Source of the DNA: a virus
Taxonomy: Duplodnaviria; Heunggongvirae; Uroviricota; Caudoviricetes
Reading direction: 5' to 3' (one strand)
IMG/VR virus record: IMGVR_UViG_3300035517_000267
Location: 67,521-131,520 of that record
DNA: 64,000 bases
Made by a program: the position numbers and the translations under genes
Shown here: one piece after another, positions 1-64,000 of the stretch
Position numbering within the stretch: position 1 is the first letter of the stretch
Layout of the letters: each line of letters begins with the position of its first letter
The notes under the pieces: generated by a model
Database searches by the model: none
Seen by the model: the letters and a program-made list of their open reading frames with translations, nothing else
What the model was told of the DNA's origin: nothing

Positions 1-288
1 GTTAAATACTCCAACATTAATATTTTCATCTGATAAGCACGAGATTAGGGTTCCGTATAGCCAGCTATTAAATGATGTCCACTCAGCCATTTCATTATTT
101 CCGAGCTTAATATTAAATTCTTCCTCTGTAAAAAAATGATAATCTACTCCGTCTATCTCGCCCTCCCTAGGAGGACGAGTAGTACAGCTAATTATTTTAT
201 GATATGCGGGATTCGAGGCTAGTAGCGCTTTAAGGCATGAATCTTTACCGCTACCAGCTTCGCCCATGAGCGCAATAATTTTATACAT
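1..288 (-). CDS. guanylate kinase-like nucleotide kinase; partial, continues past the window start
   Basis: Translation from the ATG at 286-288 gives MYKIIALMGEAGSGKD (P-loop) followed by TTRPPREGEIDGVDYHF, the guanylate kinase signature. Confidence 0.6.
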   Translation of the reverse strand, partial: MYKIIALMGEAGSGKDSCLKALLASNPAYHKIISCTTRPPREGEIDGVDYHFFTEEEFNIKLGNNEMAEWTSFNSWLYGTLISCLSDENINVGVFN

Positions 289-289
289 T

Positions 290-577
290 TTATTCCTCCT
301 CCGTGAAAGCCCAGGTTTCTCCATAATCTGAGAAACGATAAATGTTAATATCTGGACCAGGAGATCCCCAAACGAAGAAAAAACAATTTTCATTTGCGCC
401 TAATTTAAGTTTTTCTTTGCTAATTTCGACTACTTTATCGAGCTTTTTAACTCCATTACCATAGTTGAGGTATCTTTGACCAAACATAAAGCCAAAGATA
501 GACCTCGTTGCATTAGAGTAATATTTCTCAAGTATTTGTTGTTTAGTCATCTTCACTTTCTCCTTTTGCCCTTTCAC
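290..577 (-). CDS. hypothetical protein
   Basis: ORF of 95 aa; its stop overlaps the start of the downstream kinase gene. Confidence 0.4.
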   Translation of the reverse strand: MKGQKEKVKMTKQQILEKYYSNATRSIFGFMFGQRYLNYGNGVKKLDKVVEISKEKLKLGANENCFFFVWGSPGPDINIYRFSDYGETWAFTEEE

Positions 578-2543
578 CTCTTAATACAAGGCTTCCATCT
601 TCTTTAATTTCATCTATCTTATAAAGTTGATGTTTTACAAGTGAATTTGCGTACTTCTTCGGCACAAATTGATCGCCACGTCTATATCCTTGAATAACTA
701 GCAAAGATCCACGGTTAAACCAACTGCGTTCTTCTATCGACTTGGTTCCATCTGCATTTATTTTACTAATTTGCTTGTCGAACAAACTAAAATGCTCTTT
801 GTTAAATCTAATAGTGACTACTCCATCTGTTGTTAATAAATAGATTGTACTTTTAGCTTTATCTTTTGCAAGACAAGTTCCGCAAATTCTGCTAAGCTTA
901 TAAAGAGGAATTCTTGCGTCACCTTTCTTCAATGTATAAGAAACAACAGGTGTCTCAGGAAGTTCTCCAAAATCGACTATTTGATATTGTTCCTTATTAA
1001 TGTGCGCAAGCTCATGCTCATGGTAGTAGAAACACAAGCTTTCCATCTCCCATGAAGAGAGGTTTCCACCCGCATATTTTTCCCAGGCTTCCATAAATAT
1101 CTCTGTGTTAAGAGCGTCAAGCAATTCATCTTTATTTTCTTTAATCCAATCTCTAAACACATCCATATAAGATTGATATGCTTTATCCCACACTTTAGCA
1201 TTTAAGATATTTGAATCAAAAGAATGATAATCTATTTCATTCAAGAAATCAATTGCTCTATCATCAAGTGTATAAGTGTCTGCGGATGTTTTACAAACCG
1301 ATTTTAAATACCTATTAAATTCATAAATTCTTTTTGTAAGAATATAAGGTTCTTCATCGGGGATTAAATTATATTTAATTAAAGTAGGAATATTTTGAAG
1401 TGTAAGTCTACTTTTTTTATCACAAGTCAACCACAAATATTCTACCATTGCACCTTGTCTATTAGATTCTATATTGTCAAAAGCTCCACCCTTTAAGAGA
1501 GCAACTATGGCTTGCTTGTTAGGATTTACTTTTTCAAGAAATTCTTTAATTGAATTATAAGGACGATTTGCGAATATTCTTTCAATCAATTCCTCTCCTA
1601 CATTTGTTATGCCCCTTAAACCAAAATAAATTTGATTGTTTTCTTCATCAGGAGAAAAAGTATAGCTTGATTGATTTATGTCGGGAGGAACTATTTTAAC
1701 ACCACTACTAATCATTTTACCAAGAGCTTGTGCAAGCTTTGCATAATCATTTGAACCACCGCTATCAGTAATCAAACAGGCACAATTCCAATAAATGATC
1801 GGAAAGTGGTAGCAAAGATTCATCTCCTGTAACGCAATGAGTGAGTAAGCTAGACAATGCGACCTATTAAAGCTATATCCGCGTTGTACCTTGAGTAATA
1901 CATCCCATACATAATGTGCTAGTTTTTCTGAGCAGCCCTTTTTGCGTACATTTTCAAAGAATTCTTTCTCACATTCCTCAAACAAGCTGCCTTGCTTCTT
2001 TGCTATTCCCTTGCGGCACTTATCAGCAAACGTCAAGGAGTTTCCACCAAGTCGAGGTTCTTGGACAAGCAACATCAAGCCTTCTTGGGATTCTACGATA
2101 CCATCTGTAGCTGCATCACTGCTTGCGAGCCATTTCATTTCATCAGATGTAAGACCATAAAGAGCCATTTCTTTATACCATTCACTAATATCACTTCTAT
2201 ATCTAGCCCATGTTTGAAGTGGCTGTTCTCCGCCCTTTTCCGGAGCCATTAGCCGGATAACCGAATTAAGAACAGTTAGGTCATTGATATTTTGAGGATG
2301 AATTGCAGAGATGCCTTGTATACCACTTTGTTGTTCCATTTGAAATAGCGAATGGATTTGGTGGGTATTAACCATTTCCCACATTTTTGGAGCAGTTCTT
2401 TCAATATTATAAATACCGATAACCTTTTCATATGTTTCTTTAAGAGTAGGTTCTGCGGAAACCTTACCATATTGTACTAACAGATCAAGGCAATTGTGAA
2501 TTTTATCCAAGCACTCTACAGACAACAGGTCTATCTTAATCAA
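543..2543 (-). CDS. dnaE: DNA polymerase III alpha (DnaE-type), 3' exon (C-terminal part)
   Basis: GYSFNRSHCLAYSLIALQ and PPDINQSSYTFSPDEENNQIYFGLRGITNVGEELIERI match the DnaE palm/fingers and HhH motifs. The ORF-track start is a TTG; the real exon begins near 2543 after the intron. Confidence 0.8.
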   Translation of the reverse strand: MIKIDLLSVECLDKIHNCLDLLVQYGKVSAEPTLKETYEKVIGIYNIERTAPKMWEMVNTHQIHSLFQMEQQSGIQGISAIHPQNINDLTVLNSVIRLMAPEKGGEQPLQTWARYRSDISEWYKEMALYGLTSDEMKWLASSDAATDGIVESQEGLMLLVQEPRLGGNSLTFADKCRKGIAKKQGSLFEECEKEFFENVRKKGCSEKLAHYVWDVLLKVQRGYSFNRSHCLAYSLIALQEMNLCYHFPIIYWNCACLITDSGGSNDYAKLAQALGKMISSGVKIVPPDINQSSYTFSPDEENNQIYFGLRGITNVGEELIERIFANRPYNSIKEFLEKVNPNKQAIVALLKGGAFDNIESNRQGAMVEYLWLTCDKKSRLTLQNIPTLIKYNLIPDEEPYILTKRIYEFNRYLKSVCKTSADTYTLDDRAIDFLNEIDYHSFDSNILNAKVWDKAYQSYMDVFRDWIKENKDELLDALNTEIFMEAWEKYAGGNLSSWEMESLCFYYHEHELAHINKEQYQIVDFGELPETPVVSYTLKKGDARIPLYKLSRICGTCLAKDKAKSTIYLLTTDGVVTIRFNKEHFSLFDKQISKINADGTKSIEERSWFNRGSLLVIQGYRRGDQFVPKKYANSLVKHQLYKIDEIKEDGSLVLRGERAKGESEDD

Positions 2544-3840
2544 CGTGTTATCCTATGTTTCCATAGGTACTGACTATCTCTTACTCCGTGAGAAAAGAAT
2601 TTTATATCCTTTCTCACGGAGAATACCATTTCGGTTTTCAGATGCTTCGTTTCCTAAAACATCGCTGCGTACTAATAGCAGCCCTACTCCCAGTCTCACC
2701 CGGGATAGTCGATACGCACAAAAGTTAAAGTGTTACATTCTTCCATGTTTTATAGTTAATTATATCTCTAATCGTGGTAGTAGACACGGAGGGGTATAGA
2801 GTATATAATTCTTTATTTGTCATTCCTTGTTCATGTTTTTTCCGAATATATCTTACATCATCTTCTGTAAGTTTAGCTTTAGGATTTCTAGAACCAGAAG
2901 CCTTTAAAGAGCTATGCTTCTTTTTGTTTTCTTCTGTAAAGACTTCTGGCATTACAAGCTTATAACTACGACCATTATATACATTCCAAAAACTCATTTC
3001 ATTGGTATATCTATTCTTATAGTCCTTATAGACATCTTTCCAATATTCTCCATTGGCGTAGCGCTTCCTTAAATCTATAACCTCTTCATATGTTAATACA
3101 TTACCTTTATTACAAAACTGATTAGAAAATTCAGTATTATAAGGATAACATTCTACCGAGGGAGTTAGATTTGTATAAGTTTGATGGTTGTAGCACTTCC
3201 TAAAAGCTTCATAACTTATCTTATCGCTAAATTCTTCATATAAAAGATAAATTGGAATGTTTCTATGGTCTTTAATATATTGCGCTTCTTCTTGCGTCAA
3301 ACAAGCATTTGCATTATCACTTCCATATTTAGCTTTATCACCCATAGTATACATCCCACCCTTAGCTACATTATAGCCATTAGGGACTAAACTATTTTTT
3401 TCTTGAATTAACTTTATTTCCAGCTCAGAAGCTTCTTCAACGCTAATTCCTTCATAAAGAACTTCAAAGGTAAAATTCTCTTTACCATACTTTTGAATTG
3501 CGTTCGTAATAGCTTGACGTCTCTTTGGATCTCCTATTTTAGAACACTCATTCTGCCAACGCCTCTTGTAATTGTTGGTTATTCCAATATAAATTTTCCC
3601 ATTTATATTATTGGTTATTTGATATACATACATACTTCATTACTCCTTTACAGTTCATATTAGATGTACCCCTACATTAAATATGAAAGTCGGAATAAAC
3701 ACTTTAAACTTTTTTGGTCCGGGATTACCATGAGATAAAAATCTTTTAGGCTTCCCCGGTGCTATATAGGTATTATTTACTTACGAGTTGCCTCAGCCTA
3801 TATAACATTGCTAGTAAGCAATTAGGTATTTAGTAGCCTG
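2544..3840 (-). mobile_element. group I intron interrupting dnaE, carrying a GIY-YIG homing endonuclease gene
   Basis: The DnaE reading frame is broken: exon 1 ends ...DCSQQLV and exon 2 resumes ...IKIDLLSV, aligning to DnaE LLKFDFLGL. The intervening about 1.3 kb holds a free-standing GIY-YIG ORF, and the 3' intron segment (2548-2730) contains GACUA-type core sequence shared with the dnaB intron. Confidence 0.7.
2725..3633 (-). CDS. GIY-YIG homing endonuclease (I-TevI-like, with a C-terminal NUMOD/IENR-type DNA-binding region)
   Basis: MYVYQITNNINGKIYIGITNNYKRRWQNE and NGYNVAKGG form the GIY-YIG motifs. The C-terminal region is related to the second intron endonuclease (MPEVFTE... KTWK). 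Confidence 0.85.
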   Translation of the reverse strand: MYVYQITNNINGKIYIGITNNYKRRWQNECSKIGDPKRRQAITNAIQKYGKENFTFEVLYEGISVEEASELEIKLIQEKNSLVPNGYNVAKGGMYTMGDKAKYGSDNANACLTQEEAQYIKDHRNIPIYLLYEEFSDKISYEAFRKCYNHQTYTNLTPSVECYPYNTEFSNQFCNKGNVLTYEEVIDLRKRYANGEYWKDVYKDYKNRYTNEMSFWNVYNGRSYKLVMPEVFTEENKKKHSSLKASGSRNPKAKLTEDDVRYIRKKHEQGMTNKELYTLYPSVSTTTIRDIINYKTWKNVTL

Positions 3841-5675
3841 ACTAATTGTTGACTACAATCTTCGCTATCATGCAGATCAAACTGTGTTACAATGTCTCCA
3901 TTAGGCACTTTCATTAAGGCGGTTGATTTTGTAAAAGGTTCATCTACAAAAATAACTCCACCAGCGTGCTCTCCGACGCGACATACCAAGCCTTCTATCT
4001 TCTGTGCGACTTCCCAAACTTCAGGATAGTCATTAGTCATGGCATTAACAAAAGTGGGAATTGGTTTAAATCCTTTTTCTTCGTCTCCATAGAAACATTC
4101 TTTAAGTGTGCGGGTTTGCCCTCTATCAGCAGGAATAAGAGACGCAAGATAAAGACCTACATCACTATCTATGCCAAGTCCTCTCGCAGCCGTTTGGATT
4201 GCTGACTTACTTTTTTCAGTTCCAAAAGTAACTACATTAGCCACTCTATCTTGTCCATAAAAATCACGAAGATGTTGGAGCACTTGAGCACGCCTTCCTC
4301 CCTCTATATCGCTATCTATGTCGAGCACAGAAACACGCTCGGGATTCAAAAATCTCCATGAATAGCATTTTGTCTCTTCCCATAATGGATTTATCTGAAT
4401 AATATCGAGCACATATAGCAAGGCAAACCCAACTCCTGAACCACGACCAGGTCCAACTAGAGTTCCTGCATTCCAGCATTCTTCAATCGTCTTTTGAAGA
4501 TTTAAAAAATAAGCACTCCAATGTGTTTTATTTACTTCTGAACTTTTCCAAGTAATTTCAAGATTGCTATTAAGTTCGTCATAAGTTTCTTGATTTTGCA
4601 GTCGAGAGTCTTTCTTTAATTTATCTACAACTGCCCTTGCGAGAATACTATCTCCATCAAAGCTCGATTGAGCGAACGTCCGCAAATAAGGAATTTTTTC
4701 ATACCATTCTTCTTCAATTGTTTTTGTCTCAGGAATTTTCCAGATAAGAGAAGGAATTTTTAGAGGCTTCAAAAGGCTATAATCTTCGCAAGCATCTTTA
4801 ATTTTTCTTATATTCTCATAAGCTGTATTTAGCTGTATCTCTGTAAAATAATCAAAATAAAGCTCTATTTCAGTTGTATCCATTATATAAGTTGTAGCAT
4901 AAAAAGAATCAACTTCTCTTTCACCATCCTGAGAATTAAGAAAAGCTTTGTGAATCGGAGCATCTTCTCTTCGTGTATAGTGAGTATCTGTAGTTATGAT
5001 ATAAGGAATGTTGAGCGTAGAAGAAAGATTAAGAAGGAACTTATTAACTTCTATTTGTTCATCATTTCTGGAAGGCTGCATTTCAAAATAGAAATTACCT
5101 TCTCCAAACAAATGTACCATACTAGTACACCAGTTAATAATTTGTTCATAAACTGTTTCATCATCTGTTATAAGATATTCCAAGATATGTTGCGGAAGCC
5201 AGCCTCCTAGACACGCACTACTTCCTATTACGTTTCCTCTATCTTGTCCTATAATCTCTATAAGATCTTGGTAATAAGTGGGAACCCTCGTCATTCCTCT
5301 TGAAGAATAACTGCGTTCCCATGCTCTTGTTGAAAGTTCTCTTATCTGCTCATGTCCTCTAGCATTTTTTGCTAAAAGAATAAAGTGCCAATACTTATCT
5401 TGTCCAGCAATATAAGTTTCAGGAGATAACCCATCTCGGCAAAGATAAATTTCATTGCCTCTAATAACCTTAAAGTCTGGATGATCTTTCTTTACTTTGC
5501 TATAATACTTTTCAATTTTGACGGCATTACTTATAGTTTCATGCTCGGTAAACGCAATAACTTCATGCCCAAGCTCAATAGCTCGATCTATAGAAGATTC
5601 TATGGTTGAAATGGCGTCGCGTAAGCGCAAATTACTATAATCCGTGTGCCCATGCAATGAACCGGGATAACCCAA
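3822..5675 (-). CDS. dnaE: DNA polymerase III alpha (DnaE-type), 5' exon (PHP domain and N-terminal palm)
   Basis: LHGHTDYS... FTEHE is the PHP domain; NFYFEMQ and GFALLYVLDIIQINPL are DnaE-like. The frame closes at 3822 inside the intron. Confidence 0.8.
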   Translation of the reverse strand: MGYPGSLHGHTDYSNLRLRDAISTIESSIDRAIELGHEVIAFTEHETISNAVKIEKYYSKVKKDHPDFKVIRGNEIYLCRDGLSPETYIAGQDKYWHFILLAKNARGHEQIRELSTRAWERSYSSRGMTRVPTYYQDLIEIIGQDRGNVIGSSACLGGWLPQHILEYLITDDETVYEQIINWCTSMVHLFGEGNFYFEMQPSRNDEQIEVNKFLLNLSSTLNIPYIITTDTHYTRREDAPIHKAFLNSQDGEREVDSFYATTYIMDTTEIELYFDYFTEIQLNTAYENIRKIKDACEDYSLLKPLKIPSLIWKIPETKTIEEEWYEKIPYLRTFAQSSFDGDSILARAVVDKLKKDSRLQNQETYDELNSNLEITWKSSEVNKTHWSAYFLNLQKTIEECWNAGTLVGPGRGSGVGFALLYVLDIIQINPLWEETKCYSWRFLNPERVSVLDIDSDIEGGRRAQVLQHLRDFYGQDRVANVVTFGTEKSKSAIQTAARGLGIDSDVGLYLASLIPADRGQTRTLKECFYGDEEKGFKPIPTFVNAMTNDYPEVWEVAQKIEGLVCRVGEHAGGVIFVDEPFTKSTALMKVPNGDIVTQFDLHDSEDCSQQLVRLLNT

Positions 5676-5677
5676 GA

Positions 5678-6049
5678 TTACTTACCTCCTTTATATATCT
5701 TTTTATACCACTCTCTATCATCAATAGATAAGATAAGTTCCTTACCACAAAAAGGACAATTCATAAAAGAGATAGTATGAAGGTCACGCTTTTTATTCTT
5801 TATATCTTCTTCTTTAAATCTGATGACCGACTTACAATTGGCGCATTTTGTTTCATACCCAGCTGCTATTGATTTTGTTGCCATAAAGTCTTCACAAGTC
5901 AAGGCGGCTGTATCTGGATGGCGCTCTTTTTGGTTTACATCAAGAGAGCCATAAATCTTACAATTACAAGCATCATAGCCACAAAAATAAGAAGTAAAGA
6001 AATTGATACAATTAGAACATTTTTTCATTATTTTCCCTCTTTTGTACAT
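5678..6049 (-). CDS. Cys-rich zinc-ribbon protein, paralog family
   Basis: Several CxxC pairs and a C-terminal DDREWYKKIY motif shared with the two downstream small ORFs. Confidence 0.5.
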   Translation of the reverse strand: MYKRGKIMKKCSNCINFFTSYFCGYDACNCKIYGSLDVNQKERHPDTAALTCEDFMATKSIAAGYETKCANCKSVIRFKEEDIKNKKRDLHTISFMNCPFCGKELILSIDDREWYKKIYKGGK

Positions 6050-6236
6050 CTATAATGGCTTCGCTTCCACAACAAGGACAATGAATATAGAATGTTGTAG
6101 AAAAAAACGTGCGAGCGATTACATCTTGAGGCTCATATTCAAGTAATGAGTTACTCCAATAACATCTTATTTGCTTCTTCTTTACACAATTTTCTATAAC
6201 TTTAACCATTAATTTTCTCATACCACTCTCTATCAT
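6012..6236 (-). CDS. Cys-rich zinc-ribbon protein, paralog
   Basis: Contains HCPCCGSEAIIDV, a CxxC zinc-ribbon motif of the same kind as in the two neighbouring Cys-rich ORFs. Confidence 0.4.
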   Translation of the reverse strand: MIESGMRKLMVKVIENCVKKKQIRCYWSNSLLEYEPQDVIARTFFSTTFYIHCPCCGSEAIIDVQKRENNEKMF

Positions 6237-6426
6237 CTTTAGCCAAGACTACTACTTCTCCGCAACAAGGACAATTATCTTTAAGAAGCTTGTAAGCATG
6301 CCACCCATCAATTTCATCTATGCGTCGAGTTGACAAGATATCTTCGCCTCCAAAGCCAAGAATTGAACCACAACTTTCGCAAGTTGTTTTGTATTTAGGT
6401 ACGTTGTTTTTAATTATTGTAACCAT
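6202..6426 (-). CDS. Cys-rich zinc-ribbon protein, paralog
   Basis: CESCGS ... CPCCGEVVVLAKDDREWYEKING shares the DDREWY motif; AAAGGAGATAG ribosome-binding site upstream. Confidence 0.5.
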   Translation of the reverse strand: MVTIIKNNVPKYKTTCESCGSILGFGGEDILSTRRIDEIDGWHAYKLLKDNCPCCGEVVVLAKDDREWYEKING

Positions 6427-6439
6427 AAACTATCTCCTT

Positions 6440-6476
6440 TCTAATAATATTATACCATATTTTTCTCTATATAGCA
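6440..6476 (-). promoter_or_regulatory. conserved phage promoter (minus strand): extended -10 TATGGTATAAT
   Basis: One of at least 15 copies of the motif. Plus strand reads ...tatatattata(c/t)cata(t)ttttat...aaaaagtaaaaag; minus strand reads TTTACT-17 nt-TGnTATAAT-ATATATAGAAA. Confidence 0.6.
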
Positions 6477-6479
6477 AGC

Positions 6480-7676
6480 TTACTTGAGAACCAGGGTAAG
6501 CTTTTTAGTGGCACGAGTTACAGCTGTATAGAGCCATCGACGATGTTCTTCTTTGTCGTAAGGAAAAGATTCTTCGATAACTAAGACCTTATCCCATTGG
6601 GATCCCTGTGCTCGATGAGTAGTGATAGCATAACCATAATTAAACTCTATAGGAAGGGGCGGATTTTTGCTGCCCTTTCCCGCGTAGGTAATCATATATT
6701 CTTCTTGCGGAGTAAAAGTTTTTGTTCCAGTACAAAGAGCTTTATAATCAATAGGAACATTATAAATCATATCACCAGAGCTTGTTATTAAATCAGTTAC
6801 AAGAACTTCTGCTTTAAATCTTTTATGCAATTTTTTATTTACATATATTCTATTTTCCAGCCGCATAGTATCAATAGTGCAAATAGAACCATTAACCAGA
6901 GGGTCTTGTTTTTCTTGAGAGACTAAATCCCAATTATTTTTTAAACAAATGATTTTCTCTCCAATTACTGGATTATTTGCGGGATAGCCCTTTTCCGCAC
7001 GAACAAAATTATTTATTGCGATACGAGTTTTATTAGTAGCAGTAAGTATTTCGTCTGCCCAGTTATACATTCCAGTTACCAAATCTTGAGAACGTACAAT
7101 TTGAGTGTCATTGCCACGGAAAGGGGTAATTACTTTTCCTTCTCTAATATTCATGCTTGTAACAATAATATCGCTTTCTTTTGCTTGCCGCATTACTTCA
7201 TCAAGAAAAATGTGCGGATTGTCGAGTATGTGGTTGTCATCTTTCTTGTTTATTGGTGGTAATTGAGCAGGATCTCCGAGCGCGATAACATGAACACCAT
7301 GGCTTAAAAGTAAATTCCACATCTGTTTAGGTAGCATTGATACTTCATCCACGATTACTAGTGCAGGACAGTCGTCTAAATATTCTTTAGGATAAAAGCT
7401 ATAAGTTCCATCTTTATTTTGTTTAGCTTTATAAAGTATTTTATGAGCCGTTTTAGCGTTGGGATTCCCTTTTTCTCTTAATACCTCGGCTGCTTTGCCT
7501 GTATAAGCAAGGTAGATTACATCTTCTGGATCAAGCCCTAAAGCTGCAATAATAAAGGTTACTAGAGTCGACTTTCCACTTCCTGCGTAGCCACTAATCA
7601 CGGTATAGAGTTCTCCACGCTTATATCGTTCGACTGCAATTTTAAGCCCTTCGGCTTGCTTGTCTGTAAGAACCAT
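6480..7676 (-). CDS. SF1 DNA helicase, Dda/RecD-like
   Basis: GYAGSGKST (Walker A), VIVDEVSML, GDPAQLPPI and YAITTHRAQGSQWDKVLV motifs. Confidence 0.8.
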   Translation of the reverse strand: MVLTDKQAEGLKIAVERYKRGELYTVISGYAGSGKSTLVTFIIAALGLDPEDVIYLAYTGKAAEVLREKGNPNAKTAHKILYKAKQNKDGTYSFYPKEYLDDCPALVIVDEVSMLPKQMWNLLLSHGVHVIALGDPAQLPPINKKDDNHILDNPHIFLDEVMRQAKESDIIVTSMNIREGKVITPFRGNDTQIVRSQDLVTGMYNWADEILTATNKTRIAINNFVRAEKGYPANNPVIGEKIICLKNNWDLVSQEKQDPLVNGSICTIDTMRLENRIYVNKKLHKRFKAEVLVTDLITSSGDMIYNVPIDYKALCTGTKTFTPQEEYMITYAGKGSKNPPLPIEFNYGYAITTHRAQGSQWDKVLVIEESFPYDKEEHRRWLYTAVTRATKKLTLVLK

Positions 7677-7693
7677 AGTTTCCTCACTTCTTA

Positions 7694-7984
7694 TTAAAGA
7701 GTTTTACAATCATATTTACAAGTGGCACAATCGCCCTTGCATACAAAATAATTCAACAAGTCATCGGCAATAAAGGCTGCGGATTCTACACGAGAACAAT
7801 TGGTCTCCGCCATTATATTCTGTATATCCTTTTCAAAGAGTACTTCTTCATAATCTAGGGGTTCTACAGTATTATCATTATTTAAAAGAATCTTATAGCA
7901 ATAATTAATAAAGCGTTCACCTTTTTGGTTAATGTATTGATGTTTGAAACTGTTTATTATGCGCTTAACATACCGCTTTAACAT
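7694..7984 (-). CDS. hypothetical protein
   Basis: ORF only. Confidence 0.35.
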   Translation of the reverse strand: MLKRYVKRIINSFKHQYINQKGERFINYCYKILLNNDNTVEPLDYEEVLFEKDIQNIMAETNCSRVESAAFIADDLLNYFVCKGDCATCKYDCKTL

Positions 7985-8159
7985 TTTCTATCTCCTTGTC
8001 TATCATATCTCGCATTATCTTTAACCCATTTTCATCTAAAGTAGGAAATTTAACTGGGAGTGTTAATGTATCCCCTATTTTTTCAACTATATGCTGATGA
8101 GTTTCTTGAAGCTCGTCTACGCTAATAAGATTTTTCATATCATAAAGTAATATATTCAT
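7965..8159 (-). CDS. hypothetical protein
   Basis: ORF with an AGGAGGAATAAAAAG ribosome-binding site and the conserved promoter upstream. Confidence 0.4.
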   Translation of the reverse strand: MNILLYDMKNLISVDELQETHQHIVEKIGDTLTLPVKFPTLDENGLKIMRDMIDKEIENVKAVC

Positions 8160-8164
8160 CTTTT

Positions 8165-8200
8165 TATTCCTCCTATTATTATTATACCATATTAAGAAAT
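8165..8200 (-). promoter_or_regulatory. conserved promoter copy
   Basis: Minus strand TATGGTATAAT followed by AGGAGGAATAAAAAGATG. Confidence 0.55.
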
Positions 8201-8330
8201 TTAAATCAATTAATTACTTTAACCTAAAAATTTCTAAAAGTGATTTTAGTTTTGAGGAACGATAAAGGCAGTCATAATCGCTCCGACTGCATATAAAAAA
8301 AATAAGGGGAGCATTTAAGCTCCCCTAGAA

Positions 8331-9038
8331 TCAAGTGGTAAAGTAGTTATAAGCAATTATTGCATTTGTCTGCGCGTAAGCATGAGTATAAGAGGCGCCT
8401 CTCTCATAACATTTAGAAAAGGCTAACGCTGCGGCAGACGCATCTTGTAAGTTTAAGAAGGCATCATAATTGAACCCTCTGTAATAATTTGACCCATAAG
8501 TATCCATTTCATATTCAATTGTGTCTCTAAGAAAATTACACTGAGTCTCAAGATCCGTTCCCCAGACAGAAGAATATCCTTTAGACCATTGGCAGATTCC
8601 ATAATATCCATTTCCGTATAGCCAATACTGAATATTAAGAGTTCCGCCGCCAACTTCTCGCATCATATTGCCTAGTAGTCCTGCACAAACATAATCATTA
8701 TAGCCAAGGTCTTTAAAGTAATTCCAAATGTAAGCTGCATTAGGATACTCGGTTTCCTTTTGGCTTGCCGCAGCTTCTTCTTGATATGATTTCTTGGCAT
8801 AATATGCTTTCCACCATTCTTCTTGTGCGGTTTTGATTATGTCGCAATCTTCTTCATAGCCCAATCCTCTAGCTCCTTCTGCCATTTGATGGGCTGCATC
8901 CATTCTAGCTTCTTGCTCAGCTATAAGATCGGTTGAGGGCGCTGCCGCAAATCCCCAGCTTGCGATCATAGATGCTACTAAAGCAATACAAATAATTTGT
9001 TTTTTCATGTTGTCCTCCTTAAAATAGAGGTTACGCAA
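8331..9038 (-). CDS. secreted protein with signal peptide; possibly a lysozyme-like domain
   Basis: N-terminal MKKQIICIALVASMIASWGFAAAP signal peptide; a GICQWS-containing domain. No firm family assignment. Confidence 0.4.
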   Translation of the reverse strand: MRNLYFKEDNMKKQIICIALVASMIASWGFAAAPSTDLIAEQEARMDAAHQMAEGARGLGYEEDCDIIKTAQEEWWKAYYAKKSYQEEAAASQKETEYPNAAYIWNYFKDLGYNDYVCAGLLGNMMREVGGGTLNIQYWLYGNGYYGICQWSKGYSSVWGTDLETQCNFLRDTIEYEMDTYGSNYYRGFNYDAFLNLQDASAAALAFSKCYERGASYTHAYAQTNAIIAYNYFTT

Positions 9039-10586
9039 TCAAAAATAATACTTTTGTCTACCTAAAATTTCAAAATCGGTAATTAAAATCTGCGGAGTGA
9101 CCTTAGTAAAATATCTATTTACCGTAGGTCTACCAATAGCAGTTATATTTACGCAACCTAATTCGTTAGAAGTTAATTCTTCTAACTCCTTCTCATTTGA
9201 TTTAAACTTAATCAGTGTTATTCCATTTGATAGTGTTATTTTTAAAGTTGGATTTTTATCTCTAGACATTAATGTTACCATATCTTTTGTCACTGATAAG
9301 TTTTCTACTACAACAAGCGGTTCATCGACATTTGTTGCCCAAAGATTTTTTGAATCTCCTAATTCTAATATTGCTTGTTGATTAACAGATGAACCCGAAT
9401 AAATAAAATCAACCTTATAACAAGGAGAAAATTCTATATCTTTAAGTTGCTCTTCCGACCATTCTACAAATTGATTAAAATTGTGGTCGGAGATGGCTAA
9501 TCCAAAAGCATTTCCATGTCCGCTCGCATATTCAATTAAGCCAGAACTTTCGCAAAAAGCTCGGAAATCTATAAGCTTTGACTTCTCATAACCTCTTGCG
9601 GAACCCGCCCAAATTAATTCTCCATTTGTTGTAGTTGGAGAAAGAATTGCAACAGGTCTTTTGTACTTAGACATTAATTCATTAGCAATTAGTCCTCGCA
9701 CTCCAGCATCTACAGATACATCATGCAATTGAATCAAAAGCAACTTCCGAGAAAGAAGATTGTCTTGCTCTATTATAGACTCTATTTCTGCGGCGCTGGC
9801 ATCTCGAATTTTTGTCTGGCGATTTTTTACGTTAGTGCAAGTCCGCAAAGCTTGTTCAACTCTAGTTTCTTCTTCGCCTTTATGACCGCGTTTCGTTGAA
9901 GGAATTAATTCATTTGCTTTCCATTCAAGCATACTTTCAAAAACCAATCTCTTTTCTTCTTGTGTTCCTACTCTAGTAATTGCATTAATTAAAGGAACTA
10001 TATAAAAAGAGACTCCTAGGGGAGTTAAATCCCCAGTGCCAAGTTGATACTCATTTTTTTGAGCCATACCTTTTATGAATGGATTGCGGAGACTCGTGCG
10101 ACGTAGCCCTTCTTGGATAAGATAATGTGTTTCGATATATCTTGCATCCATCATGTCGCCTTGAAGTCCAATCCCTACTATGTCAAGATAATCATCCGCA
10201 TAAGCAGTCCCGCAAATCCTGTCAAAATATTGACATAACTTATAAACTATTCCTACGCCAGAAAGAGATTTTGTTGGATAGTCACAAAGCTGATTATTGA
10301 CAACACAAGCATATTCGCTTTCTCGCTCCGCAATGTGATGGTCTAATACCACTACATCAATACCTTTTTCGCTTAACTCTTGGTGAATGGCATAATCATT
10401 GCTCGAAGAATCGGGCGCTATAACCAATGTTGTTCCCTCTGGAATTAAACTTATATTAATTCCATGTACTTTACCATCATGAAAATCATAACTAAATTTA
10501 TTCATCGCTGAGGGAAACTGCCTACCAAGGTAGTTGAGCAAAAGTGAGCTTGACGAATATCCATCACAATCCGAGTCCACTTGCAC
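9039..10586 (-). CDS. DHH/DHHA1 phosphoesterase, RecJ-like ssDNA exonuclease
   Basis: VQVDSDCDG (motif I), DVVVLDHH (motif III) and the GHGNAFG DHHA1 motif. The frame stays open upstream to about 10776 (…LKNIEQAAQIIIKHIIDDNAKIF) with an AGGGGGG ribosome-binding site but no canonical start codon, so the N-terminus is probably longer than the ORF track shows. Confidence 0.75.
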   Translation of the reverse strand: MQVDSDCDGYSSSSLLLNYLGRQFPSAMNKFSYDFHDGKVHGINISLIPEGTTLVIAPDSSSNDYAIHQELSEKGIDVVVLDHHIAERESEYACVVNNQLCDYPTKSLSGVGIVYKLCQYFDRICGTAYADDYLDIVGIGLQGDMMDARYIETHYLIQEGLRRTSLRNPFIKGMAQKNEYQLGTGDLTPLGVSFYIVPLINAITRVGTQEEKRLVFESMLEWKANELIPSTKRGHKGEEETRVEQALRTCTNVKNRQTKIRDASAAEIESIIEQDNLLSRKLLLIQLHDVSVDAGVRGLIANELMSKYKRPVAILSPTTTNGELIWAGSARGYEKSKLIDFRAFCESSGLIEYASGHGNAFGLAISDHNFNQFVEWSEEQLKDIEFSPCYKVDFIYSGSSVNQQAILELGDSKNLWATNVDEPLVVVENLSVTKDMVTLMSRDKNPTLKITLSNGITLIKFKSNEKELEELTSNELGCVNITAIGRPTVNRYFTKVTPQILITDFEILGRQKYYF

Positions 10587-10918
10587 AAATATCTTTGCAT
10601 TGTCGTCGATAATATGCTTAATTATAATTTGAGCCGCTTGTTCTATATTTTTAAGTTTCAGGGGTGATAAATTATCCTCTTTTGTTACGTTTAGATAATG
10701 AGGAATATCTTCATAAGCAATTCCTCGGTTTGTAAGAACTTGCTCTAATGCAGAGTAATTTTCATTAATTGAATTTATTAATTCGTATTCTATTATAATT
10801 ACCCCCCTCGTTTAAAACTTATAAAAGCTTGCAGAGGGGACTTCCATAAGGTGAGACATGATAATTTCATTTAATCTCCAGTCGGCGCTCTCATAGATCG
10901 CTCCATATACTATACCTC

Positions 10919-12031
10919 TCATTCCTTTGGTACAATCCTTTCTTTTAATAACTTTTCAAATATTTGCGGACCTGCGTCTATAGGGCTTGCTTTATGAGGG
11001 AGAATCATCTCCTTATCAAATATTGCAGATATTTTAATACTTTGACCATATTTATCATTAATGTGAATAAGTTTACTTTTTAGTCTCTGAAACTCTTTGT
11101 CTCCTATGCACTCAAAATCACGGTCAAATGCAACCACAACTTCTTGTACTCCAATAGATTTTAATAGTTCTATATGATAAGTTGAAATACTACTACCGCA
11201 ACAAGCTACTGAAATATCGTTATCTTGTCCATAATAACTAATATACTGCAAGCACGCTTTTTCTGATTCAAAAATAATTGCCACTCCCGCACGCCTAATA
11301 TTTTCTTTACTATTATTCAAATTATATAAATTAAGACTTAAAGGATGATTATACATTTGTCCTTCTACTATTAAAGGGCGATATTTTCCAAATTTATCTG
11401 CTTCTTCTTGTGCTAAAGTTCTTCCTCTTATTCCAATAAGATTACCTTCCATATCAAAATGAGGAATAGTTATTTGCTCTTTGCCTGGGTAATAACCGAT
11501 TAGATTCTTCTTAATTACCTCATTTGATATACCTTCATCTTCCCAATTAAGTATCCTTGGATAAAGAAATCTAGTAAGAATAACCGGGTCATAACTAGGC
11601 AATTTAGCAAATGAAAAAGAATCTTTGGACTTTTTCTTATATCTACTAAATATTTCCCAACCTATTAAATGCTCTTCTTCTTTTACTTGCTCAACGCCTT
11701 CAAATCCAAAGTATTGTGCAATAAAATTCATGGCGTCATAAAGTTGCCATTCCATATTTTTTTGATTATGTACTACTTTAATACATAATTCAAATATATC
11801 AAATGAAGGTGAACTTGTACATCCAGTAAAACAATAAAAGAGTTGTGAGCCTTCATAATAATAAAGTTTGCGGGAGCCAACCCCTGGAAGATTATGACAT
11901 ATTGTCTGGGAGATTATACCTTGTGAAAAGTATTCAGGCTCCCCGCCCCACATTTCTAATAGGTCGTATATGTTTTCTATTGATAGTTGAGCTTTTAGTT
12001 CATCTTTATTATAAAATTTATTCAATCCCAA
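10919..12031 (-). CDS. dnaG: DNA primase, DnaG-like (zinc finger plus TOPRIM)
   Basis: CHN...CFTGC zinc-binding region and a TOPRIM motif AIIFESEKA...VVVAFDRD. Confidence 0.75.
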   Translation of the reverse strand: MGLNKFYNKDELKAQLSIENIYDLLEMWGGEPEYFSQGIISQTICHNLPGVGSRKLYYYEGSQLFYCFTGCTSSPSFDIFELCIKVVHNQKNMEWQLYDAMNFIAQYFGFEGVEQVKEEEHLIGWEIFSRYKKKSKDSFSFAKLPSYDPVILTRFLYPRILNWEDEGISNEVIKKNLIGYYPGKEQITIPHFDMEGNLIGIRGRTLAQEEADKFGKYRPLIVEGQMYNHPLSLNLYNLNNSKENIRRAGVAIIFESEKACLQYISYYGQDNDISVACCGSSISTYHIELLKSIGVQEVVVAFDRDFECIGDKEFQRLKSKLIHINDKYGQSIKISAIFDKEMILPHKASPIDAGPQIFEKLLKERIVPKE

Positions 12032-12720
12032 GGAGCATCACCATCATCTACAATTACGCGTGTATCCTCTATAGGTACCATTTCTAGTCGCCAGTTAGTA
12101 CAAAATTGCGGTTCTATTCTACAAGTTCCCAAATTTGCGGAACAAAAAAGATAAACTCCCTTATATGCCCCACGACGATTCTTATATATAGATAGTTTGA
12201 TTTTAGGCACTTTAAGATTGGGATTTGCGGCAAGAATTGGAGCGAGTTTTTCAAGGTCTTGAGGAGTAACTTCCAAGAGTATCATCCCCGTGTCAACTCT
12301 GTCTGCGATGCTTTTCGCTCCTCTCAAGAGATTTTGGTCTGGAGTTTCGCTATCTTTATAGTCGGTATTAAGCTGTGTACCCGTCAAAATAAAAACTCCA
12401 TATTGATTAGCTATATCTTTTAACCTAGCAGACAACATAAAAAGTATATTATCTTCTCGAAGCTTGACTCCGCCAGAACGCTTGGATATTTCTTCGAGTA
12501 TCTTGAGTGATGTGTGTATATAATCGAACATATTCCTCCTATGTTTCCATAGGTACTGACTATCTCTTACTTGACAAAATGCCAAGGATACCTTTTCGAG
12601 CCACGTACCAATAGTAGCCCTACTCCGCCGATCCGCGGATAGTCGATACAGGTTAAATTTGGACTTGTTTCCAAGTTTTTCCTCGACAAATATCTCCAAT
12701 TGTAGATTTGCAAATACCAT
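12022..12720 (-). CDS. dnaB: replicative DNA helicase DnaB-like, 3' exon
   Basis: MFDYIHTSLKILEEISKRSGG... ILTGTQLN matches the DnaB IDYLQL...ALSQLNR region. The true exon begins near 12530; the upstream in-frame part of the ORF is intron sequence. Confidence 0.7.
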   Translation of the reverse strand: MVFANLQLEIFVEEKLGNKSKFNLYRLSADRRSRATIGTWLEKVSLAFCQVRDSQYLWKHRRNMFDYIHTSLKILEEISKRSGGVKLREDNILFMLSARLKDIANQYGVFILTGTQLNTDYKDSETPDQNLLRGAKSIADRVDTGMILLEVTPQDLEKLAPILAANPNLKVPKIKLSIYKNRRGAYKGVYLFCSANLGTCRIEPQFCTNWRLEMVPIEDTRVIVDDGDAPWD

Positions 12721-13526
12721 ATTTGTCGATTAATTGTTGGTATGTGAATCCATTTTTTCTATCTATTTTAATTGCACGAACAATTTCTTCATTTAATTTG
12801 GTATGTCTATTTTTCTCAGTAAATACTTCTGGCATAATTGTTTTATATCTAGAGCCAGTCCAAATATTTAGAAAAGAATTATAGTGCATTTTTCCTTCAT
12901 ATAATTCTTTGTAAATCTTACTTGGACTTTCATGCCTAGCATAAGCTTTTCTAAGAAAAATAACCTCATCTTCCGATAATGAAGCGTGAGCTTTCATAAG
13001 CTTTTCTTTTTGTTCCTCTTTCATTGGTTTAGAAGCATTTAATCCACCAGACTCAATATTATATCCATTTGGAATCTAAGTTTTTAAATTAGCAATATAA
13101 TATATTTCTAGTCCATTTAATTCTTCTATTGTTTCGGCTTCTGCTAAAATTTCATATTTAAAATTTTCATAGCCATATTTTCGGAAAGCTCTATGAAGCG
13201 GAGAATTATACTCAGGGTCTTTTTCATTAAAAGCCGTACTTTTATGAGCATTATATCTTTGTCTTGGGTTAATTGTTTGACCCACATATTTTTTCCCATT
13301 AATTAAATTAGTATAACAATAAATGATTCCCATAAAGTAATCATCCTTTCTTTAAAATTATTTCCATTAATATATGAAAATAATCAAAGGTGTTTTGATT
13401 ACTTTTGTCCAAAATTTTTTCCCACGGGATTACCATGCCATTTGGTTTAGGTTTCCCCGTTAGCTAGAATCAAAACTATTCTAACCCCAGTGGTAACTGG
13501 AAAGGTATTACACAGCCCTCGGTTTT
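12541..13526 (-). mobile_element. group I intron in dnaB, carrying a GIY-YIG homing endonuclease
   Basis: DnaB N-terminal and C-terminal halves are separated by about 1 kb. The 3' intron segment at 12538-12660 shares near-identical core blocks with the dnaE intron: cctatgtttccataggtactgactatctcttact, agccctactcc and ggatagtcgatac. Confidence 0.7.
12653..13333 (-). CDS. GIY-YIG homing endonuclease, intron-encoded, with one in-frame TAG
   Basis: The 13076-13333 ORF (GIIYCYTNLINGKKYVGQT) and the 12653-13024 ORF (IPNGYNIESGG... KTWKQV) are in one frame joined by a TAG at 13076-13078. Together they give the complete GIY-YIG plus NUMOD-like architecture seen in the first endonuclease. Confidence 0.65.
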
Positions 13527-14567
13527 TCACTGAGCAATGTAGCGAACATCATGCTCTCTGATGTTCTTCTTTATAATATTTTCTACGTCTTGGAGAGAAA
13601 AGTCGGGCAACGTCTCAACCCAAAGGGGGCTACGAGACAAGATTTCCGCAGCTTTTTTAATTCTTTCTTCTTCTCCTTCAAGATATTGACCATTTAAGAT
13701 ATGTTCTTCATTTACATTTGATAAAAATGCAAGCATCATTGTTTGAATCTCAGTTAAATCTTGTTCAACAGCAATAAAAAGAGTAGGCTGTGCGCTTCCA
13801 TTTCTTATCCAACCAAACTGGTCATGATAAATCTCATTACACGCAAAATTGCAAGCATCGGCAATCATTGAACGTGTTTTGCCAACTCCAGTTGCCGCTG
13901 ACCTAAGATACATTTTGCCAAGTCTTGCTCCGCGAGTTACTGTGTTAATGAGGGGTCCATACATCGGAATACCAATCTCAGGATTCTTCTTTAAATCTTC
14001 AATAAGTCCCAAAATACCATCTCCCGCCTGGTAGCCATCACCTAAGTCATCATTAACATATTTTGTTTTTATTTCATCTATTCTATTATCAATATCTTGG
14101 GCAATAGATGTAATAGAAGTTTTATCAAGCCAATCTTCTTGCTCTTGTTTTTTGTTTGTATTGATAATATTTTCTGGGTCATAAAGATAACTTACATCAA
14201 GCCCATAGTTTGCATAAGCTCTTAGCAAGCTAAATTTTTTCATGCGCATATAATAATAATTAAAGGTTTCTTTCTTAGAAACTTGAGAAGCTTCTGCAAG
14301 ATATTCAACGCCTTTATTCTTATTAAAAATCGCTTCATATTTAGGTCTATTGGCGAGATAATCTATAATAGACTCTATGTTTACCTTACTCCCAGTAAGA
14401 TGTATATTGTAAATTGCTCCAAAAGTTATTTTATGAAAATTTTCAGTAAAATCATCTTCATGTATAACATATTTATCTGTATCATCAAGTATAGAAGAAT
14501 CGTTAAAAACACATCCAATAACCTGCGTTATGGCGGCAAGGTCTATATAACTATTAGGATTAACCAC
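13527..14567 (-). CDS. dnaB: replicative DNA helicase DnaB-like, 5' exon
   Basis: DnaB N-terminal domain followed by Walker A GVGKT. Confidence 0.7.
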   Translation of the reverse strand: MVNPNSYIDLAAITQVIGCVFNDSSILDDTDKYVIHEDDFTENFHKITFGAIYNIHLTGSKVNIESIIDYLANRPKYEAIFNKNKGVEYLAEASQVSKKETFNYYYMRMKKFSLLRAYANYGLDVSYLYDPENIINTNKKQEQEDWLDKTSITSIAQDIDNRIDEIKTKYVNDDLGDGYQAGDGILGLIEDLKKNPEIGIPMYGPLINTVTRGARLGKMYLRSAATGVGKTRSMIADACNFACNEIYHDQFGWIRNGSAQPTLFIAVEQDLTEIQTMMLAFLSNVNEEHILNGQYLEGEEERIKKAAEILSRSPLWVETLPDFSLQDVENIIKKNIREHDVRYIAQ

Positions 14568-15084
14568 TTACATCTTCCTCCTTGTCCAAAAAATCAAAAA
14601 GATTTTTAAAACGCCTTACTGGTTTTCTTCCACTTGCTTTAATGTGTATTTCTCGTGCGGGAAGCACATAATCTTGAAGCTCAATATTTTCATTTTTCTG
14701 CTGTGCTTCCCATATACCATGCCAGTAGGCATATGCTTCCTCGTACACATATGGCGTTATACCAATTCCACCATTCGACTTCTCAAGGTCATTTCCGCAC
14801 ACATCATAAAAATATTTTAGAGTTTTTAAAATTCCTGAATAAGTATATTTTTTATCTTTCACATAGGTATTTATCTGTCTATCAATTTTTTCTGAGATAC
14901 AATTAATTCTAAATAAGTCCTTAATATAATTTTCTAGTTCTTTCTTATCTTTATCCTCTTGGGTTTCTAGAGATTCCGCACAAGAAGCATGAGCATAACG
15001 ATTACTTCTTGGCTTTACATAGGGTTCTTCGTCAGGATTAAACATCTCATTACAATAAAGACATTTAACGAGCCTTTTTGCCAC
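14560..15084 (-). CDS. hypothetical zinc-ribbon protein
   Basis: N-terminal CLYCNEMF...HASCAES zinc ribbon. Confidence 0.4.
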   Translation of the reverse strand: MAKRLVKCLYCNEMFNPDEEPYVKPRSNRYAHASCAESLETQEDKDKKELENYIKDLFRINCISEKIDRQINTYVKDKKYTYSGILKTLKYFYDVCGNDLEKSNGGIGITPYVYEEAYAYWHGIWEAQQKNENIELQDYVLPAREIHIKASGRKPVRRFKNLFDFLDKEEDVSG

Positions 15085-15108
15085 TACTTCTCACTCCTTC
15101 CCTAAAGT

Positions 15109-15143
15109 TTATATAAATATTATATCACATTTTAATAAAAAAA
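15109..15143 (-). promoter_or_regulatory. conserved promoter copy
   Basis: Plus strand tatataaatattatatcacattttaataaaaaaag, next to a terminator hairpin. Confidence 0.55.
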
Positions 15144-15172
15144 GCAAGAGAGGGAGATTTCTCTCCCTCTCA
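15144..15172 (-). terminator. rho-independent terminator
   Basis: agagagggagatttctctccctct hairpin. Confidence 0.55.
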
Positions 15173-15178
15173 TCTTCT

Positions 15179-15736
15179 TTAACCCTTTATAAGTTCTTCC
15201 AAGTCTGTAGCAATCAAGTCCATAAGCTCAGCTTGCTCGGGGGTACAATCGCTAACTTTTCGCCCCTTACCAAGATAACGCTCAATAATTGAGGTAATCT
15301 TAGCTGCGTTAGACTGATTTGCACTCATAAGATCTCCAATAAGATTCTGAATCTTTTCAGCAAGAGCCTGATAATCATATTCTTTTGGAGCTGCAAACTC
15401 AGCTCTTTCTGTAGTAATATACTTTCCATTTGTTGCTTTTGCTTCTGCATCAATTGCGGCATTAAGAGCATTAACAAGTGCATTATAAGAAAAATCTATT
15501 TCAGGAGCGATATATTTAAATCTACAGCCACAACGAACACTATTATCCTCAGACCTAAGTGTAAGAACAGGCTTATAGGTTCCATCAGGCATAGCTTTTG
15601 GATGAGCATAGGCTATTATATCACTCATATTTTCTATTATCGAAAGCGCAGAACTCTGCATAGAAGAACCAATCTGTTGATATTCAGTGCCATTCTGAGG
15701 TTTAATTGTTTTTTCTTTATCGTGACTTATAAACAC
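15179..15736 (-). CDS. probable 3' exon of an AAA_24/Sak4-like recombination ATPase
   Basis: RecA-fold continuation (DIIAYAHPK...) downstream of the P-loop ORF at 16927-17292, separated by a LAGLIDADG-containing insert. Confidence 0.4.
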   Translation of the reverse strand: MFISHDKEKTIKPQNGTEYQQIGSSMQSSALSIIENMSDIIAYAHPKAMPDGTYKPVLTLRSEDNSVRCGCRFKYIAPEIDFSYNALVNALNAAIDAEAKATNGKYITTERAEFAAPKEYDYQALAEKIQNLIGDLMSANQSNAAKITSIIERYLGKGRKVSDCTPEQAELMDLIATDLEELIKG

Positions 15737-16926
15737 AACAGCATATCCCAGCTGAGTTAAAGTCCTAAAAGTTTCCTCGAATTCCTTTTTATATTTTGCC
15801 CCAATAATGTTATCCTAAAGGCTTTTTATCCTCTAGTTCTTACGCTTACTTATTCGCGTAAGTTCAGCATAGCTTTTATCCCCAACACTTGGGGATTGTA
15901 GTCTCGTGGAGAACTATATCAATTAAAGTTTTTTATATCTATAATCTTTTGATATTTTTCTTTCTTTCTTGCCAGGAATAAAGAGTTATCGGTATATAAA
16001 TGCTTAAAGATTTCTTTAGAAGCATTTGTCGAATATTGTAAGATATATAATGTAGAAGTATTACGTTGAAAAGAGTGAACATTTACTTTTGGAATATCAT
16101 ATTCCTCATAAAAAAAGTCTACAATCCATTCAAGAATTTCTTTAGTTGCAGATGTAATCTGCCAACTCAAAGTATTATAATTATTAGAAAGAAGAGTTAT
16201 ACTCCCATCGCCATCAAAAAAACCTCTAATATAATCAATCCAATATTTTCTATCTAAGCTTAATGGTGGCTTTAGCTTAAAGGTTTTTTGTGGAATCACG
16301 CCATACTTGGCTAAATCTTTTTTATGTTGTTCGCTTGACCATTGAATTTTGCTAACTTGATAACCAGCTTGAGTAATATAATCTTTAACTTCGGACTTCA
16401 AACCAATTTCTTGACGAATCTTTTCAAGAATCTCTCTATCTACTGTACTCAAACTAAGTTTAACTACATTCCTATCTTTCTCAATGCTACCATCGGCAGC
16501 CAAAAAACCAACAAGCCAAGCCATATTATGATTTTCTTCGCTAAAATAATTCTGCTTTTCTAGCAGATTTCTGCCTTTATTCGCAGCTACAATAGCTTCA
16601 TGTCGATTTCTTAATTTATAACCATTCTTTTCTAAGACTTCTTTGAGTTGAGGCAAAGTTATTTTTGCAGCAGCCATTACTGCCGCTTGCCCTCTCCCAT
16701 TTTCAATATACTCCTTTAGAACAATTTTCTCTTGCTCTTCCGTAAATGAGTTTTTTGTATTCACACTGAACACACTCCTTAAAACTAAAACTTTAATTGT
16801 TTAATTTCTCTATGCGTTGCGCGTGTTAAAGCTTTTAGACTTTAACTTCCGCTCTGGTTAGCATTTCAGCTTTCCAGGTTTTTACTACAATTTTGATATG
16901 AATTACTTCATAAAAGACCAAGCATT
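15737..16926 (-). mobile_element. putative group I intron with a LAGLIDADG homing endonuclease inside the Sak4-like ATPase gene
   Basis: A Walker A/B N-terminal half and a C-terminal half are separated by 1.2 kb holding a double-motif LAGLIDADG ORF. The flanks contain GC-rich hairpins and an AGACUA element. Confidence 0.45.
15919..16773 (-). CDS. LAGLIDADG homing endonuclease (double-motif)
   Basis: LVGFLAADGS and IRGFFDGDGS motifs. Confidence 0.8.
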   Translation of the reverse strand: MFSVNTKNSFTEEQEKIVLKEYIENGRGQAAVMAAAKITLPQLKEVLEKNGYKLRNRHEAIVAANKGRNLLEKQNYFSEENHNMAWLVGFLAADGSIEKDRNVVKLSLSTVDREILEKIRQEIGLKSEVKDYITQAGYQVSKIQWSSEQHKKDLAKYGVIPQKTFKLKPPLSLDRKYWIDYIRGFFDGDGSITLLSNNYNTLSWQITSATKEILEWIVDFFYEEYDIPKVNVHSFQRNTSTLYILQYSTNASKEIFKHLYTDNSLFLARKKEKYQKIIDIKNFN

Positions 16927-17292
16927 TTAGCCATTATTCGACCATCCGCCGTCTCCAATGTTTTCTATCCCCAGCTGATTACAAACATATTTCTGACACA
17001 TATCAGCGGCTAGGTCTGCGGTATCAATTATAATGCTTTTATAAACTTCCTTAACCTCAGATTTCTTAAGCTCTCTAAGAACTTGCTTCATATCTCCCCA
17101 AGATGTGATATCTTGTACCATGACCCCAGGTAGTGCGTTGTAACCACGCTCGAATGCTAGTATCAAATGACCAGGCATCTGAGAACCAAAAGTCGTCTTA
17201 CCAATCTTTGCAGGTCCAAATAAAAAAGTAATATAGCCAGATAGATCGCGACTTACACTATGAGGCTGAATATTTAAAAGGTTGATAGCCAT
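16927..17292 (-). CDS. AAA_24/Sak4-like ATPase, 5' exon (Walker A and Walker B)
   Basis: GPAKIGKTT and SIIIDTAD motifs; the 121-aa ORF stops right after Walker B, which reads as truncated. Confidence 0.5.
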   Translation of the reverse strand: MAINLLNIQPHSVSRDLSGYITFLFGPAKIGKTTFGSQMPGHLILAFERGYNALPGVMVQDITSWGDMKQVLRELKKSEVKEVYKSIIIDTADLAADMCQKYVCNQLGIENIGDGGWSNNG

Positions 17293-17347
17293 TATTTTTA
17301 TTTCCTTTCCTAAAGCTAAAGGGGGAGGTTTTTCCTCCCCTTATAAA

Positions 17348-18277
17348 TTAAAACTTGTACTCGCCCTCAGTAGGCTTTGCGAAAGCCGACGGAGTAGAAT
17401 TCTTACTAGCACGATAAGTATCGCTACGCTGCTTGATTTCCGCAAGATGGATCTCTCGTGCGGCGATCATCTCAGACAGCTCAGAAGCAAGAAGTGTGCT
17501 TTCATCATCCCAAAGATAAGGCTCAGGCTGCGCCCAAGTAATAACAAATGCCTTCTGAGTATTAGTAACCTCGCGCACACTAATCTCACCCCAAGCGCTT
17601 GCTTCCTCTATCTTCTTCTTTACAACCCTAGAGATTTCCTGCCCCTTCACCTTAGTAAAGACGGGCTGCTTCTGCGTAGCCTCAAGTCCCTCAAAATAAT
17701 CAATTGCTGCCGGATTGGTAACAGTAAACTCGACAGGAAGAAGCATCTTGGGATAACCAAAAATACAGCCCTTGACTATGCCTGTATCCGGCTGATCCTC
17801 AGTCTCCTTACGAGAAAAATTAGTAATAACCATATCTGCTTCAAAAGTAGATCGACTATCAGGCTCACTAAATGTATCAATAGGATGAATAAATCCACCC
17901 TCATTGCGCTTTGTGCTTACAAGCGGTTCACCCTCAACACGATAATTGTACCACTCGTTAAGAGCAATTGCAGAATCTACTCTAAGCTTCGCAGCATTCT
18001 CCTTACCAGCGCCCATAACTGTCTTGGTGGTACCGTCAAGTATGCTCTGAAGAATTGCATAGTTACCATTTACACGAGGTGCATCATTCGGATTCTTCTG
18101 AGGATAATACTCTGCAACATAGGTATAATGAACAGTAACTATATTGGTATCATCTGTTGCAATACTAATATCACCAGAGATATAAGGAATATTCTTGGCA
18201 CTTACCTTGCTCTTAAGATTATGCTCATAGAGATAACCCTCAAGATGAACTGTGTTTATAAAATTCTTCTTACTCAT
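17348..18277 (-). CDS. possible single-stranded DNA-binding protein (T7 gp2.5-like); GC-rich gene
   Basis: Sits next to the Sak4-like ATPase; acidic C-terminal tail ending in an aromatic residue (...EGEYKF). The assignment is tentative. Confidence 0.3.
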   Translation of the reverse strand: MSKKNFINTVHLEGYLYEHNLKSKVSAKNIPYISGDISIATDDTNIVTVHYTYVAEYYPQKNPNDAPRVNGNYAILQSILDGTTKTVMGAGKENAAKLRVDSAIALNEWYNYRVEGEPLVSTKRNEGGFIHPIDTFSEPDSRSTFEADMVITNFSRKETEDQPDTGIVKGCIFGYPKMLLPVEFTVTNPAAIDYFEGLEATQKQPVFTKVKGQEISRVVKKKIEEASAWGEISVREVTNTQKAFVITWAQPEPYLWDDESTLLASELSEMIAAREIHLAEIKQRSDTYRASKNSTPSAFAKPTEGEYKF

Positions 18278-18629
18278 TCGTAATATTCTCCTTAATAATA
18301 AAATTCATACCTTTTTCTGTAATCAAGTAATTTACAGGGTTAGTTCCATTCTTTTCAACAAATCCTTCTGTAACAAGCTTTCGCATTGCACCAGAAATCT
18401 TTCTAGATGATTCTCCCATTTCATCTGCTATATCTTTTGCTTTTATAGATTTAAAACCATAATTCTGCAAAAACTCAAGAATCGCAGCGCCAGTTTCTGT
18501 GATAATAGGAGCTTCCGCCTTATCTTCATACGAGGCAAGTTCATTATAAATTTTCATTACGCCACTAGGAATATCATTTTCTCCAACTATAGTATCAAAA
18601 TAATCCAGAAATTCTTTGTATTTATTCAC
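18270..18629 (-). CDS. hypothetical protein
   Basis: ORF with the conserved promoter upstream. Confidence 0.4.
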   Translation of the reverse strand: MNKYKEFLDYFDTIVGENDIPSGVMKIYNELASYEDKAEAPIITETGAAILEFLQNYGFKSIKAKDIADEMGESSRKISGAMRKLVTEGFVEKNGTNPVNYLITEKGMNFIIKENITNE

Positions 18630-18650
18630 TTTTTTATTGCCCCTCCTTAA

Positions 18651-18685
18651 TTTCTATATATATTATATCATTTTAATTAATTTTT
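18651..18685 (-). promoter_or_regulatory. conserved promoter copy
   Basis: Plus strand ttctatatatattatatcattttaattaattttt. Confidence 0.55.
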
Positions 18686-19474
18686 GTCAATGAATATAAA
18701 TTCCTTAGAATAAGGTAAAGATTGAGCAAATGAAATGAAATCTTTTGACCATTCTGTTAACTTGTGTTTTTGACGCTGATGTACCATAGAAAGAAGATTC
18801 TCATAATTCATAGTAATTGTACGAGTTTGAAGCCAGCTCATAGGCAACCATCTCACAAGCTCTTTCCAATACTTTTTCGCTTCAATAGGATTTTCGTCTT
18901 TAAGAAGTAAATATTTTTGACGAAGTTGTTCCAAGTCATTAATAAAATTGTCAACTCTAATCCCTACATTTATATCATCTATTAAAGGAAGTTCATTGTT
19001 ATAATTAGTAGTTTCAAAACAATCAATTGTAATAGGCTTAGAAGTAAGCTTGTGCATAGTTGAAGTACTATTAGCCACGGTGCCTATTTTATAGGTACTT
19101 GCTTCTTTCCACCAGTAAATTGGTGCTGTGATGTCAACAGTCACGAATATTTGTCTCAAAAACTTACGATGTTCACTACCAGCATTTATGAGATTTTGCG
19201 CTAACTTCATATCCTTTGGACCGATCGCCGCAAACTCCCAAATATCTTTATCATGGTGAAGAAGAATATTTTTCTCAATAGCCGCATAATCTTCATTGGT
19301 CATAGGAACATCTTCTCCATGATACGCAATCCACATTTCAGAAACAATATCAGGAATAGAATTGTATAAGCACATCCCAAAATTGCTATCGCTTAGATGC
19401 CAACTATTTTTAGGATTGCGCATACCCCGAAGAGCGTGTTCAAAATTATAGACTCTAATATTCTCAAATTTCAT
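18677..19474 (-). CDS. hypothetical protein
   Basis: 265-aa ORF, no recognisable motif. Confidence 0.4.
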   Translation of the reverse strand: MKFENIRVYNFEHALRGMRNPKNSWHLSDSNFGMCLYNSIPDIVSEMWIAYHGEDVPMTNEDYAAIEKNILLHHDKDIWEFAAIGPKDMKLAQNLINAGSEHRKFLRQIFVTVDITAPIYWWKEASTYKIGTVANSTSTMHKLTSKPITIDCFETTNYNNELPLIDDINVGIRVDNFINDLEQLRQKYLLLKDENPIEAKKYWKELVRWLPMSWLQTRTITMNYENLLSMVHQRQKHKLTEWSKDFISFAQSLPYSKEFIFIDKN

Positions 19475-19477
19475 TTA

Positions 19478-19753
19478 TTATTCTCCATCACTCAAAGTAT
19501 AGCCAATAAGTTTATCATGAAAAGCAGCAACAAATGCTTCAAGATCATCAACCACAATAAACCTTTCGGGGTCACAATTACCTACCGCATAGTCCCAATA
19601 AGAAACAAAGTCTATCCCCATAATTCCATATACCATTGATTTTTGTTTCATGCCGGCAGGGTTTCCGCACACAAATATAGCATCTTTTTCCTTGGCAAAT
19701 TCCATTAACTTACGAGTTTTCCCGCTACTGCGTGTTCCGATTATTCGCTCCAT
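19478..19753 (-). CDS. small P-loop protein
   Basis: GTRSSGKTR Walker A-like motif. Confidence 0.35.
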   Translation of the reverse strand: MERIIGTRSSGKTRKLMEFAKEKDAIFVCGNPAGMKQKSMVYGIMGIDFVSYWDYAVGNCDPERFIVVDDLEAFVAAFHDKLIGYTLSDGE

Positions 19754-19754
19754 T

Positions 19755-20681
19755 TCACGCGCCTCCCGATGTTTTATTCATACCGCTTTGTTTTGTATCA
19801 TACAAATCTATATAATAAATTTCACGCTCATTAAGTTTATCTCTGGAAATTTCTTCCAAAACCTCAAAAGTAAAATTATTTAATCCATCTTTTTTCATAG
19901 CTTGGTAAAGTTTATTCGTAGCAGGAGCAGAAGATAAACCAGCCTTGATGTGTTGCCTAAACCTCTCTCGTATATCGACCGACTGACCAATATAAGATTG
20001 TCCACTAATTAAATCTGTTATTTTATATATACCAATTATCTTTCCACTTGTTTTAAACAAATGAGACATTAAGGTATCATAAGCAGTTTTATAATATACA
20101 TCCCAAATTAGTTTATCTATAGCTTCTTTATGGCATAGTCTTTTTTGCAAATCTCTTAATAAAGTTATATCATTAATATCTTCATCGCATATAGGCAATT
20201 TATAATAACTTTCATTAGCTTTTATTTCTTCTTCTCTTTTCTTTGCCTGAATATAAGCCAATTGCTTAGCTTTTAAATCTTCAACTTTTGCTTCTTCTTC
20301 TACAACTTTATTAAGACAATCTTGCAATCTTTCTTTATATTTTTTATTAAGTGACTGATATTCTTCATCAAGCGCGGCGACCGACGCCTCATAGGCTTCT
20401 TGAGCTTGCTTTATAGCGCCCTCCCGCATATCTTCTGCGGCTTTAGATAAAGAATTTAATATATTAGCTTGTGCCTCTACAGAATCTTTTACTTCATCAA
20501 GCTTTTGTTTGTCCTAATCTATTTCGGTTAAGAGCTGACTATGTTGTTGCTCTAAAAAATCATTTTCTTCTGCTATCTCTACATTAACTTTAATTATTTC
20601 TTGCTTAGTTTGTCTAAGCTTAATTACATAATATAAGAGAAAAACACTAATAAAAATTAAAAAAATAGTTACAAATATCAT
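19755..20681 (-). CDS. membrane-anchored coiled-coil protein with a C-terminal GIY-YIG nuclease domain; one in-frame TAG at about 20514
   Basis: C-terminal IIGIYKITDLISGQSYIGQS... GGA is a GIY-YIG domain. An upstream ATG at about 20681 opens a transmembrane helix in the same frame, interrupted only by the TAG. Confidence 0.45.
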
Positions 20682-20690
20682 AAGTTTAAA

Positions 20691-20716
20691 AAAGGGGCTA
20701 GAAAAACTAGCCCCAT
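20691..20716 (-). terminator. rho-independent terminator
   Basis: ggggctagaaaaactagcccc hairpin. Confidence 0.55.
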
Positions 20717-20720
20717 GTTA

Positions 20721-20996
20721 TTACTCTTCTGCCTTCTCAGCGGGAGCATCCGGGTCAACCGTCATGCCCAGCTCAGTCAGACGAAGGAACTTAATCTTCT
20801 GATGCGAGCCATCTGCCAGCTCGATCTCCTTCTCCTCGCGATAACCCCAATCCTTCTTGACAAAGGAAGTAAAGCTACCATTAACCTTGCGGGTATCAAA
20901 ACCCAGCTCCTCAGCGACGCTAATCGCGGTAATATCCTCTCCGTTATGCTTACGGATGTACTCAAAAATTGTCTTAGTATCGGGCTTCATTGCCAT
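20721..20996 (-). CDS. hypothetical protein in a GC-rich patch
   Basis: 91-aa ORF; a strong hairpin terminator lies downstream at 20691-20716. Confidence 0.4.
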   Translation of the reverse strand: MAMKPDTKTIFEYIRKHNGEDITAISVAEELGFDTRKVNGSFTSFVKKDWGYREEKEIELADGSHQKIKFLRLTELGMTVDPDAPAEKAEE

Positions 20997-21450
20997 TGTT
21001 AATTTTCTCCTTTAAATAATTGTTGTTGTATTATTTCATCTATTTCTAAAAACAGATTCATCCCATCTTTTAAAGCTAGAATTTGATTAGTTAACTAAAT
21101 TATTCTATTTTCGGCTTGAGATTTTTCCTCTTTTGTACTGGTTTCGCTTTGATGAATCAATTCGCATTTATACATTTCCTATGCGTATTTCTTCATTTGC
21201 TTTCTGGTCATTTCAAAAAACAACCTTTCCTTATTGATTACAAGTATATTATAGCAAAAAATTTTTTTAAAGTCAATCAATCTTCTCTTATAATCATTTG
21301 CGCAATTTGTTCTCTTGGAATATAGAAATCACAAGTTTCTGTTTTGCTTTTTATGGTAAGCCAGTTTCCGCCCGCCATCAAATTAATATCATAATCGTCA
21401 TAAGAATAAGTTCCACGCGAACCATCTATATAATCTACTTTAGCGTACAT

Positions 21451-23400
21451 TTAACCAAACTCCTTTATAAAACCTTCCTCTGTAATTATAGGCACATTAA
21501 GTTTTTTCGCGGTTGCATTTTTACTAGTGGTTGAATTAATATCGTTATTTATAAGATAGTTTGTTTTACTAGTTACGCTGTTTGTAACTTTTCCGCCACG
21601 TTCTTCAATCCAAGCTTTGAAGTCATCTCTTTTCTTAAATTGCTGTAACTTACCGGTTATGCAAATTGTCAACCCATCGCACGAATGCTGAACACTATTA
21701 AGCGTGACTTCCGCGATATTAAGCAAAGGATAAATCTTGTCCGCTTCTGTATAATCATAATTCCATATTGCATCTGTTTTTGCGCCTGCGAATCCATCAT
21801 ATTCAGAAAAATTAAATTTATTATCTACTTTTTCCCGAAAATCTTCATAAGAGTTAATGTGTTTGCAAAGTTCTTTAGCTACAGTTCTTCCTATCAGAGG
21901 TATTCCTAAACTAGAAATAAAAGATTCAAGAGTTGTATTTTTTGCGGCTTCAATAGAATTAAGAATATTAGTTACAGATTTTACTCCAAAACCAGGCTTT
22001 AAAATCCATTCATCTTTATGATTAACAAGAGTAAAGATGTCTGAAATATTTTCAATCCAATCCCAGCTAATTAGCTTTTCAAGGGTGGCTTTTGATAATC
22101 CTTTGATTTTAAGTCCTTTAATCCCGGCAAAATGATCAAGAATATTTATAAGTTTTCCATCACAAGTAGGATTACTGCAAACAAGATTGGCAGTCCCAGA
22201 ATCAAAAATTTCTATTTCGGTAGCTTCACCGCAAATAGGACAAACAGATGGAATGGAAAGTTGAAGTTCTGCGGACTCTTGCTTATCTGCGCTACTAATC
22301 TGTGGTATAATCGCATTAGCCTTATATACTTGCAGCTTTTCTCCTACATAAGGATGTTCTCCAAGAAGGTCAATCATCGTATTAATATTAAACATATTCG
22401 CCCTATTAACCATGCTCCCATCCATCTCTATTTCTTTAAAGATTGCTACGGGAGTAAGCTGCCCAGTTCTACCCATTGACCATTCTATATCTTGAAGCTC
22501 GGTTTCATAAGTCTCATCATAAAACTTGAACGCATAGGCGGCGTTGGCATGATGTGCTGTTGAGCCAAGACTTGTACCATAATCAATATCGTCAAATCGT
22601 CCAACAAGACCATCAATGGGATAACCCAATTTCTTGGCTTCATTCTGAAGAAATTCTTTAGCATCATCACACAGAGAAGAAGCCCAAGGAACGATAGTAA
22701 AACCAAGCTTTAAAAGATCTTGAAGTTTGTCAATAAAACTATTTCCTTCTAACCCCTCAACTACATTCCAAGCCACAAAGGTTAAATTACGCTTGGCACA
22801 TTCTTCAGATTCAAGAAGCCTAATACTGCCTGAGGCAAAATTTCTGGGGTTTTTGTACTCGATAGAGAAAGGTTCAAAGTCTTGATATCGGCAAATTACT
22901 TCTCCATCAATTACCAATCTCTCTTGATAGCTAATTTTTTTAGGAATAGATTTAATAATTCTTGCATTATGAAGAATGGCTTCGCCAATTTCACCATTCC
23001 CGCGCGTCTCCGCAGACACTAATACTCCATTTTCATAGGTAAGACAGCAAGTTAAACCATCCATCTTGAGCATTAAATCTACAGCTTTATTTCCAAAATA
23101 TCTTACAAACTCATTCCAATCTTTTGTCTTGTCGAGTGATAACATATCATGGTTATGTTTTACTTTTTCAAGTTTTGTAACTACTTCATATGTAATTTTT
23201 TGAGTAGGAGAATCTTCCATTGTGATTCCAGACTCTTGCTCCAAGTTTTTTAATTCAAAATAAGCCCTATCCCATTCTTCATCCGTTACTATCGGAGTTC
23301 CTTTATCATATTCTTTAGTCCAATTATTAAGATCGCGAATCAAAGTCTGTATTTTCTCACGCTGCTGGTCGCGCAGCCAGTCTTTCATTTCATTACTCAT
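21451..23400 (-). CDS. ligA: NAD-dependent DNA ligase
   Basis: KMDGLT adenylation motif (KxDG), a Cys4 zinc finger (CPICGE...CSNPTC), HhH repeats and a C-terminal BRCT-like region. Confidence 0.85.
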   Translation of the reverse strand: MSNEMKDWLRDQQREKIQTLIRDLNNWTKEYDKGTPIVTDEEWDRAYFELKNLEQESGITMEDSPTQKITYEVVTKLEKVKHNHDMLSLDKTKDWNEFVRYFGNKAVDLMLKMDGLTCCLTYENGVLVSAETRGNGEIGEAILHNARIIKSIPKKISYQERLVIDGEVICRYQDFEPFSIEYKNPRNFASGSIRLLESEECAKRNLTFVAWNVVEGLEGNSFIDKLQDLLKLGFTIVPWASSLCDDAKEFLQNEAKKLGYPIDGLVGRFDDIDYGTSLGSTAHHANAAYAFKFYDETYETELQDIEWSMGRTGQLTPVAIFKEIEMDGSMVNRANMFNINTMIDLLGEHPYVGEKLQVYKANAIIPQISSADKQESAELQLSIPSVCPICGEATEIEIFDSGTANLVCSNPTCDGKLINILDHFAGIKGLKIKGLSKATLEKLISWDWIENISDIFTLVNHKDEWILKPGFGVKSVTNILNSIEAAKNTTLESFISSLGIPLIGRTVAKELCKHINSYEDFREKVDNKFNFSEYDGFAGAKTDAIWNYDYTEADKIYPLLNIAEVTLNSVQHSCDGLTICITGKLQQFKKRDDFKAWIEERGGKVTNSVTSKTNYLINNDINSTTSKNATAKKLNVPIITEEGFIKEFG

Positions 23401-23420
23401 ATCTTTACCCTCTCTATTTT

Positions 23421-23463
23421 TACTTATATATATTATATAATATTTTTATTAAAAAGTAAAAAG
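23421..23463 (-). promoter_or_regulatory. conserved promoter copy
   Basis: Plus strand tacttatatatattatataatatttttattaaaaagtaaaaag. Confidence 0.6.
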
Positions 23464-23492
23464 AGGGTGGAAAACCCCACCCTCTAGTTTTT
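23464..23492 (-). terminator. rho-independent terminator
   Basis: agggtggaaaaccccaccct hairpin with a T-run on the minus strand. Confidence 0.6.
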
Positions 23493-25867
23493 TATATTTT
23501 TGTTATAGTTATTATTTCTGAATTATTTTTTAACATTATATTACCAAGAGAGACTCTGCTAAGTAAAGGAATATTCTTACAACTTACAACAATGGAAGAT
23601 TTATTTCCTGAAATAAGAATATTGTCCTCATCATTTACTATTGTGGCGCCCGCTATTTCTTCTTTATGGCAAGTTAATCCCTTTCCGCCTCTAGCTTGGA
23701 CAGTAAACTCTTCCAGCTTTATTTTCTTCCCAAGACAATTCTTAGAAACAAGAGTAAGATAGTCTGCGGGATTGGCGATAGGTAGAGCCGCTATAACTTG
23801 GTCATCTTTTGCGAGATTAATACCTTTTACTCCTTGAGCCGTGCGTGAAGACGTCGGCACACCGGCTGCTGCAAATCTTATACTCATTCCATTTTTGGTT
23901 ATAAGCATTATTTCTTCTTGGTCGATAAAAGTTATATCTGCCAGGCTATCTCCATCTTTTAGTGTAATTGCAATAACACCTTTATTCCGTTTAGTTTTGT
24001 CATATTCACTCAAAGGAACTTTCTTTACTATACCATTTTTAGTAGCAAAGAATATAAATTTCTTAGTTGTATCTCTAGTCAAAGTGGTAAAAGCGATAGG
24101 AACTTCATTATTTTCAAATTCAATTAAACTGCCAAGAATTGTATTGGTGCCTTCAGGAATATTATCAACAAGAATCTTATACATTTTGCCCTTGGAAGTA
24201 AATATCATAAGATAATCTTGAGTATTAGTAGAAGTAGAAAACTTAGCTATTTCACCATTTGTTTTTACTCCTATAGTATTGCGTCTCTGCGGTTTAAAAT
24301 TCTTCTTTGCAATACGCTTTACCTGATTCTTACTATTGATAATAACGACGCAATCTTCTGGTTCAGCCACGATAATTTCTTTCTCGGCTTTAGGTAGTTC
24401 AATGTTTAAAAGCTTTGTGCGTCGCTCGTCACCATAGGTATCCCGCAATTTCTTAACTTTATTAATAAGTTCATTATTTCTTGTCTCTTGATTTGTCAAA
24501 ATGTTAATACAATAAGCAATGAACTCTTTCTTTTCTTTAAGCTCGTTAATAAGTTCTTCTTTATCAATCTTGGTTAATTTACCAAGCTTCATATCAAGAA
24601 TTGCAGTAGCTTGAATATCATCAATAGAAAGAAAGTCAATCAACTTTTCTTTTGCCTCTGCTTTACTTGCGGAAGCCTTGATTAATGAGATTACTCCATC
24701 AATCTTGTCTACTGCAGCAATCAAACCTTCAAGAATATGAGCACGAGCTTCTGCTTTTGCTTTATCATACTCCGTTGCTTTAATAAGTACATTCTCTTGA
24801 TGCTGAACATAAGCTTTAATTAAATCAACCATAGAACAAAGCTTCGGAGTACCATTTACAATATAGTTCATATTGTAGGATAAAGTAGTTTGAAGGTCAG
24901 TTAAAGTAAACAGCTTATTAAGAGCTTTAGAAACAGAAACTCCATCTTTTACGTGGAAGACAAGCTTATTTTGTCCCACGTTAGATTCATCATCAAAATC
25001 ATCAATAACTTCCTCTAGCGTTTCAATATTTTTCTCAATCTGCTCTTTAATCTTATTTCTATAGGTACGGTAAGGGATGGTTGTAAAGATTATCTTTTGT
25101 CCATCAACTTCATAATCACCTTGAATTTTAAGAGACACAGAAGACTTACCTGTTTCAAATGCTTTAGCAATGTCTTTAGAGTTGAGAACCTTGTTGCCTA
25201 GAGGAAAATCAGGACCCTTAATATATTCCATAATCTCGCTTGTTGTGAGAGAACCTTTCTCGATGAAAGCAATAATCGCGTTGCAAACCTCTGTTAGGTT
25301 ATGTGGTGCGCTATTATGAGCCATGCTAACTCCAATTGCCTGTCTACCATTGCAGATTGCATTGGGAAAGAGAGAAGGTAGAACAACAGGTTCCATAAAT
25401 TCTCCGTTGTATGTCTCTTTAAAAGGAACGACATCTTTCTTAAAATCGTTCATCATTAAGTCTGTATAAATACTAGGCTTGGCTTCAGTGTATCTTGAGC
25501 TCGCTTTCATGTCATTATTTTCTTGAGTGCCAAGAGAGCCTTGCCCATGAATAAGAGGATATCGCATAAGATACTCTTGAGACATCTTACAAAGAACTCC
25601 ATAACAAGAAGCGTCGCCATGAAAATAAGAGGTAATTAGCGTTGAACCGACAATACCTTGGCACTTTCTAGTCTTGCTTTTGCTATCCATTTTAAGATAA
25701 TCTTCCATCGTCCAAAGAATTTTGCGCTGAGCGCTTAAAAGACCATCTTCAGCGGCAGGAATTGCGCGGTCAGTCAAGACCTCCTCGGCATAGACCAAGA
25801 AATTTTCCTTTGCTTCATCAAGAATATCAACTTCTGTAATCATATTTTCATTCGCCATTATTCTCAC
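23492..25867 (-). CDS. type IIA topoisomerase subunit A (GyrA/ParC-like)
   Basis: AIPAAEDGLLSAQRKILW and SSRYTEAKP (active-site Tyr region). Confidence 0.8.
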   Translation of the reverse strand: MRIMANENMITEVDILDEAKENFLVYAEEVLTDRAIPAAEDGLLSAQRKILWTMEDYLKMDSKSKTRKCQGIVGSTLITSYFHGDASCYGVLCKMSQEYLMRYPLIHGQGSLGTQENNDMKASSRYTEAKPSIYTDLMMNDFKKDVVPFKETYNGEFMEPVVLPSLFPNAICNGRQAIGVSMAHNSAPHNLTEVCNAIIAFIEKGSLTTSEIMEYIKGPDFPLGNKVLNSKDIAKAFETGKSSVSLKIQGDYEVDGQKIIFTTIPYRTYRNKIKEQIEKNIETLEEVIDDFDDESNVGQNKLVFHVKDGVSVSKALNKLFTLTDLQTTLSYNMNYIVNGTPKLCSMVDLIKAYVQHQENVLIKATEYDKAKAEARAHILEGLIAAVDKIDGVISLIKASASKAEAKEKLIDFLSIDDIQATAILDMKLGKLTKIDKEELINELKEKKEFIAYCINILTNQETRNNELINKVKKLRDTYGDERRTKLLNIELPKAEKEIIVAEPEDCVVIINSKNQVKRIAKKNFKPQRRNTIGVKTNGEIAKFSTSTNTQDYLMIFTSKGKMYKILVDNIPEGTNTILGSLIEFENNEVPIAFTTLTRDTTKKFIFFATKNGIVKKVPLSEYDKTKRNKGVIAITLKDGDSLADITFIDQEEIMLITKNGMSIRFAAAGVPTSSRTAQGVKGINLAKDDQVIAALPIANPADYLTLVSKNCLGKKIKLEEFTVQARGGKGLTCHKEEIAGATIVNDEDNILISGNKSSIVVSCKNIPLLSRVSLGNIMLKNNSEIITITKI

Positions 25868-25872
25868 CTCTA

Positions 25873-27774
25873 TTAGTCAAAATTAAAGCCAAGTCTTGTA
25901 GCATTATCATAGATATATTGCTTACGAGGCTCTACGTTACTTCCCATAAGTGTTTCAAGAAGCTCCTCAGTTTTCTTAGCATCACTCACGGTAATACGCT
26001 TATATCGTTCATTCTCAAAGCACACTTTCTGCAAGTCTGCAGGGTCTAATTCTCCAAGCCCTTTTGCGCGTAAGAGGTCGAATGAATTCGTCTTATGTTC
26101 TTGCTTCCATGCTTCCAATTCTTCGTCTGAATAGCAATAATACTCTTTATTCTTACAACGAATGATATAAAGAGGGGTTACAGCTCGATAAAGTTTACCA
26201 GCTTCCACGAGAGGACGCATATAAGTAAAGAAAAATGTAGTAAGCAAAAGCTCAATACTCATTCCATCAGAATCTTGGTCGCTAGTAATTACAATCTTGT
26301 TAAAGTTCATTTTATTCACGTCAAAATCTTTTCCAAAACCTGCTCCAATAACGCGAATAATATCACTCATTTCTTGATTAGCCAAGATTTTATCTACACT
26401 GGTCTTGAGAGGAGAGATTGTTTTCCCTTTCAACATATAAATACAGTCTGTTTTTGGATTACGGGCTTCCACTGCTGAAGATCCTGCACTCAAGCCTTCT
26501 ACAAGCAATAGGTTACGTTGATTGGCAGACTTATTCGTACAATCAATAAACTTATCGCTAAGTTGCATTTTAGCTTTAAGACCAGATTCTTTCTTGCCCT
26601 TAATACCTCTTGCGGAATCCCTAGCACGACGCGCCGCCTCTCTAGCTTTACGCGCGTTAAGCGCCTTGTCCGCAATCTTCTTTACATCTTTAGGGTGAAT
26701 AGAAAAGTATTCTTTAAGAGCAGAAGTAGAGAGTTTTTGAACATATGTTCTGCCTTCTGAGGAACTAAGTTCCTCTTTATTTTGCCCTTTAAATACAGGG
26801 TCAATCATCTTAAAGTTAATAATTAAGATTTGTCCTTCTTCGATATCAGACCCGGCAAGATTGACATCCTTCTCTTTGAGCCATCCTTGTTCTCTCATAA
26901 AATTATTAAAAGTAGAGGTTAAAGCGGTTTTGAAGCCAGTTAAATGAGTTCCTTTTTCTTGAGGAATATTGTTTGTATAAAGTCTTACAATGCTTCCATA
27001 ATCAGAAGTATAAGCCATTGCAACTTCAACTTGAAAAAATCCATCTCGCTCTGTAAAATAAATTGGCTCGCAAATAAGTTGCTTTCCTTTTGATAGATAG
27101 TTAATATAATCATAAAGTCCTTGCTCAGAATAGTAAGTTTTTTCAATACCTTTTATCTCGTCAATAAAATTAAACCTAAGTCCTGTGCATAAAAAGCTAA
27201 ATTCTTGAAGCATTTCTTGGAGCTTTTCACTATCAAAAATCACAGTTTCAAAAATCGTATCGTCGGGATAAAAAAGAACTTCAACACCCATGTCGGCACT
27301 TTTCTCTTCCTTGGACGATACAAACTGACCTTTTGAAAATTCTACAGTCTCTTTGATTCCTTCTCTTGATGTAGAAACAATCATCTTTTTAGAAAGGGCA
27401 TTAACGGCTTTACCACCAGTGCCATGCTCACCACCACTGGTATTGTAACCAGTTTGACCAGTTGCATTATCAAATTTGCCACCAGTATTTGCGATACCAT
27501 AACAAGCTTGAAGCAAACTACAACCGCTTTCATGTTTGCCATGGGGAATACCTCTACCATTATCCTTAATAAGAATTCCACCATCTTTTTGAAGTTTTAC
27601 AAGAATTTCTGAACCTGCTCCGTTGAGATATTCATCAATACTATTAGAAATTATTTCTTTAGCACAATGGTGTAATCCCTTAAGATCTTTAGAACCAATA
27701 TACATACCAGGATATTGCCTAATATGTTCAAAATAATCAAGCGTTTTAATACTTGAAGCATTATAATCAGTCAT
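25873..27774 (-). CDS. type IIA topoisomerase subunit B (GyrB/ParE-like)
   Basis: GHKL ATPase motifs (HHCAKEIISNSIDE, KDNGRGIP) and a TOPRIM motif LLVEGLSAGSSA. Confidence 0.8.
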   Translation of the reverse strand: MTDYNASSIKTLDYFEHIRQYPGMYIGSKDLKGLHHCAKEIISNSIDEYLNGAGSEILVKLQKDGGILIKDNGRGIPHGKHESGCSLLQACYGIANTGGKFDNATGQTGYNTSGGEHGTGGKAVNALSKKMIVSTSREGIKETVEFSKGQFVSSKEEKSADMGVEVLFYPDDTIFETVIFDSEKLQEMLQEFSFLCTGLRFNFIDEIKGIEKTYYSEQGLYDYINYLSKGKQLICEPIYFTERDGFFQVEVAMAYTSDYGSIVRLYTNNIPQEKGTHLTGFKTALTSTFNNFMREQGWLKEKDVNLAGSDIEEGQILIINFKMIDPVFKGQNKEELSSSEGRTYVQKLSTSALKEYFSIHPKDVKKIADKALNARKAREAARRARDSARGIKGKKESGLKAKMQLSDKFIDCTNKSANQRNLLLVEGLSAGSSAVEARNPKTDCIYMLKGKTISPLKTSVDKILANQEMSDIIRVIGAGFGKDFDVNKMNFNKIVITSDQDSDGMSIELLLTTFFFTYMRPLVEAGKLYRAVTPLYIIRCKNKEYYCYSDEELEAWKQEHKTNSFDLLRAKGLGELDPADLQKVCFENERYKRITVSDAKKTEELLETLMGSNVEPRKQYIYDNATRLGFNFD

Positions 27775-27799
27775 TAATTTTCTGCCTTTCTCTTTTTTA

Positions 27800-27836
27800 T
27801 TTCTATGTATATTATATCATATTTTAAAAACAAATG
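27800..27836 (-). promoter_or_regulatory. conserved promoter copy
   Basis: Plus strand tttctatgtatattatatcatattttaaaaac. Confidence 0.55.
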
Positions 27837-27877
27837 CAATCAAAAAACAAAAAAGAGATTAATGATTACTCGAACCA

Positions 27878-28384
27878 TTAATCTCCCTGTATGATTTCTT
27901 CAGGCTTAATTTGACCCGTTGCTAATTTATCCGCTAACTCATTCCAAATATTTCCATTATGACCTTTAACATAATATAATTCAATATGCTTATTATTAAA
28001 GCTAGTTAAAATATCATATTTCTGAATTAAGTCTAAATTCTCAAGCGGCGCCCCTCCCGCACGAGTCCATCCATTGCGTTTCCACCCCTTAATCCACTTG
28101 GTAAAGCTATTAACACAATACATAGAATCACTATAAACAAGAGGATAAGGAAATGAATTGGAAGGACTTCCATAATTTTCCAGCGCCCAGAGTATTGCAC
28201 TCATTTCCATTCTATTATTAGTTGTACCTTCTGCGCGCTCCGCATATGCAGCTATTAACTTATACTCTTCTGGCTTTTGCTGTAAATTGCCCTCGCATAC
28301 TACAACTCCAAAACCGCCAACCGCATTTTTAGAACCATTTTTTAAAGTAGAACCATCTGTATATATAATAATTATTTTTTTCAC
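27878..28384 (-). CDS. rnhA: ribonuclease HI
   Basis: IYTDGS, NNRMEMSA and YVKGHNGNIWNELADKLA RNase H motifs. Confidence 0.8.
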   Translation of the reverse strand: MKKIIIIYTDGSTLKNGSKNAVGGFGVVVCEGNLQQKPEEYKLIAAYAERAEGTTNNRMEMSAILWALENYGSPSNSFPYPLVYSDSMYCVNSFTKWIKGWKRNGWTRAGGAPLENLDLIQKYDILTSFNNKHIELYYVKGHNGNIWNELADKLATGQIKPEEIIQGD

Positions 28385-28466
28385 CTTCTTTTTTTATTTA
28401 TTATAACATATTATAGATAAAAAGAAAAAGGGATTAATAGTAAAAACTACTAATCCCTTGTAATTA

Positions 28467-28781
28467 TTAAATACCTTCATCAAGATTTATGTTATCATTC
28501 TCTAGCTATTTCATTGCCATGTCATAAGTAATTCCACCTTGCGAATGATCGCTTTTTGCCATATTAAGATAAAACGAGCAAATAGTACCATAGGCACTCC
28601 AAGGTAGTCCTACTAAAGAAGTAATCCATGCTAAAGTACCAATATAACCTCGATAAACGCAGAAAAAAGCAAGTAATATTCCAGATAAAGTAACTATCCA
28701 AAGTAAAAGCCTTATATCTCGAATAATTTTCTTAGAATAATCAAGGCTTTCTATCTAATCTTTTACTTTTGCTTTTTTCAT
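28467..28781 (-). CDS. holin-like two-TM protein with in-frame TAG codons
   Basis: The ATG overlaps the amidase TGA stop (ATGA). Sequence MKKAKVKD[TAG]IESL... with two hydrophobic helices, then a second TAG 12 codons before TAA. It does not appear in the ORF track because the TAG at codon 9 splits it. Confidence 0.45.
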
Positions 28782-29533
28782 TTGCAAAACTTATCTTTAA
28801 AGCGCTGAAGAACAGTCATCATTTCTCCCCTTGTTAAAAACTTTTTGGGAGAAAGACGCCCATTCTCGTCTCCTTGTACTAAACCATTCTGCTGCGCCCA
28901 TTCCATCGCAGAAAGTTCCCAGGTGGAATCTTTTTTAGCTTGTTGTGCAAGATAAGTTTCAAGCATTTGATTAAAAGTTTCTTGCGTCATTTCTTCGTCA
29001 CCCTCTCCATTTAAACGCTTATTAACTTCCGCGGCAATTTGCCCATGGCGATTATAAAGCCAATCTCCAGGACAAGCTTTTTGCGCAAACCATCTATGAA
29101 CAGTCATGTTCTGTTTATCAACTTGTCCAATTAAACTCTTATCTCCTTGCCAAAGTAATTTTTTAATTCCATTACGTTGACAAATATCTACCAATAAATT
29201 AATCAAGCTGGCATAAGCCTCGTCTGATACTGGCCAAGGATCAGCTGCTATGCTATTAGCAACTTCAATGGTAATAGCCCTATTATCGTTGCTAGAACTA
29301 CTAGTACACCAACTTCTATTGGCTTCATCTACATATAAGGCTATTCTGCCATCGCTACCTATCCCATAATTGCTGCTTGCTTTATTTGAACTGTTGGCGA
29401 AAATAGCTCCACAACTTTCAACGGTTAGATTTCCTGCCATACAATGAATAGAAATTGTGTCAATTGTATGAGTACGCTTGCCGCTATTATTCGGAGATAA
29501 TTTGGTATAAGATACCAAAGAACTATTGCTCAA
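28778..29533 (-). CDS. endolysin: N-acetylmuramoyl-L-alanine amidase (Amidase_2/PGRP) with a C-terminal SLH-like cell-wall-binding domain
   Basis: N-terminal ISIHCMAG...GIGSDGRI amidase_2 pattern; C-terminal WELSAMEWAQQNGLVQGDENGRLSPKKFLTRGEMMTVL is SLH-like. Confidence 0.7.
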   Translation of the reverse strand: MSNSSLVSYTKLSPNNSGKRTHTIDTISIHCMAGNLTVESCGAIFANSSNKASSNYGIGSDGRIALYVDEANRSWCTSSSSNDNRAITIEVANSIAADPWPVSDEAYASLINLLVDICQRNGIKKLLWQGDKSLIGQVDKQNMTVHRWFAQKACPGDWLYNRHGQIAAEVNKRLNGEGDEEMTQETFNQMLETYLAQQAKKDSTWELSAMEWAQQNGLVQGDENGRLSPKKFLTRGEMMTVLQRFKDKFCK

Positions 29534-29539
29534 TTTTCC

Positions 29540-30799
29540 TCACCCTCTCATTAGTTCGGCACGCTCGGCAATCCTAGATCTATGACATTGCTTAAGCGTT
29601 ACTTCACCATAATAGCTTTGACCTCTAAATACTTTAGAAGCCTTAATTAATCCATTATTATTGTTTTTATAAACATCTAGATCAACTTGAGTGCGGTCAT
29701 CGCCTTCTATGATACAAATACAATTCTCTCCAATTCGTTGAAGAATAAGTTGCATTGTATCAATTGTAGTATTCTGAGCTTCCGTTACATAAACGCCAGC
29801 TCTAACATTTATATCCATTCCTCTACAATCAGAGACGGGAATCAGTTCAATTTTTCCTTCGTTAATTAATCTTTCAATAGCTTCAATTCCACCAAACTTT
29901 CCTACGAGGAAATTGCCAATTTGTGAATCAAGCAGTTTCGTATTTTTATCACCCGGATAAAATCCGAGCTTAACTGAGTCTCTAGTTGCTACAGGGTTGC
30001 AAAAAATTATAATTTTATCAATACGATTTTTCTCAAGTTGTTGAACGAGATAAGCCATGGCTATATATGACTTTCCACTTCCAGCTTTTCCACGAATAAT
30101 TGTGAATTGGTTATTAGATAAGCTATCAAACAAAAGCTTCTGATAAGGGTCATTCTTATAAGGCTTAACCTTCCCAAACCAGTTTGAATTAAAGTCCTCA
30201 TAATCAAGGTAATCATGACTACTACCTGACCATTTCCGCAAATCCAATATTTCACCATCAATACTTCGCAATATTAAATACTCACCTATCAAGAGGTTAA
30301 AGTGATTATAATTTATATCTTGGTAAAATTTGGTAAGAACCTCATCATTTGCATATATCTCTTTATAACCTGTATATTCATCATTATTTTGTGCGGCTTC
30401 TTCTATCATCCCATCTCCGAAAAACAGCTATGCAATATTCGCTAAAGAAAAATCATTAGTAACAAATATTACTTTATCAGGATGAATAAAATTATTCGCA
30501 TAAATGGCATCGCTTAATATCCTTGTATCATCTGTTATCGTGAGAAACTTTTCTCGAATGGTATTTTCCATATTTTCAGTATGAATTATTAAATCATACA
30601 ATTCTATATTTTCTCTAAGCCATTTAAGAATTTGTCTGGCTAAATATTTAGTATCAGAATCTTTTGTAGAAGAAACCTTTATTCTTTCCAATTCATTAAG
30701 CGTAATAGAAGAAATCATTATTTTTTCTTCTGGCATTTGTTCTCCCAAGGCTAAAAGAGCACTTGTGTCATAGAAACGAATGTCATGTTCCATAGTCAT
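29540..30799 (-). CDS. phoH: PIN-PhoH fusion ATPase (YlaK-like) with an in-frame TAG at the domain junction
   Basis: The PIN ORF (30428-30799) ends at TAG 30428-30430 and the PhoH ORF (GKAGSGKS) follows in the same frame six codons later. PIN-PhoH is a known single-polypeptide architecture. Confidence 0.7.
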
Positions 30800-31065
30800 C
30801 TTCCTCGTCCTCTATTATTCTAGTGTTAAAACCTATTACTCGCGTTTCCTCGGTCGAAGATTCTTCGGATAGTTCCTAAATTTCAACTCCATATCGCATT
30901 ATAGTAACGCTCATACGAGTTTTAATAAGTTCAACAAATGTACTAAAGATTTCAACAACACCTTCAATAAAAGTTAATCCGAAAGTGCCTATTAAAAATC
31001 CAAGAAGTAAATAATACAATAAAAATCACCTTCTCTAACTATTATTGAAAATGATTAACTAATAA

Positions 31066-31527
31066 TTAACTATTGTTGTCCTTTTCTCTAAATCTTTTAA
31101 CAGATTCAATGGCTTTTGTATGTCCATCAAGATAATTGCGGAGGCTCGCCTTCTCGCTCTTTATAGCAGACCTAAGGCTTCTAATATGAGACTCTGCTCT
31201 ATCTATATTCTGTTTAAATGCTCCAGTAGGATCAACTTCTGCGGGAATTTTAGCACCATATCCAAGAACTTCATCGTAATATCTTATTTTATTTTCATAT
31301 TTCTCTCTTGCCTTTTTAAGTTCATCCTCAAGAATACTAATTCTTGCTCTAGAAAGCGCTATGGTAAAACCAACTTTCTCAGAAAAGAAATTAGAATCTT
31401 CATCATGAATACAAGACATTCCAGAATAAACAAGACCATTATGTTTAATATAGACAATTACACAACCAACTTTTTCACTTACATCAACTTCAAAAGGTGT
31501 ATTATAAATAGATTTAATCAAATTCAT
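31066..31527 (-). CDS. hypothetical protein
   Basis: 153-aa ORF, no recognisable motif. Confidence 0.4.
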   Translation of the reverse strand: MNLIKSIYNTPFEVDVSEKVGCVIVYIKHNGLVYSGMSCIHDEDSNFFSEKVGFTIALSRARISILEDELKKAREKYENKIRYYDEVLGYGAKIPAEVDPTGAFKQNIDRAESHIRSLRSAIKSEKASLRNYLDGHTKAIESVKRFREKDNNS

Positions 31528-31626
31528 ATTTTTATTCTCCCTTATTTCTTATAATTTAATTATACTTAAAAATTTTTATTATGTCAATATTAGAAATGCC
31601 CTAGGCTTTTGACCTAGGGCTTCTAT

Positions 31627-32556
31627 TCAACTTCCCAAATCGGGAGTAACCATGAGATTTGTACCATCGCTAACAATGGTAGGAAGTACCCCATCCCACT
31701 TATCAAGCCACTGCTGTGCGATCCAAGTATCAGGCATATTTTCAAGAGCCTGCTGAGTAATTTCAAGAGCTTCCGCTTCGCCCTTAGCTTTTTCAATTGC
31801 AGCCTCTGCCTCGATTGAGGCAACTTCCTTCTCCTGCTCAGCCTGGATTATTGCAGTCTTCTTTTCCTGCTCTGCACGAAGAGCATCCTGTTCTGCGACC
31901 ATCTTAGCTTCAACGCTTGCCTCAAATGCGTCAGAAAAATCAATATCCTGAACTATAACAGATGTAAAGTTAATGTGATACAGATCTTCCAGAGTCTCAA
32001 CCTCATCTGCTACTTCTGCAGACAGACTAGAGCGATTTTCAAGAAGCGTCATGGCGCTATATCTTGCAAATACAATCTTTGCCTTTTCCTGAACGACATT
32101 GGAAAGCTTAGTTTCAAGAATCTCATAAGAACCATATTCTTTAGCAATATCAAGAACATAGTCAGGGTTAATAGCGTACTGGTATTCGATTGCGGCAGTC
32201 ACAGGCTGAGCGTCCATAGTATAAGATGCGAAACTCTCAGAATTAATATGAACTCTCAGGTCATAAGTAGTTACTGTATCGGAAATGGGATTAACAACAT
32301 TAAGACCAGAAGTTATCTCTTTATTAATGTTACCAAAAGTTCTAACAACTCCAATTTCAGTAGAATCAATAATCTGTATTCCACTTGCTATAAAAACAAT
32401 TACAGTTATAAGAATAATGGCGATAATAGCTATCAGCCTAACTGTTCTTACGCCTTTGGTGTTTAAAGCTTCTTTCTCAAGGTATCTAATAACGGAGCCA
32501 AAACCAATAATAATTCCAATAAGAAATATTGCCATGATAACCAAAAATATAATCAT
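31627..32556 (-). CDS. SPFH/band-7 (prohibitin/HflK-like) membrane protein
   Basis: N-terminal transmembrane helix, then an SPFH domain and a C-terminal coiled coil. Confidence 0.65.
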   Translation of the reverse strand: MIIFLVIMAIFLIGIIIGFGSVIRYLEKEALNTKGVRTVRLIAIIAIILITVIVFIASGIQIIDSTEIGVVRTFGNINKEITSGLNVVNPISDTVTTYDLRVHINSESFASYTMDAQPVTAAIEYQYAINPDYVLDIAKEYGSYEILETKLSNVVQEKAKIVFARYSAMTLLENRSSLSAEVADEVETLEDLYHINFTSVIVQDIDFSDAFEASVEAKMVAEQDALRAEQEKKTAIIQAEQEKEVASIEAEAAIEKAKGEAEALEITQQALENMPDTWIAQQWLDKWDGVLPTIVSDGTNLMVTPDLGS

Positions 32557-33116
32557 TTAATATACTCCTTTATATCTTCTATAATTTTTTCTATATGAAC
32601 AGGATAGCAATTATGACTATCCGTTTCAACGTGATAAGATAGAATATTCTGTTTAATTAGTTCGTATTTATCTTTTGTGTGCGAATGCCCGCATATATTT
32701 ATAACCTTAGCTTTTAGTGGTTTAAGTTCATCATAATTAGAAGTAATGGTAGGGAAATGAGAAAGATAAAGATGATACTTTTTATAGACTAGCATAGTAG
32801 ACCACCCAAGAATTTCTTCTACATTATTACAGCTTTCATACATGGCTAGTCGTTGCGAGGTATCATGGTTTCCGCAAATTATATGGAGTTTTCCATTCAT
32901 AGATTCAATTAGTTCTTTATTTGCGGCAAGTGCCTCTTCATTCCCTCCACCAAGACACAAATCTCCTAATACATACACATCATCTTCTGGAAGAACTAGA
33001 GAATTATGTCTTGTAATAATTGCTTCATTCATTTGTTGTATATTATCAAAACCTCGGGATTCCCAGATAAAAGGGCGATCGTGACTAAAATGCCAATCAG
33101 AGGTGAGCCATACCAT
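32553..33116 (-). CDS. calcineurin-like metallophosphoesterase (end-healing phosphatase candidate)
   Basis: SDWHFSH, LGDLC, GNHD and CGHSH metal-binding motifs. Confidence 0.7.
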   Translation of the reverse strand: MVWLTSDWHFSHDRPFIWESRGFDNIQQMNEAIITRHNSLVLPEDDVYVLGDLCLGGGNEEALAANKELIESMNGKLHIICGNHDTSQRLAMYESCNNVEEILGWSTMLVYKKYHLYLSHFPTITSNYDELKPLKAKVINICGHSHTKDKYELIKQNILSYHVETDSHNCYPVHIEKIIEDIKEYIK

Positions 33117-33118
33117 GC

Positions 33119-33604
33119 TTATTCACTTCCTTTTACTTCAATAATTTTATTATATTTATATTTTTCATATTTAGATGCAGGACAAAAATTTTGTTTCATT
33201 TTATACATTATTTTATCGGGTACTTTTTCTCGTCCTTTTCTTTTAGCATTACGCTCAAAACAAATGTTAAAGGGAGTTAAGAAATTAACTGCATATATCT
33301 CAACATCTTTAAGATTCAATTTATCAAGAACTTTATTGCGACTGTATTCATTAATATGAGTAGCATCAATATAAGTATTCTCATTGGTAATAATAGATTT
33401 ATTAATCTGACGAATGAACTCTTTAAAAACAGCATCTTCTTTAGAAAAATATTCTTCATCTTCATTTACCATGCTGAATCGAACAGCATCGCGAGAAACA
33501 CAATAGCCATTTTGTTTAGCTACCCAGCTGCTTTTACCCGATGCCGGAATCCCGCACAAAAGCCAAATCTTTTTCTGCTTCATCTTTATATACTCCGTCC
33601 GCAA
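33119..33604 (-). CDS. P-loop polynucleotide kinase-like protein
   Basis: LLCGIPASGKSSW Walker A; size and motifs resemble the kinase domains of bacterial Pnkp and T4 Pnk. Confidence 0.55.
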   Translation of the reverse strand: MRTEYIKMKQKKIWLLCGIPASGKSSWVAKQNGYCVSRDAVRFSMVNEDEEYFSKEDAVFKEFIRQINKSIITNENTYIDATHINEYSRNKVLDKLNLKDVEIYAVNFLTPFNICFERNAKRKGREKVPDKIMYKMKQNFCPASKYEKYKYNKIIEVKGSE

Positions 33605-33815
33605 AATCTTTCTGAAATTCTTCTACTTCTTCAGGTGTTATACATTCAATATGGTTAATTACTTGTTTGCAAGATGGACAGTAAAGTCTTTTTCGATGAA
33701 ACTTTTCGTGCAGGTGTCCAGGACTTCGCAGCACAGGGATTCCTTGATTACCACAATAAATACAATAAAAATTATGTTTTATATAATAATTATTTTTGCT
33801 GTGACGTCGTCTCAC
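33534..33815 (-). CDS. hypothetical zinc-finger protein
   Basis: Cys/His-rich; overlaps the 3' end of the upstream gene in another frame. Confidence 0.3.
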   Translation of the reverse strand: MRRRHSKNNYYIKHNFYCIYCGNQGIPVLRSPGHLHEKFHRKRLYCPSCKQVINHIECITPEEVEEFQKDFADGVYKDEAEKDLAFVRDSGIG

Positions 33816-33896
33816 TGTTCTTCTTCCTTTATTAACTTCTTCTCTTGACGGAAAAATTTTTATGAATTAAAATATTAATATAAATTAAATTTCTTC

Positions 33897-34214
33897 CTAA
33901 ACTCCTATATATTCAACAATAAACCAATTCATTATGTCCCAAAGACGATAACCATTCCAGTGGCACCATCCGTTGGTGCTATCAAGCTGTTCAAAATATC
34001 TTCCAGTTTTACGATCTTCAAAACGTAGCCACACATAATATTCCATTCCAGAGCCATCTTCATAATAAGCAGCTTGTGGACAATTTACTTGATGAATATA
34101 AAAACGCCCTTTCCACAAATTATCATTCTCAATGTTTTTATTAATTTTCTTAACATAAGAATTTATTTTGCGCTGATGTTTTTTTCTATTCCTTGAATAA
34201 ACCCAATTATCCAT
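33897..34214 (-). CDS. hypothetical protein
   Basis: 105-aa ORF, no recognisable motif. Confidence 0.4.
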   Translation of the reverse strand: MDNWVYSRNRKKHQRKINSYVKKINKNIENDNLWKGRFYIHQVNCPQAAYYEDGSGMEYYVWLRFEDRKTGRYFEQLDSTNGWCHWNGYRLWDIMNWFIVEYIGV

Positions 34215-34240
34215 GACTCATATCTCCTTTTCTTTATCTT

Positions 34241-34281
34241 TTATATATACATTATATCATATTTTAAGAAAAAAGTAAAAA
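34241..34281 (-). promoter_or_regulatory. conserved promoter copy
   Basis: Plus strand tatatatacattatatcatattttaagaaaaaagtaaaaag. Confidence 0.6.
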
Positions 34282-34300
34282 GGGTGGTAAAAACCACCCT
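34282..34300 (-). terminator. rho-independent terminator
   Basis: gggtggtaaaaaccaccc hairpin with a T-run. Confidence 0.6.
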
Positions 34301-34302
34301 TC

Positions 34303-35193
34303 TTATTCTTCAACATACCTTATATAGCAATCATAGCCTAAATTTGCAAGGTCTTCGGCAACTTTTTGCGCGTTCTCTTTTACTGAGAAAAATCCAACTT
34401 GAACCCTATAGCCCTTCTTCTCGTCATCATATGTAATGAAAGCAGATTCATACGAAAATCCATTAATACCAGATTTAAGACTTTTAATAACTGCAAGATA
34501 GCGCTGAGCATTTTCTTTTTTAGAAAAAAATCCAAGTTGACAGCGATAACCAATTTTTAGCTTTTTTGTCCAAACGGCACAAACAGTATCTACAGATCTT
34601 TCCCATCCGGCATCTGTTATTCTAATACTATCAACATAGGCTGCGACACTTCCGCCGCCATCCATGTTAAGAGCATATTGACAATCAGGAAACTGCTCCA
34701 AAATAACAGTTTGCACAGTTGAGAAAGAAGCTCCGTTACCTTCAATAGTAATGTTAAAAAGAGTATCAGCAGTCCAACCCCAAATATTACGATGTGCGGC
34801 GCCGCTTATTTCACTAGCAGTTTTAATAATGCACTTATTTCCATCTGCTATAAGAGTGGGATAAGAAGAAATATAATGTTTCCAAGCATGATCTGTTGCA
34901 GACCCATAAGCTATTTCTCCATCTGTTGTAATACCCCAACCATCTATATTAGTTGCATCGGAGCTATAGACAACTCCATTAGAAATAACATTAAAAATAC
35001 TATCTCCACTAGATGTGTTGAAGAAGCCTAAGTTTGTAAGAACATTAGGCTTAGTCTCATAAGTGTCCAGCATTTTATTAGGCGCAAGCTTCGGCTGAGT
35101 ACATATATCAAATGAGATATTAGTAATTTCCTTTTTGGGTATTTTAATTACCTGTATTTTCATTCCATTCTGAGTAAAAGATTCATAATTCAT
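34303..35193 (-). CDS. phosphodiester-glycosidase (NAGPA)-like domain protein with two C-terminal SPOR peptidoglycan-binding repeats
   Basis: ALNMDGGGS motif; two repeats of (C/R)QLGFFSKKENAQR... / RVQVGFFSVKENAQK... typical of SPOR domains. Confidence 0.55.
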   Translation of the reverse strand: MNYESFTQNGMKIQVIKIPKKEITNISFDICTQPKLAPNKMLDTYETKPNVLTNLGFFNTSSGDSIFNVISNGVVYSSDATNIDGWGITTDGEIAYGSATDHAWKHYISSYPTLIADGNKCIIKTASEISGAAHRNIWGWTADTLFNITIEGNGASFSTVQTVILEQFPDCQYALNMDGGGSVAAYVDSIRITDAGWERSVDTVCAVWTKKLKIGYRCQLGFFSKKENAQRYLAVIKSLKSGINGFSYESAFITYDDEKKGYRVQVGFFSVKENAQKVAEDLANLGYDCYIRYVEE

Positions 35194-36266
35194 GTGTTAA
35201 ATTCTCCTTCTTTCAAATGTAAAGTTTTTATAAAAGATGCTGTAGTCATTTTTTCAAAGTAGTCGTCTGCATGATCAAAAACATATAGCAAATAATGTGC
35301 TACTTCAGGAGGATAATAAGAGAGAACCTTAATTGCATAATCTTTTTTATTAAGGCAATAAGAACCCATTTCTACCTCTGCCCGCATACAAGCTCTTACA
35401 AGACGAGAGAGCCTATCTTTTATCATATCTATTTTTTCTTGATATTCAGGAGCATAAGTCAAGAATTCGTCCTCTTCACCTTGCCGCACTATTTCAACAA
35501 GAGTAGACAATGAAACAGCTCCGTTGGCTCTTGAATAATGCGCCTTTACATACGCAACAGATTTTACTTTTATACGATTGGTGCCATCGGACACCACAAA
35601 TCCTTCTTTTGTCCAAGGGAAAGTTGAAGCTTTATCTACAATTTCTTTAAGATTAGCAAAGCTGTAACTAGCTGGAGCTTCTATAGGAAGAGGATAATTG
35701 ACATACATTCCATTTTCCTTATTTCGTGCAGCTAAATAATAAATTTTTGTTTCGTCATAAGGAATCACTACACGATTATAGGGTGACACAAGCTCAAACA
35801 TATAGGTATATTTACAATCCAGCATTTGATAAAATTCATTCTTAGAAAAACCAAGGGCTTCCATAAAAAGGTCATAAAAAGTTTTATCAAAATTTCCTAC
35901 TTCTGCTTTTCTTGCATCAATAGTGCCATTGGTTGATATATGCCAACCGTCATGGTACCATACTTTTATCAAGCTTCCATCTATCTTCTCGGTAATCTCT
36001 ACATTATTCCAATTAACAGCTGCGGCATAAGGTTCTCCATAGTTGAAAAATTTATCAAAAGGACGACAAACTATATCCCAAGTGGGTTCATAAAATATAA
36101 TTCCTCGTGCTTCTCTAACGAGCGAATAGGCAAAATCAGAATCAGGCTGAGAATATTTAAAGAGTATATAATTATTATATCTACTAATTTTTAGATTATA
36201 AGGTGCATGAGTAAGCTCTTCTTCCCAATTTTCATGCGAAAGAATATAATTTTTCAATTCACTCAT
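35190..36266 (-). CDS. RNA ligase (Rnl-family nucleotidyltransferase)
   Basis: KxDG motif ITEKIDGSLIKVWY; the N-terminal region resembles T4 Rnl-type ligases. Confidence 0.6.
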   Translation of the reverse strand: MSELKNYILSHENWEEELTHAPYNLKISRYNNYILFKYSQPDSDFAYSLVREARGIIFYEPTWDIVCRPFDKFFNYGEPYAAAVNWNNVEITEKIDGSLIKVWYHDGWHISTNGTIDARKAEVGNFDKTFYDLFMEALGFSKNEFYQMLDCKYTYMFELVSPYNRVVIPYDETKIYYLAARNKENGMYVNYPLPIEAPASYSFANLKEIVDKASTFPWTKEGFVVSDGTNRIKVKSVAYVKAHYSRANGAVSLSTLVEIVRQGEEDEFLTYAPEYQEKIDMIKDRLSRLVRACMRAEVEMGSYCLNKKDYAIKVLSYYPPEVAHYLLYVFDHADDYFEKMTTASFIKTLHLKEGEFNT

Positions 36267-36723
36267 TTCTCTTTATACCTCCTAGTACACAAAAATATTC
36301 ACTACAAGTCTGGAATTCTTGGCGCATACAGCCACCATTATAACATTTACAATCAACCTTACAGGTTTTTTCTATTCTTTCTGGATTGCGGACGGTCGTC
36401 ATAGTGCGCATATTACCTTGTTCAACAACCTTCTGAATCATTTTAGGAAGATTTATGGGGCTTGTTTCAAAGCTGCAAGTAGACACGTTTCCGCACATAT
36501 TACAAGTTCCCATCATGGAAAAACATTCTGCGCAAATCAGCTTATTAGATTCCTCTAAAATGGGACTAGACATTACATTGCCGCAAATCTCACAGGTAAA
36601 CATTTCTTTTTGATAATGAGAGCAATAATCTCTATAAGGGTCAACTTTATTATTAAAATAATGACAAACTTTCCGATAAATATCAAGAAATCCACAGCTC
36701 TTACATTTGTTAATCATATTCAC
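36259..36723 (-). CDS. Cys-rich hypothetical protein
   Basis: Multiple CxxC pairs. Confidence 0.4.
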   Translation of the reverse strand: MNMINKCKSCGFLDIYRKVCHYFNNKVDPYRDYCSHYQKEMFTCEICGNVMSSPILEESNKLICAECFSMMGTCNMCGNVSTCSFETSPINLPKMIQKVVEQGNMRTMTTVRNPERIEKTCKVDCKCYNGGCMRQEFQTCSEYFCVLGGIKRNE

Positions 36724-36779
36724 TCTCCTTTTATTTATTATACCATAAAATATGATAAAAAGAAAATAGAAGAAAGCTT

Positions 36780-37130
36780 TTAGCCTTCTTCTATCTTGCT
36801 TACGAGATACAAATCAGTTTCTTCATAGTAGTCTAAAATTTCATAATATTTTCCAAGCTCTTCCGGAGAAGTATCTTCATCTAGTTTTACCAAATACAGC
36901 TCATAAATATGGTTATAACTTTTGAAATAACAAAAAGTTGTAATTAACCAACAAATGGAACTAGTAATTGTAAGTATCATAGAACCACCAAAACAACACA
37001 ATATAATTTGCGCAATCTCAAGCATAGTTATAATTGTATAAAGCATTTTGCTAAGGGGAGATGGTTGATGTATCATCCATGAAAGAGTTTTTATTATAGT
37101 CATTGTTATTCCTCTCTTACTATTAACCAA
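36780..37130 (-). CDS. membrane protein
   Basis: Two hydrophobic helices. Confidence 0.4.
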   Translation of the reverse strand: MVNSKRGITMTIIKTLSWMIHQPSPLSKMLYTIITMLEIAQIILCCFGGSMILTITSSICWLITTFCYFKSYNHIYELYLVKLDEDTSPEELGKYYEILDYYEETDLYLVSKIEEG

Positions 37131-37303
37131 TCTGAATGACTAGGCATTTCCCATATTGTAATATCATTCTCTATTATACCATTTGTAAAGCAAACAGCTT
37201 TAGGATGCTCGTATAGATAATCAACTATAAGACAATCAAAAGGTTCTATTTCCGCAATAAAATATTCTTCTCCGAACTTGTTACGATGATATAGTTTTTT
37301 CAT
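37106..37303 (-). CDS. hypothetical protein
   Basis: 65-aa ORF, no recognisable motif. Confidence 0.3.
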   Translation of the reverse strand: MKKLYHRNKFGEEYFIAEIEPFDCLIVDYLYEHPKAVCFTNGIIENDITIWEMPSHSDWLIVREE

Positions 37304-37619
37304 TAACTACCTTCATTTCTTCTACATATCTATCAGGTATAGGGTGTGCGGTAACTAGACTTTTCTTTTTGCCTCGCCATATATAAATATTTCCTCTATA
37401 TATTCTAATAGAGCAGTCATTTGTTTGATCTCTTTTATTTCTTAGATAAGAAGAAAATTTAGGGTAGCTTTGAAAATCTTTTATAGTTTTACCAGAAGCA
37501 AGAGCTTGTTTAGCCATTTTTTTTGCTTCTGCATAATTGTGTACTTCAGTATCACGCTCTATAATTCTTTGTTTACTATGTTTTGTAACCCTACTCAATT
37601 CAATTCTCTCCTTTCTCAT
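37281..37619 (-). CDS. hypothetical protein
   Basis: 112-aa ORF, no recognisable motif. Confidence 0.35.
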   Translation of the reverse strand: MRKERIELSRVTKHSKQRIIERDTEVHNYAEAKKMAKQALASGKTIKDFQSYPKFSSYLRNKRDQTNDCSIRIYRGNIYIWRGKKKSLVTAHPIPDRYVEEMKVVNEKTISS

Positions 37620-38196
37620 TAAAAAGTTCCGGCATTATGCGAGGTATATACGTCCTTGCTCTCATTTGATTGTTATATTTTTCCAAACAAGAAGCATATT
37701 TATCTGTTGTTTCTGAAATCATAGTAAGGTAAAAATGTGCATCTTTGACTTTACGACGTTTTATTCTAATATCCTTTAATTTCTTTATAAGTCTTAGTCC
37801 TGCTAGTCCAGTGATATTACCAAACTCAATTCTATGAAGCAAATCTTGTTGTGCTCCATCAAGCTGGCTACAAGTAACTTCATAAACTTTAAGAAGCTCT
37901 TTTATTTTTGGTAGCTCTGCACCTAGAACATTTCCAGCATCATAAATTTTATTAAAAATTTCTTCTGCTTGTTCATAAGTTTCAATTCCATAAGTCAACT
38001 CTGAATCTTCATATGCTTCAATTGTAACTGAAGCATTTTGATTTTTAAGCCACGCCCCATAGCTATTTTTGATGCTTTTCTCGGCGGCTTCAAGAGTTGC
38101 AAAATTTTCTGCTTCGTAAAGTTTCTCTACCCATCTAAGTCCATTTTTGCTTCGTAGATAAACCTTTTCTTTCTCATTGTATATCACATATCTCAA
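37600..38196 (-). CDS. hypothetical protein
   Basis: 198-aa ORF, no recognisable motif. Confidence 0.4.
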   Translation of the reverse strand: MRYVIYNEKEKVYLRSKNGLRWVEKLYEAENFATLEAAEKSIKNSYGAWLKNQNASVTIEAYEDSELTYGIETYEQAEEIFNKIYDAGNVLGAELPKIKELLKVYEVTCSQLDGAQQDLLHRIEFGNITGLAGLRLIKKLKDIRIKRRKVKDAHFYLTMISETTDKYASCLEKYNNQMRARTYIPRIMPELFNEKGEN

Positions 38197-38217
38197 ACTA
38201 GCACAACCCTTCTTTTT

Positions 38218-38262
38218 ATTTTCTATATATATTATACCATATTTTTATAAAAAATAAAAAAG
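38218..38262 (-). promoter_or_regulatory. conserved promoter copy
   Basis: Plus strand tttctatatatattataccatatttttataaaaaataaaaaag. Confidence 0.6.
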
Positions 38263-38296
38263 AAAGGAAGCTAGAATGTTAGCTTCCCTTTATTTT

Positions 38297-38389
38297 TGGC
38301 GGAGAAGAAGAGATTTGAACTCCTGCGCCGATATTTCACGACCTATCGGTTTAGCAAACCGACCCCTTCAACCACTTGGGTACTTCTCC
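38297..38389 (-). tRNA. tRNA-Ser (anticodon GCU), type II with long variable arm
   Basis: Minus-strand sequence GGAGAAGTACCCAAGTGGTTGAAGGGGTCGGTTTGCTAAACCGA...AGGAGTTCAAATCTCTTCTTCTCCGCCA. Acceptor, D arm, anticodon loop TTGCTAA, long variable arm, T loop and an encoded CCA are all in place. Confidence 0.8.
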
Positions 38390-38504
38390 AAAGGTATATG
38401 AAAACTAAGAGATAGAAAAACGAACGATATTAAATCGCCTAGAGTAAAAGACTTCTCTTAGGTAAATAGTCTTTTGTTCTATTATGGAAAAGGTAGTGCT
38501 TCAA

Positions 38505-38600
38505 ACATCCCCAGGCAAGAGATTTGAACTTTTACGCTAAACGCGTCTATCAATCAGCTTATAACCGTTCTGATACCGGAAGAGTCCCTAATTTCTATGG
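38505..38600 (-). ncRNA. tRNA-like remnant sharing the T-arm and acceptor 3' half with tRNA-Ser; no complete cloverleaf
   Basis: AAAAGTTCAAATCTCTTGCCTGGGG matches the tRNA-Ser T arm, but no complementary 5' acceptor strand or canonical anticodon arm was found. Confidence 0.25.
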
Positions 38601-38677
38601 CGCTCCCCTCTCACGAGCGCATATAGCTAGATAACAACTGCTATTCCATCGAGTTTTTATGAGTTTTCTTTCTCAAT

Positions 38678-38720
38678 TTCTATATATATTATATCATAAT
38701 TTTATAAAAAAGTAAAAAAG
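38678..38720 (-). promoter_or_regulatory. conserved promoter copy
   Basis: Plus strand tttctatatatattatatcataattttataaaaaagtaaaaaag. Confidence 0.6.
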
Positions 38721-38721
38721 A

Positions 38722-39258
38722 TTATTCTTCCTCGATAAAGTATATTATATAACACTCACAATCAGGATGATAGGGAGGGAGTCGAGAGAGGTCAAAATCC
38801 TTAATAGGTATTTTCACGCCTAATGGGGTCTCATCTCCGCAAACTTCGCAAGCTGGTTCTGCATCATTAGCAATTTCTACATATTTTGCTTTATCTTTTA
38901 AAATGTAATACATTAAATGATTAAGAACTGTGTTGTTTTCAGTTATAAGTATTCTTGTTATAACAAAGAGATAATACATTTTATCTTGTCTATATCTATT
39001 ATATGAAACAACCCTTTCTTCTAATGTCTTACCATCTTCGTGATAAACAAGAGAATCAAGGGGCGGTTTAGGAGTCGTCTTTAAATTATACTCTTTTTTT
39101 ACTTTTTGAATAGTTGAAGAATATGTTTTTTCAAGAGAAAGATATATCTGTTCAATAATCTCTTTATAAACTTCTTTTTTGTCAGAAAGAATTAACTTAG
39201 CAATTTCTTCAAGATAGTGGTCTCGCTCTTTGCGGACTTCGGTAACTATTTTTTTCAT
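38722..39258 (-). CDS. hypothetical protein with a C-terminal zinc ribbon
   Basis: C-terminal CEVCGDE...HPDCEC. Confidence 0.4.
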   Translation of the reverse strand: MKKIVTEVRKERDHYLEEIAKLILSDKKEVYKEIIEQIYLSLEKTYSSTIQKVKKEYNLKTTPKPPLDSLVYHEDGKTLEERVVSYNRYRQDKMYYLFVITRILITENNTVLNHLMYYILKDKAKYVEIANDAEPACEVCGDETPLGVKIPIKDFDLSRLPPYHPDCECYIIYFIEEE

Positions 39259-39417
39259 ATCTTACCTCCTAGGGTATGGCGGCGGGGGACGGTACTGACC
39301 CGTCTTCCAAGCTTTTAGAGAGCCTTGCATTACCTTTATGCTACCCCGCATTTTCTAATTCTATTATACAGGAAAAATTTCATAAAGTCAAAAAAAAGAG
39401 AGGGTTTATTCCCTCTC

Positions 39418-39858
39418 TTAGAAAATAGCTTCTTCAAAGCCGTCTCGTTCAGTTCTATAAGGCTTGATGGTATTACAAAGTATATTCAAACAAATTTGCA
39501 TCAATACTTTAATTTTTTGTGAAGTTTCATCTATTGCCAAAGCTTCTAAAAGAGTATCACAAACGCTACAACTTCCATAACTAATCCACGTCATAAGATA
39601 ATCTTCGTGCGTAGGCTGGTAAGTCTCAAAAGGAAGAAGATAAAGCAACGTACCTTGATAATCTCCATTATCTATCTCAGTAATTCCGTCTATATAGATA
39701 TTATAAGCTTCCCAGCTTTCATCATTATAAACTCGTTCAAAAGCAATTTCAACTAGATCTTTGTAAGTTATATAGTCATTCTCCAACAAATGTTGAGACA
39801 AGGCATATTCCAATTTATCTTTGTTCCTGTCCCATTTCTCCTTGATAATATTTAGCAT
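39418..39858 (-). CDS. hypothetical protein
   Basis: 146-aa ORF, no recognisable motif. Confidence 0.4.
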   Translation of the reverse strand: MLNIIKEKWDRNKDKLEYALSQHLLENDYITYKDLVEIAFERVYNDESWEAYNIYIDGITEIDNGDYQGTLLYLLPFETYQPTHEDYLMTWISYGSCSVCDTLLEALAIDETSQKIKVLMQICLNILCNTIKPYRTERDGFEEAIF

Positions 39859-40079
39859 AATTCTTCTCCCCTATGTTCGTGCATCAATATATTTATATAT
39901 TTTCGTTCATCAGCGGTGCAACAATCAAGATAAAAACCATATTTTTTACAAAGCGCAGCCTGAGCTTTCAAATTATCATCACATTCAGGATGCCTCGCTA
40001 ATTCTATAGCAACCATATCAAGTAGCGCAAAGTAAGGCGGCATAATTTTACTCCTTAACAAAATCCATAATATTATCAA
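39852..40079 (-). CDS. hypothetical protein
   Basis: 75-aa ORF, no recognisable motif. Confidence 0.3.
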   Translation of the reverse strand: MIILWILLRSKIMPPYFALLDMVAIELARHPECDDNLKAQAALCKKYGFYLDCCTADERKYINILMHEHRGEELC

Positions 40080-40257
40080 TCGTAATAAAAGAAAGTGCGG
40101 AAGTTATGCTTAGTAGCGCAAACAACCACGATGAGCAAAACTTATAGGCACCATTTCCGCAAATTCTCCCTTTTGCGCAAGAGTATTTATTACTGTTCGG
40201 TAGTTTGTACATTATTATCAGTGGTTTCATCCTCATTTGTTTCGACCCACTTCCCAT
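40048..40257 (-). CDS. hypothetical small membrane protein
   Basis: 69-aa ORF with one hydrophobic stretch (FALLSITSALSFITI). Confidence 0.3.
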   Translation of the reverse strand: MGSGSKQMRMKPLIIMYKLPNSNKYSCAKGRICGNGAYKFCSSWLFALLSITSALSFITIDNIMDFVKE

Positions 40258-40284
40258 CTTTGTAGATTTTAACGTCCATGTTTT

Positions 40285-40953
40285 TCAACTCCCTTCACTC
40301 AAACAGTCTAGTATAACTGGTATATTCTGATAATAGCCAATATTTTGTCCATGTAAATCGCCCAACTCTACCTTGTCACAAAATTCTATAAAATGATTAA
40401 AGTATTTCATTCCAAATACATCCACTATTGCTTGTCCCCATGAAAGATCGCTCAAATATCCTCTTATTGCATGAAAATCGGCTATTTCATCTGATTTGGG
40501 GTCTTGAATAGGTGCAGCAAGATAGTTTTCTATAGTACAAGGAAAAGATTTATAATGTGGAATATCTATTGCAAAAGTTTTAACTTTTGGCTGAATTTCT
40601 AGGTAATCAAACTCTGGCTCTTCAATGTAGGTTGTTGGAAGATAAGTATCAAGCGGAAAAAACCAAGTATCGAGAAAAAGGTCACTGAGATTTTCTTCCC
40701 AAGCTTTTTGATAGGTTCCTATTTCGGCAGAAGTATTATTATTTACGCTACAAAATTTAATAACAAAGTTTGCAGAAAGGTTATAACACTCTTTATAGGC
40801 TCCAAAAGCCAAGAGATTAAACTCTTCATCGGGGGGTAGCTGTTTCTTAATTATTTTATTGATTTTTTCTTCCGAAGCTATAAGTTCACGTTTTTCTTTT
40901 TCACTTAGGTTGTAGCTTGCTACAATTTGTTCTATCACATTAGAATAAGTCAT
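40285..40953 (-). CDS. hypothetical protein
   Basis: 222-aa ORF with the conserved promoter and terminator upstream. Confidence 0.4.
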   Translation of the reverse strand: MTYSNVIEQIVASYNLSEKEKRELIASEEKINKIIKKQLPPDEEFNLLAFGAYKECYNLSANFVIKFCSVNNNTSAEIGTYQKAWEENLSDLFLDTWFFPLDTYLPTTYIEEPEFDYLEIQPKVKTFAIDIPHYKSFPCTIENYLAAPIQDPKSDEIADFHAIRGYLSDLSWGQAIVDVFGMKYFNHFIEFCDKVELGDLHGQNIGYYQNIPVILDCLSEGS

Positions 40954-40973
40954 ATGATAAACCTCTTTTTTAT

Positions 40974-41015
40974 TTTCTATATATATTATAATATATTTTT
41001 ATAAAAAAGTAAAAA
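40974..41015 (-). promoter_or_regulatory. conserved promoter copy
   Basis: Plus strand ttttctatatatattataatatatttttataaaaaagtaaaaaag. Confidence 0.6.
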
Positions 41016-41039
41016 AGCTCTCTGTTGCCAGAGAGCTTA
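41014..41039 (-). terminator. rho-independent terminator
   Basis: agctctctgttgccagagagct hairpin. Confidence 0.55.
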
Positions 41040-41351
41040 CCTAAAAGTTCCTTTTTTGAGAAAGATTATTATTTTATGCAAATATTGTCTAACAAACTTA
41101 AAAAAATTTATTTCTGTATACTGCTTGCAATAAGGACACATTATATCAAAATAAGAATCTAACGTATCATCAAGAGTATAATTAAATTCTTTACCACATT
41201 TTCTACATTTGGTATGCCATTTAACTGTACGATTTATATATCTGCCTACTTCTGCTTTGTTATTAGGAATGGGCGTGCTACATTTAGGACAGCGAACAGT
41301 AGTCTCAGAATGGGGAACCAGTTCACCGCACCAATAACAAATATCATTCAT
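41037..41351 (-). CDS. zinc-ribbon protein
   Basis: CYWCGE...CPKCS...CRKCGK...CPYCKQ. Confidence 0.4.
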   Translation of the reverse strand: MNDICYWCGELVPHSETTVRCPKCSTPIPNNKAEVGRYINRTVKWHTKCRKCGKEFNYTLDDTLDSYFDIMCPYCKQYTEINFFKFVRQYLHKIIIFLKKGTFR

Positions 41352-41650
41352 TGGTTTACCTCAATACAAATATAATTTCTAAGAGGAACAGTTATCTGAT
41401 ATTGATCAGCAATAGTCTCAATATCTTGTTCTACTCCATTGAGAATAGGAACACTAAGTTTTTCCACACTATAGTAATGATTGTGGTCAAGAAATATAAT
41501 TGTATAACCAAGTAGCCACTCAGGGTGCGGGCTTCGCCTATCCGAGCAATGCAAGTAGCTTCTTGCAAGAGGATCAGTCTGGATTTCAGCTGCTTGCTGT
41601 TCAGAAATAAGGTATCCACGCACGATTCGTGGTTCTATATGAAGTGCCAT
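41348..41650 (-). CDS. hypothetical protein
   Basis: 100-aa ORF, no recognisable motif. Confidence 0.35.
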   Translation of the reverse strand: MALHIEPRIVRGYLISEQQAAEIQTDPLARSYLHCSDRRSPHPEWLLGYTIIFLDHNHYYSVEKLSVPILNGVEQDIETIADQYQITVPLRNYICIEVNQ

Positions 41651-41721
41651 TAATCGTTTCGACTCCTTTTTCTAATTTACAAATATATTATACTATAATT
41701 ATCCATTATTTGCAAAAAAAA

Positions 41722-41752
41722 GAAGTGGGGCAGAACCTAGGCTCTAACCCCA
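41722..41752 (-). terminator. rho-independent terminator after the fibre gene
   Basis: gtggggcagaacctaggctctaaccccac hairpin followed by a T9 run on the minus strand. Confidence 0.6.
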
Positions 41753-41769
41753 CTAAGAAAGGAGATAAA

Positions 41770-42936
41770 TTATGTAATACTGCTAATAGTCCCCCATGAC
41801 ACAGGAACCGCAGTCGAATCAATACCCAATAGATGATATTGAGAACTATATATAAAGTAAGCTATATCGCCAGCGTTGATTATTCCAGCAGTAATTGCTT
41901 TACCCTAATAATAAATAGATTTTGCGCCTTTATTATTAACATTTAATGTTGCACTTGCAGGAACATCATATGTAAATTTGACAGCTACAACGCCTCCAGT
42001 GGCTAAAGAATAGCTTGAAAGACTTGCGACTTTTGCCGCAGTAGCAGCAGCAGTAGAACAAGTAGCATAACCTTGACCTAAAGAAGCATTAGAGTATGTA
42101 CTATTAACATCACCTGTTACCCACCAGCCAGTATAACTAGTTCCACTTATTGTTAAACTAGAAAAGTAAGTTAACGTAATCAAATAGTTGACAGGATAAT
42201 GAGTAGTTAATCTTGTAGTACCATTGCGATAACAATTAATAGCACCAGTGGTACTTCCATCTGCTAAAGTTAATTCCAAAGTAACATTAGTGCTACTGGG
42301 ACTAGTATAAGGAAGCCAATAGTTAATTGTTAAGCCATCATAAAGAGCTTTTACACTAGAAAGAACTCCAGTCCAAGCTGCTGTAGAAGCTGTTTGTGTA
42401 CCTATAACGTAACGATTTTCTTGTACATCAATGGAAACATTAGAAGAGCCATCAAATGAAGCAGAACCTGAAAATCCATTATCTAAACTTATTGTGCGGG
42501 CGGTGGCAAGTTTATCAATACCACTCCATGTGCCATCACTTTTTAGATAATTGGAAGTTTGATTCTTGGTGGGTGCAGGCACTAAACCTCTGGTTCCCGC
42601 AGAAGAAGAGGTCGCTCCAGTGAAAGTTTCTACATTATTCTGAACTACCGTCCAGTCAGAAGCTTTGTATGAGGATGAATAATCTGAAATACAAATTATC
42701 ATATCTCCATTTTCCACTGTACCTACACTTGATATAGTAAAGGCGGCTGAGGCTTTGTAAGTCCAGCCTATTTTATAATTGGTTAAACCAGTAATTCCGG
42801 CAGCACTAGAAACTGTTCCCTTAAAGATTAAACTAGATGCAAGAGTCGTCTCAACTGCAGTAAGGCGATCTCTTGCATCCTGATCTTTAATGTCGTAAGT
42901 GGTACTGCCGAGTTTAATCTTAGAAATGTCAGCCAC
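41770..42936 (-). CDS. fibre protein paralog (conserved N-terminal anchor, Ser/Thr-rich shaft); one in-frame TAG at 41905-41907 extends it to the TAA at about 41770
   Basis: N-terminal MADISKIKLGSTTYDIKD matches the next gene's MADLLSKIKIGTTTYDIKD. After the TAG the frame continues for 44 codons (GKAITAGIINAGDIAYFIY...) to a TAA followed by a rho-independent terminator. Confidence 0.55.
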
Positions 42937-42961
42937 TTACTTACACCTTCTTAAAACTTAA

Positions 42962-44224
42962 TTACGAAACAGAAACGCTCTTGGACGAAGTGGTAAGAGT
43001 CGGGGTAATCGTTGCCTTAGTACCGGTAAGAGTGCTGGAAGCGGAAGTTGCTTTATCATACTTACCAGAGACAGAGACGGAACCAGAAGTACCGGAGAAA
43101 GTTGCAGAAACAGTGTCACTGTCGCCAGTGAAAGTAGCTGCAAAACGATCGCCAGTAAACTCAGGAGCACTAGCAGTGGCAGATTTAATGCCAGTTGCTG
43201 CAGTAATCGCAGTACCAAGAGTCGGCAGAGTGCCAGCAGAGAAGGTACCATCGGTGAAAGAACCAGCCTTGAAACCAGTAGAGGTTAATGCGTTAGCAGT
43301 AGAAGCAGTGCCAATAACTAAGGTTTCATCACTAACCGTAGCAGTTACACCAGAAGTTGCAAAAGCACTCTTGGCTTCAGTCACAGACGGAGCCGTCCAA
43401 GAAGCTGCTGTGTAGCTGGGAAGTGTACCAACAGAAGTCACATTAGGAACGGAAGTGGTATTCACACTAACACTAATCGTAGGAGCGCTAACACTACCAG
43501 AAATAGCAACGCCATCAGTCGTGCTAGTAGTCTTGGCAATAGAGACCGTGCCAGTCGGAGTTACAGTACCACTAATAGTACCAGCCGGAGTGAAACTACC
43601 GGTAGAAGTTATGCTAGTTGCGGTATTGGCAATAGACGTTGTAACAGAACCTGCCGGAGTATAATCAACGCCAGTAATACCAGTAACGTAATCACTTAAA
43701 GTACCAGAAGCAGTATCCTTATAAGCAAGGGCTTTGAGACCAAGAGCAGTCTTAAGAGCGTCCGCAGAAATATTCTCACTCAGAGCAAGACCGGCAACTG
43801 TGCGGGTAGTGGGAACATAGCCATCAAGACCAAGGTTAGTGTCACCAATCTTCTCGAAAGAATAGGTGTAAGAACCTTCAGTACCGCTACGCAGGGTGAT
43901 GTACTCAGCGTAAACGTCATTGCCAGTGGCACCAGAAATAGCAACAAGATAAATTCTATACATCGTATCAGCAGAAGCCGTGGGAAGAGTAGTAACGACC
44001 TCATACTCAAACTGATTAATCTTGCCAACTGCAGAATCAACATAACTCTTGACTGCTGCAGTAGTAGCAACGCCAGTAGCAGAATCAGTAACAGTAGCAT
44101 CTGCAGCCTTGTAAGCAGCAGTACCAAGCTTACCAATTTCAGTTTCTAAGTTAGAACGAGCAGTTGCGTCCTTTATGTCATAAGTTGTAGTACCAATTTT
44201 AATTTTAGATAATAAATCAGCCAT
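42962..44224 (-). CDS. fibre protein (Ala/Thr/Ser/Gly-rich); GC-rich gene
   Basis: Same N-terminal 20-aa motif as the gene at 41770-42936. About 50% GC against a genome background near 33%. Confidence 0.55.
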   Translation of the reverse strand: MADLLSKIKIGTTTYDIKDATARSNLETEIGKLGTAAYKAADATVTDSATGVATTAAVKSYVDSAVGKINQFEYEVVTTLPTASADTMYRIYLVAISGATGNDVYAEYITLRSGTEGSYTYSFEKIGDTNLGLDGYVPTTRTVAGLALSENISADALKTALGLKALAYKDTASGTLSDYVTGITGVDYTPAGSVTTSIANTATSITSTGSFTPAGTISGTVTPTGTVSIAKTTSTTDGVAISGSVSAPTISVSVNTTSVPNVTSVGTLPSYTAASWTAPSVTEAKSAFATSGVTATVSDETLVIGTASTANALTSTGFKAGSFTDGTFSAGTLPTLGTAITAATGIKSATASAPEFTGDRFAATFTGDSDTVSATFSGTSGSVSVSGKYDKATSASSTLTGTKATITPTLTTSSKSVSVS

Positions 44225-44243
44225 GTTTTAATTCCTCCAAAAT

Positions 44244-44738
44244 TTAAGAAATAATTAATTCTTCATTTTCTGCATCAAGAGAAACTTCTACCTTTTTCTT
44301 TAAAGCAGAAGAGATGGCATATTGTGTCATAGTACCATCCTCATTATTGCCGGTAGTTGTATATAATTTCATTATACCTGCCACTTCAGCAGTTGCCGCA
44401 GGAACAGCAGAAATATAATTACTACCATTATAATGATAAATTTCTCCATCAATTGCATCAATGTAGAGTTTATTTGTAGAACCTTGAATTATATTCAAAT
44501 GTTCTGCTTCTTTATAAAAAGCTCCCTCATAAAAGTAAGCTCTTATAAGTAAATTATCAATGAAATCAAGATCGCCAAAGGTAGAAACGCCATCGCCGCA
44601 AACTGCACGAAGCCCATCTGCGGAGGTATCTACCAAACATACTTCTCCATTTGCTGGAATAAAAGTATCTGCAATTTTCGCATAATTGAAATCATTGTCG
44701 CGTCTTAATCGGAGGATGGCATTAATTTGTTGTCCCAT
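44244..44738 (-). CDS. tail-fibre-repeat-like protein
   Basis: GDGVSTFGDLDFIDN, a phage-tail-fibre-repeat-like motif. Confidence 0.4.
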   Translation of the reverse strand: MGQQINAILRLRRDNDFNYAKIADTFIPANGEVCLVDTSADGLRAVCGDGVSTFGDLDFIDNLLIRAYFYEGAFYKEAEHLNIIQGSTNKLYIDAIDGEIYHYNGSNYISAVPAATAEVAGIMKLYTTTGNNEDGTMTQYAISSALKKKVEVSLDAENEELIIS

Positions 44739-44753
44739 TTAAATTCCTCCTAG

Positions 44754-45119
44754 TTAGACTAGATCTGTGGCAGAGCCACCATATAAAACTAAAGTGTCAA
44801 CCCATTTAAGATTGTTATCCTCGCCCTTTTGCAGGATTTGACCCGGTTCCGCGTCAGTAAAACCAGATATTAAAATACTGCCATCATCTGCTTTAACCAA
44901 ATTCCCATTATCTGTTATTTTAAAGTTACCTTCAAAATAATCTAAGTCCTTCCAAGCAGTGGCGCCATCACCAACCTTAAATTGGTTTCCACCTTCATCA
45001 AAGCAAATTTGTCCGGCAAGAGGAATAAAACTATCTTCAAAAGAACCTCTTAAAGTATCTCTATCTTTAATAAGTTCCCATAATGTTTTTAATCCTTCTT
45101 GATTAAGAAATTTAGACAT
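44754..45119 (-). CDS. tail-fibre-repeat-like protein
   Basis: N-terminal LNQEGLKTLWELIK is paralogous to the gene at 45137-45946; contains GDGATAWKDLDYFEG. Confidence 0.4.
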   Translation of the reverse strand: MSKFLNQEGLKTLWELIKDRDTLRGSFEDSFIPLAGQICFDEGGNQFKVGDGATAWKDLDYFEGNFKITDNGNLVKADDGSILISGFTDAEPGQILQKGEDNNLKWVDTLVLYGGSATDLV

Positions 45120-45136
45120 TTATTTGTCCTCCTTTC

Positions 45137-45946
45137 TTATACACAAATTTCGTTGATTTCTTCCTCAGTTAAAGCCTCGGGAATCTCGCTCTTAATAGCT
45201 TCGATATCCTTCTTTACAGCGACTTCATGGTCAGGGTCATCTGCAACATAATCTTCCGCAGCCTTATCCTCTGCGTTATGATAAAACATACCCTTTTGAT
45301 ACACATTTAAGCGGCTGCCTATCCAGTTGCCATTAACCTCTTTATCTGCATAAATCTGTGCGACCATGCCATCTGCGCCGCCATCATTCACACCAACAAA
45401 AGATTCAGTACCATCGGTATGGACATACTTAGCGCCGCCGCCATCACCTTCATTGAAGATAAGACCTTCACCATTAGTACCCTTGACGCTTTGAGTGGTT
45501 TTCTTGGCAACTTCAGTATCAACATACTCTATAGTAGCATAGGCACTCAGGTCTATAATACCAGAGAGATTATCCCAGGAATCACCAGTCCAAACAACAT
45601 TATCTCCAGCCTTGATACCATTTTCATCATCTGCGGCGACCACATTATAGACATCGCCAACCGTTAAGTCATCAGTAGGCAGTTCCGCATAGGTATCAAC
45701 ACTGCCCTTAAAAGTGAAAACTTTAGTGATTTCCGCGGTTGCTTCATCAATTTGAGATTGAAGAGCTTCAATAGTATCCTTTAATTCTTCCTTGGATTCA
45801 TAATTACCAAGAATTTCAACAAGTTCGGTAGAAGTCTTATAGTCTTTAAGAGCGGTAGAAATGTCTTCGGAAGTAGCCGCATATTCTTTAATCTTAGCCC
45901 ATAAAAGCTTTAAGCCTTCTTGATCTAAAATCTTAGCCATTGTCAA
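45137..45946 (-). CDS. structural protein (fibre or decoration paralog)
   Basis: N-terminal LDQEGLKLLWAKIK is paralogous to the gene at 44754-45119. Confidence 0.4.
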   Translation of the reverse strand: MTMAKILDQEGLKLLWAKIKEYAATSEDISTALKDYKTSTELVEILGNYESKEELKDTIEALQSQIDEATAEITKVFTFKGSVDTYAELPTDDLTVGDVYNVVAADDENGIKAGDNVVWTGDSWDNLSGIIDLSAYATIEYVDTEVAKKTTQSVKGTNGEGLIFNEGDGGGAKYVHTDGTESFVGVNDGGADGMVAQIYADKEVNGNWIGSRLNVYQKGMFYHNAEDKAAEDYVADDPDHEVAVKKDIEAIKSEIPEALTEEEINEICV

Positions 45947-45979
45947 TTACTCCTTTTATATAAGAATTGAATTAACTTC

Positions 45980-46309
45980 CTATTCAGTCATAGGAATATC
46001 TTTATCAACCCACTCAAGAGTTCCAGTAGAACCCTTTGAAGGGATTTGACCAACGGAAGCAGTGTCGAAGCCATATAATTCAGCTTTAGACCCTGATAAA
46101 ACAAGGCTTTTACCATCAACAGAGAGAGTGGCTTCTCCACCGAAATACTGTAAATTATTCCACGCAGTTTTGCCATTGCCAATTTTGAGTTTACCTGTAT
46201 CTAATTCATAGCCAGGCTCAGCTTCGGCAAGAATAGGATTTACATTTTTCCAGTCTGCGGCATTACCACGCTTAAATTTAAAAGTAGTAGTATAAACAGT
46301 TGTAGCCAT
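45980..46309 (-). CDS. tail-fibre-repeat-like protein
   Basis: GNGKTAWNNLQYFGG motif. Confidence 0.4.
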   Translation of the reverse strand: MATTVYTTTFKFKRGNAADWKNVNPILAEAEPGYELDTGKLKIGNGKTAWNNLQYFGGEATLSVDGKSLVLSGSKAELYGFDTASVGQIPSKGSTGTLEWVDKDIPMTE

Positions 46310-46323
46310 AATTTTTCACTTCC

Positions 46324-46641
46324 TTAAACGGTGCCGCCGTCATAAATGGTATCAGTTCCGGAGCTAGAGGAAACATTACCGCCATCATATATAATATTTC
46401 CACCACTGGAAGTACCGCCACTGTCTGGCTGTAAAATCCACTGATGGAAGTTATTAAGCATATATGTATTACCAGTTTCTACCACTTTAGCGGTACTGCC
46501 TGCACTCTTGTTTACAGGGAGATCCGCAATATCAGATTCGTAGTCACATATATATACTCCAATATTATAAAATGACTGCTTACCTGTATTTCTTCCTATT
46601 GTAATCATTTGATATTCTCCTTCCCTAATAGATTCGTTCAT
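46324..46641 (-). CDS. small structural protein, paralogous to the gene at 56222-56407
   Basis: Shared motif YICDYESDIADLPVNKSAGSTAKVV against YVCDSDSDIMNLPTDIPMGSTAFVI. Confidence 0.4.
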   Translation of the reverse strand: MNESIREGEYQMITIGRNTGKQSFYNIGVYICDYESDIADLPVNKSAGSTAKVVETGNTYMLNNFHQWILQPDSGGTSSGGNIIYDGGNVSSSSGTDTIYDGGTV

Positions 46642-46686
46642 AAAGTATAAATTTTACTTTAATAAGATTTTCCTTTTTTTGTCCTG

Positions 46687-46986
46687 TTACTTACCTTTAT
46701 AATATTTATACCATTCTCTATATAGTTTTTCTTTATCGGGAAAAGGAACATTATATTGCCACATCCACTCGTGCCAATGGCGTACTTGACTTGCATAATA
46801 TTCTTCAAAAGATGTTCCTACCACTTGATAATCGCATATATCATACGTCATAAAATTTTTGCGGTAAGCGTTATGTTGTAGCTCGTTATCAAGCTTATTT
46901 CGTCTTAATTTGCGGTTTGCATATTTCTTGTAGGCTCGATCTTTGCGCATTCCCGCACGAGGGGTTTTTTTATAAGAGCGACTCAT
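46687..46986 (-). CDS. highly basic small protein
   Basis: Lys/Arg-rich N-terminus; terminator hairpin and an AAGGAGGTAAGATAATG ribosome-binding site upstream. Confidence 0.4.
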   Translation of the reverse strand: MSRSYKKTPRAGMRKDRAYKKYANRKLRRNKLDNELQHNAYRKNFMTYDICDYQVVGTSFEEYYASQVRHWHEWMWQYNVPFPDKEKLYREWYKYYKGK

Positions 46987-47088
46987 TATCTTACCTCCTT
47001 AATAAAAAAGGCGGAGCATAAGCCCCGCCCATAACGTAATAGCACAATAAAACACATATGAATCAAGCAACTGCGAGCTAAACTCGCT

Positions 47089-47269
47089 TGGTAGTCGGTA
47101 CGGGATTCGAACCCGTGACTTCAGCGTTGGAACTAAAAATAAGATTTGAACTTACATCTTTGACCACTCTTCGTCTGAATAAAATCTTATTTCAAATTCA
47201 AAAAGTCAATATTTTTCTTTAAACTATTTTAGCGAAAGGCTGATGACTTAACCTCTTGTCGAACCGACC
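47089..47269 (-). tRNA. tRNA-Glu (UUC) gene interrupted in the anticodon loop by a 106-nt tRNA-like insert (47128-47233)
   Basis: 5' half GGTCGGTTCGACAAGAGGTTAAGTCATCAGC-CTTTC, and 3' half AC-GCTGAAGTCACGGGTTCGAATCCCGTACCGACTACCA. Acceptor (7 bp), D arm, anticodon stem TCAGC/GCTGA, a 4-nt variable loop, canonical T loop TTCGAAT and CCA are all present. The predicted spliced loop CTTTCAC reads UUC. Confidence 0.55.
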
Positions 47270-47687
47270 ATATATAGCTTTTGTTTTAAAAGGAAGCTAT
47301 AAGAAACCTTTGTGATAAGAACCAGAGACTTATCACCCTCACATTTACCCCTGCGATTTTCCCTAGGACTGGGGGATCTTTCCTTTCAGCTTTTTACCCA
47401 GAACTCGAAAGAAAGATATAAATACAAACTGGCTATATTGTTTATAGACTACTAGAAGTCTTAAGATTTTTTGGCTAAATCTTATAACCGTCGCCTTAAG
47501 TAGGTCAAAGCTACAAAAAACCTGTTTTAAAGAGTTTTCTTTCTCCATTAGAGTGAATGACACTATAGATAATTCCCTACAATCTAGATATAATAATTTC
47601 TTTTAATCGAGAAAGAATTAATAAGAAAGAATAACTACAATATTGTAAGTACGTTCCCATTGTTTAAATCCTAGAACGCCAAGGATT

Positions 47688-47774
47688 TGGTGCGAGCGGC
47701 GGGACTCGAACCCGCACGTCCTTGTGGACACGAGATTTTAAGTCTCGGGTGTCTACCACTTCCACCACGCTCGC
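47688..47774 (-). tRNA. tRNA-Leu (UAA), type II
   Basis: GCGAGCGTGGTGGAAGTGGTAGACACCCGAGACTTAAAATCTCGTGTCCACAAGGACGTGCGGGTTCGAGTCCCGCCGCTCGCACCA; anticodon loop CTTAAAA; long variable arm; CCA encoded. Confidence 0.8.
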
Positions 47775-48387
47775 TTATATTTTATGAAAGACCCCTTCGG
47801 GTTGCTATCTGTTCAATCGTAGCTATATTCAGTCAATAGGGAGACAAGAGTGTGCCTAGAGGAGCTACCTCTAAACAGCTTGCCCCAGCTTAGAGCCAAG
47901 TCCCATGGGAGATTGGTTACTCCCAACTTTCACCCACCATTCACATCTTGTATCTGTTAAAACCATTAACATAAAAATTTGATGTAATCTTGGCAGACCA
48001 TTTGGGCTACTCGTACTGTGACCTTATCTTATACACCGATTTCTCGGCTTCAACTGCCAAGTTCCTTAGTGACATTCCAAGGTTTGCAAAAACTGTCACA
48101 TTTTTACCTAACTTGGATTCTTCTCCACAGGAGCGTCTATTGCGGAACCGATAAGACCATACTTTTAACTGCGATTGTGATAGTGCCTTTCTTCCTACAG
48201 AGCTAAAGTTCTTTAGCCTCAACCCAACCTCACGAATTGAGCCGATACAAGATTGCTAGGGTATCCTCTAGTACCTTGCTACTTACGGAAGAAGCCTCAG
48301 CACAATGGCGTTTGTCTACACTGAGTTCTTTCATAATATTTTGTCATTCTTATTTATGTATAGATGGAGAATAACAAAACCACCTTT

Positions 48388-48461
48388 GGCAGTCCCTACT
48401 CGTGACGATCGAGTACCCTCTGATTCAAAGTCAGATGTGCAGTCCGCTACACCAAGGGACT
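48388..48461 (-). tRNA. tRNA-Gln (UUG)
   Basis: AGTCCCTTGGTGTAGCGGACTGCACATCTGACTTTGAATCAGAGGGTACTCGATCGTCACGAGTAGGGACTGCCA. Perfect 7-bp acceptor, anticodon loop CTTTGAA, CCA encoded; the T loop ATCGTCA is non-canonical. Confidence 0.6.
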
Positions 48462-48519
48462 ATATTGTGAGCCAGTTTAATGTCATAGCTCAGGACGGGA
48501 GGTGATTATAATTATGACT

Positions 48520-48650
48520 CATATATATATTATACTCTTTTTTTATTATTTTTTCAAATTTTCTTTATTTCGTTCAAAAAGATTTTTTCTTTCTTTCTTT
48601 CCTTACCTTGTATATATATTATACTCTTTTTTTATTATTTTTTCAAATAA
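48520..48650 (-). repeat. two direct repeats of about 37 bp (tatatattatactctttttttattattttttcaaat) upstream of the late block; late-promoter candidates
   Basis: Copies at about 48527 and 48611. On the minus strand they read GAGTATAATATATATA, close to the -10 region of the conserved early promoter motif. Confidence 0.4.
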
Positions 48651-48917
48651 AAAATAGGCTGGTTTAAAGTCACAGCCTAGGACTTTTGCACATACATTTA
48701 AGGAATAATAATAGTACAAAAACTATTATACTTCTGAAAAAAACTCTAAAAATATTATATTCTTTTTTTTTTGTTACGGCAAATTATTCTTCTTCGCTAG
48801 TCTTTTCTTCGTTGAGAGCAGCAGTAAGCTCTTTAGCCCCGTCCGCAATATCTTGGAAGATTTTCTTTAAACTTTCTTGGCTCTTTTTACCCAAGATAGA
48901 TAACTTCTCTAAATCTG

Positions 48918-51053
48918 TCATTCAAAATCTTCTCCTTCCAATTCTTCAATTCCACCTTCTTCTTCCATAGATTCTTTATCAGTTATATATATCATAATAG
49001 GTTCATCTATGTCATAGAAAGTTAATGTATCATTTTCATAATCTATAGAATAATGTTCCTCTGAAAGTTGCTCCTTAAGAGGTAAGCCTATCTCATACCA
49101 TATATAAGGTAACTTTCCAATTAAAGGACTAGCTTTTAAGAACTCAAAATCACATTCACTTAACTTATTTCCTTGATAAATAAAAGAATTATTTTCCATT
49201 TTTTGGATACCAGTGTCTCCATTTTCATCTAAGAAATATTTTCCATCATCAAGCTCAAATATTACGCCTAATATTCCACCAACCATTTTATCAAGTGTAT
49301 AATAAACAGGAATAAGTTTAAGATTAACTGAATTGCTCATTTCACTTAAGCGATAAATAGAATCATCATATTCTTTTCTAGCAAATGACGTTGTAGTTAA
49401 TGCTCCAAAAATTTCAACAAGCTAAACCACAATATTAAAACGAGATTCTCCATTTATGGTTGTATACATTACATAATTACCATCGCCAATATTAGAATTA
49501 AACTCAATCTCATTTGTTTCTTCATTTTGAGTCATGTTTATATAGATTTCTTGGACTTCTGGTCTTGGACACTCCTAATAAGTAGCTATATACATACCAT
49601 TTTTTCTAGTAGAAAGTTTACAATATCCTTTATAAATATTCCATTCTGCGTGGACTTCATCATCTAAAAGCCAAGGTGCTACCCATATAGTATTACCTCT
49701 ATAAACATTACTAGGACACGTTGTAATAGAATTTTCTTCTTCGCCTTCTATTATTGAACCTTCTTCGCCAAAATCAAAAACTAATCCATTTTGACAGCCA
49801 TATCTGCCAGAAACACACAAAAATTCATTTTCATATTCAAATATTTTTGCTTTTGCTTCATTGTCATATTCATCTTCATTTTCTTCGTTTCTAATAGTTA
49901 ATGCAGCATTGTAAATCTTTAAGGGTCTACTCTGAGTAGCTTTTTCATTATCAGTAACTGCATATACTTCAAAATAAGCGCCTTCTGTATACAAAGCTGC
50001 TAAAACATACAAAAGAATAATTCCAATAGTAGAATTATCAGAATCTTTATAATCAAAAAGTTTGTCTATAGACTCAACTAATGAAACTTCTCCCATAACA
50101 AATGAAGTCAGTTGGTTAGGTTCATAAGTACCATTTAATCCACCAAAAATAGCATAAATGGCTTGATAAACTGTATTAACAATAAAATTTATTAAACCTT
50201 CATTTCCATTGTTAAGGTCATTAAAATCTAAACTATTAACGACAGTAACTACAGTATTAATAATACCATTCCAAGTGGTATTGCAAATAGGAAATAATTG
50301 GTTAATGAATTCCGCAAGAGAAGGAACATCTTTCAATTGTTTAATAGCAGCAATAAGATTATCAATCAGTTCTAATCCATCTTTTACTAAAGGAGCATAC
50401 CAAACTTCATCTGGGTCTTGTTCCGCAAGTTCTTCTAATATGTCCTTAACGGCATTACTTTCCCAAGCTTCTTCAATATCATCTATTAAAGTAACGATTT
50501 GAGAAACGTCAATTTCTGGAAAATATCTTAAACAAATGTCTGATATAACATCTGCGGGAACCCTGATATGTAGAGTATACTTAGGATACCTAATCTTAGC
50601 CTTAGCTCCTGCTATTATCATCTAGTTGAAGTAAGTAAAGAAGTCAGGGGAAAATACATCTTTCACCTAACTAACGAAACTGACTATTTCCTTATAAAGA
50701 TAAGAGTACGCTAAATCATCTATATCAGTATCACTTGCATCTTCTCCAGCTTCTTCTTCTACCTTCTTTTCAATATCGTTAATCATTTGCTTGTAATTAG
50801 CTATAGTTTTTAATACATCCTAAAATTTAATATTATTATCAAAATAACTATGATTTTCAATAGTAATACTAGGATTTGTTCCAACTCCAAGATCGTCAAC
50901 ATCATCCATTACAAACTTAAAGGTAGGCGTAGGATTAACATCATGCAAACTAAAAACAGCATCTTCTCCCGTATCAGTGGGTAGTTTAACCGAATCTATT
51001 TCATTATAAGTAATAGTGTTACCCAATGAGTTTTTTAAACTAATATTAACCAT
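48918..51053 (-). CDS. late structural protein of about 711 codons read through five in-frame TAG codons; function unknown
   Basis: ORFs 50820-51053, 49575-50621 and 48918-49340 share one frame and are separated only by TAG codons, near 50820, 50667, 50622, 49575 and 49422. There is one start with AAAGGAG 9 nt upstream of the ATG at 51053, and one terminal TGA at 48918. Confidence 0.65.
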
Positions 51054-51055
51054 TA

Positions 51056-52093
51056 TTATTCATCTCCTTTAAGTGTAATCGTAGAATCTTCTTGCTCAAG
51101 ATTGTCGGCAGAAGAAATGTTATAAGTAGTTCCATCAACATTTACATTTGATATATTGTATTCAAACTCACATACTATTTCACCATTTTCAAGAGTAAAA
51201 GGAAATCTACATCTAAAATAGGAAATATCCTGTAAAGTATTTGCAGTAGAATCGCTAAATCTAGTAAAATAATTGCTTTTATCTATATCACTTAATACTA
51301 CTGCGTTTTGTAAAGTGTCAATAACTTGCTTCCAAGCAGTTTCTTCGTCTTGGAGAGCAGAAAACTAAACGTCTTGTGGAACTTTAACTCCACAAAAATA
51401 AACACCATAATTTATAATTATATTATTTAAAAAATCTTTTTCTGCCAAAATTAGTTTTCCTAAATTGTTTAATAAATCTGGGATGACAGAATTTTCAGCC
51501 CTTGCCAATATTCCTAAATATTCGTTATAGGAAATATTGTCAGTTTGGTTAGCCATAACAGTTTCGTTATAACTGTCTATATTTAGCCTTGTATAAATGG
51601 TTATTTTATCATAACTAGGGGAAATAAAGGCGGCTCCCGCACGTCCCCAAGTATTAAACTATGAAGTACGAGAAACATAATCATCAGGAATTGGTGCTAC
51701 TACTATATCTCCTGTTGCATAAGTACCTTGTTTTATTGCTATTTGAGAAGAGAGAGAGGGAGTTATTATCTCTCCCTCTTCTACCACAAGCTACCTTTTT
51801 GATTCTTGTTTGCCCGAAGTCGCGGTAATTAAACCAGTATCACTAACTGTAATAACAGGTTCAGGGCAAAGAACATTAACAGTAGCTTGTTTAAAACCAA
51901 CTAAACCTTCGCTAGGAGTTAAAGTATAAGTGCCATTATCCGTATATGTTTCTTTTACAGAATCATTTAATAATTCTTCTGAATAATAAGGAGCGAAGGT
52001 TTGCTGAGAGCTATCGGTTGGGACTAAAACTTCTTTGATTCCCTCGAAAGAAACACCTTCACCCGATTTATTTAATAAATATACTTGTGGCAT
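51056..52093 (-). CDS. late protein(s) with three in-frame TAG codons and an apparent +1 frame change near 51720
   Basis: MPQVYLL... ends at a TAG (51791) and stays open for 35 codons. An overlapping +1 frame (…YATGDIVVAPIPDDYVSRTS[TAG]FNTWGRAG...) runs into MANQTDN... (51556), crosses another TAG at 51365, and ends at the TAA at about 51056. A frameshift, a sequencing indel, or two overlapping genes are all possible. Confidence 0.35.
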
Positions 52094-52165
52094 TTTAACC
52101 CAGCCTTTCAGGATTTAGTTTCTGTTTGCACCTTTATTTCATCTTCAAAGGAAATATCAACTATT

Positions 52166-52759
52166 TTAGTCATCAGTAAAATCTCCTTCTATATCTTCTT
52201 CAAAATTAATAGTAAAACTTAAATCATTAGCGGGAAATCTTAATTGCATAGCATGAGCCGTTGTAATAGAATTGGCAAGCTAGTTAGCATATATTAAAGT
52301 AGTTCCTTGATATAAAGCTATAGCATCTATAACGCCCCAGCCACCTTGATCCACAACGTCGTCTGTAGAATTATTTATATTGTCAGCAGAACCATCATCA
52401 ATCTCAGGGAAAAGAAGGTCATAGGCATTTATAACGGTTGCCTCTGAACCAGTATGTTTTAAAACTAAATAATTTCCAGATTCATAACTTGATTTAAGGT
52501 TCTTAGCTGTGGTTCCAGTGCCTTCAACGTCATCACTGTAAACTAAAATTTGTCTTTTTACATATTGTCTTGTATCAGAGACTTTATCTATCTTGTCTTG
52601 ATGTTCTTCGGGAAGGTGACTCTTGATAGAATCAACGCTTATTTTTATAAATTTATTTTCATCTTCGGCATCTTCATCCCAGTAACCTAATTCAATATAA
52701 AAAGTTCCGTTACTAAAAATTTTATCCCAAAGCGTCTCTTTACCTTTGGTAGTTATCAT
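52166..52759 (-). CDS. late protein with one in-frame TAG
   Basis: Strong ribosome-binding site AAGGAGGAAGAATAATTATG; TAG at 52280-52282; the frame continues for 37 codons to a TAA. Confidence 0.55.
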
Positions 52760-52761
52760 AA

Positions 52762-53208
52762 TTATTCTTCCTCCTTAGTTACTTCTTGCAATTTAATTTT
52801 AATGCCTTTTTTAGGAGAGCTAGAATAAGCATTTAGTTTTATTAAATGATTTTGTCCTAAAGAAACAGGGCTATTAAATTTAATAGCATACATTGCAACT
52901 CCATCTGCTTTATTAGTAGAATTTTCTCCATTTTCTAAGATATATCTACCATCATAAAACATTAAACCATCTACTGCTACATTCCCGGAACTTTTATTTT
53001 CGTTAAATAAAACCGAGCCAGTAGTTTTCCATTCAAGGTTAGATGTATCAAGTGAGCAAGATATTGACTTATTTCTCGTTGTTCCATTATCATCCAGGCT
53101 GGTAATTCTGTTCATACCGCTTTCTTCACCCTAGCCAAGAGCAATATACTAAGTACCATTGGAAAATAAAGAACTCATAATTAAGCCTAAAAAGGTTTTT
53201 GTGACCAT
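52762..53208 (-). CDS. late protein with two in-frame TAG codons near the N-terminus
   Basis: AAGGAGGA ribosome-binding site 7 nt upstream of the ATG at 53206-53208. Sequence MVTKTFLGLIMSSLFSNGT[TAG]YIALG[TAG]GEESGMNRITS...; terminal TAA. Confidence 0.55.
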
Positions 53209-53226
53209 GTTTAAATCCTCCTTGGA

Positions 53227-55480
53227 TTATCTTATTGCTGTAGCGCTTTCAGTAGCGCTATAATCATATATTTGTTTTATTTTTAAAGCATAGTCAGACT
53301 ATACCGGATCTATCCAATCAATGTCTAGCTTTAAAACTCCATCATTCGCATCATAGGAATATACTTGATAGATTTTTAAAGTATCATCTATTTGTACTGG
53401 ATCGATCCAATCAGACGGCTCAGTCTACTCTACTTCTACTTCAATATCATTAACAAATGTTAAAGAATTTTGGACATTTACTATGCTAGTTTGCGGATAT
53501 ATGCACACACAATTTGCATCATTAATAAAATTTATAGAAGAGCTTAAAGCCTCACTATAATCTTTTTGCTCTGCAATATATAAAAGACAATTATTTGAAA
53601 AGTTTAAAACTAAAGATGAATCCTATTTATAATCTTGTTGACTTACTGTATGTAACCTACAATTATTTATAAATTGTGTTTTTGAATCTAAGATTGAACT
53701 ACAATCTTTCCAACTAGCTATATATAAATTATAATTATTTAAGAAGTTTAAGTCTGATTTGAGATTTTCTTTTTGTTCTTGATTACTTATAAGCTATAAT
53801 CTGCGGACGCCGGTAGTATGTAGCGACATATCTTGTTTTGAAGATTGTTCATTCTCGTATATTAGCTTCGCCTAAGCGTTTGCCGCAAACTCCAAGCTAC
53901 TTTCTCCATTATATGTACAATCTACTGTTACAATAGAAAAATCTAAAATAGTAAGAAAATAAGAGTTCAAGAATTGTGTACAAGCTTTACTAGCCAAGTC
54001 CGCACAATTATCAGAAACCAAAGTAGCTCCCAATGAAAGAGTTGAATTTATCGAATTTATTAAATTATTCTAATTATCACTCTTATATACATCTGCTATT
54101 CTATAATTTTTTTGAACTTGAACATTATTTTCAAAACTATCTTTTAAATCTTCTTCTGCTATTAATTGCGCATTAGCTTTTTTAACAATCTAAGCTGTAT
54201 TTTGCAAACTTGCTTCATTTGTTTTAGGAGAAACTAATGCCAATCTTAATCCTAAACTGGTAAAACCTAAAGATTCTTTAAGGTTCGTTGTAGAGATCTC
54301 TCCTGGCATAACAAGAGTTGCATCAAAGTCTTTTTGAACCTTTAACTTTGGAGATTCCAAATTAGCATCAAGGTACCTAGGCTCTATATTAGTGCCACTA
54401 TAATCTTTTTTAATCTAAAAATTTGAGGTTGTATCAAAAAATTTTAAAAAGTCAACTTGACGTATGTCAAGTAGTTTCGCAGACCTTCGTGTATAGAAAT
54501 TATAGGTATCTTTAATGCTCGAAGGAAACGAATGTCTAGTACAATTTAAGGCAAGACTTTTTCTTTTTATTTTAAAAGTATAAGTGTCATTTGATTCTGG
54601 GACAAGGTTTTCTCTGTCTACATTAACCGCAAAATTTTTCCGATGTAATTTATAAGTGTAAGAGTCATTTGATTTTGGAACAAGATTTTCTCTAGATAAA
54701 TCAATAGCTTTATCAAATCTTTTCAAATAATAGGCATAACTATCTGTAAGAGAAAGACCTTTTCTAGTAATATCTTGTGCCCTTGTGCGCCTTCGACCTA
54801 GCAGCGTCCGCACATTTTTATCCTTTAGAAAAAGTCCTTTTCTTTCCAAATTTTTAGCTTTAGTTTTTCGTAAAATCTTAAAACTATCTTTAGTTTTAGA
54901 ATTACTGTTAAATAATTCCAAATTACTTGCATTGCCATCGCGTTTTATAACAAAAGAAAATTTAGCTTTATTTGAGCCTTCTTGATTAGCAAGATTTATT
55001 GCAGTAAAACTTCTTTTAAACTAAAAATTGTCTTGTATATCAGCATTAATATCTCCATCTATACAAACGGTTGCATTTAAGCTATAGATAGGAATAACCG
55101 TATTAGATGTATTAATACTGTTATTATATATTAATAAATCTTCTGCGCGAGTTGAATTCTAAGTCTAAGCAAATGAAAAAAACTCTTCATCGAATGTTTT
55201 TCCTGGGATAATATGAACTATATTATAAGTATTTTGCGGACGCACGCTTACTGATTGTGACACATCTTGGTCTATAGAGCATTTCGCCATACTCTATAGC
55301 CTTATGTCATTAATAGAAATAATATTAGTTTTTTCATCTGCTTTTGTCGGCAGCTAAGTTGTACAATGTAATCGTACATTCATACTAGCCGCAACTGAAT
55401 TATCTCCTATTAATTCTGGCTATTCGTTCTAGATAGTTACGAATGTAAGTCCAGCCGCATTATCAAACTAGGTTGTAGCT
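53227..55480 (-). CDS. large TAG-rich late protein (tail-fibre or tail-like, with DWIDPV and ENLVPxSNDxYTxK repeats); start not resolved
   Basis: ORF 54415-54921 ends in TAG and shares a frame with the TAA at 53227. The 1.3 kb between has no ORF of 60 codons or more in any frame under the standard code, and in-frame TAGs were confirmed at 53299 and 53425. Confidence 0.45.
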
Positions 55481-55558
55481 TTATAGTTTCCTTTTAATAC
55501 AATTGATTTTTCGTTTAGAGGAAGTAATTGATAATATAATAATAAATATTTTTGTTTA

Positions 55559-56215
55559 TTATCCATTTGAGACATCCCTACTTACGCAAGACCATTTGCC
55601 TTCTCCCAACGCTATTCCAACTATTTCATGAAAAGCATTTTGCGTAGTAGCGGCTAGATGACCCACTAGTCCAATTGTATTTTCTTCTAATCCTCCTATA
55701 GCAATAGTAATATAGCTAGATTGAGGTATTGTATAAGATATATAAAACATATCCCCCAGCGTTTTCGCAGGAGGAATTGTAAAGGCAGTTATATCAGTTA
55801 AAGTGCCTAATATATATACATTATTTGCTTTAATAATTCCATCAGATGGCAATGAAGTGTTTACAGTCATGCCAGGCGGAATTGTAGTGTCAGTATATTC
55901 TTTCGCTTGTTTTAAAACATTATTGATTGAGCCTTCTGTATCCTCAGAACCATTTAAAGTATTAATATTCTAAATTATATCTGCGGCGACCTCGGTATGT
56001 GAATCGATCCAGCTTGATACTTCTTTCAATGTATCAAGCGTTTCGGGCGCACCATCAACCACCGCCGCAATTTTTTCATTTACTAATGCTTCTATATCAT
56101 CTGTTGATATATGCTCGGATACAATTTCTTTTATTTGTTCAACAGCTTCTTCTCTTGGTAGGAAATCTTTCGCATCAATGTATTTTTTAGCAAGAGTATA
56201 AGTTGTAAAATCCAT
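55559..56215 (-). CDS. late protein read through one TAG (ORFs 55970-56215 and 55559-55870 fused)
   Basis: TAG at 55970-55972; 33 in-frame codons link to the MTVNTS... ORF; terminal TAA. Confidence 0.55.
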
Positions 56216-56221
56216 GAATTA

Positions 56222-56407
56222 TTACACCTCCACCCACTCTTTGTCACCATTTAGCATAAACAGTTTATGAGTAGAAATCACAAAAGCGGTACTTCCCATA
56301 GGAATATCTGTGGGTAGATTCATTATATCACTATCTGAGTCACAAACATATTCTAACGCATTATAGGTAGCACGCCCGCCGACAGAAGTTCGATTAAACA
56401 TTGACAT
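56222..56407 (-). CDS. small structural protein, paralog of the gene at 46324-46641
   Basis: Shared CDSDSDI..LP...GSTA motif. Confidence 0.4.
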   Translation of the reverse strand: MSMFNRTSVGGRATYNALEYVCDSDSDIMNLPTDIPMGSTAFVISTHKLFMLNGDKEWVEV

Positions 56408-56617
56408 TCTCCTTTCTAGCGAGTTTTCCTTATTAGTCTTAAAAATGGTTTTCTAAGGATTTTCCAAATTAGACCAAAAATAGAAAAAGGTGGTTTTTTC
56501 AAACCACCTTTACTCGTCTCAAAAGTCTCTCCCATTTGCGGATGAGGGCTGCATTTCGCACAGGGTCACGCTCTTTAAGAATGTGTATACGATTTTCAAT
56601 ACTCAGTTCAGTATGTT

Positions 56618-56842
56618 TCATATGCCCTCCGAAATAAACTTGTTTGCCAACTCTTCGTTAATCATAAGGAGCGGACCTTCTATGGAGTTTATCTTAGCCG
56701 AAATAAGATCCTCCGCATAATAATCTTCGAGAGTCCGCATAACATCTGTAAAAGAATTACCTTGTGTAATTATGCAATATTCTTTTTCTTCCCTATCCTC
56801 AGCAGAGTTCCAATATTCAATTTCACAAACAGCAGTCCACAT
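56618..56842 (-). CDS. hypothetical protein
   Basis: ORF with the conserved promoter upstream at about 56864-56905. Confidence 0.4.
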   Translation of the reverse strand: MWTAVCEIEYWNSAEDREEKEYCIITQGNSFTDVMRTLEDYYAEDLISAKINSIEGPLLMINEELANKFISEGI

Positions 56843-56863
56843 AGTCCATTCTCCTTTTCTTAA

Positions 56864-56905
56864 TTTCTATATATATTATATCATTATTTTATTAATATAT
56901 CAATA
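56864..56905 (-). promoter_or_regulatory. conserved promoter copy
   Basis: Plus strand tttctatatatattatatcattattttattaat. Confidence 0.55.
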
Positions 56906-57039
56906 ATCTTCCCATTCTCGATAAAAAGTTACACAAGCTTCCGCAAGCATCCCACAAATGAAGCTAAGAAAAGAATAATCAGCAAGAGAAGCAACAAGTA
57001 TCCACGCAAGGAATATGAGAAGTTCTATCAGTATTTCTT

Positions 57040-57315
57040 TCATTTGATACCAAGACGCTCCTTCAAATCATTTATTTTTGCGCGATCTTCCTCACTAAGG
57101 GAGTAATCAGGAGTAGAAGGGGTTTCTGTGAAAGCGGAAGTGCGCCCTATGGGGTTCTTGGGCATGGTTATAGAGATAGCAAATTGTATCTCTTCGCCGC
57201 CCTCCCGCGCATTTACATATATTTTCTTATCTTGTGTGCCTACATAGCAGTCTCCAAAAGCTTGGGTAATAGTATTAATTACGTTTTGTCTTGCGGTTTC
57301 GCCACGTTTTGCCAT
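57040..57315 (-). CDS. hypothetical protein
   Basis: 91-aa ORF, no recognisable motif. Confidence 0.4.
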   Translation of the reverse strand: MAKRGETARQNVINTITQAFGDCYVGTQDKKIYVNAREGGEEIQFAISITMPKNPIGRTSAFTETPSTPDYSLSEEDRAKINDLKERLGIK

Positions 57316-58577
57316 GTTTTTATTTTCCTTTCATTATAACAAGTGCTACAATAAGCCTTGCCTTGATACCAAATTATCTCATTGTCATAAAGTCTAGTAT
57401 GACACTTATCACAAGTTACGGCATAATCTTCCTCGTCTCCATATTCTGCGGAGCAAGATTTACAAAGGAAGCTATCTGGGAATTCTAAGCGCTCGCTCCC
57501 GCAAACTGGGCAATATGGTCGCTCTCCAATCTTAATAGAAAAGAGGTTGGAAAACAGCTCTCTCTCCTCCTCATAGCGCGGTTCCCGCAAAATACTCTTA
57601 GTATAATGGGTATGAACGTCACTATTTAAAGCAACAATTGGCGCATAAGTGCTAGAAGTTTGCAAATCACAATATCCGAGTAAATCAGATGTATCAATGA
57701 TGTCTCTAGTATCGAATGTGCGGGAACCGGCATTGAGTTGATTATAGACAAGCATTCCGCGGTTCCATTGTCCTTCTACGATTTTAAAACCGTAATCTTG
57801 CGGAGCGTCAAATTGAGTTGGAAGAAGTTTTTGAAGAGCTTGGTGAGTTAAATTAATAAGCTCTCGGTTTTCATAAGGATACCCCTTATCATAATATATG
57901 TTGTGGTGTAGATCCGTATGGACGAGCATCCGCCATTTTTTCGAGTTCCAGCAAGCTCCGCATTTTAATTCTTGGGCTTCAATATCATCTGCTAAGAATA
58001 CTACAAACGTGGTATTGTCTACCATATAGCTTAGAGTTCCATTTTTATAGTCTCCGGTTAAAGAGGAACAGGAAGTCCAATTTTCGTTATTTTCGGAAAT
58101 GGTTAAAAAATCTTGGGGATCGACGGAAAAATAAAGGTTTCCCGCAATCTTATCTTCCTGCATAAACCGAGAGGCAGTATCTTGAACCCAGCGAAGAGAT
58201 TCTTTATTCGAGAAAAATTTACGAAAAGATTTAGATAACTTTGAACCTATTGTTATGTTGCGGGAAGGATCGGGAAGTAAAACTCTATTATCAAAGAATC
58301 CTCTTTCATTTTCTAAGAGGAATATTTTAAAATCTTTATTTAAAGTGTTGTTTTCTTCAAGGGTATTTATAAAATCGTTGAATTTTTCTTTCTTTTTGGA
58401 AGAAGATAAATTTGCTTTTACATTTGATACAACTTTAAGAATAGTAGTATCTCCAAAAAGCTTGATAAATGGAAGCTTCGCAGCATACCATTGCTCAGTT
58501 AGTCTTTTTGCATTTAAATTAAAAGGGAAATTTTGCGAAGTTTTAAGGGTGTATTCAATGTCTTTCTGTATTGTCAT
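57279..58577 (-). CDS. hypothetical protein with a C-terminal multi-Cys zinc-binding region
   Basis: C-terminal CPVCGS...CKSC...CDKCH...CSTC. Confidence 0.45.
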   Translation of the reverse strand: MTIQKDIEYTLKTSQNFPFNLNAKRLTEQWYAAKLPFIKLFGDTTILKVVSNVKANLSSSKKKEKFNDFINTLEENNTLNKDFKIFLLENERGFFDNRVLLPDPSRNITIGSKLSKSFRKFFSNKESLRWVQDTASRFMQEDKIAGNLYFSVDPQDFLTISENNENWTSCSSLTGDYKNGTLSYMVDNTTFVVFLADDIEAQELKCGACWNSKKWRMLVHTDLHHNIYYDKGYPYENRELINLTHQALQKLLPTQFDAPQDYGFKIVEGQWNRGMLVYNQLNAGSRTFDTRDIIDTSDLLGYCDLQTSSTYAPIVALNSDVHTHYTKSILREPRYEEERELFSNLFSIKIGERPYCPVCGSERLEFPDSFLCKSCSAEYGDEEDYAVTCDKCHTRLYDNEIIWYQGKAYCSTCYNERKIKTWQNVAKPQDKT

Positions 58578-59391
58578 ATTGCTGTACCATATGATAGTAG
58601 TTTCCGCAAGTATGGCAACTGAATCCTGGAATTTTACAACGCTGCTTGCAGTTTAATCTTCCTTCGGCAAAATCTTTGTCGAACATCAAATGGTTGATAG
58701 GAGGTAAACCTTTTATTAAGAGATCAATTGTATTAGAGAAATCATTGTTTTTATATATGCGGAAAAGGGCTTCTTCTCTGTCAAGATTGGACTCTTTAAA
58801 GTCTATAATATCTATGAAATCTTCATATTGAGAAAGATTTACTGGAAGAATATAAAAAGATTCTGGAGACATTTCAGAAATCGCGCTATTAGAAGATATA
58901 GTGGGAGATACTCTAATTTTAGTGTTAGGATTTTTAAAAGAAAGGATTCTTGTTTGAAATCCCAAAGAGCCATCAATATAAATATCCGAAACTCCAATCT
59001 TTTCTAATTCTGTAAAAGTTTCCCAGTCGGCGATAGGATACTTTAAAAAAGCTTTATAACCCATTAAGAGAAGTGTTTTAACAAGAGAAAGATTTCCTTC
59101 AACTGTATAGTCTATAGAAGAAGGAATCAATTTTAATTGAGAAATAAGTTTATCTAGATCGTATTTTGCGGGAATTGTTATGACGAGTCGTTGATTCTCG
59201 CTTAATTTTTTTAATATCAAGCCGAGTTGATTGTAAGGGCATTTAATTTCATCGGCTTCCGCAAAATATTTAGATTTATAATTTGAACTAAATTTCATAG
59301 TTAAAAAAAGGAAGGGATTTTTCCCTTCCTTAGACATTGCGGCGATATGCGCTAAGCTTCTTAGACTTCCCGCCCTCATTGGAAGAAGCAA
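58555..59391 (-). CDS. hypothetical protein
   Basis: 278-aa ORF, no recognisable motif. Confidence 0.4.
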   Translation of the reverse strand: MLLPMRAGSLRSLAHIAAMSKEGKNPFLFLTMKFSSNYKSKYFAEADEIKCPYNQLGLILKKLSENQRLVITIPAKYDLDKLISQLKLIPSSIDYTVEGNLSLVKTLLLMGYKAFLKYPIADWETFTELEKIGVSDIYIDGSLGFQTRILSFKNPNTKIRVSPTISSNSAISEMSPESFYILPVNLSQYEDFIDIIDFKESNLDREEALFRIYKNNDFSNTIDLLIKGLPPINHLMFDKDFAEGRLNCKQRCKIPGFSCHTCGNYYHMVQQYDNTERH

Positions 59392-59770
59392 CAGTCATAG
59401 TTTCCTTAACAACTCTATTAACTTCCGGCGCCGCAAGCTGTGTCAGTCGCGCAACAACCATCGGAGAAGTAATATCCTTGTCATTCAGAACCTCAAGAAT
59501 ATCATTGATAGTCATATAGGTTGTATCAGAAAGGGCATCATAAATCTTCTCGCGAAGAATATCTCCCTCTTCCTTCTTCTTTGCGGAACGCTCCTTAGCT
59601 GCTGCGCTCTTATTCTCCAGAAGCTGTATCTCATGGGCAATAAAATCATGCAGATCGGCGTAAGTAACTTCGCTGGAACCAAGACTAATCATATCCTCCG
59701 CAGTATCAAGGATAGCATCAAGTGTAGAAAGCATTGCCTTCTTAATGGGCTTCTTATTAGTAGTAGTCAT
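59330..59770 (-). CDS. hypothetical protein
   Basis: ORF with the conserved promoter upstream. Confidence 0.4.
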   Translation of the reverse strand: MTTTNKKPIKKAMLSTLDAILDTAEDMISLGSSEVTYADLHDFIAHEIQLLENKSAAAKERSAKKKEEGDILREKIYDALSDTTYMTINDILEVLNDKDITSPMVVARLTQLAAPEVNRVVKETMTVASSNEGGKSKKLSAYRRNV

Positions 59771-59871
59771 GTGAAATCTTCCTTTCTTTATTGTTTCTAT
59801 AGATATTATACTATATTTTTTTGTTTTTGTAAAGAGGCGGAAAGTGGCTTTATATAGAGTTTTTTAGCTTG

Positions 59872-60072
59872 TTATCTCTCTTCCATATAGCGCCATTCCC
59901 GCAAAATTTCCTTGGAGAAAGAGAAGATATATTCGCCTTCCCAAGTTTCAAGTTTTATAGAGGAAGGAGTCTTATCTTCAAGTAAATAATCAACAGCTTT
60001 TTGATAGGAGGGAGCTTCAATTACGCCATAGAGAGTTTCTTCGGGGAACTTCATTTCATAATCAAAATACAT
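59872..60072 (-). CDS. hypothetical protein
   Basis: 66-aa ORF, no recognisable motif. Confidence 0.3.
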   Translation of the reverse strand: MYFDYEMKFPEETLYGVIEAPSYQKAVDYLLEDKTPSSIKLETWEGEYIFSFSKEILREWRYMEER

Positions 60073-60094
60073 TTGATAAGACTCCTTTCAGTTT

Positions 60095-60427
60095 TTAGAT
60101 GAACCAGTCAATAATAGCTTTGGGATTATTGTAGTATTTTTCGCAAAGCTCAAATTCTTTGATTATAGTATCTTTAAATTTGGTAAGGGTTTCAGAACTC
60201 CAAGAGGGATTATTGCGGAAAGCCACTAGAGTCGCAATGTTTGCCGCCAGAGAATAAGAAAGTGCGCTATCATCGCCATGCTCATAAGAATCAAAGGCAT
60301 CATAAATTTCTTCATCAATTGAGTCCATAAAATTATTGGAATTGAGGGCTTCTTCAAAGAGTTTAGAAAGCTCTTCTATGGTATAACCTTCGTTTATATA
60401 TTCTTTTATAAGGGTTTTAATATCCAT
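60095..60427 (-). CDS. hypothetical protein
   Basis: ORF with the conserved promoter upstream at 60452-60492. Confidence 0.4.
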   Translation of the reverse strand: MDIKTLIKEYINEGYTIEELSKLFEEALNSNNFMDSIDEEIYDAFDSYEHGDDSALSYSLAANIATLVAFRNNPSWSSETLTKFKDTIIKEFELCEKYYNNPKAIIDWFI

Positions 60428-60451
60428 ATCTCCTTTTCTCCTTTCCTTAAC

Positions 60452-60492
60452 TTTATTATATTATATCATAATTTTTTATAAAAATCAAAAGA
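60452..60492 (-). promoter_or_regulatory. conserved promoter copy
   Basis: Plus strand ctttattatattatatcataattttttataaaaatcaaaag. Confidence 0.55.
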
Positions 60493-60878
60493 GAAAAGTT
60501 TGGTGAAATCACTTAAAATATATATAAAATATATAAATGTGACTATGGAGCAGCTTCAATAAATAATCTCTAAATAGCTTTTTGATTTCTAAGTTGTGTA
60601 TCGTAATCGCCACCATGGTAGAGTTTTGTTTTCCTTTGGAGCGAAGCGTAAAAGGCTAAAACGAAACTCTTGTTGCCGATAGGCAACAAATACATAACAA
60701 ATTCAAATAATTTATTTTGTTCTATTTTCAGGTATTTATGAAGTAATTTTCTTAATTCAATAGAAATACCTTAAATTTTTAAGCTATATATAATATAGTG
60801 CAAAAAAATATGGTATTTTTCTACACATCATGATTGCTAACTTCGTTTAGCACAATAAAATAAAAAGGAGTAATAAAA

Positions 60879-61589
60879 ATGAGTGAATTAAAATTAGGAA
60901 AGATGACATGGAGAGAAATTTCTGTTTGGTTTGGATTACAATAGGATACCTTGAACAAAAATCCTAAATCAAAAGAAAAAAAATTAAATATCTTAAAAAA
61001 ATATGCAGATTATCATATAGAGGGAAAAACAGTATATATAGATAAAATATATATACCTGAGTACTCTAAAGCATATGACATTATAGATAGAGAATTTAGC
61101 CAAGAATGGAATCAAGAGACAAAAATAGATACCTGTTCTAGAGTTGGAAAAGCTATTTATGAGAAACATGCAGAACTCCAAGCTCAAGTTTCTGAATCTA
61201 CAGCTAAAGTATATACCAATAAAGTTAAAGTTGAACGCTATGGAAAAAATCACTTGCAAAATAGTCGTGGAACTTGCGGCTATAGCAAATATATTTGGAT
61301 GGAGAAGAATGGAAAAGAACCTTTATCAGATGAAAAGTTGAAGAAGTTAAGAGAATGTGCGGCTGCCGCATATAAAGATTCTTCTGAGCAGATAGCCGCA
61401 ATAGATGATGATTTCCGCAAAGGTAATTTAACCCAGGAAGAAAGAATAGAAGCTATTGGAAATATAGATACTAATGAAGCTTATAATAGATTTATAACTT
61501 TAGTAATTGAAGCTATTGGGTTTATGCCCATTAAGAAAACTTTATTGATAGACGAAGAAGGAACTGCTTGGGCAGTAGATATAATATAA
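60879..61589 (+). CDS. plus-strand hypothetical protein with an in-frame TAG at codon 22
   Basis: ATG at 60879 lies 8 nt after AAAAGGAG. Sequence MSELKLGKMTWREISVWFGLQ[TAG]DTLNKNP... continues in frame; the ORF track starts at a TTG just after the TAG. Confidence 0.5.
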
Positions 61590-61794
61590 TTTCCGCTAAT
61601 TTTTTACTTATTTAGAAAAATAAAACGAAAAAATAATTCTTTTTTCTAATTTCATTTCAAATTTATCTAGTTTATAAGAATATTATACCGAAAAAATTTT
61701 AAAAAGTCAAATTTTACTTTAGAATTATTATTTGTTATAATTATAATGGAGAAGAGAAATAGAAGATTGTTGGAACTTGTCCTTTCTTTTGTTA

Positions 61795-61925
61795 GACGGG
61801 AAAGACTGCTATGCAGTCTTTCCCTTAGAGACGAGTCGCAAAGGCGACTCGTCTCGTCGGAAGAAACCAGCGACGAAGTCGACTGGTTTCTTCCTCTATT
61901 ATTTTGATAGGACTAAAGGAGCTTG
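61795..61925. terminator. four consecutive perfect GC-rich hairpins (12-bp stems) between convergent genes
   Basis: gggaaagactgc/gcagtctttccc; gagacgagtcgc/gcgactcgtctc; ggaagaaaccag/ctggtttcttcc; aggactaaaggag/ctcctttagtct. Confidence 0.5.
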
Positions 61926-61954
61926 TCTCCTTTAGTCTTTATTTAGTATATATT

Positions 61955-62030
61955 ATTTAGATATACTAGCACTTTTTACCTAAACGATACTAGCACTTTT
62001 TACCTAAACGATACTAGCACTTTTTACCCT
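61955..62030. repeat. three tandem direct repeats of tactagcactttttacctaaacga (iteron-like); a fourth related copy lies at 62745-62780
   Basis: Exact 24-bp unit repeated 2.7 times downstream of the winged-helix gene; a variant tactagcattttttacctaag sits upstream of the same gene. Confidence 0.7.
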
Positions 62031-62039
62031 TTTAATAAT

Positions 62040-62651
62040 TTATACAGGACACTCTATAGAAAACTTGGTTAGCCTTTTGTAAGGGATTGGATGCCCCTTC
62101 TCGTTGATATACCAAACATCTTCCCAATCAACAAGATTTAAATTTTTTAAACAAATGAGAGCATTACTAATTTTAATATAATCTCTATTATGATTATCAT
62201 TTATTTTAATACCTAAATGTTCTCCAAGTTCTTTTAAAGAAAAGAGGTACTAATCTCCTTTATACTTCCATTTTTGACCCAGATATATATATGTTTTAAC
62301 AACTTGCTCTTGCAAAGAGTCATTAATAAACATTAAAGTATCAAGTGGTATCATAAAGAAAATCTCTTCTTGATTAGGTAAAATAAATTTATCTTTTTCT
62401 TCTACTACTAAGCCGGCTTGTATAAGATAAGATAAGTGCGCGCGGTAGGTCTTAGGACTTTTTACCCCAATCGCATCGCATATCTCTCTCTGGACTGGGA
62501 GATCTTCTTTTTTAATTATTGTGCGCTTTTCTTCGTCGGGATAAGAAAATTGTTGTAAGTAAGAATATAATTCCCCATCAATCTTTTTGTCGTTTAAGAA
62601 TGTGTCTACATTAAGTGTAGTGTTTGCGGGAAAGCGTTTTTCTATAGGCAA
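62040..62651 (-). CDS. winged-helix-like protein (candidate replication initiator or regulator) with one in-frame TAG and a 69-codon extension
   Basis: The ORF ends at TAG 62250, and the frame continues (YLFSLKELGEHLGIKINDNHNRDYIKISNALICLKNL...) to a TAA at about 62040. Flanked by iteron-like repeats. Confidence 0.45.
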
Positions 62652-63404
62652 TATTATCTGCCTCCTTTCATGTATATTTGAAAAATTTTATAGTAAAATT
62701 ATAAGCCTTTGCCCAAAGTGTCCAAAATGGCAATAAATTACTACAATACTAGCATTTTTTACCTAAGATTTTTACCTAGGGTAAGAGCGGAAAAGCTGTT
62801 ATGTCGCGCTATCTACTTAATACTAGAATTATAAATACCATGCCTTATGACACTACATACCGTGACCGCCGCCGTTTCTCCTTTTTACATTTGTTGTAAT
62901 TTTGATTTCTTTCAAAGTCGGATTTTGCTAAGCAACAATTGACCAGACTCATTGTGTATCTCGAATTTTTCTAGAAAGATGAATACTTGAAAGTTTTGAA
63001 AATATGTGAAGTAAATTTATTGGGAAAAATAGAATGTGATGTGGAAGCGAGTGTTTGATGCTAGAATTATCTAGAGGGAGGCATATGCGGGAGTTCGGAG
63101 TTAGCCGGCCCTTTGCGAAACGGCGTTAGATATTGGGAAAATTAGAAGTGAAGTGCGATGGTAAAAATTGGATGGAATATTTTGTGAGATGGTAGAGTGT
63201 GATTGTGATTCGGATCGCTAGCGAACCGCCCTAAATCTTCTTATTTCCATTTGTTGTAAAAAAAAAGAGACTTTGTTAAGCCTCTTTAAATTCTACTACC
63301 TCTATTGTAAATCCATTTTCTTCTGCTTTCTTGACAAGATAGGGGTTCGTCCCAAAGTAATTCCTTATCCACAATATAAGTTTCCATAATTTTTATTTCC
63401 TTTC

Positions 63405-63605
63405 TTAATAAATATTTTCATAAAAAGCGGTTTCCCCATTGCTATAGATTTCTGTTATCCCATAATAATATTCTTCACTGCTTGATAAGGTGGGCAATTG
63501 ACGGCGTTCTCTATCTTTAGCTACCATGTCAATAAATTCAGCTCTTGCTTCTGGGTTGGTGAAAACATAAAATTCACCATCAAATGTAACATAGTATACT
63601 TGCAT
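63405..63605 (-). CDS. hypothetical protein
   Basis: 66-aa ORF, no recognisable motif. Confidence 0.3.
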   Translation of the reverse strand: MQVYYVTFDGEFYVFTNPEARAEFIDMVAKDRERRQLPTLSSSEEYYYGITEIYSNGETAFYENIY

Positions 63606-64000
63606 CTTGTCATCTCCTTTTGTTACATTTAGTATATCATTAATGAATATATTTGTCTATTAGCAAAATAAACAAATTTCAGGAAATAGAATTGTGCGGA
63701 ATTGCCAATAGAATTGTTAGAAAAAATTGGAAGAGCTTGCTTTGTAGAATATTTCGGGCCGCTTGCGGTCCGCCCAAAATCCAGCCTTTACCATTTTTGG
63801 GCAAAAGGAAAGAGCTGGAAATTAATCCAGCTCCTCCCATATAACATTGTCTATCTGGTAAAGATTGCTAGGCAGTGGCTCGTCAGTATCTATCTTTTCC
63901 CAAAAAATGTATTTTGCTTCCTCTGGGCTGTCGGCTTCTATGTCGGCAGCCCCACTGAAATAAATTGTGTAAAGAATTTTAATCACTCTCCAATTCGTAG

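Follow-up and report, generated by a model that had tools for sequence, protein, structure and literature searches.

The window analyzed here is a stretch of 64,000 nucleotides from a Caudoviricetes record in IMG/VR (IMGVR_UViG_3300035517_000267, positions 67,521 to 131,520), and all genes in the part of it described below lie on the minus strand. At the center of this part are two open reading frames (ORFs) that follow each other in the same frame. The first, of 123 codons (30799..30428), encodes a PIN domain and is terminated by a TAG codon at plus-strand coordinates 30428-30430. The TAG is followed by the six codons CTG TTT TTC GGA GAT GGG (LFFGDG) and then by an ATG (30409-30407), from which a PhoH ORF of 289 codons extends, in frame with the PIN ORF, to a TGA. 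All 295 codons downstream of the TAG are open, and every motif in them is intact. The junction peptide was confirmed letter for letter as FSLANIA[TAG]LFFGDGMIEEAAQ. We noted that the Gly-Asp codons GGA GAT give rise to a GGAG 5 nt ahead of ATG 30409 and that, at the 5' end of the PIN ORF, a second ATG at 30793 is a possible alternative start. The features of the locus, with the two ORFs read as one coding sequence across the TAG, are collected in Table 1.

Table 1. Features of the PIN-PhoH locus and of TAG decoding in the window (coordinates count from the first letter of the window)
Feature	Coordinates	Strand	Remarks
Terminator-like hairpin	31598..31620	minus	Closes the upstream Band_7 unit, just ahead of the promoter
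Sigma-70-type promoter	31559..31587	minus	TTGACA-N17-TATAAT, 12/12 match, head of the cassette
orf153	31066..31527	minus	First gene of the unit; conserved in 41 relatives
tm78	30783..31019	minus	Small protein, one predicted transmembrane (TM) helix, acidic tail; 3' end overlaps the PIN-PhoH start
PIN-PhoH (PhoH2/YlaK-type) CDS	29540..30799	minus	419 codons, TAG as codon 124; ATG 30799, TGA 29542-29540
PIN_4 domain (residues 21-124)	30428..30739	minus	Pfam PF13638
In-frame TAG, codon 124	30428..30430	minus	Variable polar column, directly past the last PIN helix
LFFGDG and Met-131	30407..30427	minus	Family-conserved internal residues, no intergenic spacer and start codon
PhoH P-loop ATPase/helicase domain (residues 218-413)	29561..30148	minus	Pfam PF02562
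Endolysin (Amidase_2 and SLH)	28778..29533	minus	TTG start 6 nt past the PhoH TGA
Holin-like ORF	28467..28781	minus	104 codons, two predicted TM helices; ATG overlaps the endolysin TGA (ATGA)
Intrinsic-terminator-like hairpin	28428..28459	minus	14-bp stem and T run, end of the unit
tRNA(CUA), amber suppressor	39277..39350	minus	ARAGORN; 41.4 bits against Rfam tRNA, with speed filters relaxed
TAG-rich block, tail-fibre-like and orphan genes	48918..56215	minus	28 in-frame TAGs

The PIN_4 model of Pfam (PF13638; cutoff, 21.9 bits) scored 46.1 bits on the translated sequence, the match reaching right to the TAG codon, and the PhoH model (PF02562; cutoff, 27 bits) scored 114.4 bits. All four acidic residues of the PIN active site (Asp-11, Glu-38, Asp-91, and Asp-116) are present and occupy columns that are invariant in both of our homolog alignments; Asp-11 lies just upstream of the Pfam span of PIN_4. 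In the window protein, Walker A reads GKAGSGKS and the Walker B region reads VYVTEAQN, and both are intact. Further, two models of wider extent aligned with the protein as a single stretch. The PhoH2 model of NCBIfam (NF053827) covered residues 80-412, with a score of 68.5 bits that does not reach the equivalog level (cutoff, 680 bits), and the full-length phage family phrog_2765 matched residues 10-417 with positions 7-442 of its 443-position profile (E = 7.8e-71). The protein sequence also matched the PhoH structure deposited as PDB 3B85 (E = 1.7e-18). As a structural proxy, we used the AlphaFold model of a homolog (P0002; mean pLDDT 86.9) that is 62% identical to the window protein. In this model, the residue equivalent to codon 124 is Asn-123, which is placed directly past the last PIN helix with a pLDDT of about 93. 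Past Asn-123, the chain continues through LFFG, forms a beta-rich middle domain, and then enters the P-loop domain, which superposes on 3B85 with a target TM score of 0.81.

A search of 5.8 billion proteins returned 1948 homologs, the best of which are single proteins of 410-428 amino acids containing PIN_4 and PhoH (52-62% identity, 98-100% coverage). More than 100 relatives, with identities of 45-62%, each have one polypeptide of ~418 amino acids, and the sole entry among the homologs in which PhoH stands alone or is split off is the same sequence as called by JGI under the standard code. At the junction, the window reads FVTNDFSLANIA[TAG]LFFGDGMIEE, and the family consensus reads FVTNDLSLKxIANLFFGxxMIES; the alignment is free of gaps here in 39 homologs, Phe-127 is nearly invariant, and Met-131, the apparent start of the PhoH ORF, is a consensus residue of the family. 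Because LFFGDGM matches conserved family residues, the apparent "spacer" and "start codon" are ordinary internal residues of a longer protein. About 124 orthologous loci were retrieved by alignment-based scans of metagenomes and of GTDB genomes; codon 124 is a stop in none of these orthologs, and PIN and PhoH never occur at these loci as separate adjacent genes.

These results bear on several claims of a first-pass annotation of this DNA. It had described a PIN ORF ending at TAG 30428-30430 and a PhoH ORF in the same frame six codons on, and both the coordinates and the peptide proved exact. It had further taken the single-polypeptide architecture of PIN-PhoH proteins as homology-based support for readthrough of the TAG and had proposed an alignment of the fused translation across the junction, naming separate adjacent genes with a conserved stop in related phages as the counter-case. 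The alignment bears this out, with homologs of ~418 amino acids that are collinear with the window protein and with LFFGDGM fitting the consensus LFFGxxM without a gap, and the counter-case was encountered in 0 of about 124 orthologs. The family name proposed at the time, YlaK/PhoL, merged two groups, of which YlaK holds and PhoL does not, and PhoH2/YlaK (COG1875) is the apt name. PhoH proteins of the PhoL/YbeZ type are not known to have a PIN domain.

Among named phages, the relatives of the gene are distant. A single-protein scan of IMG/VR found distant PhoH-only proteins alone (26-31% identity) and no close relative, and a blastn search of INPHARED with the region gave matches limited to short endolysin segments. 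By tblastn, the PhoH2 proteins of cultured phages in INPHARED, which are large phages of Firmicutes, are 35-38% identical to the window protein (best, 37.7%), and, as judged by these searches, the window gene has no close named relative in that collection. Because of this level of identity and because the NCBIfam equivalog cutoff is missed, the predicted protein is classed as a divergent member of the PhoH2/YlaK architecture and not as an equivalog. The domain order and length are the same in PhoH2/YlaK (COG1875) and its phage members (phrog_2765, Bacillus phages of the Tsamsa group, and Geobacillus virus E3), and the four PIN acidic residues and Walker A/B are common to the family and the window protein. 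Unlike the PhoH2 genes of cultured phages, however, the window gene has an internal amber codon and sits between a gene for a small TM protein and an endolysin gene.

The window also encodes a tRNA(CUA) (Table 1), which has a U1-C72 mismatch, G73, U33, A37, and an encoded CCA. Neither a theta or HDV-like ribozyme nor any other Rfam family was found beside this suppressor tRNA. In none of the fetched loci was a suppressor tRNA found within 8 kb of the ortholog, a result of little weight given that the window's own lies 8.5 kb away. In-frame TAGs accumulate in a block of tail-fibre-like and orphan genes, where 16 of the 28 fall in one ORF of 782 codons (53227-55575), and this block shows that TAG is used as a sense codon genome-wide. 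The gyrB, gyrA, ligase, helicase, and primase genes and the Pol III exons of the window contain no TAG. A separately deposited JGI contig (L007), which is 99.976% identical over 8188 nt, retains the TAG of the PIN-PhoH gene; this argues against a one-off error, although the contig and the window may share a sample of origin.

The above observations bear on the alternative that the TAG is a genuine stop between two genes, marks a pseudogene that was disrupted recently, or arose by an error in sequencing or assembly. Standard-code calling does yield two ORFs, which are listed separately in public annotation, and an SD-like motif lies ahead of the second. We nevertheless regard this explanation as barely credible: a tRNA(CUA) is encoded and many conserved genes require readthrough of TAG, the near-identical second contig also has the TAG, the 295 downstream codons are open, the six "intergenic" codons encode conserved protein, and no relative has the two domains in separate genes. 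That the PIN and PhoH ORFs constitute a single PhoH2/YlaK-type gene, interrupted solely by an in-frame TAG that would be read through, is fully supported by the comparisons of sequence. It follows from this reading that standard-code gene callers report a conserved gene as two ORFs, one for PIN and one for PhoH, and the public JGI annotation of the identical sequence already carries this split. The PIN-PhoH gene also serves as a clean internal control in favour of annotating this genome under code 15.

The orthologs provide an indication of what TAG means in this group of phages. Their loci contain 121-132 in-frame TAGs, distributed over 46 distinct alignment columns, and internal TAA or TGA codons are essentially absent. 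TAG is present in six of the seven columns in which Gln is the majority residue, and 49 of the ortholog TAGs fall at the five columns in which Gln is strictly conserved (220, 293, 342, 354, and 371). Gln-342 belongs to the EAQN motif. The PIN-PhoH genes of two relatives have TAG at codon 49 (L008) and codon 161 (L009), and database proteins show Gln at both positions. The other TAG columns are variable, with majority residues that are mostly Glu, Lys, Gln, Leu, Ser, Tyr, and Trp; these amino acids are one-step mutational neighbours of TAG. Because ortholog TAGs hit six of the seven Gln-majority columns, the alignments indicate that TAG is Gln in the phage clade to which the window belongs.

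For the window genome itself, the columns are less uniform. The orthologs have, at codon 124, Asn (62), Arg (27), Lys (15), Ser (6), Gly (5), His (2), or Gln (2), and those TAGs of the window that can be aligned occupy columns of variable polar residues (N/R/K/Q, E/Q/D/N, and K/E/Q). Gln is seen in the three best-sampled of these, i.e. codon 124 of PIN-PhoH and codons 9 (K/E/Q) and 92 (E/Q/D/N) of the holin-like ORF; the relatives have only Asn and Thr in the column of the tm78 TAG. Homologs of the 782-amino acid ORF with 16 TAGs were sought to read the meaning of TAG in this genome, and none were found. Gln at the TAGs of the window genome is compatible with these columns, and we infer it from the clade. 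One could argue that this particular phage does not decode TAG as Gln but as another amino acid, considering that its alignable TAGs are off the invariant Gln columns and that column 124 is mostly Asn. U1 and G73, which are found in the tRNA(CUA), are also features of bacterial tRNA-Asn. However, syntenic relatives have TAG at invariant Gln columns, Gln occurs in each of the best-sampled TAG columns of the window, and all documented TAG-recoded phage lineages use Gln (PMC9523058, PMC10607447, bioRxiv 10.1101/2021.08.26.457843), and we consider a private meaning of TAG in this phage very improbable.

The distribution of the ortholog TAGs also bears on the position of the TAG in the window gene. 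Because codon 124 lies directly past the last PIN helix, the gene could be programmed for two outputs, i.e. a free PIN RNase of 123 amino acids early, possibly with a reinitiated PhoH-only protein, and the fusion later, with the position of the TAG under selection. The 123-amino acid product would hold all four acidic residues, and the SD-like GGAG ahead of the in-frame ATG makes some PhoH-only initiation possible; further, because suppression is seldom complete, a truncated product would probably be made to some extent. Such a program is, however, difficult to reconcile with the orthologs, in which the TAGs are commonest at conserved Gln codons within PhoH or lie deep in PIN (as at codon 49 in L008), where truncation yields a useless product. 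In the window gene, the TAG is followed by LFFG with the nearly invariant Phe-127, apparently part of a folded unit, and the GGAG and the ATG encode conserved Gly-Asp and Met. We therefore judge a programmed pair of outputs to be improbable. A TAG selected at the domain boundary was rejected as the main reading since the ortholog TAGs are scattered over the 46 columns and none is at codon 124.

We also considered the genes among which PIN-PhoH lies. They form a unit with the order promoter, orf153, tm78, PIN-PhoH, endolysin, holin-like ORF, and terminator (Table 1). Perfect matches to the promoter consensus occur twice in the window, both on the coding strand, compared with 0.10 expected by chance; in 16 of 96 relatives, a promoter matching at 11/12 or better lies 700-900 nt upstream of PIN-PhoH, compared with 2 of 96 for a control region. 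Three genes of the operon contain TAG, namely tm78, PIN-PhoH, and the holin-like ORF. In tm78, the TAG is codon 48 (30876-30878), and conservation persists past it (...TRVIGF.T...EEDDYG). The holin-like ORF has two in-frame TAGs (28755-28757 and 28506-28508) and is conserved in 75 relatives, with a C-terminal IN(L/T)D(E/Y)GI that comes after a TAG in the window and in two relatives (L009 and L020). No PHROG or Pfam family was found for either the holin-like ORF or tm78, and the label "holin-like" reflects only where the ORF lies, its predicted TM helices, and its conservation. The endolysin matches endolysin PHROGs from residue 1 and has no TAG in this genome, and its SLH domain suggests a host with an S-layer; relatives of the phage have been binned into Firmicutes MAGs. 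The same gene order is seen in L009 (Band_7, a 151-amino acid ORF, PIN-PhoH, an Amidase and SLH endolysin, gyrB, gyrA, ligase, and GIY-YIG), in which PIN-PhoH is one gene with its TAG at a codon other than 124.

We noted that, clade-wide, the frequency of TAG differs between gene classes. No TAG was found in 40,677 aligned amino acids of GyrB or in 37,580 of GyrA, and the frequency is also 0 per 1000 aligned amino acids in orf161 (AAA_33), Band_7, RNA ligase, and NAD ligase; it is 0.08 in Metallophos and 0.11 in RNase H. By comparison, there are 2.0 TAGs per 1000 aligned amino acids in orf153, 2.6 in PIN-PhoH (present at 46 of 124 loci), 4.3 in the endolysin, 8.3 in NAGPA-SPOR, and 20 in GIY-YIG. 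In the PIN-PhoH loci that bear TAG, it makes up 132 of 568 Gln-type codons versus 0 of 660 in the gyrase genes of the same contigs (Fisher p of about 6e-49, which serves as an indication only, because the loci are phylogenetically non-independent and p is therefore overstated). In 35 relatives with clearly recoded neighbour genes, PIN-PhoH has no TAG, indicating that TAG is tolerated in this gene but not required. As judged from these frequencies, TAG use in PIN-PhoH resembles that in lysis genes and is unlike that in the adjoining replication genes. This partition, with gyrase, RNase H, and phosphoesterase genes having no or nearly no TAG and PIN-PhoH, endolysin, holin-like ORF, and homing endonuclease genes often having it, extends over more than 100 related contigs and provides a proxy, drawn from sequence only, for expression class.

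The first-pass annotation had stated that PIN-PhoH is not a late gene. This is contradicted by the endolysin gene 6 nt downstream, by the promoter-to-terminator unit that includes a holin-like gene, and by the tolerance of TAG. Because it sits in a phage lysis operon, and on the basis of context and codon usage only, we consider PIN-PhoH to be probably a late gene. Two observations run counter to such an assignment: the endolysin of this genome is without TAG, and early transcription is conceivable from a promoter that matches the sigma-70 consensus.

The locus shares many features with the code-15 gut phages described to date (crAss-like, Lak, Agate/Garnet/Amethyst/Topaz, and Phassvirus). These phages, like the window, have a tRNA(CUA); they have TAG in structural, lysis, and homing endonuclease genes and replication genes in the standard code, as do the window and its relatives; and their genes, like the one studied here, become fragmented under standard-code calling. 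Borges et al. described large Firmicutes gut phages (Agate, 154 +/- 27 kb) in which the structural and lysis modules are recoded and replication is standard, and in which homing endonucleases are strongly recoded (bioRxiv 10.1101/2021.08.26.457843); features of code-15 gut phages are also described in PMC9523058 and PMC10607447. Further, Table 2 of the Phassvirus study lists a "PhoH family ribonuclease" among the ORFs whose content of suppressor TAGs varies between genomes (PMC10607447). The recoding of TAG to Gln in lysis and structural genes of gut phages is already published, and the window gene is an ordinary case of it. We know of no description, however, of the conserved placement of PIN-PhoH in a lysis cassette or of its clade-wide membership in the TAG-permissive class.

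Overall, we conclude with high confidence that the two ORFs are one 419-amino acid PhoH2/YlaK-type gene of a code-15 gut phage, which lies in a lysis-type operon and in which the UAG at codon 124 is read by the phage's own tRNA(CUA). The window would derive from a large gut phage with a host of the Firmicutes type (contigs of the clade are often about 140-150 kb), and this phage would use code 15 (TAG as Gln) for some of its genes. The protein is predicted to begin with a PIN RNase and to end with a PhoH P-loop RNA helicase/ATPase, with a beta-rich region between the two. The tRNA(CUA) would insert, most likely, Gln at the UAG, and the ribosome would proceed through LFFGDGM. Before the suppressor tRNA is present, the UAG would presumably terminate translation, and full-length protein would appear only after the code switch. 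Because three genes of the operon contain TAG, their full-length products would accumulate only once the suppressor tRNA is available, and gating of late and lysis genes by a code switch has already been proposed for recoded phages (bioRxiv 10.1101/2021.08.26.457843).

Fusions of a PIN RNase to an RNA helicase are known in bacteria and phages (PMC7390352, PMC5499597), and ATP-dependent RNA unwinding coupled to cleavage is known for mycobacterial PhoH2 only (PMC7390352). By likeness to the latter, the window protein may unwind and cleave RNA. The mycobacterial phoAT gene is transcribed together with phoH2, and the PhoAT protein binds PhoH2 (PMC7390352). As with phoAT, a short gene, tm78, is located directly upstream of the window gene, overlaps it, and is conserved across relatives; the likeness is positional only. 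No family was detected for tm78, which combines a predicted TM helix with an acidic tail.

More tentatively, and at odds we would place well below even, PhoH2 could be a conserved part of the lysis cassette in a large clade of gut Firmicutes phages, amber-gated and acting in late RNA degradation, with tm78 as a PhoAT-like partner or inhibitor. Under an amber-gated arrangement, premature expression of PhoH2 would be selected against; the acidic tail of tm78 likewise needs TAG readthrough here. The grouping of phage PhoH2 with lysis genes offers a usable hint to the role of phoH in phages. If true, an amber-gated and lysis-linked PhoH2 would give these long-unexplained phage genes a concrete timing and context.

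Directly upstream of the PIN-PhoH gene, the small predicted membrane protein gene tm78 carries an in-frame TAG at its codon 48, and the last 17 nt of this gene overlap the start of PIN-PhoH. The gene is kept in this position in at least 22 relatives, and its likeness to mycobacterial phoAT, which lies upstream of phoH2 (PMC7390352), is positional. The coordinates of this and the other features described here are collected in the table below.

Many of the relatives' contigs that carry a PIN-PhoH ortholog (loci L010-L131) are 140-150 kb in size (e.g. 147,085, 147,056, 148,301, and 147,446), and several contigs among these loci were binned in Firmicutes, "Mollicutes," and even "Bacteroides" MAGs. 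The 140-150 kb contigs probably represent complete phage genomes, all from a single large clade, that were placed in bacterial bins by mistake. In three relatives (L125, L129, and L131), the PIN-PhoH ortholog is broken near residue 280, in the GFYPG region, by inserts of differing length that could represent introns, inteins, or mobile elements.

Two genes in the window are also found in two pieces, each pair being separated by an endonuclease ORF. The AAA_24 ATPase gene is divided into pieces that cover profile positions 4-103 and 105-186 of 195, with a LAGLIDADG_3 ORF between them. This arrangement looks like an intron with a homing endonuclease. The second piece has three "in-frame TAGs" at its 5' end, and these probably lie in non-coding sequence. 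Similarly, the DNA polymerase III alpha gene occurs as a piece with the PHP and NTPase regions and a piece with the finger and HHH_6 regions, and the intervening GIY-YIG ORF gives this interruption the look of the window's second intron with a homing endonuclease, here in a replication gene.

A full-length ROOL RNA is flanked by tRNA-Leu(UAA) and tRNA-Gln(UUG). A further match to the Rfam tRNA model, 103 nt long and absent from the ARAGORN output for the window, may represent a tRNA carrying an insertion or intron. The second perfect consensus promoter of the window precedes a gene starting at 18629.

Features of the window and of interrupted PIN-PhoH orthologs (locus coordinates for L125, L129, and L131)
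Feature	Position	Strand	Remarks
DNA polymerase III alpha gene, two pieces	543-5675	-	
Finger + HHH_6 piece	543-2552	-	
GIY-YIG endonuclease ORF	2725-3633	-	Between the polymerase pieces
PHP + NTPase piece	3822-5675	-	
AAA_24 ATPase gene, two pieces	15179-17292	-	Profile matches
AAA_24, positions 105-186	15179-15922	-	Second piece
LAGLIDADG_3 homing-endonuclease ORF	15919-16773	-	Between the AAA_24 pieces
AAA_24, positions 4-103	16927-17292	-	
Promoter, TTGACA-N17-TATAAT	18662-18690	-	Coding strand
GIY-YIG protein, free-standing	19755-20681	-	N-terminal TM/coiled-coil region
tm78	30783-31019	-	N-terminal predicted TM helix; acidic tail EDEEDDYG
tRNA-like match	47131-47233	-	40.5 bits
tRNA-Leu(UAA)	47688-47774		
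ROOL RNA	47772-48349	-	Rfam RF03087, 322 bits, model positions 1-574 of 574
tRNA-Gln(UUG)	48387-48461		
782-codon ORF	53227-55575	-	Within tail-fibre-like block
Interrupted PIN-PhoH ortholog, L129	8001-9544		Insert of ~0.3 kb
Interrupted PIN-PhoH ortholog, L125	8001-10530		Insert of ~1.3 kb
Interrupted PIN-PhoH ortholog, L131	3720-9953		Insert of ~5 kb

Within the TAG-rich tail-fibre-like block, a 782-codon ORF contains 16 in-frame TAGs, which make up 36% of its Gln-type codons. As a search of 5.8 billion proteins returned zero homologs at E <= 1e-5 and a PHROG search gave no match, this ORF is, as judged by sequence comparison, an orphan. The free-standing GIY-YIG protein belongs to the most strongly recoded family of the neighborhood, with 20 TAGs per 1000 amino acids; the gene has a single TAG in the window, compared with 17 in its ortholog in the syntenic relative L009 (13670-14572). 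The heavy TAG load of this family agrees with published reports that homing endonucleases are recoded.

Follow-up and report, generated by a model that had tools for sequence, protein, structure and literature searches.

A split tRNA-Glu(UUC) gene in a phage RNA-gene cluster and a CUA-anticodon tRNA in a TAG-recoded phage

The region 47040-48470 of the window (the whole 64,000-nucleotide stretch of viral DNA that was analysed) is best explained, with good though incomplete confidence, as part of a single transcription unit of RNA genes that is read from the minus strand in a large TAG-recoded phage. In the same explanation, the phage decodes TAG with a CUA-anticodon tRNA of its own, and a mobile tRNA-like insert splits the tRNA-Glu gene of the unit; the confidence expressed applies to the three parts jointly. 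The insert would be a degenerate tRNA and one of a mobile family whose members also interrupt genes for tRNA-Lys, tRNA-Asn and tRNA-Ile and whose complete form bears an HNH homing endonuclease. Apart from the split tRNA-Glu gene, the region is an ordinary phage RNA-gene cluster.

The suppressor tRNA and the reading of TAG

An earlier note on this DNA had stated that none of its tRNAs reads UAG, and had supposed that a suppressor lies outside the window, is hidden in two unexplained structured stretches (47280-47690 and 47775-48388) or is replaced by a host decoder. None of the three routes holds as worded. The proposed check, ARAGORN over the whole window, was run and settled the question, as a CUA anticodon was found within the window and in neither stretch, and a host decoder is not required.

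39277..39350, minus strand: suppressor tRNA with anticodon CUA, 74 nt, CCA encoded (ARAGORN; Rfam RF00005, 41.4 bits, E=5e-6)
39363..39419, minus strand: terminator-like hairpin (39419-39396), then a promoter-like TTGACT-17-TATAAT site (39391-39363)

The score exceeds the Rfam gathering score of 29 for RF00005, and the minimum-free-energy fold of the RNA is a cloverleaf, in which the 7-nt loop of the anticodon arm (CUCUAAA) has CUA at positions 34-36. The gene lies 8 kb downstream of the flagged cluster, the promoter-like site is 13 nt upstream of it, and the same tRNA sequence is present in contigs L007 and L008. It is a class I tRNA with G73, U35, an unpaired 1-72 position (U1/C72) and the T loop GUCAGUA. 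A suppressor tRNA inside either of the two stretches was excluded by permissive ARAGORN, Rfam at E<=1 and a covariance model of our own.

ARAGORN labels the suppressor tRNA "Pyl", a label that rests on the anticodon alone; a tRNA-Pyl was rejected, the architecture being in disagreement. Pyl-type tRNAs have a 6-bp anticodon stem, a 3-nt variable loop, a tiny D loop without GG and a single base separating the acceptor and D stems, whereas the tRNA described here has a 5-bp anticodon stem, UA at positions 8-9, a D loop (AAAGGUA) with GG and a 4-nt variable region. No relatives were detectable in the GenBank phage collection or IMG/VR, where matches were at chance level at most, and similarity to the 129 tRNAs of the fetched loci was uninformative as to isotype; the suppressor tRNA resembles none of them. 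Release-factor and aminoacyl-tRNA-synthetase domains were not found among the larger ORFs of the window, which is part of the genome. In having no synthetase among them, the window matches other TAG-recoded phages, in which the host synthetase is used (PMC10607447). With an amber-suppressor tRNA encoded by the phage itself, there is no call for an exotic mode of decoding.

The premise of the earlier note, namely that the phage is TAG-recoded and that such phages usually bring their own suppressor tRNA, proved sound. A block of ORFs with in-frame TAGs bears on it:

48918..56218, minus strand: TAG-rich block of six ORFs, with 1, 16, 2, 1, 3 and 5 in-frame TAGs

The recoding of window genes is upheld by these in-frame TAGs, 28 in total in ORFs of unknown function or tail-fibre-like character, and by a frame, shared by PIN_4 and PhoH domains, that spans the TAG at 30430. 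Under the standard code, 15 of the 82 ORFs stop at TAG, and most of these read on for 37-395 codons.

TAG is most likely read as Gln, with a host enzyme charging the tRNA. As neither IMG/VR nor a set of 5.8 billion proteins yielded homologues of the TAG-rich proteins, the reading was approached through codon statistics, a single polymorphism and a repeat within one sequence. CAG is depleted 5.6-fold in the TAG-rich block (3/2406 codons versus 54/7711, p=4e-4), and among the single-nucleotide neighbours of TAG this depletion is the strongest. The TAG at 53133 is CAG in strain L007, and where one copy of an internal repeat has DWIDPVQ, the other has DWIDPV followed by TAG. Together with the class I character, G73, U35 and unpaired 1-72 position of the tRNA, these observations point indirectly to Gln; against it, two TAGs align with F and Y in a paralogue pair.

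The system resembles that of code 15 phages (crAss-like, Lak, phAss-1 and the recoded gut-phage clades of Borges et al.; 10.1101/2021.08.26.457843, PMC9523058, PMC10607447) in its phage-borne class I CUA tRNA, in the clustering of in-frame TAG in structural or late genes with rarity in replication genes, and in the likely Gln reading with no dedicated aminoacyl-tRNA synthetase found. It differs in that the tRNA has no detectable relative, an unusual T loop and an unpaired 1-72 position, and in that the TAG-rich proteins are without detectable homologues.

Layout of the RNA-gene cluster

The features assigned to the cluster, apart from the split tRNA-Glu gene, are given below with a further tRNA gene of the window.

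48529..48646, minus strand: two tandem promoter-like sites (TTGAAA-17-TATAAT, 11/12 matches each), upstream of tRNA-Gln
48387..48461, minus strand: tRNA-Gln(UUG), CCA encoded (ARAGORN; Rfam tRNA 46.6 bits, E=1.9e-7)
47772..48349, minus strand: ROOL RNA (RF03087), full length (322.1 bits against a gathering score of 99.1, E=2.5e-73)
47688..47774, minus strand: tRNA-Leu(UAA), class II, with a long variable arm (ARAGORN; Rfam 55.3 bits)
47270..47687, minus strand: spacer of 418 nt with no tRNA, known RNA family, significant fold or credible ORF
47009..47030, minus strand: intrinsic-terminator-like hairpin with a T run (9 pairs, 7/9 G-C), which ends the RNA-gene unit
38297..38389, minus strand: tRNA-Ser(GCU) (ARAGORN, Rfam)

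Transcription would thus pass from the two promoters through tRNA-Gln(UUG), ROOL RNA, tRNA-Leu(UAA), the spacer and tRNA-Glu(UUC) to the terminator. The two promoter-like copies form a direct repeat and probably mark the start of the unit; their promoter/leader motif is found at least 12 times across the window. The tRNA-Leu, tRNA-Gln and tRNA-Ser calls of the earlier note are borne out by ARAGORN and Rfam, and a terminator-like hairpin (38290-38263) lies 3' of tRNA-Ser(GCU). The atypical T loop reported for tRNA-Gln is likewise correct (AUCGUCA, non-canonical with A54/U58). The gene itself is confirmed: besides being called by both programs, it has a cloverleaf as its minimum-free-energy fold, and zero substitutions were seen in it between the strains compared. 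In GenBank phages, megablast with 21 kb found no close relatives of the window.

One of the two stretches that had been described as structured is indeed so, 47775-48388 being accounted for by ROOL RNA. The match covers all 574 positions of the model (1-574), the RNA adjoins the 5' end of tRNA-Leu with its 3' end, and tRNA-Gln lies on the other flank; ROOL RNA is also present in strain L009 (315 bits). Its position among tRNAs agrees with published descriptions (PMC5737381, PMC12286853), and the RNA has been described as an octameric nanocage (PMC12286853). The full-length match, the phage context and the location inside a tRNA cluster are as in other members of the family, with no notable difference (PMC5737381, PMC12286853). 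RNase P cleavage at tRNA-Leu would set the ROOL 3' end.

The other stretch, 47280-47690, is without detectable structure. Neither the whole stretch (z = -1.5) nor its 120-nt windows (z = -0.2 to -1.3) folded significantly, and permissive ARAGORN, Rfam at E<=1 and ORF inspection gave zero tRNAs, zero matches and no notable ORF. Searches of GenBank phages with the spacer 47270..47687 returned nothing, or chance-level matches at most; its sequence is invariant among the strains sampled.

The insert in tRNA-Glu(UUC) and its family

The tRNA-Glu(UUC) gene reported in the earlier note is present, though not contiguous, since a 106-nt insert lies within it that had been overlooked.

47234..47269, minus strand: tRNA-Glu 5' exon, nucleotides 1-36, anticodon last (...UCAGC CUUUC), from sequence parsing
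47128..47233, minus strand: tRNA-shaped insert, 106 nt (Rfam tRNA 40.5 bits; our covariance model R1 64.4 bits)
47089..47127, minus strand: tRNA-Glu 3' exon, nucleotides 37-76 (AC GCUGA ... ACCGACU A CCA), from sequence parsing

The insert sits between anticodon-loop nucleotides 36 and 37 of a gene that extends over 181 nt (47269-47089). Standard-mode ARAGORN on the window does not call tRNA-Glu while the insert is present; when it is removed, tRNA-Glu(ttc) is called and the spliced form folds as a cloverleaf. A natural counterpart is found in strain L009, 97% identical, where tRNA-Glu(UUC) is uninterrupted (loop CUUUCAC) with identical flanks and no insert. The insert is hence polymorphic between near-identical strains.

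In the insert, an acceptor stem (GCUAAAA/UUUUAGU), a D arm, a T arm (GUAAG-UUCAAAU-CUUAU), the discriminator U and CCA can be recognized, and both of its ends coincide exactly with mature-tRNA 5' and 3' ends. Its "anticodon arm" is an extended hairpin with a remnant of an HNH endonuclease ORF. The insert is identical at 48/58 nt to the 3' end of an HNH-bearing insert (L051; phrog_35854, E=4.6e-25), with the last ORF codons kept. Such inserts lack a 7-nt anticodon loop, in place of which they have either a hairpin whose loop counts 3-4 nt or an extension that bears an ORF, and cannot decode; the Rfam score of the window insert is reached solely by skipping 36 nt. A decoding tRNA was accordingly rejected for it, in spite of the acceptor, D and T arms. 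The minimum-free-energy fold of the insert alone is no cloverleaf (-14.6 kcal/mol, z about 0), and a double cloverleaf of the 181-nt precursor is not reproduced by such folding. The tRNA-like fold is instead suggested by covariation and covariance-model scores.

Related phage contigs contain homologous inserts that split genes for tRNA-Lys, tRNA-Asn and tRNA-Ile, the phages of the family being about 160-220 kb in size. When the inserts, of 67-735 nt (67-106 nt in those without an ORF), are removed, ARAGORN calls tRNA-Glu, Lys, Asn and Ile, with a canonical 7-nt anticodon loop in every case. The insertion points are 34/35, 35/36 and 36/37, and what is found at the junctions is the foot of a 7-bp acceptor-type helix instead of 3-nt bulges. 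In two contigs the 3' end of the insert is CCG rather than CCA. In one tRNA (L001), the intron mode of ARAGORN gives Thr(UGU), while the G1...CCA boundaries, one nucleotide off, give Lys(UUU); a search of GenBank phages with this split tRNA returned nothing, or chance-level matches at most.

In the insert alignment (A2, which includes one stand-alone tRNA-Arg(UCU) row and feeds both model R1 and the covariation counts), 94.4% of the structure cells pair, compared with 48-60% with slid partners, and 10/18 pairs are changed on both sides. Compensatory change is not confined to the inserts. The anticodon stems of insert-bearing tRNA-Lys genes from three lineages read GUAGC/GCUAU, GCGGC/GCCGU and CUUGC/GCAAG, and, as judged from these sequences, compensatory changes mark the evolution of exons and insert alike. 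Two loci (L016 and L047) considered as nested elements outside a tRNA were rejected as ordinary stand-alone, AT-rich tRNA-Arg(UCU) genes. Among 42 pattern matches in 185,579 bacterial and archaeal genomes, zero nested inserts were found.

Candidate removal of the insert and rival readings

Protein-dependent cutting and rejoining is the only obvious way to a functional tRNA-Glu here, and candidate enzymes are encoded in the same window.

35190..36266, minus strand: T4 Rnl1-like RNA ligase (Pfam PF09511, 68 bits, E=1.4e-18)
33604-33119, minus strand: P-loop kinase (AAA_33)
33116-32553, minus strand: calcineurin-like phosphoesterase, adjoining the kinase

The ligase is ~30-35% identical to annotated phage RNA ligases and might be what seals the split tRNA, and the kinase and phosphoesterase (32553..33604) are possible RNA end-healing enzymes. 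In the proposed route, RNase P would cut the precursor at the 5' end of the insert and a 3' endonuclease would cut just after its CCA. The acceptor and anticodon stems would hold the tRNA halves together for sealing by an RNA ligase, for which the phage Rnl1-like enzyme would be the obvious candidate. Ligation would join ...UCAGCCUUUC to ACGCUGA..., with the junction CUUUC/AC, to give a 75-nt tRNA-Glu. An endonucleolytic cut right after CCA is not standard bacterial 3' maturation, and exonucleolytic 3' trimming would destroy the 3' exon, which counts against this route. That the inserts are distinct ribozyme-free mobile introns, excised by tRNA-maturation nucleases through mimicry and followed by rejoining of the halves by a phage Rnl1-type ligase, is advanced tentatively, as a real but lesser possibility.

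The split gene may also be read as a dead tRNA-Glu, in which an endonuclease-associated mobile element is never removed from the RNA and the phage does without a tRNA-Glu of its own. The element is decaying, with the endonuclease gene lost from the window insert, the different and intact tRNA-Glu of L009 indicates that the locus is replaceable, and neither the insert nor the precursor is tRNA-like at minimum free energy. This reading is nevertheless judged unlikely, as five different host tRNAs keep perfect cloverleaf exons with the exact 7-nt loop. Moreover, the exon stems of insert-bearing tRNA-Lys have diverged with compensatory changes, from which it follows that the exons stayed under tRNA-type selection after insertion. 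The hairpins of the insert covary as well, and the interrupted tRNA-Glu allele is identical in seven contigs of different samples. Alternatively, the freed tRNA-shaped RNA might be the functional product, for instance a decoy for tRNA-targeting defences of the host or a regulator, with the exons serving mainly as a processing scaffold. The anticodon loops of tRNA-Lys, Glu and Asn are classic anticodon-nuclease targets, and these tRNAs are occupied by inserts; the acceptor, D and T arms and NCCA are under compensatory evolution, yet no anticodon loop is present, and phage RNA-repair genes lie nearby. However, the discriminator base is free to vary (U, G, A) among copies that are identical elsewhere, one full-length copy carries an endonuclease, the element is missing from the 97%-identical strain, and selfish mobility needs fewer assumptions; a functional product of this kind appears highly improbable.

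Very improbable, and marginally the least likely of these readings, is a self-splicing or self-cleaving ribozyme (a mini group I intron or a small nucleolytic ribozyme) with an incidental likeness to tRNA. Known bacterial and phage tRNA introns are all group I and lie in the anticodon loop (PMC3984707, 10.1101/2020.01.27.920355). RAGATH-33, of a motif class tied to ribozyme-linked genes, is present in related contigs, and a kinase, phosphoesterase and ligase would suit 2',3'-cyclic-phosphate and 5'-OH ends. On the other hand, the ORF-less inserts are far below group I size (~200 nt or more), and zero Intron_gpI or small-ribozyme matches were obtained with Rfam at E<=1 in 36000-50000. The inserts end in A or G (CCA/CCG), with no obligatory terminal G, and the 5' exons end in C, U or A (C in the window) rather than the U of group I. 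Conservation and covariation trace out the cloverleaf of a tRNA, whose T loop has the canonical sequence UUCAAAU, together with NCC(A). A group I intron or small ribozyme was therefore rejected for the insert, on the Rfam null, the size and the boundaries.

Compared with group I introns (PMC3984707), the preferred mobile tRNA-like insert shares the anticodon-loop site, the presence/absence polymorphism and an endonuclease ORF placed in a peripheral loop, alongside degenerate forms without the ORF. It differs in having no ribozyme core, terminal G or Rfam match, in being 1/3 of the minimal size and in having a tRNA cloverleaf as its conserved fold. In archaeal and eukaryal tRNA introns the canonical position is 37/38; archaeal introns use a bulge-helix-bulge and EndA, neither of which is evident here, and an EndA-like domain was not seen in the larger ORFs of the window. 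A protein-dependent cut and rejoining in the anticodon loop, putative here, is shared with archaeal and eukaryal splicing and with T4 tRNA repair by Pnkp and Rnl1 (PMC3400036). The window has genes for a ligase of the Rnl1 family, for a P-loop kinase and for a phosphoesterase, but the T4 break is made by a host defence nuclease and is not gene-programmed (PMC3400036).

The only precedent found for ribozyme-free introns in tRNAs of the bacterial world, a kind rarely reported, is that of the Lak megaphages, in which "enigmatic" tRNA introns were described, one of which "itself may encode a tRNA", and no mechanism was proposed (PMC6784885, Devoto et al. 2019, Table S6). These too are non-group-I inserts of about 70-115 nt in anticodon loops of alternatively coded phages, with a module that resembles a tRNA acceptor and T arm and borders at its 3' end on the 3' exon, with strain polymorphism and with a true boundary one nucleotide off the software prediction. 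The window insert fits this class, being a non-ribozyme element in an anticodon loop with a tRNA-like module and absent from some strains; sequence or architectural homology to the Lak introns was not found. In the latter, a separate 5' hairpin and an A-rich linker precede the tRNA-like part, and the introns end in ...CA, whereas the window insert has neither hairpin nor linker and is tRNA-like from position 1 to NCCA. The present family further differs in its HNH-carrying member, its at least four target tRNAs and its phage size. What is new over Lak is the exact boundaries, the four target tRNAs, the compensatory evolution in exons and insert, the homing-endonuclease-bearing member, the natural intron-less allele and the RNA ligase in the same genome.

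With the CUA tRNA, the amber-suppressor puzzle is closed, the phage bringing its own decoder like other TAG-recoded phages. Standard bacterial tRNA finders miss the split genes or, with a boundary one nucleotide off, misassign the anticodon, and phage tRNA inventories are consequently under-counted. The family of the split tRNA-Glu turns an oddity into a testable hypothesis. If it is true, a protein-dependent tRNA-splicing pathway would exist in the bacterial and phage world, and phage RNA ligases would gain a housekeeping role beyond the repair of anticodon-nuclease damage.

Gene content and tRNA genes

The window has a GC content of 34.8% and holds every sizeable ORF on the minus strand. It encodes DNA polymerase III alpha in two pieces, gyrase A and gyrase B, an NAD-dependent ligase, a DnaB-like helicase and RNase H, PIN and PhoH domains, tail-fibre proteins and cell-wall hydrolases, and several homing endonucleases; this content marks a large virulent phage. 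No close relative was found among the GenBank phages searched. An exact-protein look-up gave nine near-identical metagenome contigs (L007-L015), and the more distant relatives are IMG/VR contigs of about 160-220 kb with a common small ORF and a promoter/leader motif of about 55 nt. This conserved motif (...TATGATATAATATATATAGAAATTGAGAAAGAAAACTC) is present at 38653-38720 and at least 12 other sites of the window, including 41017, 38262, 34281, 56895 and 23462, and also in L001-L006, L051, L055 and L092, contigs carrying tRNA-shaped inserts. The polymerase region (543-2543, 2725-3633, 3822-5675, minus strand) comprises one ORF with PHP and NTPase domains and one with finger and HHH domains, with a GIY-YIG endonuclease ORF in between. 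The arrangement could result from gene splitting or from an intron; Rfam matches at the gathering threshold included no group I intron in this region. A LAGLIDADG endonuclease ORF (15919-16773, minus strand) lies immediately upstream of an AAA_24-like fragment (region 15179-16773, minus strand), the frame upstream of which contains three TAGs, and this locus may be a further mobile-element insertion. An Amidase_2 endolysin (28778-29533, minus strand) carries an SLH domain, which hints at an S-layer-bearing host.

ARAGORN identified four tRNAs in the whole window, all on the minus strand.

tRNA genes of the window (ARAGORN and Rfam)
38297-38389, minus strand, tRNA-Ser(GCU)
39277-39350, minus strand, tRNA with anticodon CUA
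47688-47774, minus strand, tRNA-Leu(UAA)
48387-48461, minus strand, tRNA-Gln(UUG)

All four exceed the Rfam tRNA gathering score, two of them being detected by Rfam only in a search of a shorter stretch. The earlier note had called the Leu, Gln and Ser tRNAs and the atypical T loop of tRNA-Gln (AUCGUCA) correctly. Its headline, that none reads UAG and a suppressor is missing, is refuted by the CUA tRNA, found by ARAGORN on the whole window and by Rfam; its details are explained as ordinary, save a split tRNA-Glu. The CUA tRNA adopts a cloverleaf at minimum free energy, its sequence is identical in two other contigs, and a TTGACT-17-TATAAT site, itself preceded by a terminator-like hairpin, lies 13 nt upstream. 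ARAGORN labels it tRNA-Pyl from the anticodon only; it is built like an ordinary class I tRNA, and the Pyl assignment was rejected. The usual U54/A58 T-loop pair is missing in both the suppressor (G54/G58) and tRNA-Gln (A54/U58), and T loops are standard in the remaining phage tRNAs. A non-coding stretch of about 300 nt (38390-38690, minus strand), in which only permissive ARAGORN makes any call, separates a promoter from tRNA-Ser(GCU) and contains a T-arm-like segment, GTTCAAATC.

Two unexplained structured stretches had been proposed as hiding places for a suppressor. The one at 47775-48388 is a full-length ROOL RNA (47772-48349, 322 bits), a family known from phages, where it adjoins tRNA islands, and forming octameric RNA cages (PMC5737381, PMC12286853). 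The other, 47280-47690, showed no tRNA, Rfam match or significant fold, and no credible ORF or database match was found there. The spacer between tRNA-Leu and tRNA-Glu (47270-47687, 418 nt) has zero substitutions among strains that differ by about 2% in the adjacent ROOL. Eight of the roughly 12 ROOL differences fall within 32 nt (47893-47924), with a 7-nt indel nearby (47960), and this cluster may reflect a swapped hairpin in a variable region. In related IMG/VR phages, the place of ROOL in the tRNA cluster is occupied by RAGATH-33 RNA (RF03102; L002 1933-2061, L004 4185-4313, L005 4364-4492, minus strand). In the window, the cluster lies between two promoter-like sites, at 48646 and 48557, on one side and a terminator (47030-47009) on the other. 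The suppressor tRNA, like the ROOL RNA, is a fresh example of an already known kind.

The reading of TAG

Read with TAG as sense, six consecutive ORFs (56218-48918, minus strand) contain 1, 16, 2, 1, 3 and 5 in-frame TAGs, and the replication genes mostly contain none. If the standard code is applied, TAG ends 15 of 82 ORFs, the majority of which read on for 37-395 codons. PIN_4 and PhoH domains share one frame (29540-30814, minus strand) with the TAG at 30430 as their sole separator; this implies read-through also in a gene located elsewhere than in the TAG-rich block.

TAG is probably read as Gln, because CAG is its most depleted single-step neighbour in the TAG-rich block (ratio 0.18, p=4e-4), because the TAG at 53133 is CAG in the near-identical strain L007, and because, in an internal repeat, DWIDPVQ is matched by DWIDPV[TAG]. 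The suppressor, a class I tRNA with G73, U35 and an unpaired first position, argues for the same residue, since these features are Gln-like in terms of GlnRS identity. Against Gln, two TAGs stand opposite F and Y in the alignment of a paralogue pair. A search for homologues of the TAG-rich proteins, as a further check of the residue, found none. Gln is further favoured by precedent among other recoded phages (PMC9523058, PMC10607447, 10.1101/2021.08.26.457843). The scanned ORFs of the window, which is part of the genome, yielded neither a release-factor nor a synthetase domain.

A family of tRNA-shaped inserts

At 47131-47233, Rfam reports an AT-rich "tRNA" of 103 nt. Read on the minus strand, a perfect 5' half of tRNA-Glu (GGUCGGU..UCAGC CUUUC) ends at 47234 and is directly followed by a 106-nt insert (47233-47128) and then the 3' half (AC GCUGA ... 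ACCGACU A CCA). The insert is built from a 7-bp acceptor stem, a D arm, a T arm with UUCAAAU, a discriminator and CCA, with a long hairpin as its "anticodon arm". Exact removal of the 106 nt leaves a 75-nt sequence that folds as a cloverleaf and is called by ARAGORN as tRNA-Glu(UUC) with the canonical loop CUUUCAC. Strain L009 has, at the same site and between identical flanks, an uninterrupted tRNA-Glu(UUC) of divergent sequence, a pattern as expected for intron homing with co-conversion of short exons.

Homologous inserts were found by pattern scans of IMG/VR and metagenomes, and the interrupted tRNA was identified for each contig by a splice-out test.

tRNAs interrupted by homologous inserts in related contigs
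tRNA-Lys(UUU), three diverged lineages, insert of 67-68 nt (L001-6/L057; L043; L140/L142)
tRNA-Asn(GUU), insert of 73 nt (L055/L092/L141)
tRNA-Ile(GAU), insert of 735 nt (L051)

In every case, removal from position 1 to NCCA (NCCG in L140 and L142) restores a canonical loop (CUUUUAA, CUGUUAA or CUGAUAA). Insertion is after nucleotide 34, 35 or 36, and thus inside or just past the anticodon. Within the 735-nt insert lies an ORF that encodes an HNH endonuclease and has TAGs in frame (phrog_35854, E=4.6e-25), the last codons of which are kept in the window insert (48/58 nt identical); the latter is therefore an endonuclease-less derivative of that element in a different tRNA. A tRNA-like fold of the inserts is supported by covariation: in an alignment that includes one row of ordinary tRNA-Arg, 94.4% of cells pair, versus 48-60% with partners slid, and both sides have changed in 10 of 18 pairs. 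In the tRNA-Lys genes that bear an insert, the exons too show compensatory changes, which argues against pseudogenes. Among 185,579 bacterial and archaeal genomes, the insert pattern gave 42 matches, none nested. The 118-kb contig L055 has a second interrupted tRNA (10429-10561 and 6931-7213, minus strand, were noted there), in an array with a tmRNA gene; its insert of about 65 nt is not tRNA-like and has an A-rich stretch, AAATTAAATTAAA, reminiscent of Lak intron linkers.

Possible excision and closest precedent

The window insert failed group I intron tests, and bulge-helix-bulge features were not seen. Both insert ends are mature-tRNA ends; NCC is conserved in spite of the element's inability to decode, and the discriminator base varies freely. 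From these sequence features we infer that the ends and the NCC would reflect the substrate requirements of bacterial RNase P. After cleavage by RNase P the 5' exon would end in a 3'-OH, and if an endonuclease cut after CCA the 3' exon would begin with a 5'-phosphate; the halves might then be joined by a T4 Rnl1-type ligase, an enzyme that joins such ends in anticodon loops. The window encodes a T4 Rnl1-like RNA ligase (35190-36266, PF09511), an AAA_33 P-loop kinase (33119-33604) and a calcineurin-like metallophosphoesterase (32553-33116), all on the minus strand and at most 4 kb apart, which look like a tRNA heal-and-seal set. The weak points of this model are that we know of no obvious standard enzyme for the 3' cut and that minimum-free-energy folding did not reproduce the double cloverleaf.

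The closest precedent is found in Lak megaphages, the tRNAs of which contain "enigmatic introns", one of which "itself may encode a tRNA", with the true boundary one nucleotide off the prediction; neither a mechanism nor a link to an endonuclease or ligase was reported (PMC6784885). A similar off-by-one boundary changes the ARAGORN call "Thr(UGU)" in L001 to Lys(UUU). The Lak introns differ in layout: a hairpin and a linker precede a tRNA-like part with CA at its end. The literature search, incomplete in coverage, gave nothing closer. The split tRNA-Glu is a real, rare and mechanistically open feature, and it is this, rather than the ordinary suppressor and ROOL part, that merits follow-up.

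Follow-up and report, generated by a model that had tools for sequence, protein, structure and literature searches.

A tRNA-Glu gene of a tailed phage is interrupted within its anticodon loop by a second sequence that itself has the shape of a tRNA, which raises the question of what the insert is and whether an intact tRNA-Glu could still be made around it. We addressed this question in a 64,000-nucleotide stretch of the phage genome (here called the window), in which the interrupted gene lies on the minus strand at positions 47089 to 47269. In full-text searches of the literature, we came across no account of one tRNA nested inside another.

Structure of the interrupted tRNA-Glu gene

The outer gene can be read directly from two exons on the minus strand. 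The 5′ exon (47234 to 47269; nt 1 to 36, 36 nt) has the sequence GGTCGGT T C GAC AAGAGGTTAA GTC A TCAGC CTTTC and comprises the 5′ strand of the acceptor stem, U8, the D arm, the 5′ strand of the anticodon stem (TCAGC), and the loop nucleotides C32, U33, U34, U35, and C36. The 3′ exon (47089 to 47127; 39 nt) has the sequence AC GCTGA AGTC ACGGG TTCGAAT CCCGT ACCGACT A CCA and supplies A37 and C38, the 3′ strand of the anticodon stem (GCTGA), the variable loop (AGTC), the T arm (ACGGG-TTCGAAT-CCCGT), the 3′ strand of the acceptor stem (ACCGACT), A73, and CCA; part of this exon (47100 to 47121) gives a weak, separate Rfam tRNA half-match. When joined, the exons make a 75-nt tRNA, called tRNA-Glu(ttc) by ARAGORN, in which 20 of 20 stem pairs are formed, one of them a G·U. 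The product has a cloverleaf, a 7-nt anticodon loop with U33 and the anticodon UUC, a T loop, an encoded CCA, and homology to tRNA-Glu genes of other phages. The preliminary description of this locus, made from the sequence alone, had thus placed both halves of a textbook tRNA-Glu exactly. ARAGORN chooses the same outer frame, 47089 to 47269, when run with its intron option, while its default settings detect neither the outer nor the inner unit. The tRNA-Leu(caa) with an 89-nt intron that it assigns to this frame was discarded as an artifact of the program's intron model.

A comparison with related phages, which the preliminary description had recommended, leaves little doubt that the two halves belong together. 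The joined tRNA-Glu shares 96.4% identity over 55 nt (E = 2e-23) with the uninterrupted tRNA-Glu of phage contig L070, in a collinear match that runs straight through the exon junction. The anticodon loop of this intact ortholog, CCTTTCACG, has the junction predicted for an interruption between nt 36 and 37 of the outer anticodon loop, the site first proposed. In addition, 17 GenBank phage records cover 80% or more of the joined sequence, and most of those listed carry a tRNA-Glu annotation. Only one excision, of exactly 47233 to 47128, restores the native loop. Given the identity to L070, the GenBank matches, and this single restoring excision, the match of the outer halves lies beyond chance, and a coincidental pairing, which had been named as a possible refutation, can be dismissed. 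Across the aligned stems and loops, the outer gene and that of L070 differ by a compensatory pair (C4-G69 in the former, G4-C69 in the latter), by an indel in the D loop, and by a purine-to-purine change in the T loop; between the outer gene and the allele of contig L046, compensatory changes are found in all four stems. We take the locus to be a true tRNA-Glu(UUC) gene of the phage, which holds a single complete unit of tRNA shape that runs from +1 through CCA76.

It had also been proposed that other excision boundaries would yield the anticodon UCA or UUA and hence a suppressor of stop codons. The arithmetic of this proposal stands, since both CTT plus CAAC and CTTT plus AAC can be put together from the letters of the locus, and stop-codon recoding does occur in this phage. 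The recoded stop, however, appears to be TAG, served by the phage's own tRNA(CTA) at 39277 to 39350, and in-frame TGA occurs only between plainly different genes (RecJ/tail lysozyme and PhoH/amidase). The native loop, CTTTC|AC, also argues against such boundaries, as do the loops of orthologs of this gene (CTTTCAC) and of a second nested gene described below (CTTCTAA), in one copy of which the outer tRNA is restored only by excising exactly nt 1 to 76 of the insert. We therefore regard alternative boundaries as exceedingly improbable.

The intervening unit

The insert (47128 to 47233, minus strand) is 106 nt long and extends exactly from a +1 G to CCA76. It has an acceptor stem of 7 bp (GCTAAAA/TTTTAGT, 47233-47227/47138-47132), U8, a D arm, an equivalent of the anticodon stem (47209-47205/47164-47160) that encloses a 40-nt irregular hairpin (47204-47165), a T arm (GTAAG-TTCAAAT-CTTAT, 47155-47139), a discriminator (U73, 47131), and CCA (47130-47128). 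A covariance model, suggested earlier as a check, upholds the original view of the insert as a tRNA-like element: the Rfam tRNA family (RF00005) scores 40.5 bits over 47131-47233 (−), above its gathering threshold of 29 and with a window-wide E value of 4.1e-5, and this score is close to those of two other tRNAs of the phage, the suppressor tRNA (41.4 bits) and tRNA-Gln (46.6 bits). In the alignment to the tRNA model, the acceptor, D, and T arms and the CCA have high posterior probability, and the anticodon loop alone is aberrant. This loop, the size of which went unremarked in the preliminary description, has 40 nt instead of 7, with 36 nt where RF00005 has 3. With such a loop in place of the 7-nt decoding loop, and with no call from plain ARAGORN, the inner unit is tRNA-like rather than an ordinary decoding tRNA.

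The inner unit is thermodynamically weak. Its cloverleaf with the extended arm reaches −11.8 kcal/mol, compared to −14.6 kcal/mol for the minimum-free-energy fold, which is not a cloverleaf; the bare cloverleaf reaches only −3.8 kcal/mol, the shuffle z-score is −0.07, and the full nested fold lies 5 kcal/mol above its own minimum. The GC content of the unit is 24.5%, compared to 53% in the outer halves. An isoacceptor assignment was abandoned, as none of the 67 distinct tRNAs collected at related loci is closely related to the unit; the loop (UUUUUGA) could be read as Lys(UUU)-like, though with an atypical G37. A 24-mer and a 29-mer from the unit had no match in IMG/VR, a 22-mer had one chance match, in a coding region, in a metagenome collection that evidently lacks the source samples, and BLAST against 50,697 GenBank phage records returned AT-rich chance matches only. 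No homolog of the unit was found in these searches.

The features of an RNase P or RNase Z substrate are present in the insert, namely, a 7-bp acceptor on a T stem-loop, G+1, and U73-CCA. The outer gene and the insert meet in a 5-by-6-nt internal loop (5′ side, CUUUC; 3′ side, UCCA plus AC), which is bounded by the anticodon stem of the outer gene and the acceptor stem of the inner unit. We rejected a bulge-helix-bulge intron on the grounds that 3-nt bulges separated by a 4-bp helix are missing at the junctions; the inner arm likewise has a 3-by-4-nt internal loop and not staggered bulges. In a genome that is rich in mobile elements and homing-endonuclease ORFs, one might also think of an RNA that splices or cleaves itself, for instance a small ribozyme or a group I intron in miniature. 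Nonetheless, a group I core (P3-P9) usually takes up more than 200 nt, so that 106 nt is too short, and no intron or ribozyme family of Rfam 15 matches at an E value of ≤10 across 46950-47450, where the tRNA model fits instead. The same objection on grounds of length had been raised in the preliminary description, and we give the idea of a catalytic insert next to no credence.

Alleles and a second nested gene

The interrupted allele is identical in six further contigs, the flanks of which are 97 to 100% identical to the window. The 418-nt spacer that adjoins the nested gene is equally invariant among these contigs, so the invariance of the allele is no evidence of selection, and we dropped population conservation as a sign of it. 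One sister contig carries a different, uninterrupted tRNA-Glu in the same position, so that the interrupted allele may represent a loss of function that the phage tolerates; a second tRNA-Glu may also lie elsewhere in this genome of at least 131 kb, outside the 64-kb window. In the relative L068, a tRNA-Leu(UAA) with a 53-nt insert is found alongside an intact copy. The short-insert motif of L070 occurs within tRNAs in L070 alone when searched for in IMG/VR.

The nested design recurs independently in a second phage lineage, represented by the uncultivated phage contigs L117, L331, and L334. There, a canonical 76-nt tRNA-Phe(GAA) (72.4 bits) separates nt 34 from nt 35 of a tRNA-Arg(UCU), and the insert is exactly nt 1 to 76 of this tRNA-Phe. 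The inner unit ends in ACCA in L334 and in CCC, not CCA, in L117 and L331, so a CCA-dependent cut would be affected in the latter two. With the tRNA-Phe removed, ARAGORN calls a tRNA-Arg(tct) whose loop, CTTCTAA, is identical in 14 intact phage tRNA-Arg genes. In L117, tRNA-Arg(UCU) and tRNA-Phe are present only as the nested pair, within an array of 12 tRNAs beside which an AAA_33+HD kinase/phosphohydrolase and RlaP are encoded. Since the functional-looking inner tRNA-Phe needs RNase P and 3′ processing, the outer tRNA-Arg would necessarily be cut.

We also carried out a survey in which predicted tRNAs were removed and the joined flanks were scanned again. Candidates L165, L167, L180, and L284, from among the matches listed, were rejected for mismatched acceptor or anticodon stems or because the apparent gene borrowed from a neighboring tRNA. 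The gapped junction pattern CAGCCTTTC-N(90-120)-ACGCTGAAG gave 43 matches in IMG/VR, all of them chance matches in coding DNA. BLAST searches with the window locus and the L117 nested gene revealed no nested gene among the 50,697 GenBank phage records, and a scan of a genome collection for two unlike T loops about 40 nt apart returned 21 matches, none nested.

Operon context

The nested gene is probably the last member of an RNA operon on the minus strand, in the order tRNA-Gln(UUG) (48387-48461), ROOL RNA (47772-48349), tRNA-Leu(UAA) (47688-47774), the 418-nt spacer, and the nested tRNA-Glu. Two sigma-70-like promoter matches upstream of tRNA-Gln (48529 to 48646, minus strand; TTGAAA-17-TATAAT, 11/12 each) are consensus matches only and mark its likely start. 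A predicted intrinsic terminator about 60 nt past the outer CCA (47009 to 47030, minus strand; GGGCGGGGC-TTAT-GCTCCGCCT and then a T run), with a 9-bp stem containing 7 GC pairs, closes the operon. CCA is encoded by all four ordinary tRNAs of the window, including tRNA-Gln and tRNA-Leu. Homing-endonuclease ORFs lie beside or between pieces of replication genes, in keeping with the abundance of mobile elements in this genome.

This setting, next to ROOL, another structured phage RNA, would suit an uncut 181-nt chimera that is itself the product, with the outer tRNA as a scaffold that displays the inner module and its long hairpin; as a decoy or sponge, such an RNA could occupy anticodon nucleases of the host or defense proteins that bind tRNA. 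The geometry is like that of engineered tRNA scaffolds, whose anticodon arm carries an inserted RNA, and the start of the inner loop (UUUUUGA) resembles the anticodon loop of tRNA-Lys(UUU). However, the inner acceptor, T arm, and CCA should attract RNase P and make such a chimera unstable, the inner tRNA-Phe of L117 is ordinary and must be released to work, and nothing about a scaffold calls for boundaries at exactly +1 and CCA76. We consider a functional chimera very unlikely.

RNA-repair enzymes

The window encodes an RNA ligase of the T4 Rnl1 family (35190 to 36266, minus strand; 358 aa; Pfam PF09511, E = 1.4e-18). It matches the T4 Rnl1 structures 2C5U/5TT6 over residues 32 to 282 (E = 3.6e-14) and contains the KxDG adenylylation motif, its motif I, KIDGSL, being aligned to KEDGSL of T4. 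T4 Rnl1 is specialized for breaks in tRNA anticodon loops, and we infer that the phage ligase is the sealing enzyme for the two outer exons. Also on the minus strand are a Pnk-type 5′-kinase (33119-33604; Pfam AAA_33, E = 4.3e-16) and, adjacent to it, a metallophosphoesterase (32553-33116; Pfam Metallophos, E = 1e-6), so that both the kinase and a candidate 3′-healing phosphoesterase of a T4 Rnl1/Pnkp-type repair system are encoded. These two would form an end-healing pair, needed only for 5′-OH and 2′,3′-cyclic phosphate ends. The best PDB matches of the kinase are 4GP7, 4GP6, 4JST, 4MDE (E = 7e-6), and T4 polynucleotide kinase 1LY1; the first four carry only the database label "Metallophosphoesterase," and we take them to be kinase-domain entries of Clostridium thermocellum Pnkp. 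RNA-repair enzymes are encoded by both of the phages with nested genes. Among the 57 window ORFs scanned, no match was found to the RNase Z, EndA (tRNA_int_endo), or RtcB families.

The three heal-and-seal activities are encoded close together (32553-36266), which would be in line with removal of the insert by a dedicated phage or host endonuclease instead of RNase P and RNase Z, with the resulting 5′-OH and 2′,3′-cyclic phosphate ends being healed and then sealed by the Rnl1-type ligase, much as in fungal tRNA splicing. In tRNA splicing, T4 Pnkp and Rnl1 together can stand in for yeast Trl1, and the VapC toxins, which have a PIN domain, cleave tRNA anticodon loops. A candidate would be an anticodon-nuclease-like or PIN-domain enzyme, such as the PIN_4+PhoH protein encoded nearby at 29540-30811. 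Such an enzyme would leave unexplained, however, why the inserts of two unrelated genes have a tRNA shape with +1 and CCA76 boundaries. The internal loop at the junctions offers no bulge-helix-bulge motif, and no EndA-like gene is among the ORFs scanned. On balance, a dedicated endonuclease seems unlikely to us.

Proposed splicing pathway

Our tentative preference, plausible but somewhat short of probable, is that the insert is a tRNA-shaped intervening sequence that is excised by RNase P and a second nuclease, after which the phage ligase reseals the outer tRNA. We infer the RNA-level steps of this pathway from the architecture of the locus, its exact boundaries, its recurrence in a second lineage, its operon context, and the presence of repair enzymes. 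The whole 181-nt region would be transcribed within the tRNA-Gln/ROOL/tRNA-Leu operon. The inner unit appears to keep what end-processing enzymes read (the acceptor on the T arm, the elbow nucleotides, the discriminator, and CCA), and given these retained features we propose that host RNase P would cut at the inner +1, leaving a 5′ exon that ends in ...CUUUC-3′OH. A second endonucleolytic cut right after A76, made by an RNase Z/BN-type enzyme that cleaves after CCA or by a phage nuclease, would produce a 3′ exon that starts with 5′-ACGCUGA.... The RNase Z of Thermotoga maritima and the RNase BN of E. coli can make a cut directly behind CCA. A difficulty for this step is that CCA inhibits RNase Z of the Bacillus type, and that exonucleases usually trim precursors with an encoded CCA, a process that would give the 3′ exon no precise 5′ end.

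The outer acceptor and anticodon stems would hold the two exons together while the Rnl1-type ligase seals them into the 7-nt loop CUUUCAC. RNase P leaves a 3′-OH on the leader and RNase Z a 5′-phosphate on the trailer, and Rnl1 joins such ends directly; the kinase and phosphoesterase would heal the ends before ligation if needed. The inner anticodon arm would be irrelevant to the processing enzymes and may have degenerated for this reason into a 40-nt AT-rich hairpin. The predicted spliced tRNA-Glu has the junction CAGCCUUUC|ACGCUGAAG and would contain the sequence CATCAGCCTTTCACGCTGAAGTC, and the spliced junction predicted for the L117 lineage is AACGGCCTTCTAAGCCGTCGGCC.

Several features of the locus suggest splicing. 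The boundaries of the insert are exactly +1 and CCA76, and their use is the sole excision that would recreate the loop of L070. The outer exons are undamaged, while the inner unit seems to have kept its processing determinants selectively. The phage encodes what looks like the sealing chemistry, and the nested gene is placed in a putative operon that runs from promoter to terminator. Moreover, its identity in six further contigs suggests that the interrupted allele is no rare accident. Counting against splicing are the weak fold of the inner unit, for which the searches returned no homolog, the missing RNase Z match among the 57 window ORFs scanned, the CCC end of the inner unit in L117 and L331, and the intact tRNA-Glu of the sister contig.

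The same exactness of the boundaries can be read in another way, namely, that the outer tRNA is dead or sacrificed and the insertion is a scar without rejoining, with only the inner RNA, or nothing useful, being made. Such a scar could have arisen when an Rnl1-type ligase joined a mature tRNA (5′-P...CCA-3′OH) into a broken anticodon loop and the product was copied into DNA, or by a rearrangement at the DNA level. An insert of exactly a mature tRNA is the product expected of a ligase that misjoins a broken and an uncharged tRNA. Both nested genes share the +1-to-CCA form and are broken at different positions (36/37 and 34/35), and both phages have RNA-repair enzymes. The intact tRNA-Glu at the same spot in a sister strain makes a tolerated knockout possible, the invariance of the population is uninformative, and the interrupted tRNA-Leu(UAA) of L068, with its intact copy, is as expected of decaying duplicates. 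Against a scar, none of the 57 scanned ORFs of the window matched a reverse transcriptase, and the outer halves have no damaging change in either lineage. That the inner unit has drifted (in its low GC content and a 33-nt expansion) while the outer gene remains perfect at 53% GC is hard to explain if both are unselected, and the tRNA-Arg(UCU) and tRNA-Phe of L117 exist only as the nested pair. An origin by ligation is, in any case, compatible with present-day splicing. We view a scar as a real but rather doubtful possibility.

Relation to known systems

Group I introns interrupt the anticodon loops of bacterial and phage tRNAs, as in cyanobacterial tRNA-Leu(UAA), Azoarcus tRNA-Ile, and tRNAs of Patescibacteria (PMC3984707, PMC13011429). 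The window insert is like these in that it sits in a bacterial-type anticodon loop, is polymorphic between relatives, and occurs in a genome rich in mobile introns. Unlike them, it is only 106 nt long and has neither a ribozyme core nor an Rfam intron match; it is tRNA-shaped with a CCA, and its removal would need proteins or RNase P. In archaeal and eukaryal tRNA splicing, a bulge-helix-bulge intron is cut by EndA/Sen, and the exons are then joined by Trl1, which heals and seals, or by RtcB. The proposed order of events is similar (cutting, holding of the exons by the tRNA body, and ligation), and the phage ligase and kinase come from the same enzyme families as the Trl1 modules. However, the present setting is a bacteriophage with no bulge-helix-bulge, with interruptions at 36/37 and 34/35 instead of 37/38, and with no EndA homolog among the 57 window ORFs scanned.

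Embedded tRNA shapes recruit RNase P and RNase Z in mascRNA, in mitochondrial tRNA punctuation, and in synthetic tRNA-gRNA arrays. The nested genes resemble these in having a tRNA shape within a longer transcript. The flanks in those systems are not rejoined, whereas here they are the halves of another tRNA and would need ligation. Of these, mascRNA lies at the 3′ end of MALAT1 (PMC8457004). A further likeness is to the repair of PrrC-cut tRNA-Lys by T4 Pnkp and Rnl1, which shares the anticodon-loop break, the Rnl1-family ligase, and the Pnk-type kinase proposed here; the break in T4 is damage inflicted by the host, whereas here the gene itself would specify it and tRNA-processing enzymes would make it. 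Other tRNA genes that are disrupted have split (Nanoarchaeum) or permuted (Cyanidioschyzon; PMC3978253) forms. As in those, a functional tRNA would have to be assembled from noncontiguous segments, but the halves described here are collinear, 106 nt apart, on one strand and in one operon, and are separated by another tRNA unit and not by leaders flanked by a bulge-helix-bulge.

Implications

As far as we know, every tRNA intron described to date from bacteria or their phages is a group I intron that splices itself, and the splicing of tRNA by enzymes is seen as a trait of archaea and eukaryotes. We put forward, as a conjecture that we would not yet call probable, that some phage tRNA genes have another tRNA as their intron, which the universal tRNA end-processing enzymes would excise, with a phage repair ligase rejoining the exons. 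If true, protein- and RNase P-dependent tRNA splicing would exist in the bacterial world, built from repair parts, and the inserts would be a new class of tRNA intron. Phage RNA-repair enzymes would then have a constructive role in gene expression beyond undoing damage by the host, and maturation of the outer tRNAs (Glu-UUC and Arg-UCU) would be tied to phage enzymes. Glu-UUC is among the wobble-U-modified tRNAs attacked by anticodon nucleases, and an interrupted anticodon loop could be shielded from nucleases of the host, or the interruption could set when the tRNA is supplied. If chimeras with a ligase-inserted tRNA were copied into DNA, nested genes may be heritable records of recombination at the RNA level, and even if the outer gene is dead, exact +1-to-CCA inserts would point to RNA-mediated insertion in phage genomes. 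Since standard tRNA finders miss nested genes, phage tRNA repertoires may be undercounted. Altogether, the nested design suggests an undescribed way of interrupting, and possibly of splicing, tRNAs.

The nested tRNA-Glu gene

The minus-strand tRNA-Glu gene at 47089-47269 is interrupted in its anticodon loop, between nucleotides 36 and 37, by a 106-nt tRNA-shaped unit (47233-47128). When the outer 5′ half (47269-47234, GGTCGGT-T-C-GAC-AAGAGGTTAA-GTC-A-TCAGC-CTTTC) and 3′ half (47127-47089, AC-GCTGA-AGTC-ACGGG-TTCGAAT-CCCGT-ACCGACT-A-CCA) are joined, ARAGORN identifies the resulting 75 nt as tRNA-Glu(ttc). The cloverleaf of the preliminary description is read directly from these halves: seven acceptor pairs (G1·U72 being a wobble), a D stem of 3 bp, a 5-bp anticodon stem (TCAGC/GCTGA), a 5-bp T stem with the TTCGAAT loop, and CCA. 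Default ARAGORN called no tRNA at the nested locus; with introns allowed it returned the same outer frame, 47089-47269, and we rejected its Leu(caa) assignment there as an artifact.

A query carrying the predicted spliced junction located an uninterrupted tRNA-Glu in the IMG/VR contig L070, collinear with the joined window sequence, which matches it at 96.4% identity over 55 nt spanning the junction (E value, 2e-23). GenBank phage tRNA-Glu genes also align over the junction, at ~80% identity. Where stems and loops align, the L070 and window tRNAs are distinguished by a compensatory change at one base pair (C4-G69 versus G4-C69), by an indel in the D loop, and by a G-to-A substitution in the T loop. 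These alignments indicate that the outer halves are one gene with exact boundaries, and they speak against a coincidental match between the halves. The L070 anticodon loop, CCTTTCACG, is regained only by deleting exactly 47233-47128, a span running from G+1 of the inner unit through the A of its CCA. The earlier suggestion that other excision boundaries might yield suppressor tRNAs with UCA or UUA anticodons is for this reason hardly credible.

The Rfam tRNA model matches 47131-47233 at 40.5 bits (gathering score, 29; whole-window E value, 4.1e-5), about as well as it matches the window's suppressor tRNA (41.4 bits) and tRNA-Gln (46.6 bits). The alignment contains the 7-bp acceptor-like pairing (GCUAAAA/UUUUAGU), the TTCAAAT T arm (GUAAG-UUCAAAU-CUUAU), and the 3′ CCA noted previously, together with U8-A9, a D arm (GUUU/AAAU), an anticodon stem (UUGAC/GUCAA), a variable loop (AGAU), and a discriminator U preceding the CCA. 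Because its "anticodon loop" is 40 nt long, with 36 nt where the tRNA model has 3, the inner unit has the shape of a tRNA yet is no normal decoder. With the cloverleaf enforced, this loop forms an irregular hairpin with a GAUU cap; the unit's 33 extra nucleotides read AATAA-GATT-TTATT and then CAGACGAAG, a layout loosely resembling that of tRNA inserts in L070. The inner unit has 24.5% GC versus 51 to 61% in the window's four ordinary tRNAs, its computed fold is weak, and no homologues of it were found.

Group I introns in the anticodon loops of bacterial tRNAs, BHB introns with heal-and-seal ligation, and split and permuted tRNA genes are among the nearest known counterparts of the nested locus, which fails the defining tests of each. 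No intron or ribozyme family in Rfam matched the insert even at an E value of ≤10, and the earlier judgment that it is not a group I intron holds. Self-splicing of the insert is exceedingly improbable.

A second nested tRNA gene

We scanned IMG/VR for pairs of T loops ~40 nt apart, the spacing predicted for a nested arrangement, and also deleted each predicted tRNA and scanned the joined flanks anew. A second nested gene was found in three uncultivated phage contigs (L117, 4972-5124; L334, 2025-2177; and L331, where the locus end cuts the gene). In L117, a canonical 76-nt tRNA-Phe(GAA) (5007-5082; 72.4 bits) lies between the 5′ part (4972-5006, ending CTT) and the 3′ part (5083-5124, beginning CTAA-GCCGT and ending GCCA) of a tRNA-Arg, and removal of exactly the 76 inner nucleotides yields tRNA-Arg(tct) in ARAGORN. 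Since 14 intact phage tRNA-Arg genes sharing the D arm and anticodon stem of L117 have the loop CTTCTAA, the outer tRNA is broken between nucleotides 34 and 35. L334 differs from L117 by one base in 4,775 nt, the final nucleotide of the inner unit, which ends ACCA in L334 and ACCC in L117 and L331; the L334 insert, with its CCA, is exactly tRNA nucleotides 1 to 76. The L117 tRNA array holds no further Arg or Phe gene, and its neighbors encode an AAA_33+HD kinase/phosphohydrolase, an RlaP nucleotidyltransferase, and two PD-(D/E)XK endonucleases.

This is a second, independent case in a phage unrelated to that of the window. Remove-and-rescan of 1,929 predicted tRNAs (3.06 Mb of examined contigs) gave no other convincing nested case, and nested tRNA genes are therefore rare among the matches listed in our collection scans. 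The preliminary observation is confirmed and its core reading, a tRNA-Glu interrupted in the anticodon loop by a tRNA-like element, is supported; we class the insert as a tRNA-gene intervening sequence.

Other tRNA inserts were seen in the related phage L068 and in L070. In L068, a tRNA-Leu(UAA) directly after ROOL (2201-2340) holds an insert of 53 nt with CGGAC as a direct repeat at its borders, which can be positioned either at 32/33 or between the D arm and the anticodon arm; the same contig has an intact tRNA-Leu(UAA) at 6016-6102. The tRNAs Pro, Ala, and Trp of L070 (c[6468-6584], c[4813-4926], and c[3823-3945]) each carry a 32- to 51-nt insert, best placed at 32/33, sharing a 6- to 7-bp hairpin (AAGTAAC-NNNN-GTTACTT) followed by CACAA(A/G)AAC, a motif not found in tRNAs of other IMG/VR contigs. 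Amid tRNA genes of related phages, at L058:5692-5804 and L068:7374-7463, are a RAGATH-33 RNA (140.8 bits) and a partial OLE RNA match (54.6 bits; model positions 436 to 595).

Variation at the site

The 99-amino-acid ORF immediately downstream of the nested gene was recorded in nine contigs from JGI and Logan assemblies. Six of the nine carry the 181-nt nested gene at 100% identity, in surroundings 96 to 100% identical to the window; in this small sample the interrupted allele is the commoner one. In one contig, L046, from a sister strain, a different, uninterrupted tRNA-Glu(UUC) (3932-4006; 69.2 bits) occupies exactly the same site. Identity between the two alleles extends through the flanks as far as G1-G2 and resumes at T72-A73-CCA, only the tRNA body (nucleotides 3 to 71) being swapped, and all four stems differ by compensatory changes; the body has thus been exchanged as a cassette. 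Ordinary homologous recombination does not easily account for such sharp, tRNA-shaped boundaries. We dropped the invariance of the nested gene as evidence of selection, given that the adjacent 418-nt spacer is equally invariant, with 100% conservation in every related contig, and that regional variation is patchy. The 102 nt directly 3′ of the outer CCA (46987-47088), terminator region included, form a segment hypervariable among strains (34% variable columns) and the 599 nt upstream of them are invariant, a pattern resembling an abrupt mosaic junction at the outer tRNA 3′ end.

Genomic setting and RNA repair genes

The window (35% GC) is part of a large phage and encodes DNA polymerase III alpha, gyrase A and B, an NAD-dependent ligase, DnaB, RecJ, and many homing endonucleases. 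On the minus strand, the nested gene is the final element of an RNA operon in which two strong predicted promoter-like sites (48646-48618 and 48557-48529) are followed by tRNA-Gln(UUG), a ROOL RNA, tRNA-Leu(UAA), the spacer, and the nested gene, with a strong predicted intrinsic terminator at 47030-47009. All four ordinary tRNAs of the window encode CCA. The ROOL RNA is full length (322 bits; 47772-48349, minus strand), lies between tRNA-Gln and tRNA-Leu, and overlaps the tRNA-Leu start by ~3 nt; the order ROOL then tRNA-Leu recurs in L068. The spacer (47270-47687, minus strand) has no Rfam match and nothing that convinces as a gene, its single short ORF of 66 amino acids starting at GTG, and a hairpin (ATAGCTT...AAGCTAT) lies directly 5′ of the outer tRNA +1.

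A minus-strand RNA repair neighborhood at 31627-36266 comprises a Band-7/SPFH protein (31627-32556), a metallophosphoesterase (32553-33116), a polynucleotide kinase-type P-loop kinase (33119-33604), and a T4 Rnl1-family ligase (35190-36266; PF09511, E value of 1.4e-18; T4 Rnl1 structures, E value of 3.6e-14; motif KIDGSL), with a NAGPA+SPOR protein interspersed. The best PDB matches of the kinase include T4 Pnk and others that we take to be the Clostridium thermocellum Pnkp kinase domain. Near tRNA arrays of the related phages L054, L058, and L063 are Thg1, an MVP-shoulder protein, RNase T, DUF2828/DUF7788, RlaP, YqeY, and a PF09414 RNA ligase.

TAG is apparently a sense codon in this phage: a tRNA with anticodon CUA lies at 39277-39350 on the minus strand, a PIN_4+PhoH protein runs through an in-frame TAG (30428-30430), a GIY-YIG domain spans another (13076-13078), and TAG ends only 6 of 54 long reading frames, all on the minus strand. 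Replication genes at 543-5675 and 12653-16773 (minus strand) are split up by homing endonuclease ORFs, DNA polymerase III alpha being two ORFs with a GIY-YIG ORF in between and DnaB being followed by LAGLIDADG and GIY-YIG ORFs, which suggests several introns or inteins.

A possible splicing route

The outer tRNAs, Glu in one case and Arg in the other, are unrelated and are broken at different loop positions; what fills each break is precisely a single tRNA unit, +1 through CCA76. The functional-looking inner tRNA-Phe of L117 would need release by RNase P and 3′ processing, and its release would inevitably sever the outer tRNA. RNase P, which leaves a 3′-OH on the upstream fragment, would cut at the inner +1, and a candidate second nuclease would cut after A76; an endonucleolytic cut after CCA, of which Thermotoga RNase Z and Escherichia coli RNase BN are capable, leaves a 5′-phosphate on the downstream fragment. 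Rnl1-type ligases join such ends, T4 Rnl1 being specialized for anticodon-loop breaks, and the phage ligase may likewise join the exons while the outer acceptor and anticodon stems keep the halves in register. The window's inner unit retains its acceptor stem, T arm, elbow nucleotides, and CCA, and its anticodon arm, ignored by processing enzymes, has expanded and drifted toward AT, as expected if the unit is now retained only as an excision signal. Excision by tRNA end-processing enzymes with ligase resealing is a reading that we favor tentatively; its weak points are that Bacillus-type RNase Z is inhibited by CCA, that the inner fold is weak, that the inner unit lacks homologues, and that a sister strain has an intact allele.

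The chief alternative, somewhat less likely, is a dead outer gene, the insert stemming from a mature tRNA that RNA ligase joined into a broken anticodon loop and that was copied back into DNA. An exact +1-to-CCA insert is the expected product of such misjoining, and the architecture would arise without splicing; however, no reverse transcriptase was found among the scanned window ORFs, and the absence of damage in the outer halves weighs against a long neutral period. A ligase-joining origin could also be compatible with present-day splicing of the gene. A dedicated nuclease might instead excise the insert, with heal-and-seal repair afterward; this is possible, though unlikely, and would leave the tRNA shape of the insert unexplained. 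That the uncut chimera is itself a stable product is more improbable still.

Also among the nearest known counterparts are tRNA-like processing modules (such as mascRNA and tRNA punctuation), whose cutting logic excision by end processing and resealing would share, and T4 Pnkp/Rnl1 repair of tRNA-Lys, whose sealing chemistry it would share. Our full-text literature searches turned up no account of one tRNA lying within the anticodon loop of another, and the architecture is, as far as we found, undescribed. The nested architecture is real and recurrent in these phages, and there is a substantial chance that it represents a new splicing route.

Follow-up and report, generated by a model that had tools for sequence, protein, structure and literature searches.

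A ROOL RNA gene and an interrupted tRNA-Glu gene in the tRNA array of an uncultivated large phage

The stretch at 47775-48388 of the window (i.e. the whole 64,000-nt DNA that was analysed) is a ROOL RNA (Rumen-Originating, Ornate, Large), and it is a full-length and ordinary member of that family. As a whole, the locus is best explained, with a probability of roughly 0.93, by a minus-strand ROOL gene of an uncultivated large phage, the RNA being presumably released from a precursor in common with tRNAs and, by homology, building a cage. As such, the ROOL finding is already known: the family is curated and structurally solved, and the genomic setting is the usual one. About 0.5 kb downstream, at 47089-47269, lies an unusual interrupted tRNA, which is treated separately below.

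A ROOL RNA between tRNA-Gln and tRNA-Leu

The first-pass annotation had suggested an Infernal/Rfam run, which settled the identity at once. In the cmscan search of the window against Rfam 15, the ROOL model RF03087 obtained 322.1 bits, against a gathering score of 99.1 (E 7e-75), at 48349-47772 on the minus strand, with model positions 1-574 of 574 covered and no truncation. The last three nucleotides of the match (47772-47774) are the 5' end of tRNA-Leu. Four further phage ROOLs score 310-350 bits in the same test, and the copy in the window, falling within this range, is therefore a typical member. It is 578 nt long, for a family mean of 581 nt (PMC5737381). When the Rfam consensus structure was projected onto it, 127 of the 152 ungapped consensus pairs (83.6%) were canonical, the non-canonical ones (ca. 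16%) being chiefly found in P1 and in the peripheral 5' helices.

In minus-strand order, the array consists of promoters, tRNA-Gln, a gap of 37 nt, ROOL, tRNA-Leu without any gap, a 418-nt spacer, the interrupted tRNA-Glu and a terminator:

48754..48782, minus strand: third, weaker promoter-like site, TTGCCG-17-TATAAT (10/12)
48618..48646, minus strand: promoter-like site, TTGAAA-17-TATAAT (11/12), within a 38-nt direct repeat
48529..48557, minus strand: second, identical promoter-like site (11/12), in the other copy of the 38-nt repeat
48387..48461, minus strand: tRNA-Gln(UUG) with encoded CCA (ARAGORN; Rfam tRNA, 46.6 bits), 37 nt upstream of ROOL
47772..48349, minus strand: ROOL RNA gene (cmscan), its body being 48349-47775
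47688..47774, minus strand: tRNA-Leu(UAA) (ARAGORN; Rfam tRNA, 55.3 bits), abutting the ROOL 3' end
47270..47687, minus strand: AT-rich spacer of 418 nt, 33.9% GC
47089..47269, minus strand: tRNA-Glu(UUC), interrupted between nt 36 and 37 (excision test), in the ROOL transcription unit
47009..47030, minus strand: predicted intrinsic terminator, with a stem of 9 bp, 7 of them G-C, and then a T-run

The position of the stretch between tRNA-Leu(UAA) and tRNA-Gln(UUG), both on the minus strand according to ARAGORN and Rfam, is as previously described, and so is its lack of ORFs, the longest overlapping one having at most 71 aa. Its composition had been overstated: the GC content, given as 48%, is 41.2% for 47775-48388 and 42.4% across the ROOL match, and that of the genome, given as near 33%, is 34.8% as the mean of the window. 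Since about 5% of the 614-nt windows have an equal or higher GC content, the enrichment is real but modest. Among the identities that had been proposed, that of a phage ncRNA was the right one, as this is a structured non-coding RNA in a large phage, although the ROOL family had not been recognised. As for further unusual tRNAs, none was found within 47775-48388 by ARAGORN (intron mode included) or Rfam.

The structured RNA is encoded on the minus strand, and its parts are distributed as follows:

48202..48217, minus strand: hairpin GCUAAAGAACUUUAGC, aligned to the consensus ggcggaAAAccgcc, with 5 of 5 pairs canonical
48017..48159, minus strand: conserved ROOL core domain, containing CAAUAGACGC, GAAGAAUCC and GUAUAA, with invariant columns in an alignment of 26 ROOLs
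48069..48099, minus strand: core loop-strand pairing, of loop GUGACA (48099-48094) with strand UGUCAC (48074-48069)
47947..48001, minus strand: variable linker, a low posterior-probability, insert-rich segment of the cmscan alignment
47907..47924, minus strand: hairpin GGGAG-UAACCAAUC-UCCC, aligned to the consensus ggagGUAAuCAAUCCcgcc
47853..47876, minus strand: 3'-domain hairpin with loop UAGCU (47867-47863), the loop lying inside the conserved motif GGUAGCUCC
47775..47790, minus strand: 3' strand of the closing helix P1, paired with 48328-48343, with 12 of the 16 consensus pairs canonical

Both hairpins quoted in the first-pass annotation are thus real parts of ROOL, the first present as GGGAGATTGGTTACTCCC at 47907-47924 and the second as GCTAAAGTTCTTTAGC at 48202-48217, for which the minus-strand reading had been given. 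The P1 end at 47775 is flush against the start of tRNA-Leu at 47774. No variation was seen across 26 sequences, the window included, in CAAUAGACGC, GAAnAAUCC and other columns of the core, and the motifs common to the window copy and the ROOL family are CAAUAGACGC, GAAnAAUCC, GUAUAA, AGUAGCC, GUGAAAGUU and GUAAnCAAUC. The loop GUGACA and the strand UGUCAC form six Watson-Crick pairs out of six and are probably the pseudoknot or kissing-loop pairing of the ROOL core. A core tertiary pairing was recognised as a pseudoknot by covariation (Weinberg et al. 2017) and reassigned to an intermolecular kissing loop by cryo-EM (PMC12286853); the pairing in the window would correspond to the intermolecular bridge B4 of the latter study. 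Likewise, the loop motif of the 3' domain, GGU(A/C)GCUCC, is present in 18 of the 26 ROOLs, the window copy among them, and the UAGCU hairpin may be related to the self-complementary bridge B6/L18 of PMC12286853.

Concerning the promoters, the window contains 22 occurrences (about one expected) of the extended -10 motif TATAATATATATA, mainly on the minus strand, and the motif therefore seems to define a promoter class of the phage's own. On the 3' side of the terminator, the ribosome-binding site AAGGAGG is followed by the ATG of a 99-aa ORF (46986-46687). The window belongs to a large phage, with a DNA polymerase split by a GIY-YIG homing endonuclease, RecJ, two topoisomerase II subunits, a NAD-dependent ligase, a primase, helicases and a tail fibre, and nearly all its genes are on the minus strand. 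Two ORFs read through TAG gave no family in a PHROG search. Among 25 non-redundant ROOL loci, 20 have a co-oriented tRNA within 300 nt, usually at ca. 25 nt or less, and the context of the window is therefore typical for the family; all the tRNAs in the ROOL loci examined share the strand of ROOL.

Conservation of the structure and other readings of the stretch

Relatives were collected with a degenerate pattern of the ROOL core, which yielded 86 viral contigs, in 77 of which ROOL was located by nhmmer. The core of the window (48159-48017) was then aligned with 25 non-redundant phage copies (26 sequences in total) using MAFFT, blind to structure, and 44 pairs were counted, i.e. the Rfam helices plus one loop-strand pairing, for the core domain only. 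Standard pairs occupy 80.7% of the cells, vs. 35-44% after the 3' partners have been shifted by 1-3 columns, and double-sided changes were found in 37 of the 44 pairs. The covariation score of the core is 0.576, a value attained by none of 500 shuffles; the shifted controls give 0.08-0.17. The loop-strand pairing also covaries, with GC in 16 and AU in 9 sequences at one position, and CG in 8, GC in 6 and UA in 5 at the next; in the window, GUGACA/UGUCAC is maintained through a compensatory change with respect to the family consensus GUGGCA/UGCCA. A lack of covariation, or a decayed protein-coding gene, had been named as refuting the first-pass reading, and the outcome, with core helices that covary, favours a structured RNA.

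The nearest ROOL relatives in the viral and metagenome collections, L025 and L043, have 72% identity over 380 nt, with unrelated flanks. A metagenome scan with a pattern common to the window and L025 returned only L025-like copies (72% identity) and no relative of intermediate divergence. Much closer relatives were reached by an exact-protein look-up with the adjacent 99-aa ORF, which gave nine metagenomic contigs carrying the phage of the window, two of them identical to it across the array and five 97-98% identical. The phage is present in JGI samples 3300035501, 3300035502, 3300036769, 3300043095 and 3300043080 and in runs SRR11793810-12 and SRR11794475. Among the 97-98% relatives, the variation in ROOL amounts to 11 substituted sites plus a single indel of 7 nt (18 variable columns), the indel, near 47961, sitting in the variable linker. 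The pair 47924/47907, which closes the hairpin GGGAG-UAACCAAUC-UCCC, changes from G-C to A-U (47924 G>A, 47907 C>U). Used as a probe in viral contigs, the 99-aa ORF found one distant locus, L087, which is without ROOL, and a 140-aa ORF and the Rnl1-type ligase found no match there. As for cultured phages, tRNA-Leu alone matched at the DNA level, and the best protein identity was below 40%.

These data bear on three other readings of the stretch. The one that survives best, although quite improbable, is a genuine ROOL which in this phage would serve the tRNA operon only as a passive spacer or as a scaffold for processing, transcribed and then discarded without a function of its own. ROOL is indeed butt-joined to tRNAs with predicted promoters in common, and in Ligilactobacillus salivarius it is non-essential according to Cousin et al. 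(2017), as cited in PMC12286853. However, compensatory changes maintain the structure both across distant phages and among the 97% relatives, the loop complementarity of intermolecular type is preserved, and a passive spacer would have no need for ca. 575 nt of conserved architecture.

Even less probable is an RNA with catalytic or self-splicing activity, such as a ribozyme, a group I/II intron or RNase P RNA, in place of a structural ROOL, in line with the "ribozyme-like" element that had been proposed initially. For the discoverers of the family, a large, highly structured and conserved RNA is typical of RNAs with sophisticated biochemistry (PMC5737381). Yet the ROOL model accounts for the entire interval, and no intron, RNase P or ribozyme family was matched at the gathering score or at E<=1; in particular, group I/II introns, RNase P and tmRNA had no Rfam match in the window at the gathering score or around the locus at E<=1. 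The same two thresholds gave no GOLLD match in the window and around the locus, respectively. Moreover, catalysis by ROOL is unreported in PMC12286853 and PMC5737381, and the solved cage has no obvious active site (PMC12286853). Finally, a decayed protein-coding gene, or a GC-richer spacer with chance hairpins, has a negligible probability: the GC enrichment that might suggest it is shared by ca. 5% of the windows and no tool gave evidence for it, no ORF exceeds 71 aa, the covariance model gives E 7e-75, and it is rejected because protein decay would not yield the compensatory substitutions found in 37 of the 44 tested pairs.

The region 47280-47690 had been described as similar to the ROOL stretch, a description that does not hold: it has 33.1% GC, below the mean of the window, no Rfam match at E<=10 and weak fold z-scores (-1.9 on the minus and -1.2 on the plus strand, with unremarkable local windows of 100 nt). 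The spacer itself (47270-47687) is likewise without an Rfam match at E<=10, and an extra copy of the tRNA-like element described below was looked for in it and not found. Its only ORF (61-66 aa) lacks a ribosome-binding site and is not called in the JGI contigs. None of the columns of the spacer varies among six near relatives; since these form only two haplotypes and diverge unevenly along the region (with 0 variable columns out of 423 for the upstream ORF and ca. 30% around the terminator), this invariance was not read as selection, recombination blocks explaining it equally well.

An interrupted tRNA-Glu and related tRNA-shaped inserts

The interrupted tRNA-Glu matters more than the ROOL finding itself. 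Standard ARAGORN misses the gene at 47269-47089, and Rfam instead gives an odd, AT-rich tRNA of 103 nt at 47233-47131. The elements concerned are, in addition to the tRNA-Glu listed above:

47128..47233, minus strand: intervening element of 106 nt, AT-rich and tRNA-shaped (Rfam tRNA, 40.5 bits over 47131-47233)
35190-36266: Rnl1-type RNA ligase (phrog_562, E 1.8e-48; PF09511, 68 bits)
33119-33604: P-loop kinase, a gene of the window phage
32553-33116: calcineurin-type phosphoesterase, a gene of the window phage

The interrupted tRNA is GC-rich and carries the 106-nt insert in its anticodon loop (CUUUC|...|AC). Within the insert, an acceptor stem of 7 bp, D and T arms, a discriminator U and a CCA of its own can be recognised, but no anticodon loop. 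Exact excision of 47233-47128, from its nt 1 through its CCA, leaves a 75-nt tRNA recognised by ARAGORN as tRNA-Glu(UUC), with the loop CUUUCAC and an MFE fold in cloverleaf; in other excision registers, the loop is of suppressor or Trp type or is non-standard. In the 98% identical relative L092, the tRNA-Glu(UUC) between identical flanks is uninterrupted and has this same loop, CUUUCAC, and this constitutes independent support for the excision reading.

To find other cases, viral contigs were scanned with a motif and the candidates subjected to in silico excision. Related elements of 67-69 nt were found to interrupt tRNA-Lys(UUU) in phage contigs L087, L132 and L156, tRNA-Gly(UCC) in L117, L133, L145 and L205, and tRNA-Leu(UAA) in L166. 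They are inserted at 34/35 or 36/37, and in each case a canonical tRNA results from their excision. When seven elements were aligned, all cells (100%) of the acceptor, D and T stems were paired, vs. 42-56% after shifting, and double-sided changes affected 8 of the 16 stem pairs.

Group I introns were considered and rejected, the inserts having 67-106 nt where the core of such an intron needs ca. 200 nt or more, and no intron match being found at E<=10. At the junction, inspected by eye only, the anticodon stem is followed by a 5-nt/6-nt internal loop and by the acceptor helix of the insert; 3-nt bulges flanking a 4-bp helix are absent, and no bulge-helix-bulge motif was thus seen by this inspection.

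We tentatively propose, as a possibility that is on balance unlikely, that the tRNA-shaped elements are true intervening sequences, excised by the tRNA end-processing enzymes of the cell, the exons being resealed by an Rnl1-type ligase of the phage. In T4, Rnl1 and Pnkp repair breaks in anticodon loops. Along a plausible route, RNase P would cut at the 5' end of the insert and an endonuclease after its CCA, leaving exon halves with a 3'-OH and a 5'-phosphate, which the phage ligase could seal into a tRNA. The 3' cut is the weak point of this route, because precise cleavage after an encoded CCA is not a general bacterial rule. Alternatively, a small, mobile element resembling a tRNA could have inactivated the tRNA genes that it interrupts. 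Returning to the splicing proposal, ROOL has its predicted promoters in common with the tRNA-Glu and adjoins a cluster of Rnl1, kinase and phosphoesterase genes in two other phage contigs and, if splicing is true, might belong to the same tRNA supply-and-repair module.

Full-text literature searches found no description of nested or tRNA-like inserts in tRNAs, which by itself does not prove novelty. If the inserts are real introns, genes are being overlooked in phage tRNA annotation, as was this tRNA-Glu by standard ARAGORN. Phages would also have a protein-dependent route of tRNA splicing that is undescribed in bacteria and phages, and their RNA ligases could then connect to something besides the repair of host-inflicted damage.

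Proposed biogenesis of ROOL and comparison with known systems

According to the predicted promoters and terminator, tRNA-Gln, ROOL, tRNA-Leu and tRNA-Glu would be made as one precursor. A cut by RNase P at the 5' end of tRNA-Leu would then produce a ROOL 3' end flush with helix P1, and the 5' side would become free once the 3' end of tRNA-Gln is processed. By homology with ROOL env-120, the resulting RNA of ca. 575 nt would fold as a flat monomer closed by P1, and eight such monomers could be joined by kissing loops and A-minor contacts to form a hollow cage, the linker (ca. 48001-47947) lying inside it. ROOL env-120 was solved by cryo-EM at 3.1 Å as a homo-octameric (D4), RNA-only cage ca. 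28 nm across, at nanomolar concentrations, and its unconserved linker lies inside the cage (Kretsch et al. 2025, PMC12286853). The segment 47947-48001 is, by analogy, equivalent to the region that is disordered within the published cage, and the ROOL of the window would, by homology, likewise assemble as a homo-octamer.

As to its role, ROOL genes occur close to tRNA islands in phages and prophages, and those who solved the structure propose that it encapsulates tRNAs, ribosomes or other cargo (PMC12286853). Our preferred reading, which is speculative, is that of a phage-made RNA container or scaffold tied to the phage tRNAs and to translation takeover; a link to the tRNA/translation programme of the phage seems the most likely role, with low confidence. 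The ROOL of the window is one more phage copy of a curated family with a solved structure, and its value, a modest one, is that of a clean and well-delimited example, with a 3' end fixed by the adjoining tRNA-Leu and a unit bounded by predicted promoters and terminator. Natural compensatory variants are present, and the kissing-loop variant GUGACA/UGUCAC could serve in experiments on assembly specificity.

Compared with known tRNA introns (group I, and the protein-spliced ones of archaea and eukaryotes) and with the anticodon-loop repair by T4 Rnl1/Pnkp, the inserts likewise lie in the anticodon loop, and the exons would also be held together by the tRNA body. The insertion site 34/35 is the classical site of bacterial group I introns in tRNA-Leu(UAA). 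Unlike known tRNA introns, the inserts are themselves tRNA-shaped, with their own CCA.

Concerning large RNAs, GOLLD is a phage and prophage RNA forming a 14-mer cage (PMC12286853). It is also large, ornate, phage-encoded, adjacent to tRNA arrays and cage-forming (PMC12286853), but the ROOL of the window is unrelated to it in sequence and fold. The ROOL-type ncRNA of Ligilactobacillus salivarius belongs to the same family as the window copy. From the account of Cousin et al. (2017) given in PMC12286853 and PMC5737381, it is as abundant as the 16S rRNA, a level that fits the tandem strong promoters predicted in the window. By the same account it resides in a bacterial genome and is expressed and non-essential, whereas the copy in the window belongs to a large phage of lytic type. 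Within the ROOL family (PMC5737381, PMC12286853), the window copy is shorter than env-120 (659 nt) and pairs GUGACA with UGUCAC where GUGGCA/UGCCA is commoner; it otherwise has the same length class, multi-junction structure, motifs, loop-strand pairing, linker and tRNA-adjoining phage context, and nothing in it is different in kind.

Interrupted tRNA genes in the window and in other phages

The tRNA-Glu(UUC) gene of the array, which ARAGORN does not call in standard mode, carries an AT-rich insert of 106 nt in its anticodon loop (nt 36/37). The insert is itself tRNA-shaped, with its own discriminator and CCA, and its exact excision restores the loop CUUUCAC. At the equivalent site of L092, a near relative (98% identical), the tRNA-Glu gene is uninterrupted (3931-4005).

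Window 47089-47269, minus: interrupted tRNA-Glu(UUC) gene, with the insert at 47128-47233

Homologues of this insert, 67-69 nt long, tRNA-shaped and with a CCA end, were found in eight other phage contigs, the terminus being TCA, not CCA, in L133. They break the genes of tRNA-Lys(UUU) (L087, L132 and L156), tRNA-Gly(UCC) (L117, L133, L145 and L205) and tRNA-Leu(UAA) (L166), at positions 34/35 or 36/37, and their excision leaves a canonical tRNA in all cases. The stems of the tRNA-shaped element display covariation.

L087 6899-7041: whole interrupted tRNA gene
L132 756-823: tRNA-shaped insert alone
L156 1034-1101: tRNA-shaped insert alone
L117 1639-1707: tRNA-shaped insert alone
L133 5756-5824: tRNA-shaped insert alone
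L145 1448-1516: tRNA-shaped insert alone
L205 12714-12782: tRNA-shaped insert alone
L166 8551-8617: tRNA-shaped insert alone

Contigs L088 (~790-870) and L090 (~10270-10350) (minus) have an AT-rich, tRNA-like element that resembles these inserts and also carries CCA, with short G+C-rich hairpins nearby and no recognisable tRNA around it; possibly it represents the insert in free-standing form.

Two other kinds of enlarged tRNA genes were observed. Asn- and Asp-type tRNA genes (as typed by ARAGORN) in L087 (2479-3012) and L003 (5829-6386) have anticodon-loop inserts of 458 and 483 nt, which have no intron match in Rfam and consist almost wholly of one PD-(D/E)XK endonuclease ORF (PF11645, 101-105 bits), so that a group I ribozyme would not fit; in L087 a 10-nt inverted repeat flanks the insert and lengthens the anticodon stem. 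As for L025 (5340-5460) and L043 (2068-2189), the closest ROOL lineage beyond the near relatives, an over-long tRNA of 119-122 nt (Rfam 50.9 bits) with a 42-43-nt insert, whose tRNA shape is not obvious, is located in the gap after ROOL.

Promoters and surroundings of the ROOL array

Within the window, the extended -10 motif TATAATATATATA is found at 22 sites vs. about one expected, mostly on the coding strand and in intergenic positions (e.g. 18655, 23425, 38224, 38681, 40978, 48522, 48611 and 56868). These sites constitute a family of phage promoters, and two of them lie in tandem ahead of the ROOL array. A member is also present in a second stretch without ORFs, of about 330 nt (38390-38720, minus), upstream of tRNA-Ser(GCU), together with a T-arm-like motif (38517-38531); an Rfam search of this stretch at E<=1 gave no match.

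Across the array, the six relatives compared differ at 18 columns in ROOL and 20 in the promoter region, and at none in the 418 nt that separate tRNA-Leu from tRNA-Glu (47270-47687). Since just two haplotypes exist among them, this invariance may reflect a recombination block. The tRNA nearest to ROOL is tRNA-Gln(UUG) in the window and in seven of the 25 non-redundant loci; further frequent neighbours are tRNA-Met(CAU) and tRNA-Ser(GCU), in counts that ignore kinship.

Possible TAG recoding and other genes of the phage

Two minus-strand frames contain in-frame TAG codons: 16 in a frame of 784 codons (53230-55581), with neither TAA nor TGA, and three in one of 352 codons (51059-52114). Together with an amber-suppressor-type tRNA(CUA) at 39277-39350, labelled 'Pyl' by ARAGORN, this suggests that some genes of the phage, probably late ones, use TAG as a sense codon. 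A PHROG search with both read-through products found no match.

The DNA polymerase is in two pieces, with a GIY-YIG/HNH-type homing endonuclease gene in between.

Window 543-2543, 2725-3633 and 3822-5675, minus: split DNA polymerase and homing endonuclease region

Two genes downstream of the RNA array, a 109-aa ORF (~45980-46309, minus; L091 5677-6006) has a precomputed Pfam match to Mtd_N (PF18454, major tropism determinant), and may by this sequence match be a candidate target of a diversity-generating retroelement.

RNA ligase, kinase and phosphoesterase genes

The window also encodes an RNA heal-and-seal set of three enzymes, which fits tRNA repair.

Window 32553-33116, minus: calcineurin-type phosphoesterase
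Window 33119-33604, minus: AAA_33 P-loop kinase
Window 35190-36266, minus: T4 RnlA/gp63-type RNA ligase (PF09511)

Homologues of all three lie ~0.3-0.5 kb from ROOL in L081 (2603-4725; ROOL ~5041-5619) and L085 (11145-13253; ROOL ~10096-10673), which form one single ROOL-bearing lineage besides the window. As only these two of the 77 ROOL loci searched have such homologues close by, proximity of ROOL to the ligase set is no general rule. In the window phage, the set may have a bearing on the interrupted tRNA.
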